Part shown: positions 1-60,777 of the stretch, in pieces
Layout: the number at the start of each line of letters is the position of its first letter
How positions within the stretch are numbered: the first letter of the stretch is position 1
IMG/VR virus record: IMGVR_UViG_3300045988_022004
DNA from: a virus
Length of the DNA: 60,777 nucleotides
Strand: one strand, 5' to 3'
Position numbers and translations under genes: made by a program
The notes under the pieces: model-generated
Database searches by the model: none
The model's input: only the letters and a program-made list of their open reading frames with translations
What the model was told of the DNA's origin: nothing

Positions 1-89
1 GTTTTTTTGTTTCTTTTTCTCAAGCTGGACTGCTTTAGTTCTTTCTCTTCGTTTATAATTTTGTTTTTCAGCCCCACTCTTTTTAGAAA
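1..89. repeat. 89-bp terminal direct repeat, identical to 60689..60777. It marks genome closure: either a circular-assembly overlap or a short terminal redundancy.
   Basis: Bases 1-89 recur exactly at 60689-60777. An ORF crossing the junction stays in frame. Confidence 0.95.
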
Positions 90-273
90 AGCTTTTTATA
101 AACTTCTCACCAGCTTTAGCCGATGATCCAAGACTTTGATACGGATCTTTCCCAGATCCCCATTTGTATCTTCCGGATCGTCTTGGCAATCCGTAGTGTT
201 CCAGATGATCGTTTAAGAGTTCTTGATTATCGACTAAGAAATCTCGAACGTCATCCGCTGAGTAATTAGCCAT
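1..273 (-). CDS. 5' part (91 codons) of a junction-spanning gene. The product is a basic protein carrying the N-terminal motif HYGLPRRSGRYKWGSGKDPYQ. It continues at 60688 down to 60395, for 188 aa in total.
   Basis: The ATG at 273-271 overlaps the upstream stop. The frame is open to base 1 and continues in frame from 60688 into track ORF 60395..60613. Confidence 0.8.
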   Translation of the reverse strand, partial: MANYSADDVRDFLVDNQELLNDHLEHYGLPRRSGRYKWGSGKDPYQSLGSSAKAGEKFIKSFSKKSGAEKQNYKRRERTKAVQLEKKKQKN

Positions 274-640
274 CGTCGCTCTTTCCTTTCTCGTCATCTT
301 CTGAAATAGGATAGTAAAGCATGTACAATCTCCATTCCATTTCCCTAAGTTGCTCTTTCAAACTGTCCATTAACGAACCACTTGTCGGCGGATCAAATAA
401 CAGACGAGTTTTAATATACACGTAATCTTTTATCAAACTTAACTTTTGGGTATCCTCTTCAAATTCGCTCCAGGCATTGTCTACCCCTGTAATTCTGTAT
501 CCTTCTTTTGGTCCAACTCCCAAATGAGTAAGGGTTGCAAATGCTGAATTGATGTGAATCGTTAAATCCAAGTCAAACTGCTCGAAGTCATCAGGACATC
601 CAACAAGCTGCTTGATAGTTTTAAGAATGCTCTGTTCCAT
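266..640 (-). CDS. Hypothetical protein with an acidic C-terminus. It has a weak resemblance to gp6-type head-tail connector proteins.
   Basis: Track ORF 266..670. The internal ATG at 640 follows GAGGAGG with a 6-nt spacer and avoids overlap with the HNH gene. Confidence 0.6.
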   Translation of the reverse strand: MEQSILKTIKQLVGCPDDFEQFDLDLTIHINSAFATLTHLGVGPKEGYRITGVDNAWSEFEEDTQKLSLIKDYVYIKTRLLFDPPTSGSLMDSLKEQLREMEWRLYMLYYPISEDDEKGKSDDG

Positions 641-651
641 TGAATTCCTCC

Positions 652-1083
652 TCAATGTTTCCAAGGGCATGTGTCGTTTGGTCTCCTTATAACAGGCCCA
701 CTACGAATATTTGTATCGTGTCCGTAGTGTATTGCATTATGCGTTTGATGAGTTGTTGTCACAACGTTGTTCATGTCGAATATCATTGGGTCTCGGTTGA
801 GAACCATCTCTTTGGTAATTGGATTTATGTGATGTATCAACGGTCGGTTCTCTATCTCGTATCCTTCAACACCTAAATCACAACCGCCATCTCTGACAAT
901 TACTCTATGCCGAAACTCTCTCCATTCGCTCGATGAATATAATGCCTGATTAACCCATCGATCATAGCCGAATGTCTCGTACCCAACTGAACCTGACAGC
1001 ATTAAATATTGCAGTCGTTCTTCAAACGTAAGATACTTGATCATTTCCATATATGATCGTGACATAAGACTTGATCTACTCAT
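652..1083 (-). CDS. HNH endonuclease, of the type associated with packaging modules.
   Basis: Motif reading: GGCDLGV...IHHINPIT...NNVVTTTHQTHNAIH (H-N-H with Cys and His ligands). It lies close to the terminase genes. The start was chosen at ATG 1083. Confidence 0.75.
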   Translation of the reverse strand: MSRSSLMSRSYMEMIKYLTFEERLQYLMLSGSVGYETFGYDRWVNQALYSSSEWREFRHRVIVRDGGCDLGVEGYEIENRPLIHHINPITKEMVLNRDPMIFDMNNVVTTTHQTHNAIHYGHDTNIRSGPVIRRPNDTCPWKH

Positions 1084-1402
1084 CTTCGATACCCTGGTAT
1101 CTACGCATTGCTTCAATTGCTGCAGCATACCTCTCTTCGCTCTTAGCAGAAGCTTCCAACGAATCGATTTTGGCTTTAGTCTGCTTGGTTTCTTCTCTGA
1201 GCTTGTCCTGTTCCAGCTGCTCTCTTGAAGAACCGAGTTTTAAGAAATGTGTAATGACCTGTGATGAGGCTGTGCCTTCACGTAACTGCTTTTCAGCAGC
1301 ATCGAGTGAGAGATTGATCAAGTACTGTTCCCTGTCTTCAGGAGTCATAGGAACCCTTGAACGCTTCTTTGCGGAAGTGGCTGTCGCTGCTCTTCTTCCC
1401 AT
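1076..1402 (-). CDS. Small basic coiled-coil protein; candidate small terminase subunit or DNA-binding packaging protein.
   Basis: 108 aa with an Arg/Lys-rich N-terminus. It is the first gene after a long structured intergenic region and lies upstream of HNH and TerL. The call rests on position only. Confidence 0.35.
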   Translation of the reverse strand: MGRRAATATSAKKRSRVPMTPEDREQYLINLSLDAAEKQLREGTASSQVITHFLKLGSSREQLEQDKLREETKQTKAKIDSLEASAKSEERYAAAIEAMRRYQGIEDE

Positions 1403-1641
1403 ATACTTTCGTCTCCTTTCTAATATCTTTTGCCGAGACGTCGAATACTTTACGTACTCTCTATAAGAGATCTAGGTATGTTTTAATAACCCTGAAAGGA
1501 GTCTTCAACTGAAAGAGGGTCCTTCTATGTGCGACAAAAGAAGACCAAGATCCCTTATAGAGAGGGCGTAAAGCTGTCAATCTAAAATCCATTTTGACAG
1601 GATTTTGACCCCCGGAGAATTTTTAAGGAGACCGGCGATGA

Positions 1642-1673
1642 CGGAGGGGGTGCTATTTTGACGACCCCCTCCG
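1642..1673. repeat. GC-rich perfect 10-bp inverted repeat (CGGAGGGGGT / ACCCCCTCCG) with a 12-nt loop.
   Basis: Read directly from the sequence. It sits in the 383-bp non-coding gap 1403-1785 and is flanked by three ATTTTGAC copies. Confidence 0.8.
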
Positions 1674-1749
1674 GGTGCTAGCTGAGACACTCGAACGCTA
1701 TTTAGAGTCTTCATGTTTGTGAAAGCTCTAAAAACATTCAAATCTCAGC

Positions 1750-1822
1750 TTTTGTTTACTTGTTTCTATGGATTTTTGGTTTTGTTTACTTGTTGCTATG
1801 AATCTTTGGTTTTGTTTCTCCG
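1750..1822. repeat. About 2.4 tandem copies of a 30-bp unit (TTTTGTTTACTTGTTTCTATGGATTTTTGG).
   Basis: Units lie at 1750-1779 and 1780-1809, with a partial unit at 1810-1822. The repeat duplicates the last codons and stop of gene 1786..2124. Confidence 0.85.
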
Positions 1823-2124
1823 TTTACACGAGTTACTCTAAAGTATTGGCCCATGAAATCATTATTGAGAATCTTGTTGATAGCAATAGCCAAACACTCT
1901 TCGTACTCAGCATCGCTCATATCTGATGTGTCAGTATCAAAGTATCTAGCTAAGTATCCTGAAGTGCAATAGCCTTTTGACTCGTCAAACCTGTACCAAT
2001 TGTCGAAATCAACAAAAGGATCAAAAGGGTTATCCACTGTTGTGATCCATATATGTAATGTATCATTACGATCAGCAGGACTTTGCGTTGCTAACTTAAG
2101 TGATCCATCTTCTGCATTGCTCAT
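1786..2124 (-). CDS. Hypothetical protein containing the motif NPFDPFVDFDNWYRFDE..GY.
   Basis: Track ORF; its ATG is preceded by AGGAAAGGAG. Confidence 0.7.
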   Translation of the reverse strand: MSNAEDGSLKLATQSPADRNDTLHIWITTVDNPFDPFVDFDNWYRFDESKGYCTSGYLARYFDTDTSDMSDAEYEECLAIAINKILNNDFMGQYFRVTRVNGETKPKIHSNK

Positions 2125-2141
2125 TCCCTAATTCTCCTTTC

Positions 2142-4841
2142 CTATAAATATTTATTGATAGTTGATACAGAAAGTCCAGTTGCTTCAGCGACTTCAGCTT
2201 GTGTATAGCCGAAGTTAAGCATAGACTTGATTCGTGAAACTTGTGAAGCATTAACTGTAACAGCTTTTCTAGGTGAAGCGAATTGCTTAACCTTGTCTGA
2301 ATCGGCATTGTTAAGTATTTGCTCAAGTTTTGATGTACTGATTGCACCAGCTTGAATTGCTTGCCATTCTCTTTCAGATATGTCTACCTGAACATTAGAC
2401 TTAGATGCACCAACCTTTGCTCTAGCTGCTGTTAAAGCCTGCTGACCAGCTCGTTTGATTTCATCTGGTGTCCAATCAGGATTGGCTTCCTGCTTCTTCT
2501 TTAATGTCTTATTAGCTAATATCTGCGCCTGTCTTTCTTTTGGCGCGTTTTGTAGCGCCCTATTAAGCTTAGCGTTAAGACTTGCAACTTCAGTTGAATA
2601 CACTTCTTTAGCTTTAGCATTCATTTCGATGTTCTTAGTTGCAACCATGTTCTTTCTAGCTATGTTAGCCATAGACTTAAGGGAGTTGGCATAGTCGGCA
2701 TATGCAACCTCTTTTGGATTCGGATCTTTAGATAACAAGGTACGGGCATCCGTAGTAGCTGCCATCTTTGTTGTTTTTGTGGTAGCCAGTTTTTCTCCTC
2801 TTGATTCCCATGTCCCATCCTTATTTCTTTTCCAGTCCGTATAGGTACGCCCTGTAAGCTCCGGATGTACTTCACCAGTCTTAGGATCAATGTCCTTCAA
2901 ACGAATCTGTTTTGCTTCAGGAACATAGGCTACTGACTTAGACCGGGATAGGAGTGTGGATGCACCAGCATCACTGGCACCCTGGTACTTTCTTTTTAGC
3001 TCGGCTATACGGTTCTCTTCAAAGGACCGCTTATAGTCCAAGCCATGTTTAGGAGCATCGATTACAACCATTGAGTGACGTACTGCTCTTGCAATTTCCT
3101 CAGGCTTTGCTCCTTTCAATGTCATATCAGTAATAAGGTTGGAGATCTTACCCATTTCCAATCCTTTACGTTTCTCTGGAAGTTTTGCTGTAACTCCTTC
3201 AATTCCACGGTACGCAATCTTAGGGTCGAAATCCTTTAAACCAATATATGCACTAATATCAGAAGTAGTTATTTTAACTTTTGATCTTGGCGAGTTAGAC
3301 GGAATTACTACTGCCGTATCTCCGTCAAAGTCAGCTCCTGATAATCTTTCTGCAACCTTAGAGTTAATACCAACTGCATCGATTGCATTACCAAGCATTG
3401 ACTTTCCTTGTGGATTCTTATTGTTTACTTTAAGCTCTGGAATCTCGAATGTACCACCATGTGGGAAACGAACAAGACATACAGTTTCTCCATTCTTGTA
3501 CGATGGTGCATATATTTCGTTGTCTTTTAGAGAAGAAACAGGTAAGATTACTTTAGAGCTTTGCCTTGGAAGTGCTGCTGCTTTAAGATCTACTGCCTGG
3601 CTGTCGCAACCCTCAGCAAAGTCTGCTAACAACTTCCGTTTAACAACCGGGTTTGTCATTTTGAGTATCTTATCAAGCTCATCCTGGCGATTGTCAATCG
3701 ATTGCTTAAGCTGCTTTTTGATCAATGGGAGCTGCTGTTTTGACAGGAACTGAGAAGCAAGGTTCTTAGAATAATGATCCCAATCGCCTTCCTCTTTCAG
3801 CTTGTTGATAGCTCCTAACTTCTCATTGCCATCCTTATCTTTGTAATGGTACTGACCATTTGCTTTAATTGTTGCTCCAAACGGATTATCCGGATCGTCT
3901 TTCATTTTCTTGAAGACATCCATTTTTGGTACATCACTTGTCTTGTTGGTATTGAATATTACATCAACGCCTTTTGGCATGTCGTCTGAATAGATTGCCA
4001 TACCTTTCAGATAGTGAGTACCATCAACAGCGATTCTTACCTGTGCGTAATGTGAATCGCCAAGGTCGAGATCCTTAACGCCTCTTCGAAGTTCGATAAC
4101 TCCATCTTTCTCCAGACCACCTTTGTCACCATATCTTACAGCAACTCGACTTGATGAGATACTTGTAGGGTATTCCGGAGCCCAGAAAGTAGTTCCGCCA
4201 TCATTGGAATACTTGTTTACTGGCTGGATCTTATCAGTATGCTGCTGAACATCTTTCCATTCAGTTCCTGGAGGGCAAAGAACTTTAGTAGTTGTATACT
4301 GCCCTTTTTGATTGATCTGTGGAACTCTTACAGAATGTACTACATATCCGGCTTCTTTTAAGATCTGAAGAGAAACATCCAATCTTGTTTTGGTGATTCC
4401 CATCTCTCTTTCGACTCCAGTACCAACATCGATGAAGTTCTTGGTTCCAACTTTCTTAGCTAAGGTTTCGGCTGCATTGATGCATGCGTCTTTCTTAAGC
4501 TTTTCACCTTGGTTCAATAACGATCGAACTGTTGATTCTTTCGATGTTGAATTGAACATAAGTTCGGCTATTTTTACATTAGAGTATCCATGCTCTTTTA
4601 ATTTCATAGCTCTGTTGATTCGATCGACCTTTTCGGCATTGACATAAATCGACTGTTTATTTCTAAACTCAGTTGTCTTCATGCCCATGAATGCAGCAAT
4701 CTCTTTCTCACTCTTGCCACGAGCTTTCATTTCCTGAACGGTTTTCAAGAACTCTGCATTGTGCTGATATGGGTTGTCGCCAGAACCCCATGGGTATCTC
4801 CCCGAATGTCGAGGAGTACCATAGTGTGCTAAGTAGCTCAT
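2142..4841 (-). CDS. Single-chain double-psi beta-barrel (DPBB) RNA polymerase-like protein of the YonO / RNAi-RdRP / crAss-vRNAP type. It carries HTH-like modules and an N-terminal HYGTPRHSGRYPWGSGDNPYQ motif.
   Basis: aa 454-512 read VCLVRFPHGGTFEIPEL...ERLSGADFDGDTAVVIP. This is an R-x-P strand followed by a DxDGD metal loop (nt 3318-3332). HTH-like segments occur at aa 40-108 and 875-899. Confidence 0.6.
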   Translation of the reverse strand: MSYLAHYGTPRHSGRYPWGSGDNPYQHNAEFLKTVQEMKARGKSEKEIAAFMGMKTTEFRNKQSIYVNAEKVDRINRAMKLKEHGYSNVKIAELMFNSTSKESTVRSLLNQGEKLKKDACINAAETLAKKVGTKNFIDVGTGVEREMGITKTRLDVSLQILKEAGYVVHSVRVPQINQKGQYTTTKVLCPPGTEWKDVQQHTDKIQPVNKYSNDGGTTFWAPEYPTSISSSRVAVRYGDKGGLEKDGVIELRRGVKDLDLGDSHYAQVRIAVDGTHYLKGMAIYSDDMPKGVDVIFNTNKTSDVPKMDVFKKMKDDPDNPFGATIKANGQYHYKDKDGNEKLGAINKLKEEGDWDHYSKNLASQFLSKQQLPLIKKQLKQSIDNRQDELDKILKMTNPVVKRKLLADFAEGCDSQAVDLKAAALPRQSSKVILPVSSLKDNEIYAPSYKNGETVCLVRFPHGGTFEIPELKVNNKNPQGKSMLGNAIDAVGINSKVAERLSGADFDGDTAVVIPSNSPRSKVKITTSDISAYIGLKDFDPKIAYRGIEGVTAKLPEKRKGLEMGKISNLITDMTLKGAKPEEIARAVRHSMVVIDAPKHGLDYKRSFEENRIAELKRKYQGASDAGASTLLSRSKSVAYVPEAKQIRLKDIDPKTGEVHPELTGRTYTDWKRNKDGTWESRGEKLATTKTTKMAATTDARTLLSKDPNPKEVAYADYANSLKSMANIARKNMVATKNIEMNAKAKEVYSTEVASLNAKLNRALQNAPKERQAQILANKTLKKKQEANPDWTPDEIKRAGQQALTAARAKVGASKSNVQVDISEREWQAIQAGAISTSKLEQILNNADSDKVKQFASPRKAVTVNASQVSRIKSMLNFGYTQAEVAEATGLSVSTINKYL

Positions 4842-5404
4842 TCAATGCCCTCCTCTTTCTTGACTGATACAATGATCTTATCAAACGATTTAATCTTGTC
4901 CATGATAGGTAATATAATTTCAGGTGTTGGAGTCTCTTTAAGAATTTCGTTATTTTGATAGATTCTCAATTCAATTCCAATATCGCCTGGTTTGATTCCA
5001 TACTCTAAGCAGAACAGTGCAGTGTAGATTTCCAACTGCTGCATGTGAGCAGGAATATCGCCTGTCTTTAAATCATGGATTCTGAGATAGTCTTTTGCAA
5101 ACTTAATTGCGTCAGCTGTACCAAAACAATTCTCAGAATAATACAACACCTGCTCTGGTGTCATTCTGTACCCAATTGCATCATTGACATGCATGTTGAG
5201 TGTTAACGGTGATCTTGGCAATCTTTGCCGAAGCTTAATACATTTTGCTGCAAACTCATGCAACTCAGTTCCTTGCTGAGCTTTCAGAAATCTTCGGTAT
5301 GTGTTTTCAAGTTTCTCAGCATCATAGTTTATCCAATGATACTTGCTAGCTCCGAGATATGCGTGATCTCCTTCTTTTACTTGCGAATGCTTCCTGAATT
5401 CCAT
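4838..5404 (-). CDS. PD-(D/E)xK family nuclease (RecB/Cas4-like, phage exonuclease type).
   Basis: GASKYHW near the N-terminus; D..AIKF...IHDLKTG (D-x(n)-D-x-K). The ATG at 5404 follows AAAAAGGAGA. The track start at 5461 is an upstream extension. Confidence 0.55.
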   Translation of the reverse strand: MEFRKHSQVKEGDHAYLGASKYHWINYDAEKLENTYRRFLKAQQGTELHEFAAKCIKLRQRLPRSPLTLNMHVNDAIGYRMTPEQVLYYSENCFGTADAIKFAKDYLRIHDLKTGDIPAHMQQLEIYTALFCLEYGIKPGDIGIELRIYQNNEILKETPTPEIILPIMDKIKSFDKIIVSVKKEEGIE

Positions 5405-5672
5405 TATATATCTCCTTTTTGTTTTGAGGGTAAATGAAACTTCCGTATTGGCCCATTTCATTTGCCTTGTTTACATAGTAATCCTGATTAGGTCTGTGAC
5501 TAGCGTCGGCATCTCTTTTTACTTCAAGTAACGCCCATCCTTCTTTTGCTAACAAAACCAAATCAGGAATGCCCTGTTTATAATTAGGGTCGTTCTTTAA
5601 AATAATAGAATCTGGAAATAACTCTTTTAATTCCGAAATTATATCGGACTGAATTTTGTTTTCTTTATTCAT
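5346..5672 (-). CDS. VRR-NUC domain nuclease.
   Basis: GIPDLVLLAKEGWALLEVKRDADASHRPNQ matches the G-x-PD...E-x-K...Q pattern. Confidence 0.6.
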   Translation of the reverse strand: MNKENKIQSDIISELKELFPDSIILKNDPNYKQGIPDLVLLAKEGWALLEVKRDADASHRPNQDYYVNKANEMGQYGSFIYPQNKKEIYNGIQEAFASKRRRSRISRS

Positions 5673-5807
5673 TGTTCTCCTTTCGTAGGGCCGGAGGTAA
5701 ACGTAATGGCAGAATTTATTTTATACAGTTGCAGAACTTTAATCAATAAAAAGAGCCCCACGAAAAGATGAGCAAAAGGAAAAGAGGCAGATTCGTCTCT
5801 CTCCCCT

Positions 5808-5832
5808 ATAATAAGCTATGTTTTTTTCGCGA
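5808..5832 (-). promoter_or_regulatory. Promoter-like cassette P1: TCGCGA-N13-TATTAT on the minus strand.
   Basis: It has the same geometry as 15 other copies. It lies directly after the helicase stop and is followed by a leader of about 135 nt before gene 5346..5672. Confidence 0.45.
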
Positions 5833-5834
5833 GG

Positions 5835-7040
5835 CTATTTTATGAAAGCAGACTCATTGAAATTCTTTTTCTGAGCTAGAGCTCTAGTGATACGAAGTTC
5901 AATTGGACTTCTGCATTTCAAATGAAAGTACTTAAGTTCTTTGTATGGAGTTGTAAGTCTGTCGATTCTTCCGCTAGCCTGCTTCATCATTTTATATGAG
6001 TAGTTCTGAGAATAGAAGACCATCGTATCAGTCTTTATACAATTCCATGCTTCCGACCCAGCATTGTATTGAACAAGGTAAATCCATTTTGAATGATCGA
6101 ATGGTTCTAGATCATGCCTGTGTCCATTCAGTTCAGCGATTGCTACATCTTCGCCGAAGCCTATGTTTTTTATTATTTCCAATTCATAATCGAAATTGTA
6201 GAATACGATAAGTTTGTTATGTTCTTCGAAAATGTTTCGCAATGCTTCAGCTCTACTTTCATCAGCATAGCAAATCTTTCTTAGCTTGTAACATAACTCA
6301 CTAATGTTTTCTATTGGTTCGTTCTTCTCATAATCCCACCTGTCTTTCATAAGATTCTTATAAGCTTCTTTATCAAATGAGCACCAAACATCTTCGTGAT
6401 GTTGAACTGCTGGATTTTGATATGGCATGTCTACTAAGACTCTTCGTCTCAATCTGTTTAATCTTTCAGTTCCAATGATTCTTTCAATCTGCGGAAACTT
6501 ACTGAATCTCGAATATACACAATGCTCTGCTGTGAATTCACTTTTGTTCTTGTAGAATCCATTGGCAATAAACACTGGCATGTAATCCATAAAATTATCG
6601 CCAGGAGTTGCCGACAGCAATATCCATTCATTGGACTTTGCAATCTTTAGGAATGCTTTAGTCCAAGCGCCATAGCCAACTACTCGTTGTTCGTCAAAAA
6701 TAAAGAAGCTGTTTTTAACATCTGCATACTTCTTAATATTGTTCCACGAATCAATAACAACTTTATGATCGTAGATTTTTGTTTTATCGTCTGGTGTTAA
6801 GTGAAACCAACTCATGTCCCCAATCCATTCACCGCTATCTCTCTTTTTGGCAGTTGTTATAATATATAAATCTTTTGGATTAACCATTTTAGTCATTGGT
6901 TCAACGGTTCCACCATTTCGAATGAAGTAGTACGCGAGTCCGGTAATAGATTTACCAGACCCTGTACCACCACAAAGTATACAGCCGTTATGCATTTTCT
7001 TTATTGCACTTCTTTGGTGCGGTTTCAGCTTTAATCCCAT
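5835..7040 (-). CDS. SF2 (DEAD/SNF2-like) helicase.
   Basis: Motifs read by eye: GGTGSGKS (Walker A), IFDEQR (motif II), LSATPG (motif III), QASGRIDR (motif VI). Confidence 0.75.
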   Translation of the reverse strand: MGLKLKPHQRSAIKKMHNGCILCGGTGSGKSITGLAYYFIRNGGTVEPMTKMVNPKDLYIITTAKKRDSGEWIGDMSWFHLTPDDKTKIYDHKVVIDSWNNIKKYADVKNSFFIFDEQRVVGYGAWTKAFLKIAKSNEWILLSATPGDNFMDYMPVFIANGFYKNKSEFTAEHCVYSRFSKFPQIERIIGTERLNRLRRRVLVDMPYQNPAVQHHEDVWCSFDKEAYKNLMKDRWDYEKNEPIENISELCYKLRKICYADESRAEALRNIFEEHNKLIVFYNFDYELEIIKNIGFGEDVAIAELNGHRHDLEPFDHSKWIYLVQYNAGSEAWNCIKTDTMVFYSQNYSYKMMKQASGRIDRLTTPYKELKYFHLKCRSPIELRITRALAQKKNFNESAFIK

Positions 7041-7041
7041 A

Positions 7042-7497
7042 CTAATCTAAATCAGCGTATTTTTCGGCGAACTTGTTCTCACGAATTGTAACATACATGG
7101 AATCTACATATGCTGTAATTCCGGAACGACCAGACATCTCCCATTCGTAAGGGCGAATTGAAATATCACAATTTACAATGTCAACGACATCGAGCTGCGC
7201 TACTGTGTTCTCATCCAGTAAGTTTTTATGATTACCAACAATAAGCCATACCTGAGTGTATCTGTTCATGTTAAGCTTTACAGGGAGCGTCCATTCCTGT
7301 TCTGAGGAATCCGCCCCTTCAGGAAGAGGACGTTCTTTGACGTTCCATCCCTCATTGCTTAATTCATCAGCCATTACCGGATCATCGATTACAACACTGA
7401 ATCCTCTTTTACCAGGATTGTATTTGTCTCTTTCTCCTGAGAAGTTCTTCCAAATAATAAGTGCACCTTCAATATTAATGTTGTTTACGTTTGCCAT
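7042..7497 (-). CDS. Candidate OB-fold ssDNA-binding protein, T7 gp2.5-like.
   Basis: 151 aa. ISIRPYEWEMSGRSGITAYV resembles the gp2.5 core. It has an acidic C-terminal tail (KFAEKYADLD) and lies between the helicase and polymerase genes. Confidence 0.45.
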   Translation of the reverse strand: MANVNNINIEGALIIWKNFSGERDKYNPGKRGFSVVIDDPVMADELSNEGWNVKERPLPEGADSSEQEWTLPVKLNMNRYTQVWLIVGNHKNLLDENTVAQLDVVDIVNCDISIRPYEWEMSGRSGITAYVDSMYVTIRENKFAEKYADLD

Positions 7498-7512
7498 GAT
7501 AGACCTTCCTTT

Positions 7513-10500
7513 CTATGCTGCCATTTCGGCATGTTCATCAATTGCAAATTTTTCAAAGTCAGTAAATTCAGAAATTGTCTCAATTGCTTCATCAGCAAGT
7601 TTGTCATAGTAAGACATATCGATCTCATCCTGAATATTGTTTATTAATACATCTTCTGATTCTAACCAACGATATCCCTTTGTTCCAGACGGAGCGAAGT
7701 ATTTGTCGTCTTTCATGCGGAACAACTGAGCACCGCCGCATCCTTCTTTAACAGGACAGAATCTTCCTACTTTACCAACGAACTTGTAGTCATGTTCTCC
7801 TTCAGCGAGATTCTCATTGAAGTCAAGATCCAGTTCACCACCATTGCTAACTGCAATTGTCTGGCACAAGTCATCAAATTCAATCTTCTCGTGAGTGAAG
7901 AGTTTCTTCTTTACATATGGCACCGCAAACTGAGTTCCAGTTGCTGTCCATCCTTCACCTTTCTCATATGCAATGTAGACCGCATTGTTAACTAAGCAGA
8001 TCTTCTCGTACTCAGCTTCGATCTCAAATGTATATCCATATTTCTTTCCAAAGTCATAAATAAACTGCTCAACTTCTGGAGTTGGATTATCAATCTTGAT
8101 AGAATCTGTTTTGATGTGAACTACGTGAGCCCCAAGTTTCTCAACTTCACCCTTAAGTGTTGCCATAAAGAGTGATCCACGCTTAGCAACAATATTATCA
8201 ATGTTTCTTTCATCCTTAAATAGATTAGTGAAATGAGCTGAAGTTAATCCATATACAGAATTGATAACAATTTTCAACGCCTTGGCTAACTTATCCAGTT
8301 CGTCATTAGCAACATTCACAAATCTAGCAAATGCTCCGCCAAACAGAGTTTTCAGTGCTTCGATGTCACGATGCTTAATTGCAATACGAGCATCAACCAA
8401 ATCCTTGAATCTAGCAGTATACTTCTTACCAAACAGATTGAGTGCAATTACTGAATGGGGATGCATTGATGCTATATCAAATGTTTTGACATTTCTGTAC
8501 ATTCCAGGATCAGCAATTACTAATCCGCCTTCGTTGAGCTTGATTCCTCGATAAGTCGATACACCGTGATCATATACATAGCCTTCAAACTTATTCATTT
8601 CGTTGTATGTTTCATTGCCGTCCATGTCGACAGAGATACCTGTAGAAAGATCGGTGTATATGAATTCTCGCTGTGGGTTCTTGTCTTTACCAAAGATCAG
8701 TTTACCAGACAACATGTTGTTCGTGTCGTTTGGACATCCACCAGCAATCTCAGCCAGTACACATCTTGCTTCAAAGTCTGCAATGTTAGCTTCAAATGTT
8801 GCTTCTGTTGCAATGACATCGTTGTCGCAGTATTCTGCAACCTTAGGCCACAGCTCTTCTGGTACAGGCTGATCCCAAGGTAAAGCCCATTCCTGATGGT
8901 GAATACCTAATTCGATTTCCCACTTCTTTAAGCTCTGTTTCTTAGCACAGAAGTCATAGACATCTGTATAGCTCAGGTTGTATGCTGATCCAAAGAAAGC
9001 ATTCGGACTCTTAGCAATAATATCTTGTGAGAGCTGGAACAAAGCTTCCAACGAATATCCCATCATTCTTGCATATAGGATGTGGTTATCATATCTTCGA
9101 CAGTTAAATCCAACAAGTTTCATTTTGAGGAACTCTTCAACCTCAGCTGATGATGGATTGATCATTCTTGTACAAGGCCCAGGTTCACCTCTATATTTCC
9201 AGTTAACCAATAACAGGTTTGGGAACACCTCAATATCAAAGAATACAATTCTGTCATCCTTTGGAGAGTCTGCTCCAGCAACATCATCCGAACAATAATG
9301 AATCTTTCCAACCTGCTCGAGGCAGTAGTCTGCATGATTTGTACTTGACGCTGCGAATGCTACAATATCATTACGCATGTCTGTTACGTCGTAGTGCTCG
9401 CCTGACTCGTATGCATCATCCAGAATCTTTTTGATAAAGTCAACGCTTGGTTTAGTTCCAGGATGACTTTCTTTCCGAAGATTCTTTTTGATCAATGCTC
9501 GAATCATCTTCTCGCTAGCAACTACTTTAAAGTCTACCATATTTTCACTCCTTTTCTTTAAAGGTAATCCCGAAGATATAGTAGCAATAGCTAAGGTGTT
9601 GCAAGCTGTTACAATTCTTCGCAATGCTCCTTTGCCACTATAAACTTTGATTTCGATATTGTCGCTATATACATTATCAAGTTGCTTCGGGTCACCACTG
9701 TAATAGTAATGCAGATGAACTCCTGCACCACTCTTTGAGAACTCAGCATATGTAGGCGGCCATTTTGACGCCGCCTTTAAGTTCAGTTCTTTAGACTTAT
9801 TGCCATCGGCATCTTTTAGATCAAAGTCAATCACAATCAAGTTCTCTGGAACTCTAACATAATGTAACTTGCTAGTGTCCAGATCTTTAAGAGTGGTTCC
9901 AACTCGATCCCACGCTTTTGATGGCGCATCGCCTTTCGCATATTGAGCCGGACAGTTCTTGCACGCTTCGTCTAGAATCGATTTAGTGCTATCCATTTTA
10001 AGCCATGACTCTTTGGCCTTATCTGGTGTAAGCTCTTTTTCAGTGAACTTATCTTTCTTGAAGCCTTTGTAATAGCTTCTAACTCTTGTTCCATCATCCA
10101 ATGTTGCTCTGTCAAGGAATTCTTCAAAGTAATCCTTTAAGTCTTCCCTAAACTTATACATAGGCATCTTATTCGGAAGTCCAGTATTGTCACAGTACTC
10201 TTTGTAGAGACTATATGCTGCTTTTAATGTTGTACCATTATCCTGTTCAAAGAACGGATAGCAGCTCTCGACAAAGTTGAAGAATACATCGGTTTTAAAC
10301 ATCATGTCTAATGGCTTATATCCATCATAATAATGCTTACCATATTTCTTATATACTTTCATACAATGATTAGCTATAGCTCCAAGTTCATACTGAACCT
10401 GCCCCATGCATTCCTGATAAGTATCTGGATCAAGTAACTCGCCAGTTGGCTTGACATCTATAAGACGTCTAATAATACCCGACTTTGCATCAGTGATTTT

Positions 10501-11343
10501 GACTGGTCGGTTCGTTCCCATAAACAGCATACTGTTAACTCGCATTGGATACTCTGCTTTATATTTTTCAGAAATGCCAATTTCCTCATGAGCAATTATA
10601 GAATTAAGAAGGGTGTTATCTTCAATTCTACTTAAGTCACCGTCGTGCTGTATCATTACCAGCGGATTATCTTTGAACACTGCTGTTGCAAACGATTTTG
10701 ACGAGTTGGCTAAGTCTTTAGCATTAAATGTTCCGCAATATCCATCAAACAGCATTTGGATAATATTAAGGATTGTTGACTTACCGGTTCCAGCTTCGCC
10801 ATAGAATACTAAGAACTTCTGAATCTTTTTAGAGTCGCCAGATATTACTGATCCAATGGCCCACTCGATCTTTCGCCGTTCTTCCGAGTCGTACAGTGTT
10901 GAGATGATTTTCTCATAGCCTGGTATCTTACCTTCTTTGATGTCATATGGTAAGGTCTTGGAACGATAGTCCTCTTTGCTTGTCTTCTGGTTTAGGAATG
11001 TAATATCAGAATCTAACTGTATTGGAGACGATGGGCTAAGCTGGCAATACTTCTTGTACTTTTCCCAGCGTCCATTATCAAAGTCCCTTAAATAGTCCTT
11101 TTCAATTTTGCTGGTTGTAGTTTTGCAAACCTTTTCAAACGTTTCATCAACTAAACGATCCACATAATCAATAACATCATATTCATCAGTAGACCATCTG
11201 TTCTTCTTCTCATCCCAGATAGCATAGAACGCCTTACCTTTGCATAACAGATTATCGACTTCTTTAGAAACAGCGAACGTCGGGTGAATGACCGTTGCAT
11301 CCCTAGACTTGACATATGAACTCTTAATTGTTACAAAATTCAT
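7513..11343 (-). CDS. Fusion replicase: SF3 (D5/P4-type) helicase, then AEP primase-polymerase, then family B DNA polymerase.
   Basis: 1276 aa from ATG 11343; the track start at 11388 is a TTG.
- SF3 helicase: Walker A GEAGTGKS (nt 10777-10800), MIQHDGD, MGTN.
- AEP primase: VIDFDLKD and SGAGVHLHYYY (about nt 9700-9840).
- PolB: FFDIEVFPN, NCRRYDNHIL, YCDNDV, DIASMHPHS, KIVINSVYG, HIKTDSI. Confidence 0.85.
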   Translation of the reverse strand: MNFVTIKSSYVKSRDATVIHPTFAVSKEVDNLLCKGKAFYAIWDEKKNRWSTDEYDVIDYVDRLVDETFEKVCKTTTSKIEKDYLRDFDNGRWEKYKKYCQLSPSSPIQLDSDITFLNQKTSKEDYRSKTLPYDIKEGKIPGYEKIISTLYDSEERRKIEWAIGSVISGDSKKIQKFLVFYGEAGTGKSTILNIIQMLFDGYCGTFNAKDLANSSKSFATAVFKDNPLVMIQHDGDLSRIEDNTLLNSIIAHEEIGISEKYKAEYPMRVNSMLFMGTNRPVKITDAKSGIIRRLIDVKPTGELLDPDTYQECMGQVQYELGAIANHCMKVYKKYGKHYYDGYKPLDMMFKTDVFFNFVESCYPFFEQDNGTTLKAAYSLYKEYCDNTGLPNKMPMYKFREDLKDYFEEFLDRATLDDGTRVRSYYKGFKKDKFTEKELTPDKAKESWLKMDSTKSILDEACKNCPAQYAKGDAPSKAWDRVGTTLKDLDTSKLHYVRVPENLIVIDFDLKDADGNKSKELNLKAASKWPPTYAEFSKSGAGVHLHYYYSGDPKQLDNVYSDNIEIKVYSGKGALRRIVTACNTLAIATISSGLPLKKRSENMVDFKVVASEKMIRALIKKNLRKESHPGTKPSVDFIKKILDDAYESGEHYDVTDMRNDIVAFAASSTNHADYCLEQVGKIHYCSDDVAGADSPKDDRIVFFDIEVFPNLLLVNWKYRGEPGPCTRMINPSSAEVEEFLKMKLVGFNCRRYDNHILYARMMGYSLEALFQLSQDIIAKSPNAFFGSAYNLSYTDVYDFCAKKQSLKKWEIELGIHHQEWALPWDQPVPEELWPKVAEYCDNDVIATEATFEANIADFEARCVLAEIAGGCPNDTNNMLSGKLIFGKDKNPQREFIYTDLSTGISVDMDGNETYNEMNKFEGYVYDHGVSTYRGIKLNEGGLVIADPGMYRNVKTFDIASMHPHSVIALNLFGKKYTARFKDLVDARIAIKHRDIEALKTLFGGAFARFVNVANDELDKLAKALKIVINSVYGLTSAHFTNLFKDERNIDNIVAKRGSLFMATLKGEVEKLGAHVVHIKTDSIKIDNPTPEVEQFIYDFGKKYGYTFEIEAEYEKICLVNNAVYIAYEKGEGWTATGTQFAVPYVKKKLFTHEKIEFDDLCQTIAVSNGGELDLDFNENLAEGEHDYKFVGKVGRFCPVKEGCGGAQLFRMKDDKYFAPSGTKGYRWLESEDVLINNIQDEIDMSYYDKLADEAIETISEFTDFEKFAIDEHAEMAA

Positions 11344-11522
11344 ACTTTTCCCTTTCCTGACCATTTGGGCACAAAAATGTGCTTTCAAAAACTTTTATAT
11401 ATTTTCATACTTTTCTAAAAAGTTTTTTAAACTATATAAAAAATGGGTTTTTGGCCAATAAGGGCTTAAAATACCCCTAAAAAGCCACTTTTTCACCAAT
11501 TTTTGAAATTCACTGGTCAAAT

Positions 11523-11759
11523 TTATTTTGCGTTTTCACCCGTTAAAAAGGCATATAATTGGTCAGCAGAAGCCCCTCTAACCACTGAAATCAGTTGCAA
11601 TTTCCCTTTTTGGTCATTTTTGGCACATTCTCCAGCGACCGATAACCAGCTTTCCTGCTTCCCATCAGACGGATTATACTGCAAAATCAGCAGTTTTCCA
11701 CCCTCCGAATTAGGTAAAACCTTACTAACATAGTCCTCATTGTTCTTCGTATTTCCCAT
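11523..11759 (-). CDS. Hypothetical small protein; MGNTK...QYNPSDG paralog A.
   Basis: Track ORF. It shares its start region and the QYNPSDG motif with 11791..12006. Confidence 0.65.
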   Translation of the reverse strand: MGNTKNNEDYVSKVLPNSEGGKLLILQYNPSDGKQESWLSVAGECAKNDQKGKLQLISVVRGASADQLYAFLTGENAK

Positions 11760-11790
11760 AATATCTACCTCAACTTTCTTTTATTTCTAC

Positions 11791-12006
11791 CTAAATCGCC
11801 TTATTATTTACGATGATATCGTGTATTTTATCGGCCTGATTACCTTTCCAACATGCTACAGCTCGCAATCCAGCGCTTTTGCCATCCTCAATTTTCTCTT
11901 TGGCAACAGTAAAGTAGCTAGGACTAGCGCCATCGGAAGGATTGTATTGACATATAAACATCTCAGATTTATCCATATTAGGAATAAATTTCTTCGTATT
12001 TCCCAT
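11791..12006 (-). CDS. Hypothetical small protein; MGNTK...QYNPSDG paralog B.
   Basis: Track ORF. Its 5' region is duplicated (GAGGTAGATATTATGGGAAATAC). Confidence 0.65.
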   Translation of the reverse strand: MGNTKKFIPNMDKSEMFICQYNPSDGASPSYFTVAKEKIEDGKSAGLRAVACWKGNQADKIHDIIVNNKAI

Positions 12007-12016
12007 AATATCTACC

Positions 12017-12436
12017 TCAACTTTCTTTATTTTCTGTATTAACTGCTACTACTTTCTTATAATCGGCACCCGTAGCTAATACCTCTTTACAATCTACGCA
12101 CCCTATAAAATGCCCGGAACGCTGCTGCACTCCTTCAATCTTATTCTTAGCGTCCCTAATGTCTCTAACCGGATCTGGCATAACCTTACCATCATCAATG
12201 GTTGCTCTATTTTTGTATACTCTGGCGTGATCCCAGATTAACTCATTCTTACCAAATGCTTCCGCCAAAATAGTAAGTAGTTTGACATCATTCCTCCGCT
12301 GTTTGGAAGTACCCTCAAACGGCTTCCCTGATTCTTTCTCCATTGTTTCAAGGTTCTGTGTAACACGTACCAAGGCTTCCAAAACCATGTCGTGCTGAGC
12401 CGCTAAACTGAATCCCATAAATTCTTTCTTTGTCAT
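12017..12436 (-). CDS. Hypothetical protein.
   Basis: Co-oriented track ORF in a tightly packed operon. Confidence 0.65.
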   Translation of the reverse strand: MTKKEFMGFSLAAQHDMVLEALVRVTQNLETMEKESGKPFEGTSKQRRNDVKLLTILAEAFGKNELIWDHARVYKNRATIDDGKVMPDPVRDIRDAKNKIEGVQQRSGHFIGCVDCKEVLATGADYKKVVAVNTENKES

Positions 12437-12684
12437 TCTTCGTCCCTCCCTAAATCTTTAACCCAATCTAATTCACCTGCAGCGAACGCAAAAGCAATAG
12501 CGCTGAGAACGTCGATGGCTGAATCAGAGAACGCACCAGCCGGTCCGTTCTTCACTAAATATCTAGTAGCATTTAACACACTACCGCGGCATTCATCGCA
12601 AGTAAACATACCTTCTACACACCGCTCTACTTTTACTTTTTTGAGCTCTTCCTCTGTCATTTTCATAACTGTAGGTCTTTTCAT
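12433..12684 (-). CDS. Hypothetical protein.
   Basis: Co-oriented track ORF; its stop overlaps the next gene's start by 4 nt. Confidence 0.6.
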   Translation of the reverse strand: MKRPTVMKMTEEELKKVKVERCVEGMFTCDECRGSVLNATRYLVKNGPAGAFSDSAIDVLSAIAFAFAAGELDWVKDLGRDEE

Positions 12685-12722
12685 TGTAATTACCTCCTTA
12701 TATATGCTTTTATTGCAATAGA

Positions 12723-13277
12723 CTATAAATGGATCTCTTCCTTATAATTTGCATTGAGATACTCACACATCTGATCCCAGATCTGCATACGTCTCAAGTT
12801 CTTTTTAGTTCCTTTGACCCACCATAAACCGCCTTCTCCATCCTGCTCATACTTACGTGCAGCGCATCTTTTGAGGATAGTTTCATCGTCTTCAGAGCAG
12901 TCCAGATAAAGGCCAAGCGAGTCGATCATAACGTTAAACCAATGCGGCGTACGGTCTCCAAATTCATCATTGCCCATGATAGAATCTTCGCAACGGATAG
13001 CCAAGCCAACCATCATTTCAAGCCATGAACACTGTTTATCAAGTAATGCTTTTCTGACTTCTGGATAGCTATAGCCACACTCGTATGCGAACGTTGAACG
13101 AAGATCGACACCGTCTGCAGCTCGGTTAGCGTCAAGTTTATGGGACCATTCAAAGTCGGTTGAGAACAGCCATTTGAACCCCTGAATGTGCTCATTTTTC
13201 GCTGGATCAACGGCGATTTTGCTTAAAAGCCACTCGAAATAGTCCATTTTGACCCTATTTTTGTCGATTTTTGTCAT
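12723..13277 (-). CDS. Conserved-looking hypothetical phage protein (FEWSHKLDANRAADGVDLR motif).
   Basis: Co-oriented track ORF of 184 aa. Confidence 0.65.
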   Translation of the reverse strand: MTKIDKNRVKMDYFEWLLSKIAVDPAKNEHIQGFKWLFSTDFEWSHKLDANRAADGVDLRSTFAYECGYSYPEVRKALLDKQCSWLEMMVGLAIRCEDSIMGNDEFGDRTPHWFNVMIDSLGLYLDCSEDDETILKRCAARKYEQDGEGGLWWVKGTKKNLRRMQIWDQMCEYLNANYKEEIHL

Positions 13278-13371
13278 TTTTTTCCTTTCTAGACTGTTTT
13301 TCAGCCTCTTTTATAGCTTTTTCATACCTGTAGACGCTATGCAATGTGTCTGGATAATATTCTTTTATCAT
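13255..13371 (-). CDS. Possible 38-aa micro-ORF (MIKEYYPDTLHSVYRYEKAIKEAEKQ...).
   Basis: Its ATG overlaps the upstream TGA (ATGA) and follows GGAGGTCACATT. It is not in the track because it is under 60 aa. Confidence 0.3.
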   Translation of the reverse strand: MIKEYYPDTLHSVYRYEKAIKEAEKQSRKEKNDKNRQK

Positions 13372-14027
13372 AATGTGACCTCCTCTAGGAATTCATCATA
13401 AGTCATGTCCTCGTACTGGATACAGTCGATCTTGATGCCTTCGCGAGCGTTCTTCACGTACAAAGTATCAACCTCGAACTCGCCAAATGAGTCTAAGTTC
13501 TCTTCACCAAGAAGCTCGATACCGTCCATAATTTCTTCAGTACCATCCTCTGAGTATACCTTGTTCTCCTTAGGTAAGTAGTTCCATACAACTCTCTTAA
13601 GACCATCATCTTCCATATAGTCGGAAGGATCGATGATCACTGGACCAATAGCAGCTCCAACTCTCTTTTCTACGTCAATCTCGTCGATTTTCTCGATATC
13701 TGGAGTACGGATCTTGGCATAATTGATCCTTTCGAGCTTTGCATCGGCCTCATCTTTGCCTGTATCTACGCTGGAAATGCTCTTTTCTGTCGCTGTGGAG
13801 TACCTTTTCAGTGCTTTTTCGGCATCTTCTTCCAGGTTTTTCTCCATTTCCTTCAGATCTTCGCTCTTTTCTTCGGCTTTTTCCTTGTGTGCAGCCTCAT
13901 AATCAGCCTTAAACTGGCTAATTTCATTGTCAATGTAGGTCTCACAGGCCTTTTTCATTCCAAAATACATTGCTGTAGCACCACCAGCAGCTCCTAATAT
14001 AAAACTTAATACTACTTTTCCACTCAT
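13368..14027 (-). CDS. Membrane-anchored acidic protein.
   Basis: Hydrophobic N-terminal segment (VVLSFILGAAGGATAMYFGM), followed by an E/D/K-rich region. Confidence 0.65.
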   Translation of the reverse strand: MSGKVVLSFILGAAGGATAMYFGMKKACETYIDNEISQFKADYEAAHKEKAEEKSEDLKEMEKNLEEDAEKALKRYSTATEKSISSVDTGKDEADAKLERINYAKIRTPDIEKIDEIDVEKRVGAAIGPVIIDPSDYMEDDGLKRVVWNYLPKENKVYSEDGTEEIMDGIELLGEENLDSFGEFEVDTLYVKNAREGIKIDCIQYEDMTYDEFLEEVTL

Positions 14028-14222
14028 TTATTTTTCCTCCTTATTTGGACTAAGATCAACACCTAAGATATACTTCTTTTTAGTGTACGGATTGTCCTGA
14101 CAATTAAACCTGCATGCTCCCTGATTTCTTACCTGAATATAACATTCATCAAAGTAAGGACATGACCGCTCCTCTTCAGTATATGTACGATCGTCCCTAG
14201 ATGTATGTTCAAACTCCTGCAT
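14028..14222 (-). CDS. Small Cys-rich protein.
   Basis: Track ORF containing CPYFDECY...ACRFNC. Confidence 0.55.
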   Translation of the reverse strand: MQEFEHTSRDDRTYTEEERSCPYFDECYIQVRNQGACRFNCQDNPYTKKKYILGVDLSPNKEEK

Positions 14223-14232
14223 AATAACCTCC

Positions 14233-14415
14233 TTATATTTTGACCATCCACGATATAATCATGGCCGCAGCGAAAAATACAATTATAAGATACGATATAA
14301 TATCTATGTCATGCTTCTTGAAGATGGTCTTTATAGTGTGTATTATAGCAGCTACAATAGCACCGCCTAAAAGAAATAAGCTTAAAACTCTGAAGAATAT
14401 AAATATGTATACCAT
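14233..14415 (-). CDS. Small two-helix membrane protein; paralog of 14426..14605.
   Basis: Hydrophobic 60 aa. It shares the I/LKxIFKKHD motif and has the GGAGGTCAAAATG start context. Confidence 0.6.
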   Translation of the reverse strand: MVYIFIFFRVLSLFLLGGAIVAAIIHTIKTIFKKHDIDIISYLIIVFFAAAMIISWMVKI

Positions 14416-14425
14416 TTTGACCTCC

Positions 14426-14605
14426 CTAGTCCAATGGAATGAACCATGATACTCCTGAATAGATGAATACGAAGATAATAAAAGCTAATGTAATAGTCAA
14501 TCCCACATCGTGTTTCTTAAATATCTGTTTTAATGGATTCATAATTCCTACGCCAACAAACCCACACAAAATGAGTATGTTTAAGCCTCTTACAAGGATA
14601 ATCAT
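14426..14605 (-). CDS. Small two-helix membrane protein; paralog of 14233..14415.
   Basis: The track ORF starts at TTG 14614. The ATG at 14605 aligns with the paralog's start. Confidence 0.55.
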   Translation of the reverse strand: MIILVRGLNILILCGFVGVGIMNPLKQIFKKHDVGLTITLAFIIFVFIYSGVSWFIPLD

Positions 14606-14606
14606 A

Positions 14607-14756
14607 CTATTCAACTCTGATCACCGTCCCTGTCTGAGCGTTAACATAATACTTATGGTGCTTGTAAGTTACAAAGTCACCGTCAAATGCACCGCCAGTA
14701 CTAAAAAGTTTGCGCATGATTTCTAGTTTTCTAAACCAATCGATAATTCTCTTCAT
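14607..14756 (-). CDS. 49-aa hypothetical protein (MKRIIDWFRKLEIMRKLF...).
   Basis: ATG preceded by AGGAGGAATTAAA; stop is a TAG at 14607. It is not in the track because it is under 60 aa. Confidence 0.45.
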   Translation of the reverse strand: MKRIIDWFRKLEIMRKLFSTGGAFDGDFVTYKHHKYYVNAQTGTVIRVE

Positions 14757-14787
14757 TTTAATTCCTCCTATTTTCGAAAAATGAAAG

Positions 14788-14866
14788 GAGATGCAAACGG
14801 GATATGAACCCGCATCTCTGGTATAGGGAAATACCAGTGCACTGCTATTGTGCTATTACGCATCTC
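14788..14866 (-). ncRNA. Promoter-proximal structured leader of about 79 nt. It can fold as a cloverleaf (tRNA-like) or, alternatively, as a terminator hairpin.
   Basis: GAGATGC (14866-14860) and a second GAGATGC (14818-14812) can each pair with GCATCTC (14794-14788). Three internal hairpins are present. One has a T-arm-like GGTTCATATCC. A U-rich tract follows. Confidence 0.4.
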
Positions 14867-14871
14867 TTCTC

Positions 14872-14896
14872 ATTATAACATGTGTTTTTTCTGCGA
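14872..14896 (-). promoter_or_regulatory. Promoter-like cassette P2: TCGCAG-N13-TATAAT, with a TGT extension.
   Basis: Consensus geometry. The predicted transcription start falls at the first base of the structured leader. Confidence 0.5.
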
Positions 14897-14897
14897 G

Positions 14898-15164
14898 TTA
14901 TTCTGGTTTGTTCATAGGGAAGTTGTCATCCCTAGACATTTTGATCCAGTTGTAGAATCGCTCGAAGCAATTCGGACAAAGATCTATAACTGCTGGCATA
15001 TCAGTAAGCTTATCACCACTCTGTGTGCTTAACTGGGAAGTTGACGCCGGAAACTTGTTTTCTCCAGCCTTGTTTTTCCACCAGACAGTGATTCCATCAT
15101 ATACAGGGTTCTCCTTTTCACTGTATACATTACCACATAAATCGCATTTACAAATTCCTCTCAT
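14898..15164 (-). CDS. CxxC...CxxC zinc-ribbon protein; paralog 1 of 3.
   Basis: CKCDLCG ... CPNCFERF, shared with the next two genes. Confidence 0.7.
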   Translation of the reverse strand: MRGICKCDLCGNVYSEKENPVYDGITVWWKNKAGENKFPASTSQLSTQSGDKLTDMPAVIDLCPNCFERFYNWIKMSRDDNFPMNKPE

Positions 15165-15415
15165 TATTTTTTCTCCTCCTTAATACTTTTTACCAAGTCA
15201 CAGAATCGCTCGAAGCAATCAGGACAAATATCCATAACCTCTGGAACATCTTTCATCGATTCACCATTTGGAGCAACGATATTATATTTTCTGTCCCCGT
15301 GCATAGTAGTGTCTGTCTCTTTGTCGAAATACCAGACCATGAGTCCATCATAGTTCTTATTCTCACCTCTGTGATATATCTTACCACAAATATCGCATTT
15401 ACAAAATCCAATCAT
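15164..15415 (-). CDS. CxxC...CxxC zinc-ribbon protein; paralog 2 of 3.
   Basis: CKCDICG ... CPDCFERF. Confidence 0.7.
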   Translation of the reverse strand: MIGFCKCDICGKIYHRGENKNYDGLMVWYFDKETDTTMHGDRKYNIVAPNGESMKDVPEVMDICPDCFERFCDLVKSIKEEKK

Positions 15416-15591
15416 TTCGTTTCCTCCTTAACCATTTTAATCCAGTTGCAGAATTTCTCAAAGCAATCTGGACAAATATCTATCATTTCTGGAACATCAG
15501 TAATGTATTTGCCTTCTGGAGTACACAGTTTTTTCATCATCACATTGTGGTATATACTACCACACACATCACACATACAATATCCTCCCAT
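15412..15591 (-). CDS. CxxC...CxxC zinc-ribbon protein; paralog 3 of 3.
   Basis: CMCDVCG ... CPDCFEKF. The ATG at 15591 follows GGAGGTAATTGAA. The longer track ORF overlaps the upstream gene. Confidence 0.65.
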   Translation of the reverse strand: MGGYCMCDVCGSIYHNVMMKKLCTPEGKYITDVPEMIDICPDCFEKFCNWIKMVKEETK

Positions 15592-15604
15592 TTCAATTAC
15601 CTCC

Positions 15605-16075
15605 TTAAAATTCTTTATAGTATTTTGACGTAAGTTTCTTGATTTTCTTAATAAACGTCTTACTTTTGCTGCTTTTAGCATAATTCGTTTTGTTAGTATA
15701 TTCTTCGAAATCAATGTCATCCTCGCCGCAATAACACCACGTAGAAGTAACATACATAGTGCCATGAACTATTGCCCCGTAAGCATTAGAAGCTGCATAA
15801 TCAACCTTCCAAGTAATTGTCTTGTAGTCATCAAGAATTCCCAATGCTGCATATACATCGAAATTATCCTTGCTAAGTGTATATTTAACACTACTAATTT
15901 TTCTTATTTTGAATGAGTCTGGGTCCCACAGTTCATTATTCTGGAAGACAGCTATTGTGTAAGCTAAATTCTTTTCATCCTTAGTGTATTTAGTTTTGGC
16001 ATTTACTGGTTGAACCATACCTAAGCAAATAGCAACTGCAAGTAACAAATATAATCCTTTAGTAATTTTCTTCAT
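15605..16075 (-). CDS. Secreted protein with a signal peptide.
   Basis: The N-terminus MKKITKGLYLLLAVAICLGMVQPVNA has n-, h- and c-regions ending in an AxA-type site. Confidence 0.6.
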   Translation of the reverse strand: MKKITKGLYLLLAVAICLGMVQPVNAKTKYTKDEKNLAYTIAVFQNNELWDPDSFKIRKISSVKYTLSKDNFDVYAALGILDDYKTITWKVDYAASNAYGAIVHGTMYVTSTWCYCGEDDIDFEEYTNKTNYAKSSKSKTFIKKIKKLTSKYYKEF

Positions 16076-16092
16076 TTTAATTCCTCCAATTT

Positions 16093-16500
16093 TTATTCTG
16101 ATTTTTTATTCTGCTCTTCTTCACGTCTCTGGCGCATGAAGTCATCAAGCTGAACAAGTATTTTTCTTTCAATGGTGTCCCCGATGCCCGGTATGCTTGT
16201 TAGCCTGTTATACTTGACCCATCCAGACAGCTCTTTAATATTTTTAGCTCCTCTTTTAACTAAAAATTTTCTAGTTCTAGGAGTAATTGACTGAAGGTAT
16301 CTAAGATCATACGGATCTTTATAGACCTCTTCGCCACGAAATAATCGTACCTTAGTAATTATCTCGTATATTCGCTGTGTAGAGACATATTCATCCATTG
16401 CTATCATACGAACACTATCGCCATTCCGCCAACGTTTAAAGATGGCTAAGTCACGTTCGGTTACGGTCCAATTTCCCATTTTTCTCTTTTTGTCGCACAT
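16093..16500 (-). CDS. Putative transcription factor: a sigma region-4-like HTH plus a helix-hairpin-helix resembling the RNAP alpha C-terminal domain.
   Basis: GDSVRMIAMDEYVSTQRIYEIITK (HTH); NIKELSGW...LTSIPGIGDTIERKIL (HhH). Confidence 0.4.
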   Translation of the reverse strand: MCDKKRKMGNWTVTERDLAIFKRWRNGDSVRMIAMDEYVSTQRIYEIITKVRLFRGEEVYKDPYDLRYLQSITPRTRKFLVKRGAKNIKELSGWVKYNRLTSIPGIGDTIERKILVQLDDFMRQRREEEQNKKSE

Positions 16501-16516
16501 AGAAGTACCCTCCTTT

Positions 16517-17203
16517 TTAATTGATTACTTTCTTTATAGCAATATCAATCGTATTCTGTATTGGTGTAGCAGTATCTTTAGCCTTTTCAAGATCGCTCTT
16601 TGTTACAGAGATGCTGAAGACCAAGTTATTTTTGCTGGATTCGAAATGAATTCCTACGGCTGTCATATAAACCTCTAATTCGACGCCTGTTTCTGATTTA
16701 ATAGAATTTAGATCTTTATAGACGGCAGCAACAGAATCAAACATATTTGTTACTATGTCATGCTCTACACTATCATCTTTAGAGAAGTTAATTTCAGCAC
16801 TGTTGGTCGTGACGTCAACCTCTGCTATCGGGACAGACTCAGACTTAATTGTTTTGATGTAATTGTAGATCTCTACTAAATGCTTGGCTACATTTCTTGT
16901 GCCGCATTCTTTTTGATCCTCATCGAGTTTGAACATCAAGAACAGGCTCATACTCTCAGGTTCCTTGTATAACCCTACATCGTTGATGCCATAGATCTTA
17001 GACTTTAAATCTTTGATTCCGAATATTTCCAGGATTTCTTTTTCTGCATCGATTCCCAAACGATCTAAGAGCTCAAACCATATCATATTGCCCGTTAAAA
17101 CTCCATAGTTGCTTTTTACAAGCTCATTCAGTCTGTCCACCAGCACAGCAACAGAAGTTTTTCTATATATTACTAAGTCAGTTCTTAAACAAACTTCTTT
17201 CAT
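16517..17203 (-). CDS. Hypothetical protein; paralog of 17217..17759.
   Basis: Shared N-terminal half (GVLTGNMIW..., EILE.FGI.DL..KIYGI..V.LYK.P). Confidence 0.65.
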   Translation of the reverse strand: MKEVCLRTDLVIYRKTSVAVLVDRLNELVKSNYGVLTGNMIWFELLDRLGIDAEKEILEIFGIKDLKSKIYGINDVGLYKEPESMSLFLMFKLDEDQKECGTRNVAKHLVEIYNYIKTIKSESVPIAEVDVTTNSAEINFSKDDSVEHDIVTNMFDSVAAVYKDLNSIKSETGVELEVYMTAVGIHFESSKNNLVFSISVTKSDLEKAKDTATPIQNTIDIAIKKVIN

Positions 17204-17216
17204 TTTGACTCCTCCT

Positions 17217-17759
17217 TTAATCCATCATTTTCTTTATAGCATCATTAAGCGTATTATCTATTACCATTGTGATGTCTACTGCTTCATCGAGCTCGAATTT
17301 CGGTATCATGATACGGTATACAAGATGGCCCTTAGAAGACTCAATGTTTATGCCATCAGTTGTGATAGTAGCAGCTATTTTGACACCTGTCTGTTCCTGA
17401 AGTGAATTCAGTTTTGCATAGATTTTTGCAAATGCTTCAGCTTCTAACTCTACGTCGGCGTCGAAGTCTCCTTCGTTTTCAACATTGAACTGGAATAGTA
17501 AGTGATCGTTTCTAGGATCTTTATATAAGTCTACTGATTTGATACCATATATTTTGTCCCCTAAATCATGAATACCGAAAGCCTCTAAGATCTCTAATTC
17601 AGCCTCAATATTCAAGCCGTGAAACATTTTGTTCCATATCATGTTGCCAGATAAAACACCATCGGTGCTACTAATAAGTATCTTAAATCTTTTGAGCACT
17701 GCGCTAACAGCATCTCTTTTGCACATGGCTAAGTTACACTTTAAGTAAATCTTTTTCAT
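17217..17759 (-). CDS. Hypothetical protein; paralog of 16517..17203.
   Basis: As for 16517..17203. Confidence 0.65.
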   Translation of the reverse strand: MKKIYLKCNLAMCKRDAVSAVLKRFKILISSTDGVLSGNMIWNKMFHGLNIEAELEILEAFGIHDLGDKIYGIKSVDLYKDPRNDHLLFQFNVENEGDFDADVELEAEAFAKIYAKLNSLQEQTGVKIAATITTDGINIESSKGHLVYRIMIPKFELDEAVDITMVIDNTLNDAIKKMMD

Positions 17760-17895
17760 TTTTCTTCTCCTTTCTTACAAACAGATTTGCCAGGCATTTA
17801 CTGCACAGACTTCGTGCTGGTATACCTTGAAACCATTCTAACTCTGTGAGTTCATTTGGATCGCATTCCTCACCGCATCCATCACATCTATACAT
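17734..17895 (-). CDS. Small zinc-ribbon protein.
   Basis: MYRCDGCGEEC...CSKC. The ATG at 17895 follows GGAACGGAGAC. Confidence 0.5.
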   Translation of the reverse strand: MYRCDGCGEECDPNELTELEWFQGIPARSLCSKCLANLFVRKEKKNEKDLLKV

Positions 17896-18250
17896 TTTTG
17901 TCTCCGTTCCTAAACTTGTATCCTGAGTTGCTAAACGAACCAGCGCCATAAATTTTGTCTAGCATCTGTTTAATCTGCTCAGCTGTCATTTTTGGATTGT
18001 CAGTGTCAAAGTATCCAGTAGGTCTTCCAATGTAGGCTATAACTGGTTTTCCTTTGAACTTGAGCTGGCCATCCATAGTCAGACTTGTGTTGTATTCATA
18101 AACCGCATGATCCTGGAAATAATCAATAGCAGCATCCATATCATCATGACTAACAACAATACAGTCTGCGTCTGGATAATGATTATATGCCGTAGCAATG
18201 TTAATCGAAGCAGTTGCTATACCTGTTATTTTACGATTTGTTCTATTCAT
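17888..18250 (-). CDS. Hypothetical protein.
   Basis: Track ORF with the GGAGTCAAAATG start context. Confidence 0.65.
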   Translation of the reverse strand: MNRTNRKITGIATASINIATAYNHYPDADCIVVSHDDMDAAIDYFQDHAVYEYNTSLTMDGQLKFKGKPVIAYIGRPTGYFDTDNPKMTAEQIKQMLDKIYGAGSFSNSGYKFRNGDKNV

Positions 18251-18347
18251 TTTGACTCCTTCCTACGGTCCTAGACCGCCCTTAGTAGCACCACTGCTGC
18301 CAAGGGTAATCTAATACACCGTCTCTAAACATTATTTGTTCATCGAT

Positions 18348-19316
18348 TCATCTCGGTGATACTTCTCCGTAGATGCAACCATCACAATTGAAATCGATCA
18401 GTAATACTCTCTCATTTTCACCGGTCTCCTCGTTCGGGATCATAACCCACTTGGTAAGGAATGTTACATTGTTGTCATACTTACCGTACTCTGGGTCTTT
18501 CTGACTACGATATTTCCATCCGTGAGTCAGACCAATGTCAGTAGGCTTTAAACCGATCATACGGTATACATCATTCAGTGTAAGGATGCCTTCACATTTT
18601 AACCGGGTATCTGCTTCCTTCTCACGCTGAGCGAGCATAAATTCATTCTGCGGATTGTCATTGAACCATTCAGTAGAGTTCTCTTTTGTGAAGAGTCGTG
18701 CGTACGGTGAGCCGCCGAAGTTTCTGATAATCTCCTGCTCTTCAGTTACTTTCTTTTTCTCACCTGTCTCTGGGTCTGTCTCAGTCTTCTTGACTGTCTT
18801 CTTCTCTGAACCGTACAGCATTTCCTTGTCAACTTCTTCACCATACTTGTTAATTACATTTTGACGGTATGTCTGGTAAGCCTTAGCGATTGCTGCACAA
18901 GATGCTGCTAATGCTGCCTGACGCTGCTTCATAATGTGATGAGATCCGAGAATAAGACCAATAGATACTGCTTCAAGAATGACAGGTCCTGCATAGAGCT
19001 TAATATACTCCAGTGCTGTCTTACGCTTTAAGAGAACCATGTCATTGGTTGCGTCTTCTCTTGTGTAAGCCTGATCAAGAGATTCTGGATCTTCTTCATA
19101 CTTTGCTGCTGTCTCTACAATCTTCTGCTTTGTTGCTTCCTCATTACTCTTTACTGCTGCCACTTTAAGAGTAGCTTTCTGTGTCATGATCAGAGCTCCA
19201 ATGCCTACTCCAATACCTGCAAATAACATGATCTCCGGAGAGTTCATTTTGGTCCAGGCCTTAGTATGACCTACTACTGTTGATAAACTTGTTACTGCTG
19301 TGTCTAATGCTTTCAT
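18348..19316 (-). CDS. Two-TM membrane protein; family member 1 of 3.
   Basis: Two hydrophobic helices followed by AALAA...YxxYRxxV, shared with 22164..22994 and 23011..23838. Confidence 0.65.
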   Translation of the reverse strand: MKALDTAVTSLSTVVGHTKAWTKMNSPEIMLFAGIGVGIGALIMTQKATLKVAAVKSNEEATKQKIVETAAKYEEDPESLDQAYTREDATNDMVLLKRKTALEYIKLYAGPVILEAVSIGLILGSHHIMKQRQAALAASCAAIAKAYQTYRQNVINKYGEEVDKEMLYGSEKKTVKKTETDPETGEKKKVTEEQEIIRNFGGSPYARLFTKENSTEWFNDNPQNEFMLAQREKEADTRLKCEGILTLNDVYRMIGLKPTDIGLTHGWKYRSQKDPEYGKYDNNVTFLTKWVMIPNEETGENERVLLIDFNCDGCIYGEVSPR

Positions 19317-19334
19317 TTATTTGTCCTCCTTATT

Positions 19335-20636
19335 TTAGAAATATGCATACCATTCTTCGCCATTTAAACGATCATCATCATTCTCTGCTGACTCTAATAT
19401 CTTATGAGTGTAGACGAAATCCAAAATATACTTTCCGTCTTCGGTGCGCGGTTTGAATCTTGAAAAGAGATCCTTCCACGGAAGCTTAACAATAAAAGTA
19501 TCTGTGTCCTCAGGAATAATGAAATTCGCATCAGCGAGAATATCGCGAATAGAAAATGTCTTTTTGCCAAGCTTATTAAAGAAGTTTGCAATGAACATAT
19601 CTCTAACCAGTTCGCTGGTAAATACAATTGATGTACATGTTCCAGCATACATATTCATAGAATAGTATACTTCTGCATGTCCTGAAATCTTTGACTCATA
19701 GATAACACATGGACCATGATCAGTCTTGATATTCTTTGATGTCTCAGTACTGGAATCTTTGTAATAGAACACTAATGCATACTTTCTATCTTTTTTAGTT
19801 AATGCAAAGCTTGTAAAGATGTCCTTCCACTGTACTTTTTCTGAAAAGCAATCAGTTTCTTCTGGCAGAGGTATAGAGATATCTGATAAAACATCTCTGA
19901 TAGAAAACGGCTTGTATGTAGCACTGGTAAGCTTTTTAAAGAAGCTATTAGAGAATCGTTTTCTAGCAGCTCTACTGTTAAACAGAATTGTTGTGCACAT
20001 ACCTGGATGCATGTTTGCAGAATAGAACACGTCGACAGAACCAAGATCATTCGATTCATAGACAATTCGCGAATCCGGCGCTTTATAGTTGAATATCAAT
20101 TCATACTTACCGTCATCTTCGTTAATAGAGAAACTATCAAGAACTCTGTCCCAGTACACAAGATCATCCCAATTATTCCATTTGTTTCTTTTTGTGAACT
20201 TGAATTTCATCTCTAATGAAACATCTGCAATAGAAAACTCGGTATATCCTTCGCTAATTATATCGTAAAGTACACTCTCGAATTCTTCTGCAGCGTCCTT
20301 CGTTTCAAAGATTAACTTTGTAGGCATTCCGTTAGGATTCGTTCCTGCGAATATCCATACGCGTCCGTATTCGTTCGAATACCATGTATCCCACAGTTTC
20401 TCTGCTGCATCGCATACTGCGTCCATATCTGTGATCAGATAGTCCAGATAATTCCGAGCTTTCTTCAGATCCTCGACTCCATTTTTCTTCTGGAATCTAA
20501 GCAGATACTTTAAAGTATTCCATAACATTGCAGCCCGCTTTCCTGGCAGGTCCTTGACTACATCATTCAGAATATCAATAGCTTCAACACCTGCAATATT
20601 CTGATAATGCTCTGGATGATTTATATTGTCTGACAT
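19335..20636 (-). CDS. DUF3310-like N-terminal domain followed by three internal repeats of about 95-105 aa.
   Basis: HPEHYQN...EAIDIL...NTLKYLLRFQKKNGVEDLKKARNYLDYL, then a thrice-repeated motif (V.VFYSANM..G.CT.I.F.S...FS.RD.L.D....). Confidence 0.6.
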   Translation of the reverse strand: MSDNINHPEHYQNIAGVEAIDILNDVVKDLPGKRAAMLWNTLKYLLRFQKKNGVEDLKKARNYLDYLITDMDAVCDAAEKLWDTWYSNEYGRVWIFAGTNPNGMPTKLIFETKDAAEEFESVLYDIISEGYTEFSIADVSLEMKFKFTKRNKWNNWDDLVYWDRVLDSFSINEDDGKYELIFNYKAPDSRIVYESNDLGSVDVFYSANMHPGMCTTILFNSRAARKRFSNSFFKKLTSATYKPFSIRDVLSDISIPLPEETDCFSEKVQWKDIFTSFALTKKDRKYALVFYYKDSSTETSKNIKTDHGPCVIYESKISGHAEVYYSMNMYAGTCTSIVFTSELVRDMFIANFFNKLGKKTFSIRDILADANFIIPEDTDTFIVKLPWKDLFSRFKPRTEDGKYILDFVYTHKILESAENDDDRLNGEEWYAYF

Positions 20637-20649
20637 TTTCTATTCCTCC

Positions 20650-20877
20650 TTATGCTCTCTGCATTTTAATTGAAATAACCGTAAGATCCTTTCCACACTG
20701 TGGGCACAATACATAATACTCAAATAATTTTGGAAGTTTTTGTAATACTTGGCGCGCATATCCATCAGGTGTCTTGTGTGGACGACTCTGAATATCTTCT
20801 TTCTCATAAGAGAACTTACAACCGCAGCTATTGCATTCGGCCACGGTTTTAGTTCCTGGTTCAATAATTTTGATCAT
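20650..20877 (-). CDS. Zinc-ribbon protein; paralog pair member A.
   Basis: MIKIIEPGTKTVAECNSCGC...CPQCG. Confidence 0.65.
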   Translation of the reverse strand: MIKIIEPGTKTVAECNSCGCKFSYEKEDIQSRPHKTPDGYARQVLQKLPKLFEYYVLCPQCGKDLTVISIKMQRA

Positions 20878-20879
20878 TT

Positions 20880-21068
20880 CTATTCCTCCTTGTTTACTTT
20901 GTGCTGCTTACCACAACGTGGACATTCGATGTAAGATATAACCGCCTGCAATTTTCCCATACCATAAAGCTTGTCTTTTTTAATATCTTTTTCATCATAA
21001 GAGAATCTGCATCCACAGTTTTCACACTCACCGATTGTCTTGGTTCCACGCTCAATAACTTTAATCAT
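20880..21068 (-). CDS. Zinc-ribbon protein; paralog pair member B.
   Basis: MIKVIERGTKTIGECENCGC...CPRCG. Confidence 0.65.
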   Translation of the reverse strand: MIKVIERGTKTIGECENCGCRFSYDEKDIKKDKLYGMGKLQAVISYIECPRCGKQHKVNKEE

Positions 21069-21706
21069 TAGTCAAGCTCCTCCAATCTTGGCATCTCTAA
21101 TACGTATCCGCCATTTCTAGACTTTCTGATATGTGCTCCGCCAAGCTCATACCATCCGTAACGGAAGTCGTTTGCCTGCGTAGGAATATCAAGTGATTCG
21201 AATACATCACCGACTGATACTGAATCGTACTTGTCAAGATACTCAGTCAAAGTATCCAGTAATGTGTCTGCATCTGCTCTGCTATCGAATATAAGATTAT
21301 CCATTTCGTATCTAGCCCTACCTCGAGGAGCCGATCTACGTCTACTGCGGCTGTCGAATCTATCATCGTATGGTATTCTCTCGATACTTGTACGACTAAT
21401 GTTGCTACGTCCACGTGATCTGCGTCTGGTATCACCGTAGAATGCCATATTGATAGCACCTTCAACCATATCGACAAATGTATCTTTTAATGCTGGAATA
21501 AGCACATCATTGAAGATATATGATCCAACACCTCCTGATTCATCGCTTAAGAACGTCTCTCCGAATTTCTGACTCAGGGATTTTTTCTGAGTTGTTACCC
21601 TGTTCTTTACTACTTTTTCAATCTTCTGACGCTCTTCAGCTTTAGTAGGCTTTCTCTTTGTAGCCTTAGCGCCAGTTGTGATTGAGTTACTTTCAAGTCT
21701 TTCCAT
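21068..21706 (-). CDS. Hypothetical protein with an Arg/Ser-rich centre.
   Basis: The ATG at 21706 has the GGAGTCAAAATG context. The track's upstream extension runs through a terminator hairpin. Confidence 0.65.
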   Translation of the reverse strand: MERLESNSITTGAKATKRKPTKAEERQKIEKVVKNRVTTQKKSLSQKFGETFLSDESGGVGSYIFNDVLIPALKDTFVDMVEGAINMAFYGDTRRRSRGRSNISRTSIERIPYDDRFDSRSRRRSAPRGRARYEMDNLIFDSRADADTLLDTLTEYLDKYDSVSVGDVFESLDIPTQANDFRYGWYELGGAHIRKSRNGGYVLEMPRLEELD

Positions 21707-21731
21707 TTTGACTCCTTTCTTAAACAAAAAG

Positions 21732-21759
21732 TCTAAGACCATGTTTCCATGATCCCAGA
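21732..21759 (-). terminator. GAAA-tetraloop hairpin with a U-tract (GNRA hairpin family, copy 1).
   Basis: 12-bp stem including G-U pairs, GAAA loop, followed by CUUUUUGUUU. Confidence 0.5.
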
Positions 21760-21784
21760 CCCAAGATTCCAAACCTTTTAATTC

Positions 21785-22099
21785 TTACTTTTTTGTGTCT
21801 TCTTCGTCACAATCATCATCCAGCTCTGGATCTTCATCCTCTGCTTCACGATAATCTGCGTCCTTCGAATCCTTCAGTCTCTTCAGGTCGGCTTTCTTTT
21901 CCTTAGCTTTCTCGACCAGCTTCATGCCTCCCTTAATTGCTGCTTTACCCAGCGTATAAGTTCCGACAGCTGCCAGAGCAATTAAGCCAATTCCAAGTGT
22001 ACCTAATGAATCGTCTTTAGTCTCCTCAGTTACAGGCGTCGTAGAAACAACGTCCTCTGATACCATAACCTCTGTGTTCTCGTTCTGTAATTCTGACAT
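21785..22099 (-). CDS. Acidic protein with one TM helix.
   Basis: The ATG at 22099 follows AAGGAGGAC. Hydrophobic stretch GTLGIGLIALAAVGTYTLG; D/E-rich C-terminus. Confidence 0.6.
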   Translation of the reverse strand: MSELQNENTEVMVSEDVVSTTPVTEETKDDSLGTLGIGLIALAAVGTYTLGKAAIKGGMKLVEKAKEKKADLKRLKDSKDADYREAEDEDPELDDDCDEEDTKK

Positions 22100-22136
22100 A
22101 ATTTTGTCCTCCTTAAAATTTTTTTGTATATCTCTC

Positions 22137-22161
22137 ATTATAGAATATGATTTTTTTGCGA
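22137..22161 (-). promoter_or_regulatory. Promoter-like cassette P3: TCGCAA-N13-TATAAT.
   Basis: Consensus geometry, immediately after the stop of 22164..22994. Confidence 0.5.
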
Positions 22162-22163
22162 GC

Positions 22164-22994
22164 CTACATTATCTCACGATAATCAAATCTTGGGTTTGCA
22201 AAATATCCAACAGTCAGGCATGGCTTCCCGTTTCGTAACGTCGAGTCGAACTGAACATCCAGATAAGTGTCAGGAGTCCATCCTACATCATCACCAACTT
22301 CCACATGGTTTGCGTCTACTTCGTCGTAGAATTCATTCAGAGATATAAACATTTCTCCAGAGAGGAATCGATCTTTGATCCTGCTAACCGCCTGCAATAC
22401 ATCATTTCTTGTTGAGTAGAATACGTTGCCGGTGAACAGATCAATACAAACTTCTTTTCCGTCAGGAGCACCTTCAAACTTAGATTCTGGGATCTCCTTT
22501 ACCTGCTCGTCTCTAGCAGCCTTGGTAGCTTTGGCATCAGTCTTCGGGGATACCTTGGCTACGTTTCTACGGTATCTGTCGTACGCATTTGCTGTAAACT
22601 CATACATTGCTGTCATGGCAGTAAGTCTAGCTGTGCTGATCTTATACGATCCAACGAATGCCGAGATACTTAATGCTCCCAAAATTACTGTAGGGACATA
22701 GCACTTCCAGCAAGACTTTACAATCTGCTTAGGTCCAAGTTCTTCAAATCTATAAGCCATATCGGATTTTGCTACAGACATTGGGAGTTCCTCGTATTCA
22801 ATCTCTCCCCTTTCATACCTGTTCGCAATCTCGTCATCCATTTTGTCGATTGCTAATGGTGTAGCTTTGACCGCACTTATTACAGTAGCAGCCAGCCCTC
22901 CAATTCCAGCGATCATAAGAAGCATAGGCGCATTCTTATCGGCAACTACTGGAATCTTGTTTGCCTCCTTGATTAAGTTGTTTAAAAAGCTCAT
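22164..22994 (-). CDS. Two-TM membrane protein; family member 2 of 3.
   Basis: See 18348..19316. Confidence 0.65.
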   Translation of the reverse strand: MSFLNNLIKEANKIPVVADKNAPMLLMIAGIGGLAATVISAVKATPLAIDKMDDEIANRYERGEIEYEELPMSVAKSDMAYRFEELGPKQIVKSCWKCYVPTVILGALSISAFVGSYKISTARLTAMTAMYEFTANAYDRYRRNVAKVSPKTDAKATKAARDEQVKEIPESKFEGAPDGKEVCIDLFTGNVFYSTRNDVLQAVSRIKDRFLSGEMFISLNEFYDEVDANHVEVGDDVGWTPDTYLDVQFDSTLRNGKPCLTVGYFANPRFDYREIM

Positions 22995-23010
22995 TTTGTT
23001 TTCTCCTTTC

Positions 23011-23838
23011 TTATATCATGCTTGACTGATACTCTAAATCTTTGAACCAGCCTTTGGCTTCTCGTTTCTCTGTTTTTGTTGCCATAAATAATCCATGCGG
23101 TAAGTCGAGATATCTTATATAATATCCTTCGCTATTTTCAAACGGTACTAACTGAATATCAATCCATTCGTCAGTCTTATCATTTTCATCCATATCAATC
23201 TTAGACCAACCAACGATGTCTCCAAAACATGTCGGATTTAAATCAAGATCATATCTAAACTGATTCAAAGTCACTGTCTGATTTGGATTCATGACTAATT
23301 TCCTATTTAGTTTTAGTATAGCAGATTCTACTGTTGCTTTATCGGCATAGAATCCTTGGTCTGTCAGGCTGTCAATGAAGAATATCAATCCAGTAGTATC
23401 TACGAATTTTGATTCCTGCTCAGATACTGTTTTCGTTATTGGTGTTCTGCTTGCCTTCCAAATATCTTCTTCTTTTTCTTTACCTACCTCGTGTACTACT
23501 TCGTCTCTATATCTTTTAAAGTTCGCCTGTAAAAGACTCATAGCACCTGCTAATGCAGCGAGCTGTTTCTTATTTAAGAAGTTTGATCCAAAGATGCACC
23601 CTATTGTAGCAGCGCCAACTACAATAGACGGAGCATAAATCGGAGCTACAACCTTTACTTCTTCAATAAACGTAAGCTCTCTATGCTTCTTTTTCTCGAC
23701 CTCATCGATTTTAAGTGTCGCCTTTATAGATGCCTTATTAGTAAGCATATTAGATACGACTACGCCTATAGCCGCACCTATAGACAAGATAGTAGGCATG
23801 TTTCTTTTAATAAAATATCCCACCTGTTCAGTGTTCAT
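23011..23838 (-). CDS. Two-TM membrane protein; family member 3 of 3.
   Basis: See 18348..19316. GGAGTCAAAATG start context. Confidence 0.65.
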   Translation of the reverse strand: MNTEQVGYFIKRNMPTILSIGAAIGVVVSNMLTNKASIKATLKIDEVEKKKHRELTFIEEVKVVAPIYAPSIVVGAATIGCIFGSNFLNKKQLAALAGAMSLLQANFKRYRDEVVHEVGKEKEEDIWKASRTPITKTVSEQESKFVDTTGLIFFIDSLTDQGFYADKATVESAILKLNRKLVMNPNQTVTLNQFRYDLDLNPTCFGDIVGWSKIDMDENDKTDEWIDIQLVPFENSEGYYIRYLDLPHGLFMATKTEKREAKGWFKDLEYQSSMI

Positions 23839-23862
23839 TTTGACTCCTTTCTAGAAAAGCTT

Positions 23863-23886
23863 AAAGGCCATGTTTCCATAGCCTTT
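23863..23886 (-). terminator. GAAA-tetraloop hairpin (family copy 2).
   Basis: AAAGGCUAUG-GAAA-CAUGGCCUUU, then AAGCUUUUCU, then RBS and ATG. Confidence 0.5.
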
Positions 23887-23896
23887 AGCCGATCAC

Positions 23897-24172
23897 TTAA
23901 TGATTCTCACAATGTTTAATGTTGAAATCCACTAATGCTTTGAGGACTTCTGGGTTCTTTACATTCTCATTGATCATCAGGTTGAAACAGCAATTCATTC
24001 CCTGGTCGAATCCTTTATGGTACATCGATTCCATGCCATTTGCAATGCCATGTCCAATACGATTACCAATCAGATAACAACCAGCTAACCATGCTACTGT
24101 TTCAATCTGATCTTTATGATCGTGCACAAACTCCTTTACTCCGTTCAACTTCTGTTTAGTTTCTTCTTTCAT
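23897..24172 (-). CDS. Hypothetical protein with one TM helix.
   Basis: Track ORF; ATG follows GAAAGGAG. Confidence 0.6.
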   Translation of the reverse strand: MKEETKQKLNGVKEFVHDHKDQIETVAWLAGCYLIGNRIGHGIANGMESMYHKGFDQGMNCCFNLMINENVKNPEVLKALVDFNIKHCENH

Positions 24173-24207
24173 TTTAATACTCCTTTCGTGTTAAACAATA
24201 AGTTCTC

Positions 24208-24259
24208 ATTATAATACATGATTTTGTTGCGAAAGAAGAGAGGACCTGAATTAGTCCTC
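24208..24259 (-). promoter_or_regulatory. Terminator-promoter cassette P4: hairpin GAGGAC-N8-GUCCUC, U/C tract, TCGCAA-N13-TATAAT-GAGAAC.
   Basis: Hairpin at 24240-24259, TCGCAA at 24227-24232, -10 box at 24208-24213. Confidence 0.55.
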
Positions 24260-24406
24260 ATCCTCTTTTGAGTCGGTTGACTCTATAGCTTTTACTCTTT
24301 CATCGACTGCTTTATCGATATGCATCTGTGTTAAACAGATTCCTAAGAATCCTGCTATCGCTGTGCATCCGATCTGTCCAATCTTTAACAAAGTTTCTTT
24401 GCTCAT
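24251..24406 (-). CDS. 51-aa membrane micro-protein ending in EDED.
   Basis: MSKETLLKIGQIGCTAIAGFLGICLTQ...KEDED. ATG follows AGGAGGTGATAAA. The stop codon lies in the hairpin loop. It is not in the track. Confidence 0.5.
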   Translation of the reverse strand: MSKETLLKIGQIGCTAIAGFLGICLTQMHIDKAVDERVKAIESTDSKEDED

Positions 24407-24419
24407 TTTATCACCTCCT

Positions 24420-24444
24420 ATTATATACTATGATTTAGTTGCGA
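24420..24444 (-). promoter_or_regulatory. Promoter-like cassette P5: TCGCAA-N13-TATAAT.
   Basis: Overlaps the last codons of 24428..24667. Confidence 0.45.
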
Positions 24445-24667
24445 GACGGTTGAGTTCATTCATCATGATGTGTATGCCTTCAAGCCTGCCTGTTAAACGT
24501 TCTGTTTCCTTAATAATTTTCAGTCCTTCCGCTGATTCTTCATCTGGCAATGCTTCTGCTTCCTTATTTAATTCTTTTGCTCTTGCTAAGATTTTCTCTG
24601 CTTCTCTGTTAGCAAAGTCAATCATAACTAATAACTTATTGGTTTCTATGATTTTTTCTACTGTCAT
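24428..24667 (-). CDS. Coiled-coil protein; paralog of 27645..27875.
   Basis: Shared ...AKELN...ALPD..S.EGLKI..ETE.L.G..EGI... Confidence 0.6.
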   Translation of the reverse strand: MTVEKIIETNKLLVMIDFANREAEKILARAKELNKEAEALPDEESAEGLKIIKETERLTGRLEGIHIMMNELNRLATKS

Positions 24668-24684
24668 ATTTAACTCCTTATAAT

Positions 24685-24759
24685 TTACTTGTGATCACGT
24701 CTATCGCATACTATCATGACTATAAACACGGTTAAAACTGCTAATAAGAATGTATCCAT
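24685..24759 (-). CDS. Possible 24-aa hydrophobic micro-ORF (MDTFLLAVLTVFIVMIVCDRRDHK).
   Basis: ATG follows AGGAGTAGTTATT; it fills the 24668-24770 gap. Confidence 0.3.
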   Translation of the reverse strand: MDTFLLAVLTVFIVMIVCDRRDHK

Positions 24760-24770
24760 AATAACTACTC

Positions 24771-25433
24771 CTAATAAATGTCGATGTGGTCCACTTCGCT
24801 TTGCCATTGTGGGTAGGCGTACGCACAACTGCCATGTTTCTTAACTTCTGATGATAAGCTTGACTCGTTTACTACGAATTCTACAATCGATCCATTTGCA
24901 TTTTGACGTCTTGTAGAATCGGTATCTTTGTCTGCTTTACAGTCAGCAAGTATACCTGTTATAGTTGTACCATTCTTAAGCACAATATCAATGTATTGTC
25001 CAACCTTAGTGGTATAGTATGATCCTACGGCAATACACCATCGTCCGTCGTACGTCCAAATGCCAGATGAATCGAGTCGATATTTTGGTTTCATTTCGTG
25101 CTGGTCCGTCCCTACACTCGTAATACAATCTGCATCCATGTATGAGAAGAATCCATTTTGATCCGGAACTGATTTTGTCTCACCGATAGGAGATCCTACA
25201 ACGGGCGTATCATTTTCTTCCACACTAACAGTCGGTTCAAAGTGATACGGTGCCATGTAAGTATTTTCTAATTGAGCAGTCTTTTTCTGCAGCTCTTTTA
25301 CGATTCGGTTAGTTTCTTCTTGCTGCTGTTTGTATTCATATTGCGCCCATACCAGAAGCGATACAAATATTATGATAAAGATTATGAATAATTTATTTTC
25401 CTTTTTCAACCTCTTCTCTCCTTTTAGCTTCAT
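24771..25433 (-). CDS. Membrane-anchored exported protein; possibly a RlpA/3D-like beta-barrel acting on the cell wall (weak).
   Basis: N-terminal TM helix (LFIIFIIIFVSLLVW). C-terminal IAVGSYYTTKVGQYIDIVLKNGTTITGILADCKA. An alternative TTG start at 25409 follows AAAGGAGAG. Confidence 0.5.
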   Translation of the reverse strand: MKLKGEKRLKKENKLFIIFIIIFVSLLVWAQYEYKQQQEETNRIVKELQKKTAQLENTYMAPYHFEPTVSVEENDTPVVGSPIGETKSVPDQNGFFSYMDADCITSVGTDQHEMKPKYRLDSSGIWTYDGRWCIAVGSYYTTKVGQYIDIVLKNGTTITGILADCKADKDTDSTRRQNANGSIVEFVVNESSLSSEVKKHGSCAYAYPQWQSEVDHIDIY

Positions 25434-25731
25434 TGTATTCTATTGGAGTTGCAGACCAGCAATACCAATTGTCTTGTACACGCCGACCAGCATGAACTCT
25501 ACAATCTCCTGCACCATGATTATATTTATCTGGTTTGCATCTCTCACAATAATAGTCACAGTCTTTACAGAAACATTTTGCTGTAGGACCTCCTTTGAAC
25601 CTGCTCTTTAGTTTCTTCTGATATCTACGTTTTTCTGCTGCTTCCTCAGCAAGTGTAGTAAGTACTGCTATCGCTGCAACGACAATTATAAATACTGATA
25701 CTACCCCAATACTTGCAAATATCTTAATCAT
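25393..25731 (-). CDS. TM-anchored Cys-rich protein.
   Basis: N-terminal TM helix, then CFCKDCDYYCERC...C. GGAGTCAAAATG start context. Confidence 0.6.
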   Translation of the reverse strand: MIKIFASIGVVSVFIIVVAAIAVLTTLAEEAAEKRRYQKKLKSRFKGGPTAKCFCKDCDYYCERCKPDKYNHGAGDCRVHAGRRVQDNWYCWSATPIEYNEAKRREEVEKGK

Positions 25732-25755
25732 TTTGACTCCTTTCTAGAAAAGCTT

Positions 25756-25779
25756 AAAGGCCATGTTTCCATAGCCTTT
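25756..25779 (-). terminator. GAAA-tetraloop hairpin (family copy 3).
   Basis: Same sequence as 23863-23886. Confidence 0.5.
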
Positions 25780-25796
25780 AGCCTTAACTTTTGTTC

Positions 25797-26225
25797 TTAG
25801 ATCTTTGTCTTTGGGAAGATCCCAGGAAATGCCTTACTGAGTATTGCGCCTCCGTTACCTTCGAAAACCATAACCCCGATGCTCAAACCAGTCCAAGCTG
25901 CCAGCGTCAAGCCAGACTTGATCATTTCTAACTTTGAGTTAGTTTTGGATAGTAGCAGTTCACGCTCTCTAATGTCAAGCTCCCGTTCTTTGTGGCTCAT
26001 CTCTTTTTCAGATAAGCGTTCTTTACTAAGGATCTCTTTCGTTTTGAGATCGTACTCCTGTTTGAGTTTATCCTCTTCTAACTTCAATTTGTAGAAATCG
26101 ACCAAGTTTCCGGCAATAGCGTTTCGCTCGTCTCCGATTTTCTCATCAAAGAGTTTATTGTCCTCCTCGATAATTGTCTGTTCCAACACTTCTCTTAAGT
26201 CTGTAGTTCCTTCTTCTCTTGCCAT
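25797..26225 (-). CDS. Coiled-coil protein with a C-terminal TM helix.
   Basis: Track ORF. Confidence 0.6.
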   Translation of the reverse strand: MAREEGTTDLREVLEQTIIEEDNKLFDEKIGDERNAIAGNLVDFYKLKLEEDKLKQEYDLKTKEILSKERLSEKEMSHKERELDIRERELLLSKTNSKLEMIKSGLTLAAWTGLSIGVMVFEGNGGAILSKAFPGIFPKTKI

Positions 26226-26258
26226 TTTAAACTCCTTTCTAATTTACAACAAGTTCTC

Positions 26259-26283
26259 ATTATAAGCTTTGTTTTATTTGCGT
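26259..26283 (-). promoter_or_regulatory. Promoter-like cassette P6: ACGCAA-N13-TATAAT-GAGAAC.
   Basis: The -10 box overlaps the stop codon of 26260..26508. Confidence 0.45.
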
Positions 26284-26508
26284 TTCTGGCATTCGTCGCA
26301 CTTCGAAGGTTACAGTATCTGACTCATACATTTTCTTGAGAGAATCTTTATCTTTAACCTCCAGAGCACAATAATATGCATCGTGGTCCTCATCGTCCCT
26401 AGCCATTTTGATAATTCCAGGACAAGTGGATTTCAGTGCTCTCTGGCCAACATGCACACCTACACAGTACGCAATAGTTACTAATATAATACACAGAATA
26501 ATATTCAT
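26260..26508 (-). CDS. Small protein with an N-terminal TM helix.
   Basis: The ATG at 26508 follows AAGGAGGGGATCAAA. Confidence 0.6.
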   Translation of the reverse strand: MNIILCIILVTIAYCVGVHVGQRALKSTCPGIIKMARDDEDHDAYYCALEVKDKDSLKKMYESDTVTFEVRRMPETQIKQSL

Positions 26509-26921
26509 TTTGATCCCCTCCTTAAACAATTGTACAGACTGATCTTACATCCTATTGTGTCGCCGTCTTCGTTTGCTATAGTTTCGACATTTCTTCCATA
26601 AGGATTTCTTCGAACGACTTCATAGGCGAATCTTTCGTATGCCTTTTTGAATTCTTCTGAAGAAAATTTTGTCCCCTGCATAAATCGCTTCCCATAAATA
26701 TCGGATTTATAGTAATATTTACTATGTTCTTCACAATCTTTCACCGCCTTTTCGAATGCATGTACCTTATAGTATTGGTACCACTTATAATAGAAGTAGA
26801 AGCTTACACGTCCTGTCTCAACGACAATTGTGCATATAGGCCATCCATTGCTATCAATCGTGTTCTTTACGATCTCTGGTGCATGTCCAACCGCAGCCAC
26901 ACTTACACTAGTTTTTAACAT
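26505..26921 (-). CDS. Hypothetical protein.
   Basis: Track ORF with a 4-nt stop/start overlap. Confidence 0.6.
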   Translation of the reverse strand: MLKTSVSVAAVGHAPEIVKNTIDSNGWPICTIVVETGRVSFYFYYKWYQYYKVHAFEKAVKDCEEHSKYYYKSDIYGKRFMQGTKFSSEEFKKAYERFAYEVVRRNPYGRNVETIANEDGDTIGCKISLYNCLRRGSK

Positions 26922-27373
26922 TATTTTCCCTCCTTCATACTTTTAAACAGGATCTCGAAGCTGTCATCATTGAACTCAATTGCATGAGCAATATCTTTTG
27001 CAACAGCTCGAGCGTCTACAGGCATATTTGGCAACTTACCTGACACTAACGGACTCTTACCAATTGTCTTCATAACAGTATTCAGGTCAATGTATTTTGA
27101 CATCTTTACAGCTTTAAAGCCAGATAAGTCAACGATACCAGTTACAACATGGATATCAAGTATATTGTTGTCCAGATACACCATCTTCTTATCGATATCT
27201 TTTCCAGAGAATGGAATAATCATACTCTGATCATTGTCCCGATATAAGAATACAGCAGACAACAGGTCTCCACAATCCGGAACTAACCGAATAGAATTGC
27301 ACTCAGATGCAACCTTACTCTCATGAAACTTTCCATCCAAACCAATAAAATCCTCTAAATACTTTGCTACCAT
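26921..27373 (-). CDS. Hypothetical protein.
   Basis: Track ORF; ATG follows AAAGGAGGAAAC. Confidence 0.65.
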   Translation of the reverse strand: MVAKYLEDFIGLDGKFHESKVASECNSIRLVPDCGDLLSAVFLYRDNDQSMIIPFSGKDIDKKMVYLDNNILDIHVVTGIVDLSGFKAVKMSKYIDLNTVMKTIGKSPLVSGKLPNMPVDARAVAKDIAHAIEFNDDSFEILFKSMKEGK

Positions 27374-27410
27374 TTTTTGTTTCCTCCTTTAAAATAAAAA
27401 TATAAAAAGA

Positions 27411-27430
27411 AGAAGCCCGTGAAGGCCCCT
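27411..27430 (-). terminator. Rho-independent terminator candidate.
   Basis: 7-bp stem including G-U pairs, followed by UCUUUUUAUAUUUUUAUUUU. Confidence 0.5.
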
Positions 27431-27431
27431 C

Positions 27432-27608
27432 CTATTTTTTGTGATGCTTTTTCCAAATGTGTCTGATAATAACATAAATTATTAAACCAGCTACTATAAC
27501 ATCTCCGAAAGACAGCAGTAATGAAATACCTCCTGCTAAAAGCAGTAATACTCCAACTACTATCACTCCTAATAAAATAGCTCCTAAAATCAATAATGTA
27601 ATCATCAT
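27432..27608 (-). CDS. 58-aa two-helix membrane micro-protein (MMITLLILGAILLGVIVVGVLLLLAGG...).
   Basis: ATG follows AAGGAGGAATGT. It replaces the implausible overlapping track ORF 27367..27639. Confidence 0.55.
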   Translation of the reverse strand: MMITLLILGAILLGVIVVGVLLLLAGGISLLLSFGDVIVAGLIIYVIIRHIWKKHHKK

Positions 27609-27627
27609 ACATTCCTCCTTTCATCTC

Positions 27628-27652
27628 ATTATAGCACATGAGATTTATGCGA
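27628..27652 (-). promoter_or_regulatory. Promoter-like cassette P7: TCGCAT-N13-TATAAT, with a TGC extension.
   Basis: Overlaps the last codons of 27645..27875. Confidence 0.45.
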
Positions 27653-27875
27653 GGCGCTCGAGTTCTTCCATGACAAGGTTAATACCTTCAACTTTACCGG
27701 CTAAGTGTTCAGTCTCGACAAGAATTTTTAATCCTTCTTCCGAACTCTTATCTGGCAATGCTGCCATTTTTACATTCAATTCTTTTGCTCGATTCAATGC
27801 TTTCTCCATTTCCATGTTTACGAAATCATACAACAGGACTGTCTTGTCACGTTCAATAATGTCTTTTACTTTCAT
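27645..27875 (-). CDS. Coiled-coil protein; paralog of 24428..24667.
   Basis: ATG at 27875 in the GGAGTCAAAATG context. Confidence 0.6.
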   Translation of the reverse strand: MKVKDIIERDKTVLLYDFVNMEMEKALNRAKELNVKMAALPDKSSEEGLKILVETEHLAGKVEGINLVMEELERLA

Positions 27876-27900
27876 TTTGACTCCTTTCTGCGAAAAGCTT

Positions 27901-27924
27901 AAAGGCCATGTTTCCATAGCCCTT
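27901..27924 (-). terminator. GAAA-tetraloop hairpin (family copy 4).
   Basis: AAGGGCUAUG-GAAA-CAUGGCCUUU. Confidence 0.5.
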
Positions 27925-27929
27925 ATGCT

Positions 27930-28094
27930 TTAATCCTCCTTATCATTTTTCTTAGTTTTCTTCTTGAATGGAAGTTTAATAATTCCTAACCACATGAGTT
28001 CTCCAACTGTGATCACCATCGAAATCAATGATCCGATAAGTGTCATTTTGAACCATCCTCCGTAAGTAATTGGTTTACTAAATAATCCTTTCAT
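27930..28094 (-). CDS. 54-aa membrane micro-protein (MKGLFSKPITYGGWFKMTLIGSLISMVITVGELMWLGII...).
   Basis: ATG follows AAGGAGGTAATTATA. It is not in the track. Confidence 0.5.
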   Translation of the reverse strand: MKGLFSKPITYGGWFKMTLIGSLISMVITVGELMWLGIIKLPFKKKTKKNDKED

Positions 28095-28129
28095 TATAAT
28101 TACCTCCTTATGATAATAGTTTATTTCTC

Positions 28130-28186
28130 ATTATAATATATGAGATTTTTGCGAGAAAAAGAAAGAGCCAATGTTTCCATTAGCCC
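28130..28186 (-). promoter_or_regulatory. Terminator-promoter cassette P9: GAAA-loop hairpin (family copy 5), U tract, TCGCAA-N13-TATAAT-GAGAAA.
   Basis: Hairpin at 28165-28186, TCGCAA at 28149-28154, -10 box at 28130-28135. Confidence 0.55.
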
Positions 28187-28193
28187 ATCCTAG

Positions 28194-28304
28194 TTAAAAT
28201 AGCAAAGCTCCTAATCCAAGCCCAATTCCTACCAGTGCAATTACCGGTCCCAGAATTGCCAATGTAATAAATACCTTTACTATGTTTGCTAAGAATTCTT
28301 TCAT
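28194..28304 (-). CDS. 36-aa hydrophobic micro-protein (MKEFLANIVKVFITLAILGPVIALVGIGLGLGALLF).
   Basis: The ATG at 28304 follows AAGGAGGAGCTAAA. The upstream part of the track ORF is leader sequence. Confidence 0.5.
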   Translation of the reverse strand: MKEFLANIVKVFITLAILGPVIALVGIGLGLGALLF

Positions 28305-28325
28305 TTTAGCTCCTCCTTTCTTCCT

Positions 28326-28377
28326 ATTATAGGAGAAGAATTTATTGCGAAAGAAGAGAGGACCTGAATTAGTCCTC
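28326..28377 (-). promoter_or_regulatory. Terminator-promoter cassette P10.
   Basis: Hairpin GAGGAC/GUCCUC at 28358-28377, TCGCAA at 28345-28350, TATAAT at 28326-28331. Confidence 0.55.
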
Positions 28378-28608
28378 ATCCTCACTCTTAATGACTTTCA
28401 TTTTTCCTTTCTGCACAAGTCTTTTTAAATCCTTATCCGTATACCCGAGTGCTCTAAGAGCATTTTCAGCCTTGGCTATTTCCTCTTCTACTTTGGCAGT
28501 TTCTTTTTGCCTTTCGATAAGGATCTTGTCAAGTCTTTCATTCTCCTCTCTTAACATCTCCAGTATGGGATCTGATTTCTTCTTTGTGCGTATAAAAAAT
28601 CTAAACAT
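28369..28608 (-). CDS. 79-aa coiled-coil protein ending in EDED.
   Basis: The ATG at 28608 follows GGAGGTGATTAGT; the track start is a GTG at 28617. Confidence 0.6.
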   Translation of the reverse strand: MFRFFIRTKKKSDPILEMLREENERLDKILIERQKETAKVEEEIAKAENALRALGYTDKDLKRLVQKGKMKVIKSEDED

Positions 28609-28622
28609 ACTAATCACCTCCT

Positions 28623-28673
28623 ATAAAGAGATATGAATTTCTTGCGAAAAGGAAACGGGCTTTGAATCGCCCG
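28623..28673 (-). promoter_or_regulatory. Terminator-promoter cassette P11, with a weak -10 box.
   Basis: Hairpin CGGGC/GCCCG at 28656-28673, TCGCAA at 28642-28647, CTTTAT at 28623-28628. Confidence 0.35.
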
Positions 28674-28684
28674 CGTCCCTAGAC

Positions 28685-28903
28685 CTATTTAGTTTTCTTC
28701 TTTGATTTTCTAGAATCATACCACATCTGCAGTTGGCCATACTCCCATACGCATGCACCATATCCAACTATGCTAAGTGCTAATCCGATATAGAGACCTA
28801 CATTGTAGATCATCCAGAATCCGATTATCATTAGTAATGTTGGTGCACATACAAAGCTCAAAGCTGCCAACAGTGCAAATGCTCGTTCAATCTTTCTTTT
28901 CAT
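28685..28903 (-). CDS. 72-aa two-TM membrane protein.
   Basis: Track ORF; ATG follows TAGGAGGTAAC. Confidence 0.6.
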   Translation of the reverse strand: MKRKIERAFALLAALSFVCAPTLLMIIGFWMIYNVGLYIGLALSIVGYGACVWEYGQLQMWYDSRKSKKKTK

Positions 28904-28930
28904 ATTAGTTACCTCCTAAATATAATCTTC

Positions 28931-28981
28931 ATTATAACCCATGAATATATCGCGAAAAGAAAGAGACCTTGATTAAGCCTC
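28931..28981 (-). promoter_or_regulatory. Terminator-promoter cassette P12.
   Basis: Hairpin at 28963-28981, TCGCGA at 28950-28955, TATAAT at 28931-28936. Confidence 0.55.
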
Positions 28982-29152
28982 AATCTCGCTTTCGTTCATT
29001 TCATTTACAATTCTGTCATATGCTCTTAAACCAGTGTCCTTGTCGCATGTTCTTTTTAATACCTCGTCAGTTCTTCTATCAACCACCAAGTATCTTTCAT
29101 TTTCATCCTGAACAAGTGCAATAGTTCCGTTACTTTTTACAAAATTATACAT
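28973..29152 (-). CDS. 59-aa hypothetical protein ending in EIEA.
   Basis: The ATG at 29152 follows AAAGGAGTGATTTAT. Confidence 0.55.
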   Translation of the reverse strand: MYNFVKSNGTIALVQDENERYLVVDRRTDEVLKRTCDKDTGLRAYDRIVNEMNESEIEA

Positions 29153-29168
29153 ATAAATCACTCCTTTC

Positions 29169-29221
29169 ATTATACGAATAGAAAATATTGCGAAAAGAAG
29201 AGAGGACCTGAATTAGTCCTC
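29169..29221 (-). promoter_or_regulatory. Terminator-promoter cassette P13.
   Basis: Hairpin at 29202-29221, TCGCAA at 29188-29193, TATAAT at 29169-29174. Confidence 0.5.
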
Positions 29222-29398
29222 ATCCTCGTCATCATAACTAAACCTTATTGCTACTAAATATGCAATAATTCCGCATCCAAATGATGCTATTGGATTCATG
29301 ATTCCTGTCATAGTCAATACTGCAATTACAAGTACTGCTACTGGGAATATCATAATTACCCATCTTCCATCTTTGAATGTATTTAATAATTTTTTCAT
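29213..29398 (-). CDS. 61-aa membrane protein ending in DEDED.
   Basis: Track ORF with two hydrophobic helices. Confidence 0.6.
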   Translation of the reverse strand: MKKLLNTFKDGRWVIMIFPVAVLVIAVLTMTGIMNPIASFGCGIIAYLVAIRFSYDDEDED

Positions 29399-29436
29399 AT
29401 CTGTGTACCTCCATAATTTTGTTTAGTATAGTTCTC

Positions 29437-29489
29437 ATTATACTAAAAGAATTAAATGCGAGGCAAAAGAAAGAGGCCTTGATAGCCTC
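29437..29489 (-). promoter_or_regulatory. Terminator-promoter cassette P14.
   Basis: Hairpin at 29473-29489, TCGCAT at 29456-29461, TATAAT at 29437-29442. Confidence 0.5.
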
Positions 29490-29652
29490 AATCATCGTAG
29501 TGATATACCCATCTATAAACTCTAATGAGTAATGCTATTGGGAATAACACAATTCTTATGGGTGTATATACGAATTTATTTATCCTGTTCCGTTTCCGGA
29601 CCCAATCCTTATATTCATCCGATTTCATCCATTCCGAATATGTTTGTGCCAT
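29488..29652 (-). CDS. 54-aa membrane micro-protein (MAQTYSEWMKSDEYKDW...IRIVLFPIALLIRVY...).
   Basis: ATG follows AAGGAGGTAACTATT. It is not in the track. Confidence 0.5.
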   Translation of the reverse strand: MAQTYSEWMKSDEYKDWVRKRNRINKFVYTPIRIVLFPIALLIRVYRWVYHYDD

Positions 29653-29688
29653 AATAGTTACCTCCTTAAATATAATGGTTTATCTCTC

Positions 29689-29740
29689 GTTATATGACGT
29701 GAGATTTTTGCGAAAAGAAAGAGACCTTGAATTAGGCCTC
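29689..29740 (-). promoter_or_regulatory. Terminator-promoter cassette P15.
   Basis: Hairpin at 29721-29740, TCGCAA at 29708-29713, TATAAC at 29689-29694. Confidence 0.5.
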
Positions 29741-29926
29741 AATCTCCTTTAAATAATTCTTATGTAATTTTTTCATACGATATATGAATTTTACCATATT
29801 CAACACAGATCCAGATACTCTGTAAAGACCATCGTCGTCAACGCTTTTATACTCAATGCTATGACTCTTACAATAAGTCTTAAACTGTCCATCCAATTCA
29901 TCTGCAATTTCAATATATCCTTTCAT
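29732..29926 (-). CDS. 64-aa hypothetical protein ending in EIEA.
   Basis: Track ORF; ATG follows AAGGAGGAAAATGAT. Confidence 0.6.
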   Translation of the reverse strand: MKGYIEIADELDGQFKTYCKSHSIEYKSVDDDGLYRVSGSVLNMVKFIYRMKKLHKNYLKEIEA

Positions 29927-29961
29927 ATCATTTTCCTCCTTATAAATAAGTATTATTTCTC

Positions 29962-30016
29962 ATTATAAGATATGGAATTTTTGCGAGGTAAAAGAAGAGG
30001 CCCTGAATCAGGCCTC
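29962..30016 (-). promoter_or_regulatory. Terminator-promoter cassette P16.
   Basis: Hairpin GAGGCC/GGCCUC at 29997-30016, TCGCAA at 29981-29986, TATAAT at 29962-29967. Confidence 0.55.
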
Positions 30017-30277
30017 TACTCTTTGATCATCAATAATTTTGAAGTATTCAATTTTAATGTCCGGATAGCATTCTGTTATATACTTTCTTATTTTGAGATA
30101 TGTTCCATAGTGCATCTTGCAATTCAATACCCATTCTCCATTGATGAATAATACATCTGCCGATTGTATCTTACCTTCAGTGTATCCGCACCAATCAAGT
30201 ATTCCTGATATTCGTCCCAAGATATAGTCGTTAACATCATTCTCTTTGATTATAATTTGATATAACATTTTATCCAT
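30008..30277 (-). CDS. 89-aa hypothetical protein ending in VEA.
   Basis: Track ORF; ATG follows AAGGAGGATTTTAT. Confidence 0.6.
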   Translation of the reverse strand: MDKMLYQIIIKENDVNDYILGRISGILDWCGYTEGKIQSADVLFINGEWVLNCKMHYGTYLKIRKYITECYPDIKIEYFKIIDDQRVEA

Positions 30278-30313
30278 TATAAAATCCTCCTTAAATATAA
30301 TTATTTAGTTCTC

Positions 30314-30338
30314 ATTATACTCGGTGAAAATTTAGCGA
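30314..30338 (-). promoter_or_regulatory. Promoter-like cassette P8: TCGCTA-N13-TATAAT-GAGAAC. It is the first promoter after the late/lysis operon.
   Basis: Consensus geometry, 83 nt downstream of the holin stop. Confidence 0.5.
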
Positions 30339-30377
30339 AAAAGAAACACTCCATGAATATCCAGCGATAATGTAACG

Positions 30378-30408
30378 TCCCTAGACCCTCGCATAGAAAG
30401 TCTAGAGA
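30378..30408 (-). terminator. Hairpin with a TC(C/T)CTAGAC / GTCTAGRGA stem at the end of the late operon.
   Basis: Stem of 8 of 9 bp with a 13-nt loop, directly after the holin stop. The same stem sequence occurs at 33034-33065. Confidence 0.4.
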
Positions 30409-30420
30409 CATATATGCATA

Positions 30421-30645
30421 CTACTGCCTTTTTGCCGAAGCAGCTTTGCGTTTGTTATGCTGGCTGGTGCTAATACCGAGCAGAGCACCAAGAAAAGTAT
30501 CTACTGCAGTAATAGTTCCTACGACCTGGTCTCCATACGGAAGACCCCAGATGGTAGCAAGTGTAAAATACAGAGTACCAATCGCTGGTAAGGCAATCAA
30601 TGCAATCCATTTAAGAATATCATACTGTTTATTTGTTAACTTCAT
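30421..30645 (-). CDS. Holin, resembling the Dp-1/phi-LC3-type small two-TM holin family.
   Basis: MKLTNKQYDILKWIALIALPAIGTLYFTLATIWGLPYGDQVVGTITAVDTFLGALLGIS with a basic tail. The ATG at 30645 follows GGAAGGAGAAAG. It is the last gene of the late operon. Confidence 0.6.
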   Translation of the reverse strand: MKLTNKQYDILKWIALIALPAIGTLYFTLATIWGLPYGDQVVGTITAVDTFLGALLGISTSQHNKRKAASAKRQ

Positions 30646-30973
30646 TTTGACTTTCTCCTTCCGATATTGGTGGTACGGTAAATATTTTGAGTCGGTTGAC
30701 TCCCTCCATAACCCTCTTTGCTGAGCCATTTCCGCCTAGTGCTTTGTACGGTTCGTAAAGATAGTCGCTCAGATTCTCATATTCATCTTTGGTGATCCAT
30801 CCGCGTTCGATGTATGTCATTCCTAACGCTACAATGCGGTCATGGGCCAGTCCAATGAGCATCTGACTTTGTAACGATTTTTTGTCATCTTTTTTCTGGA
30901 GCCAAGCCCAGAATCCCGAGGATGCAATAACCGAGCACAACACAGTAATAATTATCGATACGATGCTTTCCAT
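30629..30973 (-). CDS. Protein with an N-terminal TM helix, in the lysis-cassette neighbourhood.
   Basis: Hydrophobic N-terminus (IVSIIITVLCSVIASSGFWAWL); adjacent to the holin. Confidence 0.55.
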   Translation of the reverse strand: MESIVSIIITVLCSVIASSGFWAWLQKKDDKKSLQSQMLIGLAHDRIVALGMTYIERGWITKDEYENLSDYLYEPYKALGGNGSAKRVMEGVNRLKIFTVPPISEGESQNEVNK

Positions 30974-30983
30974 AATTTCCTCC

Positions 30984-31367
30984 TTATGCGATTACTCTAT
31001 CAAGTTCATAAGGAATAAACATCCATGCGTCATTACCTAATACAGAATAAGCTATTGAAAATATCTTAGTTCCATAATCGGCTATAAAGTTGCAGACCCA
31101 TTCTTCAGCCCATATCCAATATTCTGGCTTTACAACCTTATGAATATCGTCTAGCAAACTGTAACTAACAAGAGCACAATGACCTAGCTCATGGATAAGA
31201 ACCTTCATAAGGAGTGCACCAGATAAGCTCCTCGACATGAATATAGTTGCAAGGTTTGAGTCTGTGGTGGCTAATGTCATTTTTCCAGTCCTATCCATAA
31301 GCATTTTGTCATTTGGGTTTACGAACTTTATCCTCCATAAATATCCATTCATTGAGAATCTGTCCAT
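30984..31367 (-). CDS. Small HExxH zinc metallopeptidase (ImmA/IrrE- or SprT-like minimal fold).
   Basis: The VLIHELGHCAL motif in a 127-aa protein. Confidence 0.5.
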   Translation of the reverse strand: MDRFSMNGYLWRIKFVNPNDKMLMDRTGKMTLATTDSNLATIFMSRSLSGALLMKVLIHELGHCALVSYSLLDDIHKVVKPEYWIWAEEWVCNFIADYGTKIFSIAYSVLGNDAWMFIPYELDRVIA

Positions 31368-31381
31368 AATCGCAGTTCTCT

Positions 31382-32014
31382 TTAGATACTCATGCTGTCT
31401 ACTAATGTAGAAAGTTCGGTTTTCATTCTGCGTTTCAATTCAGGGCTGGCTTCACTCCAAATGTCACGCATAGAGATAATGGCCTTCTCGACATGTTCTT
31501 CTCCATGCTGTTCCATTCTCTCTTTATCTTCTGATGATCCAGTTTTTGTATAATGTTTTCTTGCATCAGACCAAGAATCATATGCAGCCCCATAAGTGCT
31601 GACTGGTTTATTCATCATTTTTGGATCATTTTGATCAATGTAACCGTAACGAAGTTTCATCTGATCTGCAAACTCTGTTGGATCTCCAGTGAGATACTGC
31701 TGCATAATGTAGTCTTCACCTTCTAAATATGGCATATATCCATATCTGGTTCCATGCCCAGTTGAAGCATATCTACCACTAGAAGCATAACGATTTGGGT
31801 TGTAACCGTAAGATCCATCGCCCATAGCCTCTACAATCGACTTATAATATTTCGACTGCATGCAGTAGTTCTCAGCTTCATAAATATCTTTGATCATATC
31901 GACAACTTCGCCCATTTCATGAGCATCTACGCACTCAATTCCATGAGAAAGCTGTTCTTTGACCGAATCTACAAGAGTTGCCTTAATAGAACAGAGATCT
32001 TTCATCTTTTCCAT
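31382..32014 (-). CDS. Hypothetical Tyr/Gly-rich protein.
   Basis: Track ORF with the central stretch GSYGYNPNRYASSGRYASTGHGTRYGYMPY. Confidence 0.6.
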   Translation of the reverse strand: MEKMKDLCSIKATLVDSVKEQLSHGIECVDAHEMGEVVDMIKDIYEAENYCMQSKYYKSIVEAMGDGSYGYNPNRYASSGRYASTGHGTRYGYMPYLEGEDYIMQQYLTGDPTEFADQMKLRYGYIDQNDPKMMNKPVSTYGAAYDSWSDARKHYTKTGSSEDKERMEQHGEEHVEKAIISMRDIWSEASPELKRRMKTELSTLVDSMSI

Positions 32015-32029
32015 TTTGACGACACCTCC

Positions 32030-32434
32030 TTAGGCAAGCCTACGAACAATAAAAGCGCTGTTAGCAGCGACAGTTACGTCCGCAGTACCATTATTAGTTA
32101 CGGTTATACGATCGTAGTCCCCGCAGCAATTCTTGATTAAAGTTGAAGTAGCTACGTTATTAGAAGCGTTAGCGGCTCCAGGAGTAGCAACCATAGTTGT
32201 CTCTGCCAGGGTTACGCCACCTAATTGAAAAGCAAGCTGCACTGGAGTGCCTGCAACGGCACCCGAGATGTTACCAGCAAAAGAAGCTTCATAAATACCA
32301 TTAGCTCTCATTTTGACAGATCCTGTGTTTTCCCTATGGCACTCAGCACAGCCTGTTTTGAGAAGAACTTTGTCAAAGGTAATGGACTGACCCGCAGGTA
32401 TTACCTGGGCAGTAGTATTTGATAATTCAATCAT
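32030..32434 (-). CDS. Stand-alone beta-rich domain resembling the BclA C-terminal / C1q-TNF-like trimeric head.
   Basis: 134 aa, rich in A/T/G/N/V. The pattern is IPAGQSITFD...NGIYEASFAGN...LAFQLGGVTL...ITVTNNG...AFIVRRLA. The assignment is by pattern only. Confidence 0.3.
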   Translation of the reverse strand: MIELSNTTAQVIPAGQSITFDKVLLKTGCAECHRENTGSVKMRANGIYEASFAGNISGAVAGTPVQLAFQLGGVTLAETTMVATPGAANASNNVATSTLIKNCCGDYDRITVTNNGTADVTVAANSAFIVRRLA

Positions 32435-32453
32435 TTTATAATACCTCCATACA

Positions 32454-32481
32454 AGGGAGAGCCAATTTCTAGACCCTCCCT
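32454..32481 (-). other. Intergenic hairpin: AGGGAG / CUCCCU stem with a 16-nt loop containing GGUCUAGA.
   Basis: Read directly from the sequence, between 32499 and 32434. Confidence 0.4.
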
Positions 32482-32498
32482 AATCATTTTGACGTTAA

Positions 32499-32978
32499 TT
32501 AGCAGCAACCGTTATTAGTTGATCCGCAGTAGCATCCAAACCCGTAATTAGCATATGGATTTGGTACTGTAAATGCCGGAACAGCAGCTGGACGTAACTG
32601 ATTAACGAGATACTGGTTCTGAGCACACTGAGATGCTGTAAGCTCCAGTTTGTTAATAGCAGCCTGCTGGCTAGCGATTGTCTGATCTTTTGCATCCATC
32701 TGCATTTTGACCATTTCATCATGCAGAGCGCGATAGTTGGCATTATCATTGTCAATAATGTCTCTTGTCTGATTTTGAATAGCGTTAGTGATAGCGCATG
32801 TATTTGTAGCCATATCATACTGAATCTGAGCCTGACCCTGACGGTTCTGGCAGCAGCAATCAGCTAACTGTGTCTGGATAGCATTTGTTGACTGTAAATT
32901 TGCGATATTGGAAGCATTAGCACTGTCACTAATAGCATTCTGAAGAGCGTTAGTAGACTGAAGCAGGCTAGTGTTCAT
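32499..32978 (-). CDS. Q/N/A-rich coiled protein with an internal CCC and a C-terminal Cys cluster (GFGCYCGSTNNGCC).
   Basis: 159 aa from ATG 32978. It has three NA(L/I)QN-type repeats. The track's TTG start at 33104 runs through the leader hairpin. Confidence 0.55.
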   Translation of the reverse strand: MNTSLLQSTNALQNAISDSANASNIANLQSTNAIQTQLADCCCQNRQGQAQIQYDMATNTCAITNAIQNQTRDIIDNDNANYRALHDEMVKMQMDAKDQTIASQQAAINKLELTASQCAQNQYLVNQLRPAAVPAFTVPNPYANYGFGCYCGSTNNGCC

Positions 32979-32992
32979 AGCATAGAATCCAT
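32975..32992 (-). promoter_or_regulatory. 5-codon upstream ORF (MDSML) whose TGA overlaps the ATG of 32499..32978.
   Basis: AAAGGAG-N10-ATGGATTCTATGCTATGA. The ATGA overlap suggests translational coupling. Confidence 0.35.
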
Positions 32993-33033
32993 AGCAAAAC
33001 AGCTCCTTTCTTATTTTGATTGAAATGTTCTTA

Positions 33034-33065
33034 TCCCTAGACACAAACGAGTAAAAGTCTAGGGA
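33034..33065 (-). other. Perfect 9-bp hairpin TCCCTAGAC-N14-GTCTAGGGA in the leader of 32499..32978.
   Basis: Read directly from the sequence. Confidence 0.6.
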
Positions 33066-33144
33066 TGTTATTAAATTTTCTTTTAACGTCGCTTGGACGA
33101 TCAAAAATTACTGCAATGGAATCACCTCCCTAAACCATTTTGAT

Positions 33145-33483
33145 TTATGTCAAAGACTCGCTGGTAGCCTCTGATTCGGATGTAACAATTGGATCGTTCT
33201 TGTAGGCTCTGATGGTGACATCATTAGATAACCCATCATGGATCTCAATAACATTGTCCAGTTTGAACCCGTCGAATGTAGTGACATTTTCATTGTCGTC
33301 TGTGATCTCCATATGAGAGATATTGTCGGCATTGCGGGCCGTAGAAGCGATTCTGTCAAACACTGCTGGGGATTCATATGTTGAAGTAATGTTCAGATAA
33401 GTTCTACCTGATTGATTCTGAGCATACTCTCTTGTAAATTTGCGAATATCAACTGTCGTTCCGTTTCCGAATTTAAGTTTCAT
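33145..33483 (-). CDS. Hypothetical protein.
   Basis: Track ORF; its start overlaps the radical-SAM gene's stop by 11 nt. Confidence 0.6.
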   Translation of the reverse strand: MKLKFGNGTTVDIRKFTREYAQNQSGRTYLNITSTYESPAVFDRIASTARNADNISHMEITDDNENVTTFDGFKLDNVIEIHDGLSNDVTIRAYKNDPIVTSESEATSESLT

Positions 33484-34810
33484 TTTGATCCTCCTTACTT
33501 AATTCTTTAAGCATATTAAGTTCTTCCTCTCCAATAATAGGAATGGCCCATTCATCTGGGCAGTATATTTTGAATCTCTGTTTCCAATGTTTCTTACGAT
33601 ACCACTTATTCCAGAAGTATGCATTTGCAAGAGATCGGGTCTTGTGCATATCGCAAATATAAGTACAACGAGAATCTGGAGTTCCATTTTCTTGGTAGTT
33701 GTACGCAGAGCACCAACTGCAACCCTCGGCTATAGGGCAATAGAAGCATTCGTCACTAGACTCTGTTCTTCTGTTGATCTTATTCAGACATTCAACGCAT
33801 TGCTTGTCGCATGTTCTCTGTGCAATCCCGAAATTTACGTGGCCAATTCTAAGCGGTTCTCGAGATGTTCCTAGACTGCTCTCCATATATCTTATACATG
33901 GATAAAGCCATCCGTCTGGGTCCATCGCCAGCATGAAGCCAGTTCCTCCACACCAGTTTTCGACATCCGTTTCTTCCTTTGGTTTGAAGAAGTCATTCTC
34001 GAATAATGCCATGAAATGGTCGTCGGCTAAGTCATTTTCAAGCCAATAATCGGCTAACATTTTGAGCTGCTCATAATAGATTTTTGCATGCTCCAATGTC
34101 CATCCCTTTTCATAAACGACGTTCGCATTGATATCTTTGTATCCAAGTTCTACCATATGTTTAATCGCCGAGAATAGATGCTGCACATTACCTGGTGCTA
34201 TGGTGATCTTAGAGCCCATATAGTATCCTCTTGATATCCAATCACGAGCTCCAGCTACTGCCACATCATAAGACCCAGTACCATCTGGAAAGACTCTACA
34301 AGCATCATGCAGAGCCTTATTTCCATCGATGGTAATTGAGAAAGAGAGATTATGCCGCCATTTGTTCAGGAACTTCTGAACCTTAGGCTCAAAATATAAT
34401 ACACCATTTGAGCAAATCGAAATACAAAATTTTGTTGCCCATGGGTGCATCAACTCGATAGCCTTATCATAGAAATACGTGCAAATCTGATCAATAAGAT
34501 CCACGCATAAGAAAGGCTCTCCGCCAATAAACTCAATGATAATGCCAGGTGATGTAGAGGCGTCGATGTAGTTACCGAGGCGTTCATCTCCAGTAAGAAG
34601 CATATCAATGAGTTTCTTTGCATCTTCGAATTTCATTTTTCTCTTACCTTTGTTTATCTGATAGCAGTAAGTACAGCATAAATTGCACTCGTCTGTTACT
34701 TGAAAGGTCACGGTACGAGATAAAGTTCTTCTGTCAGATGCATTATTTGTAATAATTGTCTCAGGATACAACCTTCCGATCATATCCTGAAACTGTTCGA
34801 ACTTCTTCAT
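33473..34810 (-). CDS. Radical SAM enzyme with a C-terminal SPASM-type auxiliary cluster domain (peptide-modifying / anSME-like class).
   Basis: CNLCCTYC (CxxxCxxC, nt 34664-34687), FIGGEPFL, WCGGTGFMLAMDPDGWLYPC, and CFYCPIAEGCSWC...C. Confidence 0.8.
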   Translation of the reverse strand: MKKFEQFQDMIGRLYPETIITNNASDRRTLSRTVTFQVTDECNLCCTYCYQINKGKRKMKFEDAKKLIDMLLTGDERLGNYIDASTSPGIIIEFIGGEPFLCVDLIDQICTYFYDKAIELMHPWATKFCISICSNGVLYFEPKVQKFLNKWRHNLSFSITIDGNKALHDACRVFPDGTGSYDVAVAGARDWISRGYYMGSKITIAPGNVQHLFSAIKHMVELGYKDINANVVYEKGWTLEHAKIYYEQLKMLADYWLENDLADDHFMALFENDFFKPKEETDVENWCGGTGFMLAMDPDGWLYPCIRYMESSLGTSREPLRIGHVNFGIAQRTCDKQCVECLNKINRRTESSDECFYCPIAEGCSWCSAYNYQENGTPDSRCTYICDMHKTRSLANAYFWNKWYRKKHWKQRFKIYCPDEWAIPIIGEEELNMLKELSKEDQNET

Positions 34811-34814
34811 AGGC

Positions 34815-35144
34815 TTAGCCCTCTAATACGGTAATGTGTACGAGGTGCTCTGAAAAGTCTGTTACTGCCCATCTGAATTTAACATCTTTTCCTTCATGCT
34901 CCAGAACACGAGGCTGTAAAGACTTTTCTAACTCAGCTTTAGCAATGTCGTAGGAACACTCAGCCTCTTCAAGCAGTTTGTGATAATGCTTAAATGGTAC
35001 TGAGTCCAGCACTGAAGCATCCGTATCATCTTTCGCCGACTCAAGCATATGAGCTACAACGTCTTTTCTAGTCATAACCTCGTATGCAAGTCTCTGTAAA
35101 TAGTCAGCTGTTTCCTTGTTAAGTTCTAATGTAAAGTTTTTCAT
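34815..35144 (-). CDS. Hypothetical acidic helical protein; possible partner or chaperone of the radical-SAM enzyme.
   Basis: Track ORF between the Cys-rich gene and the radical-SAM gene. Confidence 0.55.
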   Translation of the reverse strand: MKNFTLELNKETADYLQRLAYEVMTRKDVVAHMLESAKDDTDASVLDSVPFKHYHKLLEEAECSYDIAKAELEKSLQPRVLEHEGKDVKFRWAVTDFSEHLVHITVLEG

Positions 35145-35217
35145 ATTGGTTAACTCCTTTTCTTTTAATTCATTTTATATTTCTGTTATTTCGAATAGCA
35201 CTTCGATATAGGATCTA

Positions 35218-36285
35218 CTATCCTGAGACTACAGCTCCAAATGCTTGAGCTTGACAGGTACCAGTGCACGTTGCTGAACATGTGGTAGCGCATGCGTTTT
35301 TACACTGACCGCTACACCCATTACTACACCCATCACAATTTCCAGTACATGAACCGTAACATCCAGAACCACATCCTGAACATCCACCACAGCCTCCAGA
35401 GCAGCCAGCACAACCTTGGCATCCAGTTGTACATGACGATTCGCAGCTGGCCGAACACCCACTACACCCACTACAGGATAAACTACACGAGCCAGAGCAT
35501 GCGCCATCACATGAGGAACAAGTTGATCCGCAACCGCTACAACCGCTACAACCGCTACATGACGAACATGATGAGCATGAGCTAGCACACCCCGTGCAAC
35601 TATAGCATGTTGCGCATGACGAACCTTTACCACTTGCTGAACATGAACTAGAACAAGATCCTCCACATCCAGCGCACCCAGAACAACTCTGGCATGATCC
35701 ACTGCACCCATTGCATCCACTGCACCCATTGCTACATCCGTCACAGCTACCAGTACATCCACTACATCCAGTTGTACATGTGCCAGAGCATGAGGAACAT
35801 TCGCTACACCCACCACCGCAATTACCGCTGCATCCGCCGCATCCGCTTGATCCACTGCCACCAGATCCTCCAGATCCAGTACATCCACCAGAGCAGCTAC
35901 TACAGCCGCTACATGTATTACCGCACGTCCCTACACATAGTCCAGAGCATGCTCCACGACATGAAGAGGTAGCCCCATCGATTGGCTCTTTAGACAATGT
36001 GTCAGTGTAAGATAGTAACTCGTTGTTGAACGATGACGGAATCTTAGATCCTGTCTTAAGATCGGCAGTATTCAAATTGCCATGGTCCTTAATATTCAAC
36101 AAAGGCTCGATTACTTTTTTGCCTTGGTCAGCGGTGACTTTGGTTCCAGATGTAGGAGTTGTGGAGAAGTCGTACGATGCAGATGCGAACCCAGTCATAG
36201 AACCATTGTATGCTCTACGCTGCATTTCCGTTTTTACCTTAGCTTTTAGAGAGTTTACCTCTGCCGCGGTAAGAAAATTAGGCAT
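35218..36285 (-). CDS. Hyper-cysteine repeat protein: a 108-aa N-terminal domain followed by about 235 aa of (C-X2-3)n made of C/S/G/T.
   Basis: The ATG at 36285 follows AAGGAGGTTGAAGATA. There are 63 Cys after residue 108, for example CSGCSGCSGCGSTCSSCDGACSGSC. Confidence 0.7.
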   Translation of the reverse strand: MPNFLTAAEVNSLKAKVKTEMQRRAYNGSMTGFASASYDFSTTPTSGTKVTADQGKKVIEPLLNIKDHGNLNTADLKTGSKIPSSFNNELLSYTDTLSKEPIDGATSSCRGACSGLCVGTCGNTCSGCSSCSGGCTGSGGSGGSGSSGCGGCSGNCGGGCSECSSCSGTCTTGCSGCTGSCDGCSNGCSGCNGCSGSCQSCSGCAGCGGSCSSSCSASGKGSSCATCYSCTGCASSCSSCSSCSGCSGCSGCGSTCSSCDGACSGSCSLSCSGCSGCSASCESSCTTGCQGCAGCSGGCGGCSGCGSGCYGSCTGNCDGCSNGCSGQCKNACATTCSATCTGTCQAQAFGAVVSG

Positions 36286-36416
36286 TATCTTCAACCTCCT
36301 TTTCAAAAGATTTATCTGATTTTTCCTCCAGGGGATTTTTTACATTTCGTTTTTCGTTATCTTTTGTAAAACGATCATTTCCCGATAAATACATTATCCA
36401 TATCCCCCATTTTGAA

Positions 36417-38801
36417 TTATCCCCATATCGCTGCTAATGGTACCCAGGCAGAACCATTGTAAAACCTAGCTACACCTGACGTATCAATCCATAGAAGCTT
36501 TGTATTAGATGGGGCTGAAGCGCCGTAAGAAGTTCCACCAGACGATAGCTCGGTTACAGTTCCATCTTCAGCAACATGCTTCATAGCATTTCCATTACCA
36601 GAGTCAATCCATAAAGTGCTCCTTTTGGCGTTTGGCTTTGAATCTGATTTAACAACGTCAGAACCATATATATCTAAAGCTCTAGTTGGAGTCCATTTAC
36701 TTCCGGTCCAATATTGTATGAGACTTCCACTAGATGGGTCAATCCATAAATCTCCAACTTTAGGATTAGTAGGAGCGTTTACCCCATAGCTAACGCCTCC
36801 AGACTCTGCTGATTTCTTGATTGACTCTAACAGATATTTACCATTAGGAGCATCTGCGTGGAATGACTGAACATTTCCTGGAGAGATTATATGAGTAACC
36901 GAATCGAATGATTTTAGATCGAAATTAGGAAACTTTGTATCTTCGGTGATCTTCATAGTAGAGGATTGGTATGGGGCGAATACTGTTGTGTCGGAATCGT
37001 CAAGAGTTACCATGATGTCCGAAATTGTAGCATTAACATTTGAAGCTGGGTTATTATGTTGAATCGCAATAATGACATGATGTTCGCTCCAATCATAAGC
37101 ATCATGTTTTAAAATATCAGAAAAGTTTTTAACATATACATTTGTATTTGTAAAAACTTGAATGTACGCTTCAACATTAGTTACACTTTTTTTAGCGCTT
37201 ATTTTTAGGTCATGTCCCGCTTTTAGCATTCTCAAAAGAAATGCATTACATTCATCCGTACTAATAATGAAAGCTAAAAATGATTTTTCAGTTGTTCCTT
37301 CGATTTTAATCATTCCTTCTTTTAAAGCTGTAAATGTGAGACCATTATTATTCGCAGTTTTCTGAGCATACGGATAAGAAAGAATATTCTTCCCGTATGT
37401 CTTAATATCATATCCAGAATATGGGACGAAATCGTCTATTGTAGCTTCTAGATCAGTTGTAACCATTGGCTTAAATATAAGATTTGTCACTGTTGTTCCC
37501 TTATTAATATATAACCGATAATTTAAATAAGGATAAGCATCATTTATAATTACCCCATTTCCAATATCAGATGCTACAGCTTTCAATTCTGAATTTAATT
37601 CGGAACTATTATAATAACAAACGTCAATTCGGTAAGTGTCTTGGCTTCCATTTATAGGGCAACCTAGCATCTTACATCCCCCAACAGTATTTTCAAATGG
37701 GACCGATTGCGAGCTATTACCTTGTAAATAAAACACATAGTTTTCACGTGCAGTGCCATCCAGTTTCAGCGTACCATCATTGATTTTAGTCATTTTTATC
37801 CCATAACCACTATGCGCTGCGAATGGTGGTTTTAATAAATTCCTCATGGCATTACCTAACATTAACGGAGCTTCGACAGTACCTGTTAGATCTGTTTTCG
37901 TTGACTCGATAAGAGACACTTTCTCTTTGCCTAGCTTTTCTGTTTCCAGAGTAAGTTTAGCACCAAGGTCGCCTTCGAGTTTGTTTTTCATATTCTCAAA
38001 CCACTTATCGAACTCGGCCTGAGATGATTTTTCCCACTGCTGGAATGTTGACCAGTTAGCATCGTAAGCGGCTTTAATCGTAGCAAACCACTGGTCATAG
38101 CCGTTCTTAATACTATCATACCATTCCTGATAATCCGATTTTGAAGTTGCTTCCCAATCAGCAATCTCTTTCTTAGCGGCAGCAAGCCAAGCCTGATAAT
38201 CCTGTTTCTCGCCATTCATCCAGGTATTGAAATTTGCGGTATTCTCCTCTACAAACTTATTCAAGATATCTTTCCACTGAGGTATAAGCTGTTCGATGCT
38301 AATTACCTCAAGAATACCTGTAACAAACGGGCAAGCGCTCGTCCCTACACAGTTCTCAATATCTGCCTGCCTAATGGACGTAACCTCTTTGCCAACCTTA
38401 ACGTAAGCCAACGGATACTGATGAACTTCCTTAGTATTTGTCAGTGCTGGCTTGGTAGGTGTAGAAGATGGCGTTCCTTTAATTAGTTTAATGCTGTTTG
38501 CTCTTACGGCCTCAACAGAGTTTATCTCCAAAACAATTGCGTCAATTCGGTCCATAAGAATCTCTGATGGTGGAATTGTCACTGGGTAAAGCGCATCGTT
38601 GTAACTCCAAGTATGATTGAACCATGCTCGGCCAGTTCCAACTGTTACGTTCATCTGGTTGCTTTGCTTAACGACCATACAGTCACCAATAGATGCAAAA
38701 ATTCCATCTCGAATTAAGCCATCAAATAATCTTGAAATGTCGGTAGCATCATATAATCTATCATGATCTACGGAATTAAAAAATCCAGATGCAAAACTCA
38801 T
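36417..38801 (-). CDS. Tail fibre / receptor-binding protein.
   Basis: 794 aa directly after Tal. The N-terminus FFNSVDHDRLYDATDISRLFDGLIRDGIF is typical of Firmicutes phage fibre proteins. The C-terminus has a threefold ...LWID...W.P repeat. Confidence 0.65.
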   Translation of the reverse strand: MSFASGFFNSVDHDRLYDATDISRLFDGLIRDGIFASIGDCMVVKQSNQMNVTVGTGRAWFNHTWSYNDALYPVTIPPSEILMDRIDAIVLEINSVEAVRANSIKLIKGTPSSTPTKPALTNTKEVHQYPLAYVKVGKEVTSIRQADIENCVGTSACPFVTGILEVISIEQLIPQWKDILNKFVEENTANFNTWMNGEKQDYQAWLAAAKKEIADWEATSKSDYQEWYDSIKNGYDQWFATIKAAYDANWSTFQQWEKSSQAEFDKWFENMKNKLEGDLGAKLTLETEKLGKEKVSLIESTKTDLTGTVEAPLMLGNAMRNLLKPPFAAHSGYGIKMTKINDGTLKLDGTARENYVFYLQGNSSQSVPFENTVGGCKMLGCPINGSQDTYRIDVCYYNSSELNSELKAVASDIGNGVIINDAYPYLNYRLYINKGTTVTNLIFKPMVTTDLEATIDDFVPYSGYDIKTYGKNILSYPYAQKTANNNGLTFTALKEGMIKIEGTTEKSFLAFIISTDECNAFLLRMLKAGHDLKISAKKSVTNVEAYIQVFTNTNVYVKNFSDILKHDAYDWSEHHVIIAIQHNNPASNVNATISDIMVTLDDSDTTVFAPYQSSTMKITEDTKFPNFDLKSFDSVTHIISPGNVQSFHADAPNGKYLLESIKKSAESGGVSYGVNAPTNPKVGDLWIDPSSGSLIQYWTGSKWTPTRALDIYGSDVVKSDSKPNAKRSTLWIDSGNGNAMKHVAEDGTVTELSSGGTSYGASAPSNTKLLWIDTSGVARFYNGSAWVPLAAIWG

Positions 38802-38825
38802 ATTTTTCCTCCTTTATCTTATTCT

Positions 38826-39965
38826 TTAAGAGCCGACTGGTATTCTGTTATCATCGGCGCTTACAAAGTCTGTAAAAGTAGGGTATGAAGTTTCCCCACT
38901 AGAATCTTGGGACATAATAAATTCCGACACGGTCGACGTCCCCTTAATACCATAGTCGTTTTCTATCTGTACTATATCCCCCATTTTGAAATCTCTTCCA
39001 TACACAAACATAGTATGAGGATCGACGTCCCCGTCCATAGATATTGTATGTGGCTTCTCAGCTAGAGCCTCTTTGCCCTTCTGAGCAACTACTTTTAATC
39101 GTTCGGCGTCGCTCATCTTATGGTCCTCATCCTCAGATGTTATAGATCCCGCGTCAACATATATCTCACATCTATGCATTCCGCTTAATTGTTTCTGGGA
39201 TTCCCCATCCCTAGTTACTTCTTTAGTAATCTTCAATGGATTCCCTGATAACGTCTGTGTATCTCCATCCTCCCCAACAGTTAATGCAACATTCGCGTAA
39301 TCTTCTTTACTGTCAAGATAAGATGTGTTATTTAAGTTTTCAAATGACGGACTGAATACAACATATGGAGTTAATTGCTGTGCATAAGATCTATCGATAC
39401 CTTTGTACAGCTCAAACTCGAATTGTTTATTTTCATTTAGTGTAATTTTAAACCCAATTTGTTTCTCGACACAAAGTGAGTTTATTGCCTCGTATAAGTT
39501 TTCATGTTGCTCATATTTAGCGTCAATTGTTAAAGCAGTTATTCTGCTGTCTGTACTCTTCTTGAATACAAAGTTAGAAATCTTTCTTTCTGATTTTGAC
39601 GGCGATATGATAGCGTCATTTATTAGCTTCTGTACGCCATCTTGGAAATTGCCACTCAGGGTAGTATTGTCCCAGATGATCCTACGCTTCAATAAGCTCT
39701 CAAGGGAATAACCTATTACTTTAATTGTAGGTCCTTCTGTGGCATTTGTTTCTAGAAGCATTCCCTGAATAATCATCATGTGAACTGAACTATCATTTTG
39801 AAGATAGTAATCGTTGACTAGATAAGGGAATACCCCATCCATATCCAAAGTGAGGTATAGTTCAAAGTCCCCATTTTCTTGATACCTATCAGTCCAAATG
39901 AAGGACTTGAACCTGTCAATGATGGCTACTTTTTCAAACCGTGAGTTTAATATTGTAGCTTCCAT
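38826..39965 (-). CDS. Tail-associated protein (Tal; prophage-tail endopeptidase N-terminal type).
   Basis: Follows Dit. The N-terminus ILNSRFEKVAIIDRFKSFIWTDRY is typical of siphophage Tal proteins. Confidence 0.65.
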   Translation of the reverse strand: MEATILNSRFEKVAIIDRFKSFIWTDRYQENGDFELYLTLDMDGVFPYLVNDYYLQNDSSVHMMIIQGMLLETNATEGPTIKVIGYSLESLLKRRIIWDNTTLSGNFQDGVQKLINDAIISPSKSERKISNFVFKKSTDSRITALTIDAKYEQHENLYEAINSLCVEKQIGFKITLNENKQFEFELYKGIDRSYAQQLTPYVVFSPSFENLNNTSYLDSKEDYANVALTVGEDGDTQTLSGNPLKITKEVTRDGESQKQLSGMHRCEIYVDAGSITSEDEDHKMSDAERLKVVAQKGKEALAEKPHTISMDGDVDPHTMFVYGRDFKMGDIVQIENDYGIKGTSTVSEFIMSQDSSGETSYPTFTDFVSADDNRIPVGS

Positions 39966-39981
39966 TATTTACCTCCTTAAA

Positions 39982-40890
39982 TTATACTCCTTCATAGATT
40001 GTATCATTTTCAATCTTGAACTGAATACTCATTGCGCCTTCTGTAGCATTGTAAATGAAGATGTTATCTCCTTTTGACAGCTGAAACCAACTAGATCCTT
40101 TGCCTAGACAGTTTAGAATGTTTGTTGTCAGTCCAGCTCTCAATAATGTAACTGACTTTTCTCCTCGCTTAGTGTTAATGATAATATCATCTCCAGCACC
40201 ATATGCTTGTCCAGTTAAGGTCTGTATAAAGTCAGTATTTATCCTCATAACTTCACGAGTTCTAGCATTATAGATTACGATATCTTTTACCGTATCTAAT
40301 GCATGAATCGTTATTATTATGCCAACCGAAGCATCTCCTTTGTACGTTACTATATTCTCGTACATATGCACAATATCGCCGAAGTTTATGAGCTTTTCAG
40401 TTAACGAGTTGTTTTCAAATGGAAATTCAAATTTAGGATTGACGCCACTAAATAATGTAAGCGTCTTTCCATTAGTTGCATAAAAGTATGGATCTGGACA
40501 AATTACGGAAATCTGAGTTGCTTCGTGTTCCTGGAATATTGCAGGTTCATTTGACTCGACGTAACCGAAAGCGTCAAGAGATCTCTGATCCGTTACAAAT
40601 GTCAACGTGACGTATCTCTTGATAGGGAAATACTTATATGTAGTATGTCTAATAGTTTCGATGTCCGTTCCGAATCTAAAGTCCAGATCCATAACAATGT
40701 TTCTAGTTTCAAGCTTAGCACTATTGTATAATGCTCCGTCGCCGGTCGCTATCTCACTAGTATTGATCGTGGCCTTTACAGGCCCTAATCCATCGATGTT
40801 TGTTATAGCTAGACCCGAAACCTCAGGCCTAGCTAATTCCATTTCTAGGGATTCCCCTAAATAATTAGTAACAATTACTTTCTTTATCAT
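39982..40890 (-). CDS. Distal tail protein (Dit).
   Basis: Directly after the tape measure gene. Contains VTNYLGESLEMELARPEVSGLAITNIDGLGPVKATIN. Confidence 0.75.
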   Translation of the reverse strand: MIKKVIVTNYLGESLEMELARPEVSGLAITNIDGLGPVKATINTSEIATGDGALYNSAKLETRNIVMDLDFRFGTDIETIRHTTYKYFPIKRYVTLTFVTDQRSLDAFGYVESNEPAIFQEHEATQISVICPDPYFYATNGKTLTLFSGVNPKFEFPFENNSLTEKLINFGDIVHMYENIVTYKGDASVGIIITIHALDTVKDIVIYNARTREVMRINTDFIQTLTGQAYGAGDDIIINTKRGEKSVTLLRAGLTTNILNCLGKGSSWFQLSKGDNIFIYNATEGAMSIQFKIENDTIYEGV

Positions 40891-43800
40891 TTAAGAGCCC
40901 CCTTTAACTGACTAAACTGATTCTTTGTCTGTCGATATATCTCTGTATTAGATAATGCAACAGGGGAATTGTTTGTCTGATTGAATGTGTAGTTATTAGT
41001 TACATTGGTACTAGATCCTTTTAGAGCGCGACCAGTTTTACCCCTTCCGCCGTTCTGCAATGCCGCTAAGGCTTTGCTAAGACCGCTACCTTTGCCAAAC
41101 ACACTTCCGGCTATTCCACTAGCTATAGAAGCTGCCAAACCAGCGCTAGTTCCAGCTGCAGAAGATCCTGTTGCTGTTGCCACTGTACCGGATACTATAC
41201 TTGAAAGATTTGACGTATTTACATTAGCAGATAACGTAGGCATTCTTATCTTCGATAATACAGCGTTTACGGCATCTACTAAAGCTTGAGCAGCACTTAC
41301 AGCTGAAGGTATTGCACCTTTTATTCCGTTAGCGAATGAATTACCGAGTGAAGTTCCTTTTGATCCGGCTTTTCCACTGCCTTTTCCAAATTCAGACAAC
41401 GCTTTATTGACTACAGCTTTACAAGAGGCTTCTACAGTTGACAATACTGATGAAGATGAGAGTCCGATAGCAAAGCGCGTACCCATAGATTCTCCAGCAG
41501 ATTTAAAAGCTTTCTTGAAGTTTGTCTCTACGTAATTCGTGAAAGTAGAGCAAGCGTTCTTAGCAGATTTCTTTGCTGACTTTGCAACGCTGTCTGCAGT
41601 AGAGTCAATTCCAGCTTTAAATTGTCCTCCAGCTTTCTTGCCAGAAGACTTAAATGACGTATTTGTGTTAAGTGCTTCGCCAAATGACTTAGCAACTGCA
41701 TTAACTGTCTTTGTCGCTGCAGACCCTTTTAGATTTCTAGATGATCCTTTCTTAGAAGAGGTGGCTTTACCGGTAGCGGCATCAATCATTCCTTGATACA
41801 TAGAATTAACAGCTCCTAAACCTGCTTCTTTGTATGAGTCTGATACTTCTTTAGAAACTTCTTCGTTCATAGACAGTGTGTCTTTGTAATACTGATTTAT
41901 CTGTTTCTTTTCTTCAGGCGTCATTTGAAAATACGCGTCAACAATATCTGCGCCATCTAATCCTTTGTTGATTAACTCTTGAAGTAATCTAGGATCTAGA
42001 TCTTTCGATAGCACTACAATTTCGTCTCGCCATTTCTTAACAGATTCCATATTATCTTTTGCCTGCTGTAATATCTGATCTTTAGTCATTTGCATCTTCT
42101 CTTTGAATACTGCATTTGTTCGTTCAATCTGATCAGCCGTAGCAAGTCTGAATCCTTCGATATATGGTATTGCTTGTGTTCCTAGACTTTTAAGATAGTC
42201 AAGGAGCCCATCTGCGAAATTCATCTTTCGTAGTTCCTCGATACCTTCGATAACTCTCTTTTCAGCATTAACCTGAGACCACATACGGTCTATGATGGTA
42301 TCATTGCCAAGATCATTAACGACTTCTTCATATCTGGTAAAGTAATCCGTAGAACTTGAAATATCAAAGTTTGCGAATGATGTAAAACTGTCAAGGCTGC
42401 TCTTTACAGATTCTGCCATAGACTTAGCAGTATCTTCGATTTTCTTCTTCGCATCATCCCAATCATTATTAATTTTCTTGAGATTCTTCTCCATTTCTTT
42501 GGCTGCTTCTGAAACAGCATTAGGGATTTCTTTTACGTCCTTCTTAACCTCTTTCGCAGTTTTCTTTACATTCTTCTTAGCCTTCTTCTTAGCTGCCTCT
42601 TTTTCCTTCTTTAAAGCAAACGACTTAATAATATCATTAGCTCCAGACTTTTGAAGTTTAAGATTCTTAACGTATACATTGTTGATTTCTTTACGCTCTT
42701 CGTCTGAAAACGTTAGCATCTCTAATACTTTACTAAGATTTCCAGGTCCTTCATCAACCAATTCCTGAACAAGGCGAATATCCCAACCTTGGTTGAGCAT
42801 CTTCTTTATGGAATTCTTCCATTTAACAGCATCTTGATAGGTTTTCTTATAAGAAGCAATAATGTCTTCTTTGCTTTGTTTACTGGCTTCTGCATAAGCT
42901 GTATTCGCTCTATCGATTTCTTCTTTCGAAGCATTAGCGAATAGCTTAATGTACGCATAACCAGACTCACCCATACCTTTAAGAGTGTCGATAAGTCCCT
43001 TGCTAAGTCCCTTCTTTGCCGCCTGCGCAAGATTATCTTTCATTTCCTGATAACCTTCAACCTGACTTTCCATGTTCTTAAGAACAGTACTCATTTCGTC
43101 GTCCATAGAATCAGAGAACTCTGAGAATATATTTCTAGAGTTATCGAATGCAATATTCGTAAACTTAGTATATTCTTTTATTGAATTAATGATGTTGTTT
43201 CTATATTCTTTGAACGTTGAGTTAATGTTAGATTGTATGCTTTTCTGATCTTCTTTCAGCTGTTTTACAGCATTTTTGATTGCTGTGTTATTTTCCTTAA
43301 TGGCTGAATTAAGATTCTTTTTATTAAGCTTCTTACCTGATGCGCTAAGGCCCTTCTTCAAACGATCCTGTGTTTTAAGAAGCTTCTTCAAAGCTGCTTC
43401 GTGCTGTTTAACGGACTTTGTATCTTCTTTATACTGATCTGATTCCTTATACAGGGCAATAGCAAAATTCTTGATAGTTTTTTCGGCAGTTTTAGTAGCT
43501 TTACTAAGTGTCTTAAGCTTAGGTGTTGTCTTAAGCAGCTCTTTTCCTAAACTCTTAGAAATTTTAGTAATCGTCTCATACGGAGTTTTATTGAATGAGC
43601 TTACAGCCTTATCGAAAGTCTTTCCAAACTGATAAGCGACCTTAATGATTTTGGTCATCTTTATCTTTGCTTTCTTACTGTTCTTTTTAGACTTACTTGC
43701 GATCTTCTTAGAAGTTGCATCGTATGCGCTAGTTACGCCAGCTCCAGTTTTGTTAGCATTTTTGATAATATCTTTTGTCGTTTTATCCATTTGATCAGAG

Positions 43801-46800
43801 AATGTACTGTTACCGGAATTAAGAATACCATTTACAGTGTTCATGATCTTGTCGACATCAGAATTTCCAACTGATTTATTAATCGATTTCTTTATCCCCT
43901 TAACGTATCCGCTAACTGCTTTTTCTGCTTTCTTAGCGCCATCCTTTATACCTTTTCCTGCGCCTAGCAAAGCCCCTCTTCCAGCGTCGATACCTGCAAG
44001 TTCAATGTCTCCAGCTGTTGATTTAACACCTTTAACAAAACCTTCTCCAGCATAAACACCAACTTTATTGGTTTTCTTGGAAGGGGAATGCTCGTCAAGA
44101 GATTTCTTGCTCTTCATGCCCTTAAGTAATTGATTTCCTAAGGAAACGCCAGTAGAGTATACATCCGAACTCTTGTTCTTCGCCCCGCTCATAAATCCTA
44201 TAGCCGCGTTAGCTCCAGCTGTACTAAAATCTTTAGAATTAGATCTCATGCCGCTAGCAAGATTCTTAGCTAATGACGAACCTGCATCTTTGAATTTTGA
44301 ATTGTAATCCTTGAATGTGCTATTAGCGGTACTAAGAGCGCTATTTACCACTGAATTAAATCCATCGGTAGTATCTGTATCCGATTTAAATGCATCAGTG
44401 ACGTATTTCAAGAACTTCTTAGCTACGCTTGATGACGGAGACTTCATATCTTCGCTGTTATTTTTCATTCCAGTGGAAATCCACCCAACAACCTTAGAGC
44501 CAACCTTTTCAAAGTCCCCCGATTTTGATTCAAATCCATTCTGTACGGATTTTAGAGAAGTCTTACCCAAAGCCTTAAATGCTTTGTTCATATCCTTGAC
44601 TTTCTTGTCCAGTCCACCCTTAACACCGTTCAGAGAATTGATGAAATCGGACAATTGCTTAGCGATAGTTCCTGCGTTAGATGTATCAGCTCCTTTTATT
44701 GTAGTTGAAAAGCTGACAAAACTCTCACCAAATGATACAAGGTTCTTTCCGAACTTCTTTAAGCTCTCCTTGTTTCCACCAAAGAGTATGCTTTTAGCAG
44801 ATGTCGCTTCTGGAAGGTCATCGTTCAACTTCGCAACAGATGTAGCAGCAGCCGATGTAGCTGTTATAGTTGAGGTATCGATTCCGGATACTGTTTTAGA
44901 GTATTTAGCAAATGATTTACCAAATGAGACCATACTCTTACCGAAAGTCCCTAAGTCCTGAGAACCTCCGACAAACCATTCTTTCATGCCATCCAAACTC
45001 GGTATTGTTCCAGCTAATTTTGTAATTGTCATTGCTGCTGATGACGTTGCCTTTATCGATTCAGTATCAACTTTAGATACAGTGTCAGAGTATTTAGCAA
45101 ATGATTTACCAAATGAGACCATACTCTTACCGAAAGTTCCCAAATCTTCAGAGCCACCAACAAACCATTCTTTCATGCCGTCCAAACTAGGAATGGAGTT
45201 GGCAAATTCTGTTATTGTCATTGCGGCCGCAGATGTTGCTTTTACGGTTTCTGTATTAACGCCGGCCACTAGACTAGAATAAGTAGCAAATGCTGCTCCA
45301 AACGGTATAAGAGATAAACCGAATAAAGTTAAACTTTTAGATCCTGTTAATAGCTGTTTTAATCCACCAGCTTCAGGTATAGCATTTGCTAAATCAGTCA
45401 ATGTTTGTGCCGCAGAAGATGTTCCTTTGATTACCCCAGGATTTATGTTAGCAACTTCCGTAGCATACATTGCAAATGCTGCTCCAAATGGTATAAGAGA
45501 TAATCCAAAATCAGCGAGATCCTTTGTCCCGGCTAATAGCTGCGCTAATCCTCCAGATCTTGGTATGGCTTTTGCCAACTCGACTAGTGTTTTGGCCGCT
45601 ACAGCAGTGCCCTTAACTGTTTCTGGATTGACATTTGCTACTTGATCGCCATATGCTTTCATACCAGCGCCAAGATACAGTAACTGATAAGCAAATTTCT
45701 TAATTGGATCTTGGCCAAGGTTAATAAATGTTGAGATAGCATTCACAATCTCAGCTCCAGCTATTTTGACAATGCATCCTGCTAGTACAGACATAGACGA
45801 TCCTATCTCTGGTTTGACTTTACCCATCGTAGCCAAGAATGGCTGCAGTTTCTTTGCAAAGTCCGATAAGTTAGTAGCTATTTGCGGTAGTCCATCTGTG
45901 ATTCCCTGGCCAACACCGGATATAATTCCGCCGACTAACTTTCCTAAGCCTTCGCCTAGAAGTTCCATTATCTGAACTCCACCATTCATGAAATCCTGGA
46001 ATCCAGGTATCTTATTAAGACCTCCTAGTACGGCTATAATTGCTGCGAGTCCAGCAACAAATATAGAGAAACTCTCTAATGCAGATACGGCTCCAGGAAA
46101 TGGAATGGCTTGCAATATTAGCATAGATGCCGATACAGATAATAGAACCATACTTAATCCGGCTGACGCTGCTAACGATCGCTTCCAATCTAATTGAGCT
46201 AACAGCGCAATGACCCCAGTGATTTCCAAAAGAATTGCGCCAGCTAAAAGAACACTAGGCTGTACTTTTTCGACGCCAGAGAATCCTTTTAAACATAATG
46301 TAAATACACTTAAAAGCAATGATATTGCTGCTGATCCTGCTATAACTCCAGTTGGATCTAATTGAGCTAACAGCGCTATAACTCCAGCTATCTCTCCAAC
46401 AACCAAGGCAGCCACTATTACTGACTTCTTAGCGTCGATTGACACATCACCGGCTTTTATCATGGCAGACATACATAATATTATAGAATCTACAGCTGCG
46501 GTCGCTCCTGCCATTTTCGATTGATCTAGACCAGATAATACGGCAATAGCTGCAGTCAATATCAATATAGATCCAGCAACCGTTACCATCATCACACCGG
46601 CTCTAGCGGCATATTGACCAGCTTTAGCTGAAGCTTTTATTAGAGTACCAATAGGAATCATTAAAGCTATCAGATCGGCTATACATTTTGCAGTCGTCTT
46701 AAGGTCGTACCTTTGAAGCTTTTCGAATGCTTTTAATAAAACATGCAGACTAACTGTAAAACTAAGGAGCAGAACACCTGCTTTTGCGGCATTTGGTCCA

Positions 46801-49682
46801 GCTTTAGCAGATGCTTTAAATAGCAGCATCATTGTTCCGAATACCACTGCAAATTGTTTCCATCCTTTTTTCATGGAACTAAAGTCCATTTTGGAAATTT
46901 TAGACATCGCTTTTGCTAATCCATATATAGCCGCTACTGAAGCCAATAATGTAATAGCTCCTCTAGTACCACCTAGAGCATTTGCTTTTCCAACTGCGAT
47001 CATAAGTACTGATAATGATCCAACGGCTAATACCAATGCCCCAATTGTACTTCCGGCATCATCTATATAATACCCGGATAATTGTTTAAGGGCTTTAACC
47101 ATAAGTAGCAACGAAGCTGCTAATGCTACAATTTGAAGAGCTCCAGCAGCTGCTAATTTGGAATCAGCGCCCATTGTATATTTAGCTAATGCTCCAGAAC
47201 ATATAGTAATTACTCCAACTAAACCAGTAATTACTCCAATGTTAATAGCCATAGACTTGTTAATGGTCACATTTTGAAGTTTTTCTAATGCTATTGTCAT
47301 TAGCAGAATGCTTCCAGCAATAGAAATGACCATTGCAGATACACCAGAAAATCCTTTTGCTAACTTTTCTGTAGAAATAGAACCAATTGTATAAGCAAAT
47401 GCTGCTAATGCTGTTCCTAATATACCTATTAAAACAACTGCTCCTTCTACACGATCCTGAGGTAGCATGGTAAGTAAAGCTATAGACCCAACCAATATAG
47501 CGATTGCTTTCGCTATCTTAATAACTATATCAGCTTTGATTGAGTCTTGCCAGGTTTTAAGTGTTAAAGCTCCCTGGTTCATAAGCTTAATAAAACTATT
47601 ACCAATCGCTGCTGGCAAGGCAAATAAACCACCGAACCTATCGGTAAGCACTGATAATAACTTAGAGAGATTATAAAGGGCCTTTACAGAAACCCCTCCT
47701 AACAATATGGTTAAGATGTTAGCTGTATTAACCTTTCCAGATTTATCTTCAACGAAAGAAAATACACCATTAAATGTATCAATCATCGTTTTCTTAAATC
47801 CGTCTGCCTGATCGGTCCAACCTTTAAAATATCCTGTTATCTTAGACCTAAGAGAATATAATTTCGAAGTAAAAGAATCTATCGAATCTCCTGCTCCACC
47901 AAAACTCTCTTTGGCAACCGCTCCTATTCCAAGGATGGTACTGAGTAAAGCTTTGAAATCTATATGCCCAACTTCTTTACAATGATCGATAAACTCATCA
48001 ATCAGTTTTCCTGCATTTTCGCCAAAGTCTTTTATATCTGGCCACAGTGTTTTAACTATTAATTCGTCTAACAGTTTTATTACTTCCTGTGTACCTTTCC
48101 AATTCCATATCGCTTTTGCGAAATACTCAATGTTTTTGATTGAAAACGCTATTGCTGATGATATCAGATTAACGCCTTTGGCCACTACATCAGATACCTT
48201 CGCAAACTTGTCAAATTGAACGATTCCATCACCGAGAACTGCAGTAAGATCAAGTACACTATTTACAGATACTCCCAATAATTTAGAAATAATCTGTAAA
48301 GAGATTTTAAGTCCTACGCCAAGAACATTTTTAACAATTTTTATAATTGTAAACAGACCCTTTAAAGTTCGATATAATTTATCGACTTTATCTCTAGACA
48401 TTATCAGTTTCTTAGTAAAGACTTCGAATGCATCAGTTATACTCTTTATTTCTTTTGCATTCTTTTCTGGGAATATAGCCCTATAAGCAACTCTAAAGGT
48501 ATCTAATATCCCTACCGCAGATGCCATTACATTAACAAATGAACGCATTAAAGAATTTCGTCCACCCATTTTCTTCCAAGCATCTAGAGTAGCATTCTTA
48601 GCGGCAAATGTTTTTACGATGTAGTTACCGATTATATTGTCTAAGAAGCCCCAAAGTTTTTTAGATTCTTCGAAGTTACCAAATATCGTTTCCCATGTAT
48701 GTTCCCATCCAGAACCGATAGCTTCTTTCCAAGCTGCGAACATCTGCCCAGCATCTTTAAATTCTGAAGCCGCAGCATATGCTTTTTGACCAAGTTCTGT
48801 TGTTTCATCGGTATATTTGCTAAGCGTCTGAACAAGAACATCAGTAGTCATCCACTGATACTGAAGGTTATCATTCCAGTTCTTTGTAGCATTAAATGCG
48901 TCGGATGTAGCTCCTTTAGCATTCGTAGTTGTTGTATAATAGTCCTCGCCTTTTTTGACGACTGTACCTAGAGCAACGGCAGTATCAAGCAAGTTCTGTT
49001 TGAAATCCATTGTAGCCATATTCGCAACTTCGATTGATTTCCAGTCGATAAGTTTTACGTATCCAGCCGATAATGCCTGAGCAAAGTTATACATTGCGTG
49101 GGACGCCTGTTCTGCATTTGCACCAGAAATTGCTGCTTCGTTTGATACACCTTTGATTGCCGCAACTGCGTCTTTTAACCCAACACCAGCATTCGTAAAT
49201 TTTCCAATATTTGCGGTCATGTCTGAGAACGAATAAATAGTTCTATCCGAGTACGTATTAAGTTCGTCAAGATACTTATTTACCGTAGACAAACTTTCTC
49301 CAGTGGACATAATAATTGTCTGAATAGAGTTCATCTTTAATTTATATTCGTTCCAACCATCGGACATACCATCAAAAGCTAAAGCCGATACTATTTTTTT
49401 GCCTGCGTCAACAGCTGCATTTGTAAGTCGATTCAACACACTCATAACTACGGTATCCATAGCTGAGAATTTGACTTGAACTGCTTCTACCGCTCTGCCC
49501 ATTCCGTCCATGTTGAACTTTTTAGTCTCATTTTGAAATTTAGCAAGACTCTTTCCAGACTCACTAAAGTCGATGCTTTTCTTAAGAGCTTCTATAGATT
49601 TTTGACTTTGACGAATTTTTTTCTCGAATTGTCCATTCTCAAATTGCATTCGAACAACGTCGTCTTCAACAACTTTACCCAT
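40887..49682 (-). CDS. Tape measure protein, 2931 aa.
   Basis: The ATG at 49682 follows AAGGAGGTCACTGGATA. It has coiled-coil regions, a central block of many hydrophobic helices, internal repeats, and sits between the chaperones and Dit. Confidence 0.9.
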   Translation of the reverse strand: MGKVVEDDVVRMQFENGQFEKKIRQSQKSIEALKKSIDFSESGKSLAKFQNETKKFNMDGMGRAVEAVQVKFSAMDTVVMSVLNRLTNAAVDAGKKIVSALAFDGMSDGWNEYKLKMNSIQTIIMSTGESLSTVNKYLDELNTYSDRTIYSFSDMTANIGKFTNAGVGLKDAVAAIKGVSNEAAISGANAEQASHAMYNFAQALSAGYVKLIDWKSIEVANMATMDFKQNLLDTAVALGTVVKKGEDYYTTTTNAKGATSDAFNATKNWNDNLQYQWMTTDVLVQTLSKYTDETTELGQKAYAAASEFKDAGQMFAAWKEAIGSGWEHTWETIFGNFEESKKLWGFLDNIIGNYIVKTFAAKNATLDAWKKMGGRNSLMRSFVNVMASAVGILDTFRVAYRAIFPEKNAKEIKSITDAFEVFTKKLIMSRDKVDKLYRTLKGLFTIIKIVKNVLGVGLKISLQIISKLLGVSVNSVLDLTAVLGDGIVQFDKFAKVSDVVAKGVNLISSAIAFSIKNIEYFAKAIWNWKGTQEVIKLLDELIVKTLWPDIKDFGENAGKLIDEFIDHCKEVGHIDFKALLSTILGIGAVAKESFGGAGDSIDSFTSKLYSLRSKITGYFKGWTDQADGFKKTMIDTFNGVFSFVEDKSGKVNTANILTILLGGVSVKALYNLSKLLSVLTDRFGGLFALPAAIGNSFIKLMNQGALTLKTWQDSIKADIVIKIAKAIAILVGSIALLTMLPQDRVEGAVVLIGILGTALAAFAYTIGSISTEKLAKGFSGVSAMVISIAGSILLMTIALEKLQNVTINKSMAINIGVITGLVGVITICSGALAKYTMGADSKLAAAGALQIVALAASLLLMVKALKQLSGYYIDDAGSTIGALVLAVGSLSVLMIAVGKANALGGTRGAITLLASVAAIYGLAKAMSKISKMDFSSMKKGWKQFAVVFGTMMLLFKASAKAGPNAAKAGVLLLSFTVSLHVLLKAFEKLQRYDLKTTAKCIADLIALMIPIGTLIKASAKAGQYAARAGVMMVTVAGSILILTAAIAVLSGLDQSKMAGATAAVDSIILCMSAMIKAGDVSIDAKKSVIVAALVVGEIAGVIALLAQLDPTGVIAGSAAISLLLSVFTLCLKGFSGVEKVQPSVLLAGAILLEITGVIALLAQLDWKRSLAASAGLSMVLLSVSASMLILQAIPFPGAVSALESFSIFVAGLAAIIAVLGGLNKIPGFQDFMNGGVQIMELLGEGLGKLVGGIISGVGQGITDGLPQIATNLSDFAKKLQPFLATMGKVKPEIGSSMSVLAGCIVKIAGAEIVNAISTFINLGQDPIKKFAYQLLYLGAGMKAYGDQVANVNPETVKGTAVAAKTLVELAKAIPRSGGLAQLLAGTKDLADFGLSLIPFGAAFAMYATEVANINPGVIKGTSSAAQTLTDLANAIPEAGGLKQLLTGSKSLTLFGLSLIPFGAAFATYSSLVAGVNTETVKATSAAAMTITEFANSIPSLDGMKEWFVGGSEDLGTFGKSMVSFGKSFAKYSDTVSKVDTESIKATSSAAMTITKLAGTIPSLDGMKEWFVGGSQDLGTFGKSMVSFGKSFAKYSKTVSGIDTSTITATSAAATSVAKLNDDLPEATSAKSILFGGNKESLKKFGKNLVSFGESFVSFSTTIKGADTSNAGTIAKQLSDFINSLNGVKGGLDKKVKDMNKAFKALGKTSLKSVQNGFESKSGDFEKVGSKVVGWISTGMKNNSEDMKSPSSSVAKKFLKYVTDAFKSDTDTTDGFNSVVNSALSTANSTFKDYNSKFKDAGSSLAKNLASGMRSNSKDFSTAGANAAIGFMSGAKNKSSDVYSTGVSLGNQLLKGMKSKKSLDEHSPSKKTNKVGVYAGEGFVKGVKSTAGDIELAGIDAGRGALLGAGKGIKDGAKKAEKAVSGYVKGIKKSINKSVGNSDVDKIMNTVNGILNSGNSTFSDQMDKTTKDIIKNANKTGAGVTSAYDATSKKIASKSKKNSKKAKIKMTKIIKVAYQFGKTFDKAVSSFNKTPYETITKISKSLGKELLKTTPKLKTLSKATKTAEKTIKNFAIALYKESDQYKEDTKSVKQHEAALKKLLKTQDRLKKGLSASGKKLNKKNLNSAIKENNTAIKNAVKQLKEDQKSIQSNINSTFKEYRNNIINSIKEYTKFTNIAFDNSRNIFSEFSDSMDDEMSTVLKNMESQVEGYQEMKDNLAQAAKKGLSKGLIDTLKGMGESGYAYIKLFANASKEEIDRANTAYAEASKQSKEDIIASYKKTYQDAVKWKNSIKKMLNQGWDIRLVQELVDEGPGNLSKVLEMLTFSDEERKEINNVYVKNLKLQKSGANDIIKSFALKKEKEAAKKKAKKNVKKTAKEVKKDVKEIPNAVSEAAKEMEKNLKKINNDWDDAKKKIEDTAKSMAESVKSSLDSFTSFANFDISSSTDYFTRYEEVVNDLGNDTIIDRMWSQVNAEKRVIEGIEELRKMNFADGLLDYLKSLGTQAIPYIEGFRLATADQIERTNAVFKEKMQMTKDQILQQAKDNMESVKKWRDEIVVLSKDLDPRLLQELINKGLDGADIVDAYFQMTPEEKKQINQYYKDTLSMNEEVSKEVSDSYKEAGLGAVNSMYQGMIDAATGKATSSKKGSSRNLKGSAATKTVNAVAKSFGEALNTNTSFKSSGKKAGGQFKAGIDSTADSVAKSAKKSAKNACSTFTNYVETNFKKAFKSAGESMGTRFAIGLSSSSVLSTVEASCKAVVNKALSEFGKGSGKAGSKGTSLGNSFANGIKGAIPSAVSAAQALVDAVNAVLSKIRMPTLSANVNTSNLSSIVSGTVATATGSSAAGTSAGLAASIASGIAGSVFGKGSGLSKALAALQNGGRGKTGRALKGSSTNVTNNYTFNQTNNSPVALSNTEIYRQTKNQFSQLKGALK
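44690..45700 (-). repeat. About six tandem 62-63-aa (186-189 bp) repeats inside the tape measure gene.
   Basis: Two adjacent units are near-identical (SLDGMKEWFVGGS(E/Q)DLGTFGKSMVSFGKSFAKYS); their DNA is offset by 189 bp. The boundaries are approximate. Confidence 0.75.
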
Positions 49683-50056
49683 TATCCAGTGACCTCCTTC
49701 CAAGCATCTTTAGCTAGCCTATCAAATACCGGTTTTAAAGCCGGGTTAATATAGTCAACCCCCTGAACATATCCACCATTTCTAGTTCCATGCCCATATT
49801 GTAGAATAATAGCTATATTCACATGGTTCACTACATTAGAATTTTTAAACACTAAACTTATAGATCCGTTATCGCGCACTATTTCATAATACCACGATGC
49901 AGCTGTTACTCCTGTTGATACCGGAGTTGCAGCCTTGAGGGCGGCTACGCCTTCACGTCCGTACTTATTTAATATACCGACGTTAACGCCTTCCAAAAGC
50001 TTTTCGAAATAATTATCGAGCTTTTTAAAATTGCCCTCAAGTTTGCATCTGATCAT
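49682..50056 (-). CDS. HK97 gp10-like tail-completion / neck protein.
   Basis: ATPVSTGVTAASW...ILQYGHGTRNGGYVQG.DYINPAL pattern. Confidence 0.5.
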   Translation of the reverse strand: MIRCKLEGNFKKLDNYFEKLLEGVNVGILNKYGREGVAALKAATPVSTGVTAASWYYEIVRDNGSISLVFKNSNVVNHVNIAIILQYGHGTRNGGYVQGVDYINPALKPVFDRLAKDAWKEVTG

Positions 50057-50070
50057 GTCATTCTCCTTTA

Positions 50071-51000
50071 TTACACTAATTCAGAAATTTCTACAAATCC
50101 TGTATACTTCTTTCCCTTAATAGTTACTACGCACAGTAACCATACCGACTTTTTGTACTTGTTGAAATATCCGTAGCACTCAACCTTTCTTCCAGCAGGA
50201 ATCTCAACCATTAGCTTTTTGTTCCATCCGGCATCAATACGCATAGGTGTTTTATTAGAAGTTTTATAAGCCTTCTTATAAGAATCACTCACATAAGCTG
50301 CTGAACATGTAGTAGTAGCCAGACCACACGGAGTGTTGATTACTGCGTTTACTTCTTTTATAACCGCTGTAACATTGTAATGCTTTGCTTTAAGATTCGA
50401 TTTGTAATCTTCTCCCCATTGACCAGCGATCACTTCTCTTGCTACTGTTTTAATATCTTTACCAACACGGCGATGAGTGCTAGTGCTAATCTTTGACTGA
50501 TCCACATCGTATTTCGGTGTGATAAATCCTCTTATGAATTTACCATTGATGCTGACTGTCCTCTTCTTAACAGAATCTTTATAATTACCTTCTGTTACGA
50601 CAAAGTAGCCTTCATTCCTGTTAACATAGGTAACCATTCCCACATGCTTTGGTGTTCCTTTGTTGTCTCCAATCCCATTATCCTTCCAATCATAAAGACA
50701 CGCATCTCCAATTTTAGGGATGTAACCATCATTCTCTTTCCAGCAACCAATTTTCTGAGCCTTTTTAATAAGATAATAACAGCTGCACTCAACTGGCATG
50801 ATATCAGTATATCCAAGGGCAATTGCTACTGCAGACCAAGTTGTAGCGCACCACGCCATTCCAGGCTTCATAGTAACACCTCTTGGTTTCGTTTTCTGTT
50901 TGTTGTAAATATCAAGAATGGATTTATAAGATCCATCTTTTTCGTTTTTGCCAACCCAAGAATTAATAAGGTTAACAGCCGCTTTTCGTGTTCTGGCCAT
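50071..51000 (-). CDS. Peptidoglycan hydrolase: cysteine peptidase (CHAP / NlpC-P60-like) plus a C-terminal SH3b-like wall-binding domain.
   Basis: GMAWCATTWSAV (Cys), PKHVGMVTYV (His), VVTEGN, and a C-terminal beta-rich stretch of about 70 aa. The ATG at 51000 follows AAAGGGGTGACATT. Confidence 0.65.
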   Translation of the reverse strand: MARTRKAAVNLINSWVGKNEKDGSYKSILDIYNKQKTKPRGVTMKPGMAWCATTWSAVAIALGYTDIMPVECSCYYLIKKAQKIGCWKENDGYIPKIGDACLYDWKDNGIGDNKGTPKHVGMVTYVNRNEGYFVVTEGNYKDSVKKRTVSINGKFIRGFITPKYDVDQSKISTSTHRRVGKDIKTVAREVIAGQWGEDYKSNLKAKHYNVTAVIKEVNAVINTPCGLATTTCSAAYVSDSYKKAYKTSNKTPMRIDAGWNKKLMVEIPAGRKVECYGYFNKYKKSVWLLCVVTIKGKKYTGFVEISELV

Positions 51001-51004
51001 AATG

Positions 51005-51565
51005 TCACCCCTTTGTGTGTAATTCTTTTTTTCTTCGTTCATTTTCTTTCTTTTGCCATCTACGGATTTCTTCATTGGTCATTTTCTTAGGAGGATTTGT
51101 TTTTACTGCGTACAACTCTATGAGCATAAAAACGCGTCTAATATTCCATTTCTCACAGGGATCAAATGGTATTCTAGCCATAGCTAAGTAAGCATATATT
51201 AGCTCGCTTGTTAATGTCTCCGGTTTCCCTTTATCGTCATCACCAATTGTAAAAACCCTAGATGCTGTAGCTGGGTCATCGATATAGTCAATTATTTTTT
51301 TAAGTAAACTATCATCAAGTCGCTTAAAAAACTCAACCTTATCAAAAGACCCAACTATCATACAGTACATATAATCAAGAAACTCTTCGTCGGTTAGAGT
51401 TCCCTCATCCATAGATTTCAATAATGGTTTATGCCATACTTGCTCCCATTTTGAAATTGCTATTAGGGAATGCTCGAGCTTAATCTTAGTAGGTTTTACA
51501 ACCTTCCCAAAAGTTTGAGTTTCTTGATCAAACGGCTCATATCCAGGAAGAATTAATTCGAGCAT
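51005..51565 (-). CDS. Tail assembly chaperone-like protein (Gp15-like).
   Basis: Called from its position between the major tail protein and tape measure genes. It has its own RBS. Confidence 0.4.
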   Translation of the reverse strand: MLELILPGYEPFDQETQTFGKVVKPTKIKLEHSLIAISKWEQVWHKPLLKSMDEGTLTDEEFLDYMYCMIVGSFDKVEFFKRLDDSLLKKIIDYIDDPATASRVFTIGDDDKGKPETLTSELIYAYLAMARIPFDPCEKWNIRRVFMLIELYAVKTNPPKKMTNEEIRRWQKKENERRKKELHTKG

Positions 51566-51575
51566 TATTATCTCC

Positions 51576-52082
51576 TTAGTTTGCTTCTTTCACAGCGTCA
51601 TCTGTAGCAGCTACAGATCCTGCTACTTCTGCCATTGCTGCTGAAATCGCCTTTCTCTGAGCATCGCTTAATGTAGCATCGTCATAGACTCCAGATTCTG
51701 CTGCTTTCTTGATCTTGTCATTTACTTCGTCAGGCATGATATTAAGCAGAAACTCGGAAGCTTTTGCTTCATCCATACAAATTTCCATAAAGAACTTGTC
51801 ATATGCTGCAGTAGCCTTGAACTCTGCCAGTGCTTCAGGAGTCTTTGTAAATGTACGGCCGTCAAGAGATTTGATTCCGTAAGATGCATCAATAATCTTC
51901 TCAAAAAGATTCATGATATCCGGCTGAGACTGTTTCTGCACCATAAGGCTCATATATGATGTTAAGCCCCCGTTAAGGCTTGTTTCCAATTTTAAAATTT
52001 CACTCTGAGTAAGATTGAAGTAGAAATCTTCAGATCTCTCATTTCCGTCAAAGTCCTTGTAATTGATAGTTTTGATAAACAT
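51576..52082 (-). CDS. Tail assembly chaperone.
   Basis: Called from position after the major tail protein. Acidic, 168 aa. Confidence 0.5.
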   Translation of the reverse strand: MFIKTINYKDFDGNERSEDFYFNLTQSEILKLETSLNGGLTSYMSLMVQKQSQPDIMNLFEKIIDASYGIKSLDGRTFTKTPEALAEFKATAAYDKFFMEICMDEAKASEFLLNIMPDEVNDKIKKAAESGVYDDATLSDAQRKAISAAMAEVAGSVAATDDAVKEAN

Positions 52083-52111
52083 AATTTAGTCTCCTTTCAT
52101 TCTTAAAAATC

Positions 52112-52138
52112 CCAGTCTGCATATTTCAGCAGACTAGG
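52112..52138 (-). terminator. Rho-independent terminator candidate after the tail tube gene.
   Basis: CCUAGUCUGC-loop-GCAGACUGG stem followed by GAUUUUUAAG. Confidence 0.5.
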
Positions 52139-52145
52139 AAAAACT

Positions 52146-53203
52146 TTATTCTGTTTTAAGTGTTACACCTGTAAGTAAGTATTCTTTTGTTTCTGTCGCG
52201 CCTTTGTTAGTTGCTTTAATCAAGATGGACTGCTTATTAGCGTCCTTGATCTTAAGAACTGCCTGATGATCAGACTGGAGAAGTTTAGATGGGCCAGATG
52301 TTCCATTTTTAACTTCAACTGTTAATGATTCAGGGAAACCACTCTTTGGAGCAATGTCAAGAGCGATGTAATTACCACTCTGTTCGTCGACTTTACTGCT
52401 GAATCCAGTATAGCCCGTCACATAGTTAAGAGTACCAGAAATTACTCCGGTACTCTCATTCACCTTGATATTTGACTGAAGGTCAGCTGCCTTCTTGCCA
52501 AACAGGTCGTCTTCTCCTATAATAGGAGTTGCAGAGACGTCCAGTGACGGGTCAGTTATTTTAAAAGTTTAATGATCTCATCTGGAAGAAGCAATTTAGC
52601 TTCTGTATCTTCTGTTCCATACAAAGCATCCTCGATCTTCTTCATCTTGGTAGCTTCGACCTTTGTAGAATCGATCTCGAGGTGCGCTGTTGGCTTAAAG
52701 CCATCAACTGTAACTGGTGTTGTTGAAAGCTCCCAGCTAAATGAAATTGCCTCTGGAGAATCATTTACTGACTGGAAACCTTTCTCTGATGGAGAAGCCT
52801 TAGCTCCGTAAATGATGTGAATCTTGTAACCATAATCATTGCTCTTAACATCGTTGCCAATCAACGTGCGATAAGAGAAACCAAATGTATCTCTATTCTG
52901 CTGACCAATAGTAACTCCCTTGCTAATCTCAGCTGTTCCATTGCATCTTTCGAATGCTTCTGGATAAGTGTAAGCTTCAATTGTAGCTCCAAACTCCTCT
53001 GCTGACATAAGGCTAAGATACTTCATGTTATCAGCATATACAGCAGATGCTTCTGCTCCGGATGGAGATTCTGTAACTGCAGTGAGGCCGTTCCATGCAG
53101 AACCAGCGCCATATTCACCATCAACAACTGGATAAATAACGCCATGATCCACACCGGTCTCGTACTTACGTTCTCCGGTTTTGTCCCATGTTAATTTAGA
53201 CAT
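52146..53203 (-). CDS. Long isoform of the major tail protein (about 352 aa), made by a -1 frameshift that adds a 137-aa Ig-like C-terminal domain.
   Basis: The downstream frame is open from 52568. Slipping -1 on T_TTA_AAA joins K215 to ITDPSLDVSATP... Confidence 0.6.
52556..53203 (-). CDS. Major tail (tube) protein, short isoform.
   Basis: 215 aa, starting MSKLTWDKTGERKYETGVDHGVIYP. Called from its position after the connector genes. Confidence 0.75.
   Translation of the reverse strand: MSKLTWDKTGERKYETGVDHGVIYPVVDGEYGAGSAWNGLTAVTESPSGAEASAVYADNMKYLSLMSAEEFGATIEAYTYPEAFERCNGTAEISKGVTIGQQNRDTFGFSYRTLIGNDVKSNDYGYKIHIIYGAKASPSEKGFQSVNDSPEAISFSWELSTTPVTVDGFKPTAHLEIDSTKVEATKMKKIEDALYGTEDTEAKLLLPDEIIKLLK
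52559..52565 (-). promoter_or_regulatory. -1 programmed ribosomal frameshift heptamer T_TTA_AAA, immediately before the TAA stop.
   Basis: It fits X_XXY_YYZ in the zero frame (CTT TTA AAA TAA). The -1 frame continues for 137 codons. Confidence 0.6.
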
Positions 53204-53215
53204 GTTTTTCCTCCT

Positions 53216-53551
53216 TTAAAATATAATTACAAAGACCGAATGATACAGTCCATCTGATAAGTAAGATCTGTTAAATCTTGCCGTGGGTATTTCCACTATC
53301 TTATCGACTAATGTGTTATCCGGGTCTTTAGTTACCACTTCTACTGAGTATTCTTTATCAATACTATAATTCTTGTTATCTGCCGATCGAATATTGTAAT
53401 CATCGACAGAGTATATTACTGCCGGGTATTTGATGTTCTTTATAACTTTTTGCCCAGCACCGGATACATTGGAAGGTGGCTGGAAATATACATTGGCGCC
53501 CTTCCCAACAATATCTTTTAAATATCTATCGAAATCAAGTCTCGTCCTCAT
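53216..53551 (-). CDS. Head-tail joining protein (neck).
   Basis: Small ORF between the capsid and tail tube genes. Confidence 0.5.
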   Translation of the reverse strand: MRTRLDFDRYLKDIVGKGANVYFQPPSNVSGAGQKVIKNIKYPAVIYSVDDYNIRSADNKNYSIDKEYSVEVVTKDPDNTLVDKIVEIPTARFNRSYLSDGLYHSVFVIIF

Positions 53552-53867
53552 TCCAAAGCTCTCCCAATGTTATAATAAGTCTAGGGGACTGTGAAGCATC
53601 AACTTCTGTTGCCTTCCACTTAGCCCCCATAAACTCAACCCATCGCATATCAACGAAATGATCGCGTATATAGGCATCACCGATAACACTTATCTGATTA
53701 GAGATTGAAATGTTACTATTGATCTGCTGCGAATCCTGAAGACGTCTCGTATTACGAAGAATATCTCCTCGATAGATACGTTCCGTTATTTGCTCAGTCC
53801 AAACTGATTGAGCTACTTCTACTTGCTCAGCAAAGCCGATCTTGCCGTACCATCTATTCACGATCAT
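53535..53867 (-). CDS. Head-tail connector / head closure protein.
   Basis: Small ORF directly after the capsid gene. Confidence 0.5.
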   Translation of the reverse strand: MIVNRWYGKIGFAEQVEVAQSVWTEQITERIYRGDILRNTRRLQDSQQINSNISISNQISVIGDAYIRDHFVDMRWVEFMGAKWKATEVDASQSPRLIITLGELWNEDET

Positions 53868-53882
53868 TTCCTCCCATTTTGA

Positions 53883-55745
53883 TTAGTTGCCGCTCTGACC
53901 AGCTACCTTACTAAGGTCTGCTGTTGCAATCTTTGTCTCGATAGCAATAGCTGATAATGGTTTAATCAGTGCTCCAGAGATACGTGTCTCGATAAGGTAC
54001 TTCTGAGCGTTGTAGTCAATGTCGAAATCGTCGAACATATTGATAGCGCCGCCCTTGTCCGCACCAATGTTGTAGTCCTGCAGGTTTACAATGATACCCT
54101 GAAGAGCCAGTGTGTCAGTCTTGTCTACACGTGTGAGACCTTCCATAACCGGAACAGAAACAATCTTGGATACACGGCATGCTGTAGCCAGCTTCTCAAT
54201 GTTGTCGTAGATGATACGTCCGTTCTTATCCTTCAGCAGTAAGCACTCTGTAATGATTGACTCTGGAGCGAACAGTTTTGGATTACCCGAACCCTTGTAC
54301 TCGATACGTGCTCTTACGCAGGCCTCGATAAATGCTGTAGCCTTCTCAGCTGCGGTTGTTTCTTTCGTGATTGCAATAGGATACTTGATTGTGTAGAGAT
54401 CAGCATCTTTCCAGATAGGACGAATGTTGTCCTCTTTGATGTGATCATCGCTGGATGTAAGACGTCCATCACCAACCAGGACTGCTCTTGCAATTTCCTC
54501 GTTCAGCATCATTCTCATTTCTGCTTTAAGCCAAACGATTACATCGAAATCTGTAATATCGATAACATCATCACGGTCAATCTTCTGCTTCTTGTAGATT
54601 GTCTGCGGAGTGGTTGTTCTCTTCAGTAATGAGAATACTTCCTCCTTCTTGAGCTTACCTTTGATATAACCTCTTGCCCGGGCTTCGTCCTCTCTCAGGT
54701 CTGCGAACGTAGACTTGATTCTTGAGAATGGTGTGTGGTGTACTCCGTTCATTACTTCGGTTACCCATCCCTGATCTCTTGCAATGAAATCTGGCGGTGT
54801 GTTTAAATTTTTGGCATCCGGGAACAGGTACTCAATATTTGTAATACCATGAGCAAGGAATGATTCTTTCATAGAACCATATCTCTTACCGTCCTCGATA
54901 ATCTCCTGCATTTCGCTGTGGGACAGAACGTCTCTGTTGTCTGTATTGTTGCCTTCGAATAAGTTATGTGCGATTGCACCCATGTCGTCATCCTCCTCTT
55001 CATATTCTTCGGAATCGTCATCATCTTCGTCAGGATCTTCGACGTCCTCATCATCCTCTTCGTCAGGATCTTCGACGTTCTCATCATCCTCGTCTTCATA
55101 CTCTTCGTCCTCGTAATCATCGTTTTCGAGAGCACTAGGGTCTTCCGCTAATGCGCTTCCTACAGCTGCGTAGAAAGCATCTTGCTGTTCTGGTGTCATC
55201 GTATCGACGACATCTTGAATACTCTTGTTAGCCACTTCGTCTTCTCCTTCCTCATTAGAGTGCATAAGTTCAAGATACTCTCCTGAGTAAATATACGCCT
55301 CATAATCATCATTGTCGATTGTATCGCCATGCGCTAAGGCAACATCTTCAATATATGCGCCTGGATTTGCTCCTGCAAGAACAAGGCTTAATTCCTTAAT
55401 TTCGCCATGCTGAACATACGGTCCACGCTGCTGAAGATGATTCGCCCAAATACTAAGCGAATCCATATCTCCATGCTGAACTGCATACCTAGCGATCCTA
55501 GCATTATCCGAATCATTGAAGTATCCGTAGGCATACACGCCTTCATCACGGCATTCCATATAAGCATGTCCAAGCACGCTATTGACACTGTTGTGATCAT
55601 GGTTATACACCAACGGTACTTTAGTGCCATCGATGTCGTCGAAAGCACCATGCTGAATAATTCTTCCGTCAGCACAAAGGATACCAAACTTTGTAGCCCA
55701 GCCCTTAAAGTCGCAATCGGCATACTTTGAGCGTTTAGCTCCCAT
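53883..55745 (-). CDS. Fusion of an HK97-type prohead protease, a poly-acidic linker and the major capsid protein.
   Basis: N-terminus: VPLVYNHDHNSVNSVLGH...DSLSIWAN (His/Ser protease motifs). A D/E-rich linker of about 50 aa spans about nt 54990-55140. The C-terminal region of about 370 aa is capsid-like. Confidence 0.75.
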   Translation of the reverse strand: MGAKRSKYADCDFKGWATKFGILCADGRIIQHGAFDDIDGTKVPLVYNHDHNSVNSVLGHAYMECRDEGVYAYGYFNDSDNARIARYAVQHGDMDSLSIWANHLQQRGPYVQHGEIKELSLVLAGANPGAYIEDVALAHGDTIDNDDYEAYIYSGEYLELMHSNEEGEDEVANKSIQDVVDTMTPEQQDAFYAAVGSALAEDPSALENDDYEDEEYEDEDDENVEDPDEEDDEDVEDPDEDDDDSEEYEEEDDDMGAIAHNLFEGNNTDNRDVLSHSEMQEIIEDGKRYGSMKESFLAHGITNIEYLFPDAKNLNTPPDFIARDQGWVTEVMNGVHHTPFSRIKSTFADLREDEARARGYIKGKLKKEEVFSLLKRTTTPQTIYKKQKIDRDDVIDITDFDVIVWLKAEMRMMLNEEIARAVLVGDGRLTSSDDHIKEDNIRPIWKDADLYTIKYPIAITKETTAAEKATAFIEACVRARIEYKGSGNPKLFAPESIITECLLLKDKNGRIIYDNIEKLATACRVSKIVSVPVMEGLTRVDKTDTLALQGIIVNLQDYNIGADKGGAINMFDDFDIDYNAQKYLIETRISGALIKPLSAIAIETKIATADLSKVAGQSGN

Positions 55746-55763
55746 TTTGAATTCCTCCTTTAC

Positions 55764-57008
55764 TTATTGTTCTTCTGTTTCCTCGTCAGCAGAATCTGTA
55801 TTATACATCTGATCCAATTCAGCATTAGACGCTGAAATATTGTTGTTCGTCAACATGTCTGCCTTCGGATCATCTACTGGCCTTAAACCAATTACTTGAC
55901 GGAACTCATTGGATGTCATGATACAGTTTCTTGTGAACTTGTCAGCAAGCTCTGCAAGATTTGTAGTAGATACCAGTTTGAATGGGTCCCTGAAATATTT
56001 AATGGCATGTCCTTGTGTGCGTGCTGTCTTTGTTAAGAACTTTCTGTTCATTTCATCAACGACCGCAGCGAGTATCGGTTCGATTATACGATTGTAATAA
56101 TTGTTCATCGTATTCTCGTCTGCTGTACCATTAAGAATCTCCATTGTCATTCCTAACTGAGAGAATAACAAATTCGTGAAGTACTCAACCTGTTTAAGCA
56201 GATTGTTTTCAATCGAACGATTAAGCTGAGTGACATGCTCGGTTGAGTCTATGTAAGCGACTCCATATTTAGAGCTTGCCAATTGTTCAGCAAGCTCTTT
56301 ACGACGTTCTCTAGCCTGAGCTTTTCTTGCTTCAGACTTAATCGTGTATGGCAACTGAATAATCAAATCAAGTTTATCAGACCCGCTTCTATCGTCTATG
56401 AAATCGAGAATCGACAGTTTCCGTTTAAGTCGATGAGCTGTCGAATTCTGTTCATTCATGATTGCATAAAATGGATTCTCAACTATCGCTACTGTTTTCT
56501 TTGGTAGATCGAGTTCCTCGAATTGTCCAGTATGATCATTGTATATTCGCACTCTGACAGCGCGAGGATACCAATTGATTATCTTAGCTGTACGCATCGA
56601 TTGAATATCATAAACGTTTCCATGTACAGGGTCCATAGTCGTATCGACAGGAACTATAGCCACACATCCTTCGTCAAGAAGTTTCAGTACAATATCCTGT
56701 TTAAATGCACGAGATGTCTGATCAATATTAGCTTCTGTTGTAAGACAATAGTTAAGCCCATCTTCCACATTATCCGTAAACCTTTTATTATCATCCAACA
56801 TAACATGCTCTATATCGACTGCAGCAACGTCTGTTGACATCTTATTGTATATCGTTGTAATAATCGATCGTTCGTTTCCCATCGTCAGTCTAGGACGAGA
56901 TGGGTTATCATAGCTAACTGCACCAAGACCAGTTCCATACGAATATGGTGTCGGATCTTTGTTCATAAATGCATTCCAGCCATGCTTTAATCTGTTAATA
57001 AAACCCAT
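55764..57008 (-). CDS. Portal protein.
   Basis: 414 aa with an acidic C-terminus, located between the TerL region and the protease-capsid gene. Confidence 0.7.
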   Translation of the reverse strand: MGFINRLKHGWNAFMNKDPTPYSYGTGLGAVSYDNPSRPRLTMGNERSIITTIYNKMSTDVAAVDIEHVMLDDNKRFTDNVEDGLNYCLTTEANIDQTSRAFKQDIVLKLLDEGCVAIVPVDTTMDPVHGNVYDIQSMRTAKIINWYPRAVRVRIYNDHTGQFEELDLPKKTVAIVENPFYAIMNEQNSTAHRLKRKLSILDFIDDRSGSDKLDLIIQLPYTIKSEARKAQARERRKELAEQLASSKYGVAYIDSTEHVTQLNRSIENNLLKQVEYFTNLLFSQLGMTMEILNGTADENTMNNYYNRIIEPILAAVVDEMNRKFLTKTARTQGHAIKYFRDPFKLVSTTNLAELADKFTRNCIMTSNEFRQVIGLRPVDDPKADMLTNNNISASNAELDQMYNTDSADEETEEQ

Positions 57009-57019
57009 ATGCTATCTCC

Positions 57020-58078
57020 TTATTTAGTAAGGTAATTCAGATAAGCCTTTCCAGCTCTCTTTGCTCTGTTGAAAGTGTTACGTGCTTTTCTAACTTTCTT
57101 CTTTGCTGCTTTGTATGCTTTATTAGCATCTCTAGAAACACTGTTAATTTTCTTCTTTGCTGACTTGTATGCCTTATTGACATCTTTAGAAACGCTGTTG
57201 TATTTCTTCTTAGCCGATGAAATGTATGGTCTAGCGTCATTACTCAGCTTCTGACCAGCTCTACTAAGCTTATACTCTGCTTTTGATTTAACTGAGTTTG
57301 CCTTGTTACGAACTTCTGCAGAAGTAACCACACGGTCTCTAGCAGTTGACGTAGCTTTTCTGGCTGTCTTATAAGCACCAGTCTTCTTAACATCTCTAGC
57401 AAGTTTCTGTCCAGCTCTGGTAATCTTATACTCGCCTTTAGAAACTATTGATCTTGCTTTTGCTCTTGCGGCATTTGCTGTAGGTGACTTGGCTGCCTTA
57501 CTTACAAGATATTTTGTAGCTGCCATTTTGGCTGCAGCATCCCTAGTAGCTACTTTTGTAGCAAACTTAGCAGCTTTCTTGACTTTCGTCGATGGGGCAT
57601 TCTGCTTTTTGACGTTAGCTGCAATTTGCTTCATCTGCCTATCCTGTTTCTTCTTAAGCATATCAGCATTTTTCTTAGCTATGGTATGTGCATTCATTGC
57701 TCTTACACGTTTTTGAAAATCCTTTTCATGCTGAGCCTTCTGTGCCTGGATTGCATCAGTAGGTCCCTTGTAAAGGTTAGCTTTCTTACGCCGTTCCATT
57801 TCTACATGCTTTTTCTGCTGAACAGGCCCCTGCTTTACCCAAGAAGTAGGTGTGCCAGTTTCACTAACCTGCTTATCTTTAAAAGCATAATGCTTCTGAG
57901 CCTTCTGTGCACGCATTGCAGATGTCGGACCTTTATATGGCGCAGATGATTTTTTTACATCTTCTGGGTAAACGTACTTACCATTTTTTATGTACAAGTA
58001 TTTGTGCTTTTTCCAGCTATGCTTGAGAACAGTGTTACCATCCTCGTCTGTGGCTTTATAATATACGGAATCGCTCAT
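57020..58078 (-). CDS. Highly basic Lys/Ala-rich repeat protein.
   Basis: 352 aa from ATG 58078. It has three kinds of internal duplicate: YKGPT.A.QAQKAQ, SK.EYK..RAGQKL and KKK.NSVS.D.NKAYK.AKKK. Confidence 0.65.
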   Translation of the reverse strand: MSDSVYYKATDEDGNTVLKHSWKKHKYLYIKNGKYVYPEDVKKSSAPYKGPTSAMRAQKAQKHYAFKDKQVSETGTPTSWVKQGPVQQKKHVEMERRKKANLYKGPTDAIQAQKAQHEKDFQKRVRAMNAHTIAKKNADMLKKKQDRQMKQIAANVKKQNAPSTKVKKAAKFATKVATRDAAAKMAATKYLVSKAAKSPTANAARAKARSIVSKGEYKITRAGQKLARDVKKTGAYKTARKATSTARDRVVTSAEVRNKANSVKSKAEYKLSRAGQKLSNDARPYISSAKKKYNSVSKDVNKAYKSAKKKINSVSRDANKAYKAAKKKVRKARNTFNRAKRAGKAYLNYLTK

Positions 58079-58079
58079 A

Positions 58080-58637
58080 TTACCATCCTTTCTGTTTCTT
58101 TCTAAATTTTTGAACGTATTGCTTTCCACGTATGGAAGCTAACTCAGTATCCACTGTTTTCTTCTTTTCTGCAGTTTTTGTTGTTCGCCGTTTGATAGAT
58201 TCGGCTTTCTTGGTATACTTAGCTGCTTTCTTTCCATAACGATTTGCTTTCTTTCTAGCTCGTTCAGCTTTTTGAAGATTACCAGTGTATCCTATATCCG
58301 TAAGAGCATGATCACGCTTAATACGTTTTGACTCTTCTTTTTCTTTGAACTTAACTCGTTTGGCCATAGCTTCCGAAGCTTTTCGTTCATAATTCGAGAT
58401 ACGAGATTTTGTCTTCGCAGAGTTTTGTTTCTTCATTTGAGAGGCAAGCCGATTGGATTTTGATTCGAGGTGTGACGCTCTTCTTCCGGAATGCTGGTAC
58501 GGTTCTTTTCCTGATCCATACTTATAACGACCAGATCTTCTTGGCAAACCGTAATGCTCAAGATGGAGACCATCTAAGTCTGAATGAACTAGTGATATTG
58601 TTCCATCCTCATTCTTTACTTTTACGTACATAGCCAT
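58080..58637 (-). CDS. Basic protein with the HYGLPRRSGRYKYGSGKEPYQ motif.
   Basis: Track ORF; motif at nt 58494-58556. Confidence 0.7.
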   Translation of the reverse strand: MAMYVKVKNEDGTISLVHSDLDGLHLEHYGLPRRSGRYKYGSGKEPYQHSGRRASHLESKSNRLASQMKKQNSAKTKSRISNYERKASEAMAKRVKFKEKEESKRIKRDHALTDIGYTGNLQKAERARKKANRYGKKAAKYTKKAESIKRRTTKTAEKKKTVDTELASIRGKQYVQKFRKKQKGW

Positions 58638-58642
58638 TACTC

Positions 58643-60385
58643 CTATTCAAATGCGTCTTTGTTTACTTTATAAGCAACAAATGCATCCATCAATGCTGAT
58701 ACATTATCGATTTTGTCTTCGTAACGTTTCTTATACAGCTTTCTGTTTCCGTTTGTATCTTCCAATGTTATACAATGACCCATACAGAAACTCATCAAAG
58801 ATTCGTCGAATATCAACATTCTCATTTCTGATAATTTCTTAATTTCTCCGAGAGGAACTGTTTCAGTTCTAACACCCTGCGGAACTTTCTCAATACCAAA
58901 TGATCCATTCTCCTGAGCCCATCTTTCAATAAACTCTTTGGCATTATACGGATCGTATCCTAACGAGCAAACATCGTATTGTGAATCTATTATGAATTTG
59001 TCTAGATCTTCATATACGTCTTGCACATTAATGATACTTCCTTCCATAACAATAAGAGTACCTTCATCGATAAACTCTTGGTACTTTTGTCTCATTGCTA
59101 AGTTCAACTTACTAAGTGTAAGTGTAGTTATGTAACTTCTAACTTTAACGCCAAACATTCCATTTCGCAATGGGAATAAGAATGTAAATGCACAGAAGTC
59201 ATCACCTTGGGAAAGGTCTGCTCCCATCGAACACTGCATTTTCCAAAAGCTTCTGCGATGATGTGGAAGCGTTTCTTCGTATGAGAAGAAATATGTGTAT
59301 CCCTCCATAGGAATTCCGAAACGTTTTGCCAGAATATCATTTCTTGTAGCAGGTGCTTTCTCAGCTCGTTCAACATCTTGCTGGATTGTCTCATAGCTGA
59401 CTGTGATCGGTAGGTTAGGATTAGCCTTAGGCCACATGTCCGGGTCTCCAACTTCATCCACGCTGTCAAGCCTGTAATACCAAATACTAGTGTGCCAGTT
59501 CTGGTATTCACCTTTGAGAATATCCATCAGTTCCATTTTGATGGCATCTCCACATCCATTACGGACGGTACCTTCCGAACTTACAGCTAAGATTACATAT
59601 CCATCTATTTTGGCTGCACCCTGCTCAATAGCACCAATTGGATCTTCTCTCAATTCACCTGAGAGCCACTCATCAACTGTTGCTACCTTTACTCGTAATC
59701 CCTGAAGCTTATTAATACTCAGGGGTCTTATCTCTAGTAACGAATCTGTAAGAAAGTTCTGTATACCCTTTTTGGTACATGCAAGCTTAACGCGGTTCGC
59801 TTTGGAACCGGTAGTATTTTGAATAGAGCCTTCTGTCAAGAATTTGAACATAGGTCCTCTCGATCTTGCTATGGCAGTGCTAATTGCACTTGTAACCTCT
59901 TCGGCCTGTTTCATTGTTGGGGCTGTTGTGATCTGATGTGTCGTTGTTGTATCGACTGTCAGAAAATAAGCTTGCACTAAACTCTCGTATAACGATTTTG
60001 CATTACTTCGAGAAATAATAAGATACTGTTTGTTGACAAGGCGCTTTTTGACTGATTTCCTTACGAAATGTCCGCCTCGTCCAGAAGCATTTGGTTCGTA
60101 TACGGTTTTCTCAACGTAATAGAACCAACCAAATAATTGCTCTCCCCAAAGTTTAAACGTATCCAACAGTTCCAAGTCGGACCCGTCGGTCAAGACCATT
60201 TCGGATTCACAGAAAGCAATCCAACCTTCTACAGCATTGTCATCATAGTATACACCGGGGTTAGCTATCAGCCAATCAATACGGTTCATCTCCATAGAGA
60301 TCTCCCTGTTAACAGGGATCTCGCCATTCAGAACTTTATCTCGGAACTCCCCGTAGTACCTAGGCGTTGCCGTATTGCTTAGCAT
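58643..60385 (-). CDS. terL: Terminase large subunit (Terminase_1-like).
   Basis: 580 aa. Contains ISRSNAKS, ATVDEW (Walker B-like), GADLSQGDDFCA, GYDPYNAKEF and KIDNVSALMDA. Confidence 0.85.
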   Translation of the reverse strand: MLSNTATPRYYGEFRDKVLNGEIPVNREISMEMNRIDWLIANPGVYYDDNAVEGWIAFCESEMVLTDGSDLELLDTFKLWGEQLFGWFYYVEKTVYEPNASGRGGHFVRKSVKKRLVNKQYLIISRSNAKSLYESLVQAYFLTVDTTTTHQITTAPTMKQAEEVTSAISTAIARSRGPMFKFLTEGSIQNTTGSKANRVKLACTKKGIQNFLTDSLLEIRPLSINKLQGLRVKVATVDEWLSGELREDPIGAIEQGAAKIDGYVILAVSSEGTVRNGCGDAIKMELMDILKGEYQNWHTSIWYYRLDSVDEVGDPDMWPKANPNLPITVSYETIQQDVERAEKAPATRNDILAKRFGIPMEGYTYFFSYEETLPHHRRSFWKMQCSMGADLSQGDDFCAFTFLFPLRNGMFGVKVRSYITTLTLSKLNLAMRQKYQEFIDEGTLIVMEGSIINVQDVYEDLDKFIIDSQYDVCSLGYDPYNAKEFIERWAQENGSFGIEKVPQGVRTETVPLGEIKKLSEMRMLIFDESLMSFCMGHCITLEDTNGNRKLYKKRYEDKIDNVSALMDAFVAYKVNKDAFE

Positions 60386-60394
60386 TTACATCAC

Positions 60395-60688
60395 CTACTT
60401 CTTTTTCTTTTTCGTGCTCTTTGTTTCAGCTTTAACTGCTTCATTGATCATCTTCTGAGCGGCAGCATTGAGTTTACCCTTGATATAAACTTTTCCTTGT
60501 TCTTTTACAACTTCTGTAACTGCAGGAACAATAATATCTTTCATAGCTTTATCAACTAACTTCTTTGGCAACGGCTGCTTTTGTGGATGATTTTTAAGAT
60601 ATGTAGCTTCCATACTATCTCTAGTATTTATTCGTCTAAGCTCTTCATCGGATAAAGTTTTTACATATGCTTTTTCATTTCTGTATTT
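60395..60688 (-). CDS. 3' part (97 codons plus stop) of the junction-spanning HYG-motif gene.
   Basis: In frame with 273..1 across the closure point. Lys-rich C-terminus. Confidence 0.8.
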   Translation of the reverse strand, partial: KYRNEKAYVKTLSDEELRRINTRDSMEATYLKNHPQKQPLPKKLVDKAMKDIIVPAVTEVVKEQGKVYIKGKLNAAAQKMINEAVKAETKSTKKKKK

Positions 60689-60777
60689 GTTTTTTTGTTT
60701 CTTTTTCTCAAGCTGGACTGCTTTAGTTCTTTCTCTTCGTTTATAATTTTGTTTTTCAGCCCCACTCTTTTTAGAAA
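60689..60777. repeat. Second copy of the 89-bp closure repeat.
   Basis: Identical to 1-89. Confidence 0.95.

Follow-up and report, generated by a model that had tools for sequence, protein, structure and literature searches.

A short N-terminal peptide on a predicted RNA-polymerase-like protein and two terminase-flanking proteins of the virus IMGVR_UViG_3300045988_022004, a candidate tag for head loading and delivery

Three proteins encoded in the window, the whole stretch of 60,777 nucleotides analysed here, carry near their N-termini one and the same short peptide. One of them resembles an RNA polymerase and the other two are encoded on either side of TerL. The question raised by this locus is what such a peptide does on these carriers, and whether it could bring a polymerase into the virion.

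Tag copies and the terminase region of the window

The motif HYG(L/T)PR(R/H)SGRY(K/P)(W/Y)GSG(K/D)(D/E/N)PYQ (consensus, 21 residues, three copies in the window) had been reported by the first-pass annotation, and all three copies were recovered where it had placed them, always on the minus strand: in protein B at 58494..58556 (residues 28-48, HYGLPRRSGRYKYGSGKEPYQ; translation, BLASTP and codon comparison), in protein A at 136..198 (residues 26-46, HYGLPRRSGRYKWGSGKDPYQ; translation and codon comparison) and in protein C at 4764..4826 (residues 6-26, HYGTPRHSGRYPWGSGDNPYQ; translation, homologue alignment and AlphaFold). A plus-strand reading at these coordinates was discarded as nonsense, the genes being on the minus strand. 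The BLASTP E-values, with one comparison for each pair, were 8e-16 (A-B), 5e-11 (A-C) and 6e-11 (B-C), which excludes a chance origin of the shared tag. Outside the tag, no significant similarity was found among these three proteins, and their description as otherwise unrelated was fair.

Over the 21 codons of the tag, A and B showed 12 synonymous differences and 2 amino-acid changes, with 47 of the 63 nucleotides identical; the corresponding figures were 10, 5 and 42/63 for A and C, and 13, 6 and 34/63 for B and C. Synonymous differences outnumber amino-acid changes in every pair of copies and the conservation is thus at the level of the peptide, not of the DNA, as had been proposed. A DNA- or RNA-level element was ruled out by the same synonymous divergence.

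All features of the terminase region are on the minus strand. TerL (58643..60385; Pfam TerL_nuclease and TerL_ATPase, phrog_9) has a tagged gene on each side. Protein A, of 188 aa, occupies the slot directly upstream, with its 5' part at 1..273 (ATG at 273) and its 3' part, including the stop codon, at 60395..60688 (the ORF list gives the stop at 60395). The window is a circular contig, in which the last 89 bases (60689-60777) duplicate the first 89 (1-89), and therefore this junction-spanning protein is real. Protein B (58080..58637, 185 aa) lies directly downstream of TerL. The label "basic" was correct for both, with a pI of 10.0 for A and 10.4 for B. Protein D (57020..58078, ATG at 58078, about 352 aa, pI 10.5) follows between B and the portal protein (55764..57008; Pfam Phage_portal, phrog_12), and a head maturation protease fused to the major capsid protein is encoded at 53883..55745 (phrog_3270, E 1e-204). 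Directly upstream of A, a connector-like virion structural protein (266..670; Phage_connect_2, phrog_4247) serves as a conserved synteny marker. A protease-capsid fusion has been described for the related Arthrobacter clusters AM and AU, in a work in which the motif goes unmentioned (Klyczek et al. 2017, PMC5513430); a literature search for the motif and for DUF7211, the Pfam family discussed below, found no paper describing the motif.

Protein A has more than 500 homologues, among which the tag is conserved, and matches phrog_7021, as does ORF7 of Lactococcus phage 1706. It is predicted to form long helices, with the tag region as coil. No cargo domain was recognised in A or B (Pfam search, and structure prediction of A), and searches of A, B and D against Pfam and NCBIfam gave only a weak CsgA match (A) and a weak SH3BP5 match (D). 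Neither a TerS nor a MuF-like gene was recognised in the window.

The polymerase-like protein and its N-terminal leader

Protein C (2142..4841, minus strand, 899 aa) is a predicted two-barrel RNA-polymerase-like enzyme with HTH domains, which matched phrog_4291 with 1191 bits and gave Pfam HTH matches. PHROG 4291 is annotated as "RNA-dependent RNA polymerase". The sequence GADFDGD at residues 502-508 corresponds to the DxDGD metal-binding loop, and D504, F505, D506, G507 and D508 were invariant among 60 homologues. With the AlphaFold model (mean pLDDT 80.8), the best Foldseek matches in the PDB were QDE-1 (2j7n, E 8e-9) and P74 gp62 (8f5m, E 7e-7), followed by RDR2 (7eu1_M, E 1e-3), bacterial beta-prime subunits and crAss gp66 (6vr4, E 0.08), all of them with low TM-scores (≤0.38). 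A PDB sequence search with protein C found no match, and neither did a nucleotide search with its gene in 50,697 phage genomes. On the basis of the DxDGD loop and of the modelled fold, protein C is placed in the two-barrel (double-psi beta-barrel) superfamily, within the QDE-1/YonO-like single-chain branch.

The protein is a full-length member of a family with thousands of members, 44-50% identical to proteins of Arthrobacter, Gordonia and Streptomyces phages, and its gene is located just upstream of the morphogenesis genes, in the same orientation. An HTH-containing putative RNA polymerase with the DxDGD motif has been described for a supercluster of actinobacteriophages, Lactococcus phage 1706 and Faecalibacterium phages; the N-terminal tag, present in protein C, is unmentioned in the available portion of that preprint (bioRxiv 10.1101/842583).

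Residues H6, G8, S13-Y16, G19-G21 and Q26 of the tag were invariant among 60 polymerase homologues. In the AlphaFold model, residues 1-27 had pLDDT values below 50 and were without secondary structure. The tag is thus not part of the enzyme domain, a possibility left open at first pass, since it appears as a disordered leader despite its invariant residues.

Relation to DUF7211, distribution and cargo in relatives

As judged from the alignments, the tag is a polymerase-family variant of Pfam DUF7211 (PF23847, HYGVxGMKWG), a 25-residue motif of the form xDxLxHYGVxGMKWGVRR to which the database assigns no function. Both have an acidic leader, a Leu and HYG in the N-terminal half, followed by a G...WG core, and both are found close to the N-termini of small, basic proteins, in the slots flanking TerL and in the same cargo architectures. 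The variant of the window differs in the additional PRRS between HYG and G, in one more residue ahead of WG and in the tail SGxxPYQ. In hhalign, the two motif alignments were matched with a probability of 95.1% and a score of 29.8 over the first 10 columns only, compared with 7.2 ± 2.3 (maximum 16.2) for 60 column shuffles. Proteins A, B and C and their 31-residue tag segments gave no match to Pfam DUF7211 even at E ≤10. Protein P0127, with two polymerase-type tags, reached 30.4 bits, above the DUF7211 gathering cut-off of 27 bits, and one such tag scored 19.5 bits. A covalent cross-link site was discarded, no Lys or Asn being kept across both flavours of the tag.

The positional counterparts of A and B in Correa (gp07 and gp09), phage 1706 (ORF7) and FP_oengus (gp69) carry HYGVxGMKWG and match PF23847. 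The BLASTP alignment of A with Correa gp07 runs through both tags, with a gap of 4 residues, and onward to a common LSxxEL helix, whereas in pairwise BLAST of B with Correa gp09 and of A with phage 1706 ORF7 the tag alone aligns. Homology of the protein bodies is supported for A alone, by way of Correa gp07 and phrog_7021.

The sharing of the tag by three proteins, pointed out at first pass, is real, but it is not private to them: the tag is a flavour of DUF7211 and is widespread in the polymerase family. Likewise, a tag common to a polymerase and to packaging proteins is not special to this virus, as DUF7211-like tags occur throughout the supercluster; only the polymerase-type variant on A and B is lineage-specific. 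Elsewhere this variant is restricted to the polymerase, and it is found beside TerL only in the lineage of the window.

The motif profile matched 1570 representative clusters. The gene order of the supercluster is exonuclease, tagged polymerase, HNH, connector, tagged ORF(s), TerL, tagged ORF(s) and portal. DUF7211-tagged proteins were found beside TerL in 75 of the 76 related loci that include TerL: strict tags flanked TerL in 28/30 loci from IMG/VR and 35/46 from bacterial genomes, the GQKWG variant was present in all 11 other bacterial loci and in one from IMG/VR, and the last IMG/VR locus is truncated. Up to eight tagged proteins were detected in one phage, and in ReqiPepy6 the tag is at residues 10-15 in each of the seven genes that separate TerL from portal. 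The core residues are identical in phages of Actinobacteria and Firmicutes. In 136 polymerases the tag started at a median of residue 11.5; in 173 other carriers the median was residue 14, with the start within the first 50 residues in 163 of them and beyond residue 100 in 7. The tag is never at residue 1: a short and variable acidic leader comes first, with a Leu conserved two positions ahead of the His. The supercluster as a whole is of shared ancestry, which confounds the joint occurrence of tag and polymerase across phages.

In relatives, the tag is followed by a papain-fold toxin/glutamine deamidase (P0128, L027 and L105), a GNAT acetyltransferase (P0239), a LigT-like 2H phosphoesterase (Pepy6 gp13 and Secretariat gp12) or an amidase (Sporto gp8); Ntox50, DUF5662 and DUF6883 are also among these domains. 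Among 35 tagged proteins, papain-fold toxin 1 was present in six and Ntox50 in one. Secretariat gp15 has the architecture tag-GNAT-tag-papain-fold toxin. The genes of P0128 and P0239 occupy slot A, which lies between connector and TerL; the two proteins have the architecture tag-cargo-tag-anchor and carry the polymerase-type tag, which indicates that the two flavours are interchangeable within one architecture. A homologue search with the DUF7211-type motif gave only fragments of 35-77 residues. The portability suspected at first pass was borne out: the tag is N-terminal in most carriers and, in relatives, precedes unrelated cargo beside TerL and portal. A constant N-terminal module joined to variable toxin domains, as in polymorphic-toxin trafficking, was found in these relatives and not in the window.

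Proposed function of the tag and alternative explanations

The tag is somewhat more probably than otherwise a portable signal for incorporation into the head and for delivery, and on this reading the polymerase would be a virion enzyme. The reading is favoured because related phages place similar tags before toxins and other enzymes. The tag, a short and portable peptide predicted to be intrinsically disordered, would attach its carrier to a partner encoded by the phage in the assembling head. Candidates are the portal and, in the protease-capsid fusion (53883..55745), its inner face or its scaffold part; the fusion is a putative receptor or processing enzyme for the tag. Tagged proteins would become part of the virion and, at infection, exit together with the DNA, and protein C, of about 100 kDa, would be a virion polymerase for the first wave of transcription. 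Proteins A and B, basic and probably elongated and helical, may be the minimal, cargo-less form of the toxin- and enzyme-carrying tagged proteins of relatives. A folded enzyme of 100 kDa would have to exit via the siphovirus tail, which speaks against delivery.

GenBank labels two proteins of Lactococcus phage 1706 as "structural protein": ORF75, which is homologous to the polymerase and tagged at residue 24, and ORF7, which is encoded upstream of TerL and has two DUF7211 tags. Purely predicted functions in the same record are marked "putative". ORF75 is 39-44% identical to the window protein. ReqiPepy6 gp106 is labelled "structural protein" by similarity only. In phage 1706 ORF62 and ORF71, small "structural" proteins encoded outside the structural module, no tags were found; as these untagged proteins bear the same label, the phage 1706 preparation may have contained non-structural proteins.

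Terminal targeting peptides and trafficking modules have precedents in the T4 capsid-targeting sequence, the cargo-loading peptides of encapsulins and the MuF-toxin fusions. The T4 internal proteins IPI-III and Alt have a common short N-terminal peptide that directs them into the prohead, from which they are injected with the DNA. A short terminal peptide common to unrelated cargo, as in capsid-targeting and cargo-loading peptides, is what was found here. The T4 sequence and the tag are both short N-terminal peptides on unrelated proteins, but they have no sequence similarity, and the T4 one binds the scaffolding core and is removed by gp21. The encapsulin peptides dock cargo to the interior of the shell; they are also short linear peptides on diverse enzymes, encoded near an HK97-fold shell gene, but they are usually C-terminal, unrelated in sequence and part of a cellular nanocompartment without ejection. 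The MuF (SPP1 gp7-like) fusions join polymorphic-toxin domains to a head-associated module near portal and terminase, as the tagged proteins with papain-fold toxin 1 or Ntox50 would if they are head-associated; however, MuF folds into a domain of over 100 residues and the tag is a linear motif of about 20.

Virion RNA polymerases include N4 gp50 and gp66 of the crAss-like phage phi14:2 (PDB 6vr4). To our knowledge, a phage-carried RNA polymerase has so far been established only for N4-like, crAss-like, jumbo and P23-45-like phages, and we know of no short targeting tag on the virion polymerases of N4, crAss-like phages or P23-45. In Thermus phage P23-45 the polymerase is fused to the tape measure protein (bioRxiv 10.1101/2022.12.01.518664). 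The phi14:2 and P23-45 enzymes are two-barrel proteins, like protein C, and 6vr4 and P74 gp62 were among its structural matches; protein C differs from these and from N4 gp50 in its size of about 100 kDa, its HTH domains and its siphovirus context, and its packaging is only inferred.

More tentatively, and with somewhat less than even confidence, a single peptide of about 20 residues, comprising DUF7211 and the polymerase-type variant, could be the general loading and delivery tag of the supercluster of siphoviruses of Firmicutes and Actinobacteria, to which thousands of lineages of gut phages and prophages belong. Any tagged protein would then enter the head and be injected with the DNA, whether polymerase, polymorphic-toxin domain, acetyltransferase, 2H phosphoesterase or amidase. 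If so, common siphoviruses of gut and soil bring a single-chain RNA polymerase into the cell, for a first transcription independent of the host, together with a changeable set of effectors: toxins, acetyltransferases, phosphoesterases that repair RNA or degrade nucleotide signals, and wall hydrolases. A function would be provided for DUF7211 and for hundreds of terminase-flanking "hypothetical" genes of actinobacteriophages, the location of the polymerase gene next to the morphogenesis genes would be accounted for, and a transplantable handle of about 20 residues would be available for packaging foreign proteins into phage capsids.

The best surviving alternative, already raised at first pass and unlikely, is that the tag mainly serves the head maturation protease as a site for recognition or cleavage, marking boundaries of propeptides or polyproteins, with targeting provided from elsewhere. 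Leaders would be removed, and multi-cargo proteins would be cut into separate mature proteins. A tag before every module, as in Secretariat gp15, P0128 and P0239, fits such a site as well as it fits a docking site; the variable acidic leader with its conserved Leu, which keeps the tag from residue 1, and the protease fused to the capsid protein agree with processing too. Some 20 conserved residues with several Gly, Trp and Tyr are nevertheless more typical of a binding peptide, a cleavage site needing few, and substrates cleaved inside the head still have to reach it. Processing and loading are partly compatible, as the T4 capsid-targeting sequence combines both.

Slightly less probable is an interaction in assembly or packaging without delivery to the host, in which the tag binds terminase, portal or DNA. 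Protein A would then be small-terminase-like or scaffold-like, and the polymerase would be recruited to intracellular replication or packaging complexes. Protein A does occupy the usual slot of the small terminase in a window where no TerS was recognised; A, B and D are very basic; the long helices predicted for A recall scaffolding proteins; and the HTH regions have weak matches to small-terminase families (phrog_309 in the case of protein C, Terminase_5 and Phage_terminase in that of its phage 1706 homologue). A purely intracellular assembly role, however, sits badly with cargo such as toxins, acetyltransferases, phosphoesterases and amidases, and the label "structural" of the slot-A protein of phage 1706 would be unusual for a TerS. 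If the tag were only a processing or assembly motif, it would still mark a conserved and easily testable interaction across a very large group of phages.

Binding of a conserved host factor (host RNA polymerase, a chaperone, or a secretion or degradation system), recruited by the tag to phage proteins, was also listed by the first-pass annotation and is improbable. Disordered linear motifs with invariant residues often bind cellular hubs, but the carriers cluster beside TerL and portal, as many as eight of them are present in one phage, and the same core is maintained across phages of Actinobacteria and Firmicutes, for which the common elements are their own structural genes. We know of no host-binding motif that matches the tag. 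Finally, a functionless by-product of recent duplication or gene conversion, for which only the 47/63 nucleotides shared by the A and B tags could be invoked, had been rejected at first pass and has practically no chance, given the prevalence of synonymous differences in all three comparisons and the depth of conservation of the tag (invariant in 60 polymerase homologues from a family of thousands, conserved in more than 500 homologues of A and matched by the 1570 clusters).

Additionally, protein D contains a different short motif, HSWKKHKYLYIKNGKYVYPED, at 57968-58006, and is similar to B at the N-terminus; this motif is possibly a fourth, divergent tag.

Tag copies and carrier proteins in the window

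The 21-residue motif HYG(L/T)PR(R/H)SGRY(K/P)(W/Y)GSG(K/D)(D/E/N)PYQ (the tag) had been reported three times by the first-pass annotation, and minus-strand translation bore this out, yielding HYGLPRRSGRYKYGSGKEPYQ for 58494-58556, HYGLPRRSGRYKWGSGKDPYQ for 136-198 and HYGTPRHSGRYPWGSGDNPYQ for 4764-4826. The window (G+C 39%) has every gene and all long ORFs on the minus strand. It is a circularly closed phage assembly with a true genome size of 60,688 bp, 60689-60777 being an exact repeat of 1-89 (89 bases each). Because it is circular, the gene of protein A, a small basic tagged protein upstream of TerL, truly spans the contig junction, as had been claimed (start 273, through base 1, end 60395, minus strand; 188 aa, tag residues 26-46, pI 10.0). 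Protein B, after TerL (58080-58637, minus strand; 185 aa, tag residues 28-48), was also correctly called basic (pI 10.4), and protein C, RNA-polymerase-like (2142-4841, minus strand; 899 aa), bears the tag at residues 6-26. On the minus strand, exonuclease and C are followed by a few small genes, HNH, the connector-like structural protein, A, TerL, B, D (a further basic protein), portal, protease-capsid fusion and tail genes.

Pairwise BLASTP among A, B and C gave E values of 8e-16, 5e-11 and 6e-11, with no convincing alignment outside the tag. Over its 21 codons, synonymous differences exceeded amino-acid differences in all three pairs (A-B, 12 vs 2; A-C, 10 vs 5; B-C, 13 vs 6), confirming the earlier statement that selection acts on the peptide. 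A and B are minimal forms, consisting of tag and basic linker, to which A adds a conserved helix (LSxxEL) and one at the C-terminus; no recognisable cargo domain was found in either. Protein A was modelled as long helices of low confidence, and its tag as coil.

Protein C, which has HTH domains, gave a full-length match of 1191 bits to PHROG 4291 ('RNA-dependent RNA polymerase'). About 250 cultured phages (of Arthrobacter, Gordonia, Streptomyces, Rhodococcus, Curtobacterium, Microbacterium, Lactococcus and Faecalibacterium) have proteins sharing 44-50% identity with it; at least 8000 metagenome protein clusters are homologous to it. A preprint (bioRxiv 10.1101/842583) put forward an HTH-containing putative RNA polymerase as the signature of a phage supercluster with Actinobacteria and Firmicutes as hosts, and C is that polymerase. 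The AlphaFold model of C (alignment of 60 homologues as input; mean pLDDT 80.8) had its best PDB fold matches in QDE-1 (2j7n, E 8e-9) and Thermus phage polymerase P74 gp62 (8f5m, E 7e-7), and further ones in plant RDR2 (7eu1_M), bacterial beta-prime subunits and the crAss-like virion polymerase (6vr4). These matches and an invariant GADFDGD at residues 502-508 support the label 'DPBB polymerase' that C had received. Weak sigma-70 region 4 and small-terminase family matches were seen in the HTH regions of C (residues about 730-899; phrog_309) and of its homologue ORF75 in Lactococcus phage 1706 (Terminase_5 and Phage_terminase, weak); the window yielded no recognisable small terminase subunit as a separate protein.

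In a 60-sequence alignment of the C family, H6, G8, S13, G14, R15, Y16, G19, S20, G21 and Q26 were invariant, a conservation equal to that of the catalytic loop. Residues 1-27 form the only long segment of the AlphaFold model with pLDDT <50 and are without secondary structure, the tag being a disordered leader outside the fold of C and no part of the enzyme. Such a pairing of invariance and disorder typifies linear motifs that fold when bound to a partner. The polymerase-type tag was present in 136/136 distinct full-length polymerases (median start, residue 11.5). Tagged proteins that are not polymerases (173 distinct ones) had the tag within the first 50 residues in 163 cases.

Relation to DUF7211 and occurrence around TerL

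Used as tblastn query against 50,697 phage genomes, the tag retrieved 249 records, essentially the polymerase-holding set. Each had a single match, at the polymerase N-terminus, except gut contig MT835616 with two. The counterparts of A (slot A, between connector and TerL) and B (slot B, after TerL) in those cultured phages bear a related motif, HYGVxGMKWG, which matches Pfam PF23847 (DUF7211), with two copies in Arthrobacter phage Correa gp07, one in Correa gp09, two in phage 1706 ORF7 and one in FP_oengus gp69. BLASTP aligned A with Correa gp07 through both tag types, with a 4-residue gap, and on to a second common element (LSDEELRRINTRDSMEATY against MSNAELREITTRMQLEKQF); phrog_7021 was matched by both A and phage 1706 ORF7. 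By eye, small insertions set the flavours apart (HYG-LPRRS-GRY-KWG-SGKDPYQ vs HYG-VK-GM-KWG-VRRYQ). Profile comparison (hhalign) of 259 polymerase-type with 50 DUF7211-type tags, each aligned, gave 95.1% probability and a score of 29.8 over 'xDxLxHYG(V/T/M)(K/P)', against 7.2 ± 2.3 (maximum 16.2) in 60 column-shuffled controls. The window copies did not match the Pfam DUF7211 model; P0127, a related protein with two polymerase-type tags, passes its cut-off. Judged from these sequence comparisons, the window tag is a variant of Pfam DUF7211.

A total of 80 IMG/VR and 80 bacterial-genome loci, both recovered with the tag, were scanned. The strict tag stood beside TerL in 28 of the 30 IMG/VR loci reaching that gene (the remainder being one GQKWG variant and one truncated contig) and in 35 of 46 such bacterial-genome loci, the remaining 11 all having HHG(I/V)xGQKWG. 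This form, with Gln for Met, is a consistent sub-variant in one Clostridia prophage group (L119, L123, L126, L127, L130, L131, L139, L143, L150, L159, L161 and L061). One to five tagged genes surrounded TerL per scanned locus; in Rhodococcus phage ReqiPepy6 the number is eight, and every one of the seven that lie between TerL and portal is among them, each of these seven with HYGVKGMKWG at residues 10-15. The polymerase-type tag occupied both A and B in 10 loci, all close kin of the window, and the packaging modules of all other scanned loci had DUF7211-type tags. Mixed flavours within one module were not found among the scanned loci, nor was any GMKWG-type tag found in the window. Tagged proteins beside TerL are general, and the window lineage is the exception in flavour.

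With the DUF7211 consensus, tblastn found 589 sites in 233 cultured phage genomes, whose genus distribution agrees almost exactly with the polymerase-holding set, partly through common ancestry. The bacterial matches came from Clostridia (Blautia faecis, Clostridium leptum, [Ruminococcus] torques, Eubacterium ramulus) and Actinobacteria (Actinomyces, Collinsella) and lay in regions resembling prophages.

Protein D (57020-58078; pI 10.5), between B and portal, has a different short N-terminal motif, HSWKKHKYLYIKNGKYVYPED, at 57968-58006. D-like motifs (HSAKGSxWKDHKYIRKENGVYxYAED) head both TerL-portal genes in L089, and P0264 contains one; they may be a third tag flavour, represented by few sequences. 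An N-terminal element '(N/D)EDG(T/N)xxLxHS' is common to B and D.

Cargo and putative anchor modules

A motif-profile survey of the kind suggested in the first-pass annotation, built from the three window copies, recovered 1570 representative protein clusters at E ≤ 1e-3. Among them were polymerases, A-like proteins, and proteins with enzyme domains flanked by polymerase-type tags. The latter are seen in P0128 (tag, papain-fold toxin/glutamine deamidase, tag, anchor) and P0239 (tag, GNAT acetyltransferase, tag, anchor), the genes of both being located exactly in slot A, the connector-TerL interval; P0264 has a CW_7 cell-wall-binding repeat.

The DUF7211-type tag is equally modular across its carriers. 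Gordonia phage Secretariat gp15 has tag, GNAT, tag and papain-fold toxin; ReqiPepy6 gp13 and Secretariat gp12 have a LigT-like 2H phosphoesterase, then tag, then anchor; and tagged Arthrobacter phage Sporto gp8, annotated as 'amidase', lies directly after the terminase, separate from lysin A. Proteins of L027 and L105 have a tag followed by a papain-fold toxin, and that of L111 (L111:1887-2858) has DUF5662, tag and DUF6883. In another 35 tagged proteins, each 230 aa or longer, papain-fold toxin (6), Ntox50 (1), DUF5662 (5) and DUF6883 (1) were detected. The L111 type, with similar ORFs in L117, L119, L120 and L126, is encoded by some Clostridia prophages roughly 7 kb upstream of the polymerase and away from the packaging module; its tag is internal, near residue 180.

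The second conserved element of A, KYRNEKAYVKTLSDEELRRINTRDSMEATYLKNHPQ, covers residues 92-127 (60577-60684, minus strand). A '(L/M)SxxEL...R(L/M)xxExx(Y/F/L)' helix follows the last tag in supercluster proteins upstream of TerL (Correa gp07, phage 1706 ORF7, P0121, P0124, P0125, P0128, P0239, P0264), and is apparently a constant anchor module, with tags and cargo added on the N-terminal side. In P0141 (208 aa, metagenomic), the N-terminal element of B, NEDGSKTLVHSDL, is joined to the N-terminal region of A, DDVRDFLVDNRELLNDHLAHYG..., before a single tag, indicating that the leaders of slot-A and slot-B genes have recombined.

Possible virion association and proposed role of the tag

The authors of phage 1706 reportedly analysed virions by SDS-PAGE and LC-MS/MS. 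Two tagged proteins are labelled 'structural protein' in its GenBank record, ORF75, the polymerase homologue (HYGTKRHSGRYPWGSG at residue 24), and ORF7, in slot A with two DUF7211 tags; merely predicted functions are marked 'putative' there. ORF75 is far from the morphogenesis genes, so its label probably stems from detection in virions. ORF62 and ORF71, small, untagged and among the replication genes, are also labelled 'structural protein' (EU081845.1; L093:33053-33331, L001:2020-2373), reflecting either other routes into the virion or contaminants in the preparation. The phage 1706 labels are suggestive rather than clean support for tagged proteins being in virions, and the 'structural' notes of ReqiPepy6 rest on similarity only.

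A capsid-targeting, portal-docking or ejection signal had been put forward in the first-pass annotation. On balance we favour a portable head-incorporation signal, and infer binding, encapsidation and ejection as its steps. The tag would dock its carrier to a phage-encoded procapsid partner, which would be the portal or else the inside of the protease-capsid fusion, and docked carriers would be packaged into the head and exit with the DNA; C would then be a virion enzyme and the other tagged cargo first-strike effectors. Consistent with this, the tag is disordered yet invariant and N-terminal, its flavours can replace each other within the same architectures, the cargo belongs to the polymorphic-toxin type, carriers lie around TerL and portal, the polymerase gene adjoins the morphogenesis genes and is co-oriented with them, and two carriers are 'structural' in phage 1706. 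The T4 capsid-targeting sequence, encapsulin cargo-loading peptides and MuF-toxin fusions are established targeting or trafficking systems; the tag is proposed to work likewise, without sequence relation to any of them, and by this analogy belongs with capsid-targeting or trafficking peptides as a kind of system.

The main rival, a protease-processing site, agrees with the finding that each module of multi-cargo proteins is preceded by a tag; as the sole role it seems unlikely, and processing and targeting could go together. A role confined to packaging or assembly interactions within the cell is rather improbable, and a host-factor-binding peptide quite improbable. Non-functional duplication is refuted by the codon analysis and the depth of conservation.

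The polymerase family and DUF7211 are each already on record. A literature search of open-access papers found none printing either motif or naming DUF7211, and the tag is without mention in the accessible parts of papers on these phages. Three points appear undescribed: that the polymerase N-terminus is linked to DUF7211, that the tag is modular with respect to cargo, and that one flavour has been swapped for the other in the window lineage.

Two further features of the window were observed. Tape-measure families match the tape measure protein (40887-49703, 2938 aa) only over about the first 880 residues and ~1650-1970. An endolysin-like gene (phrog_5182; 50071-51075) separates the tail assembly genes from the tape measure gene; related Arthrobacter clusters have their lysin upstream of the terminase.
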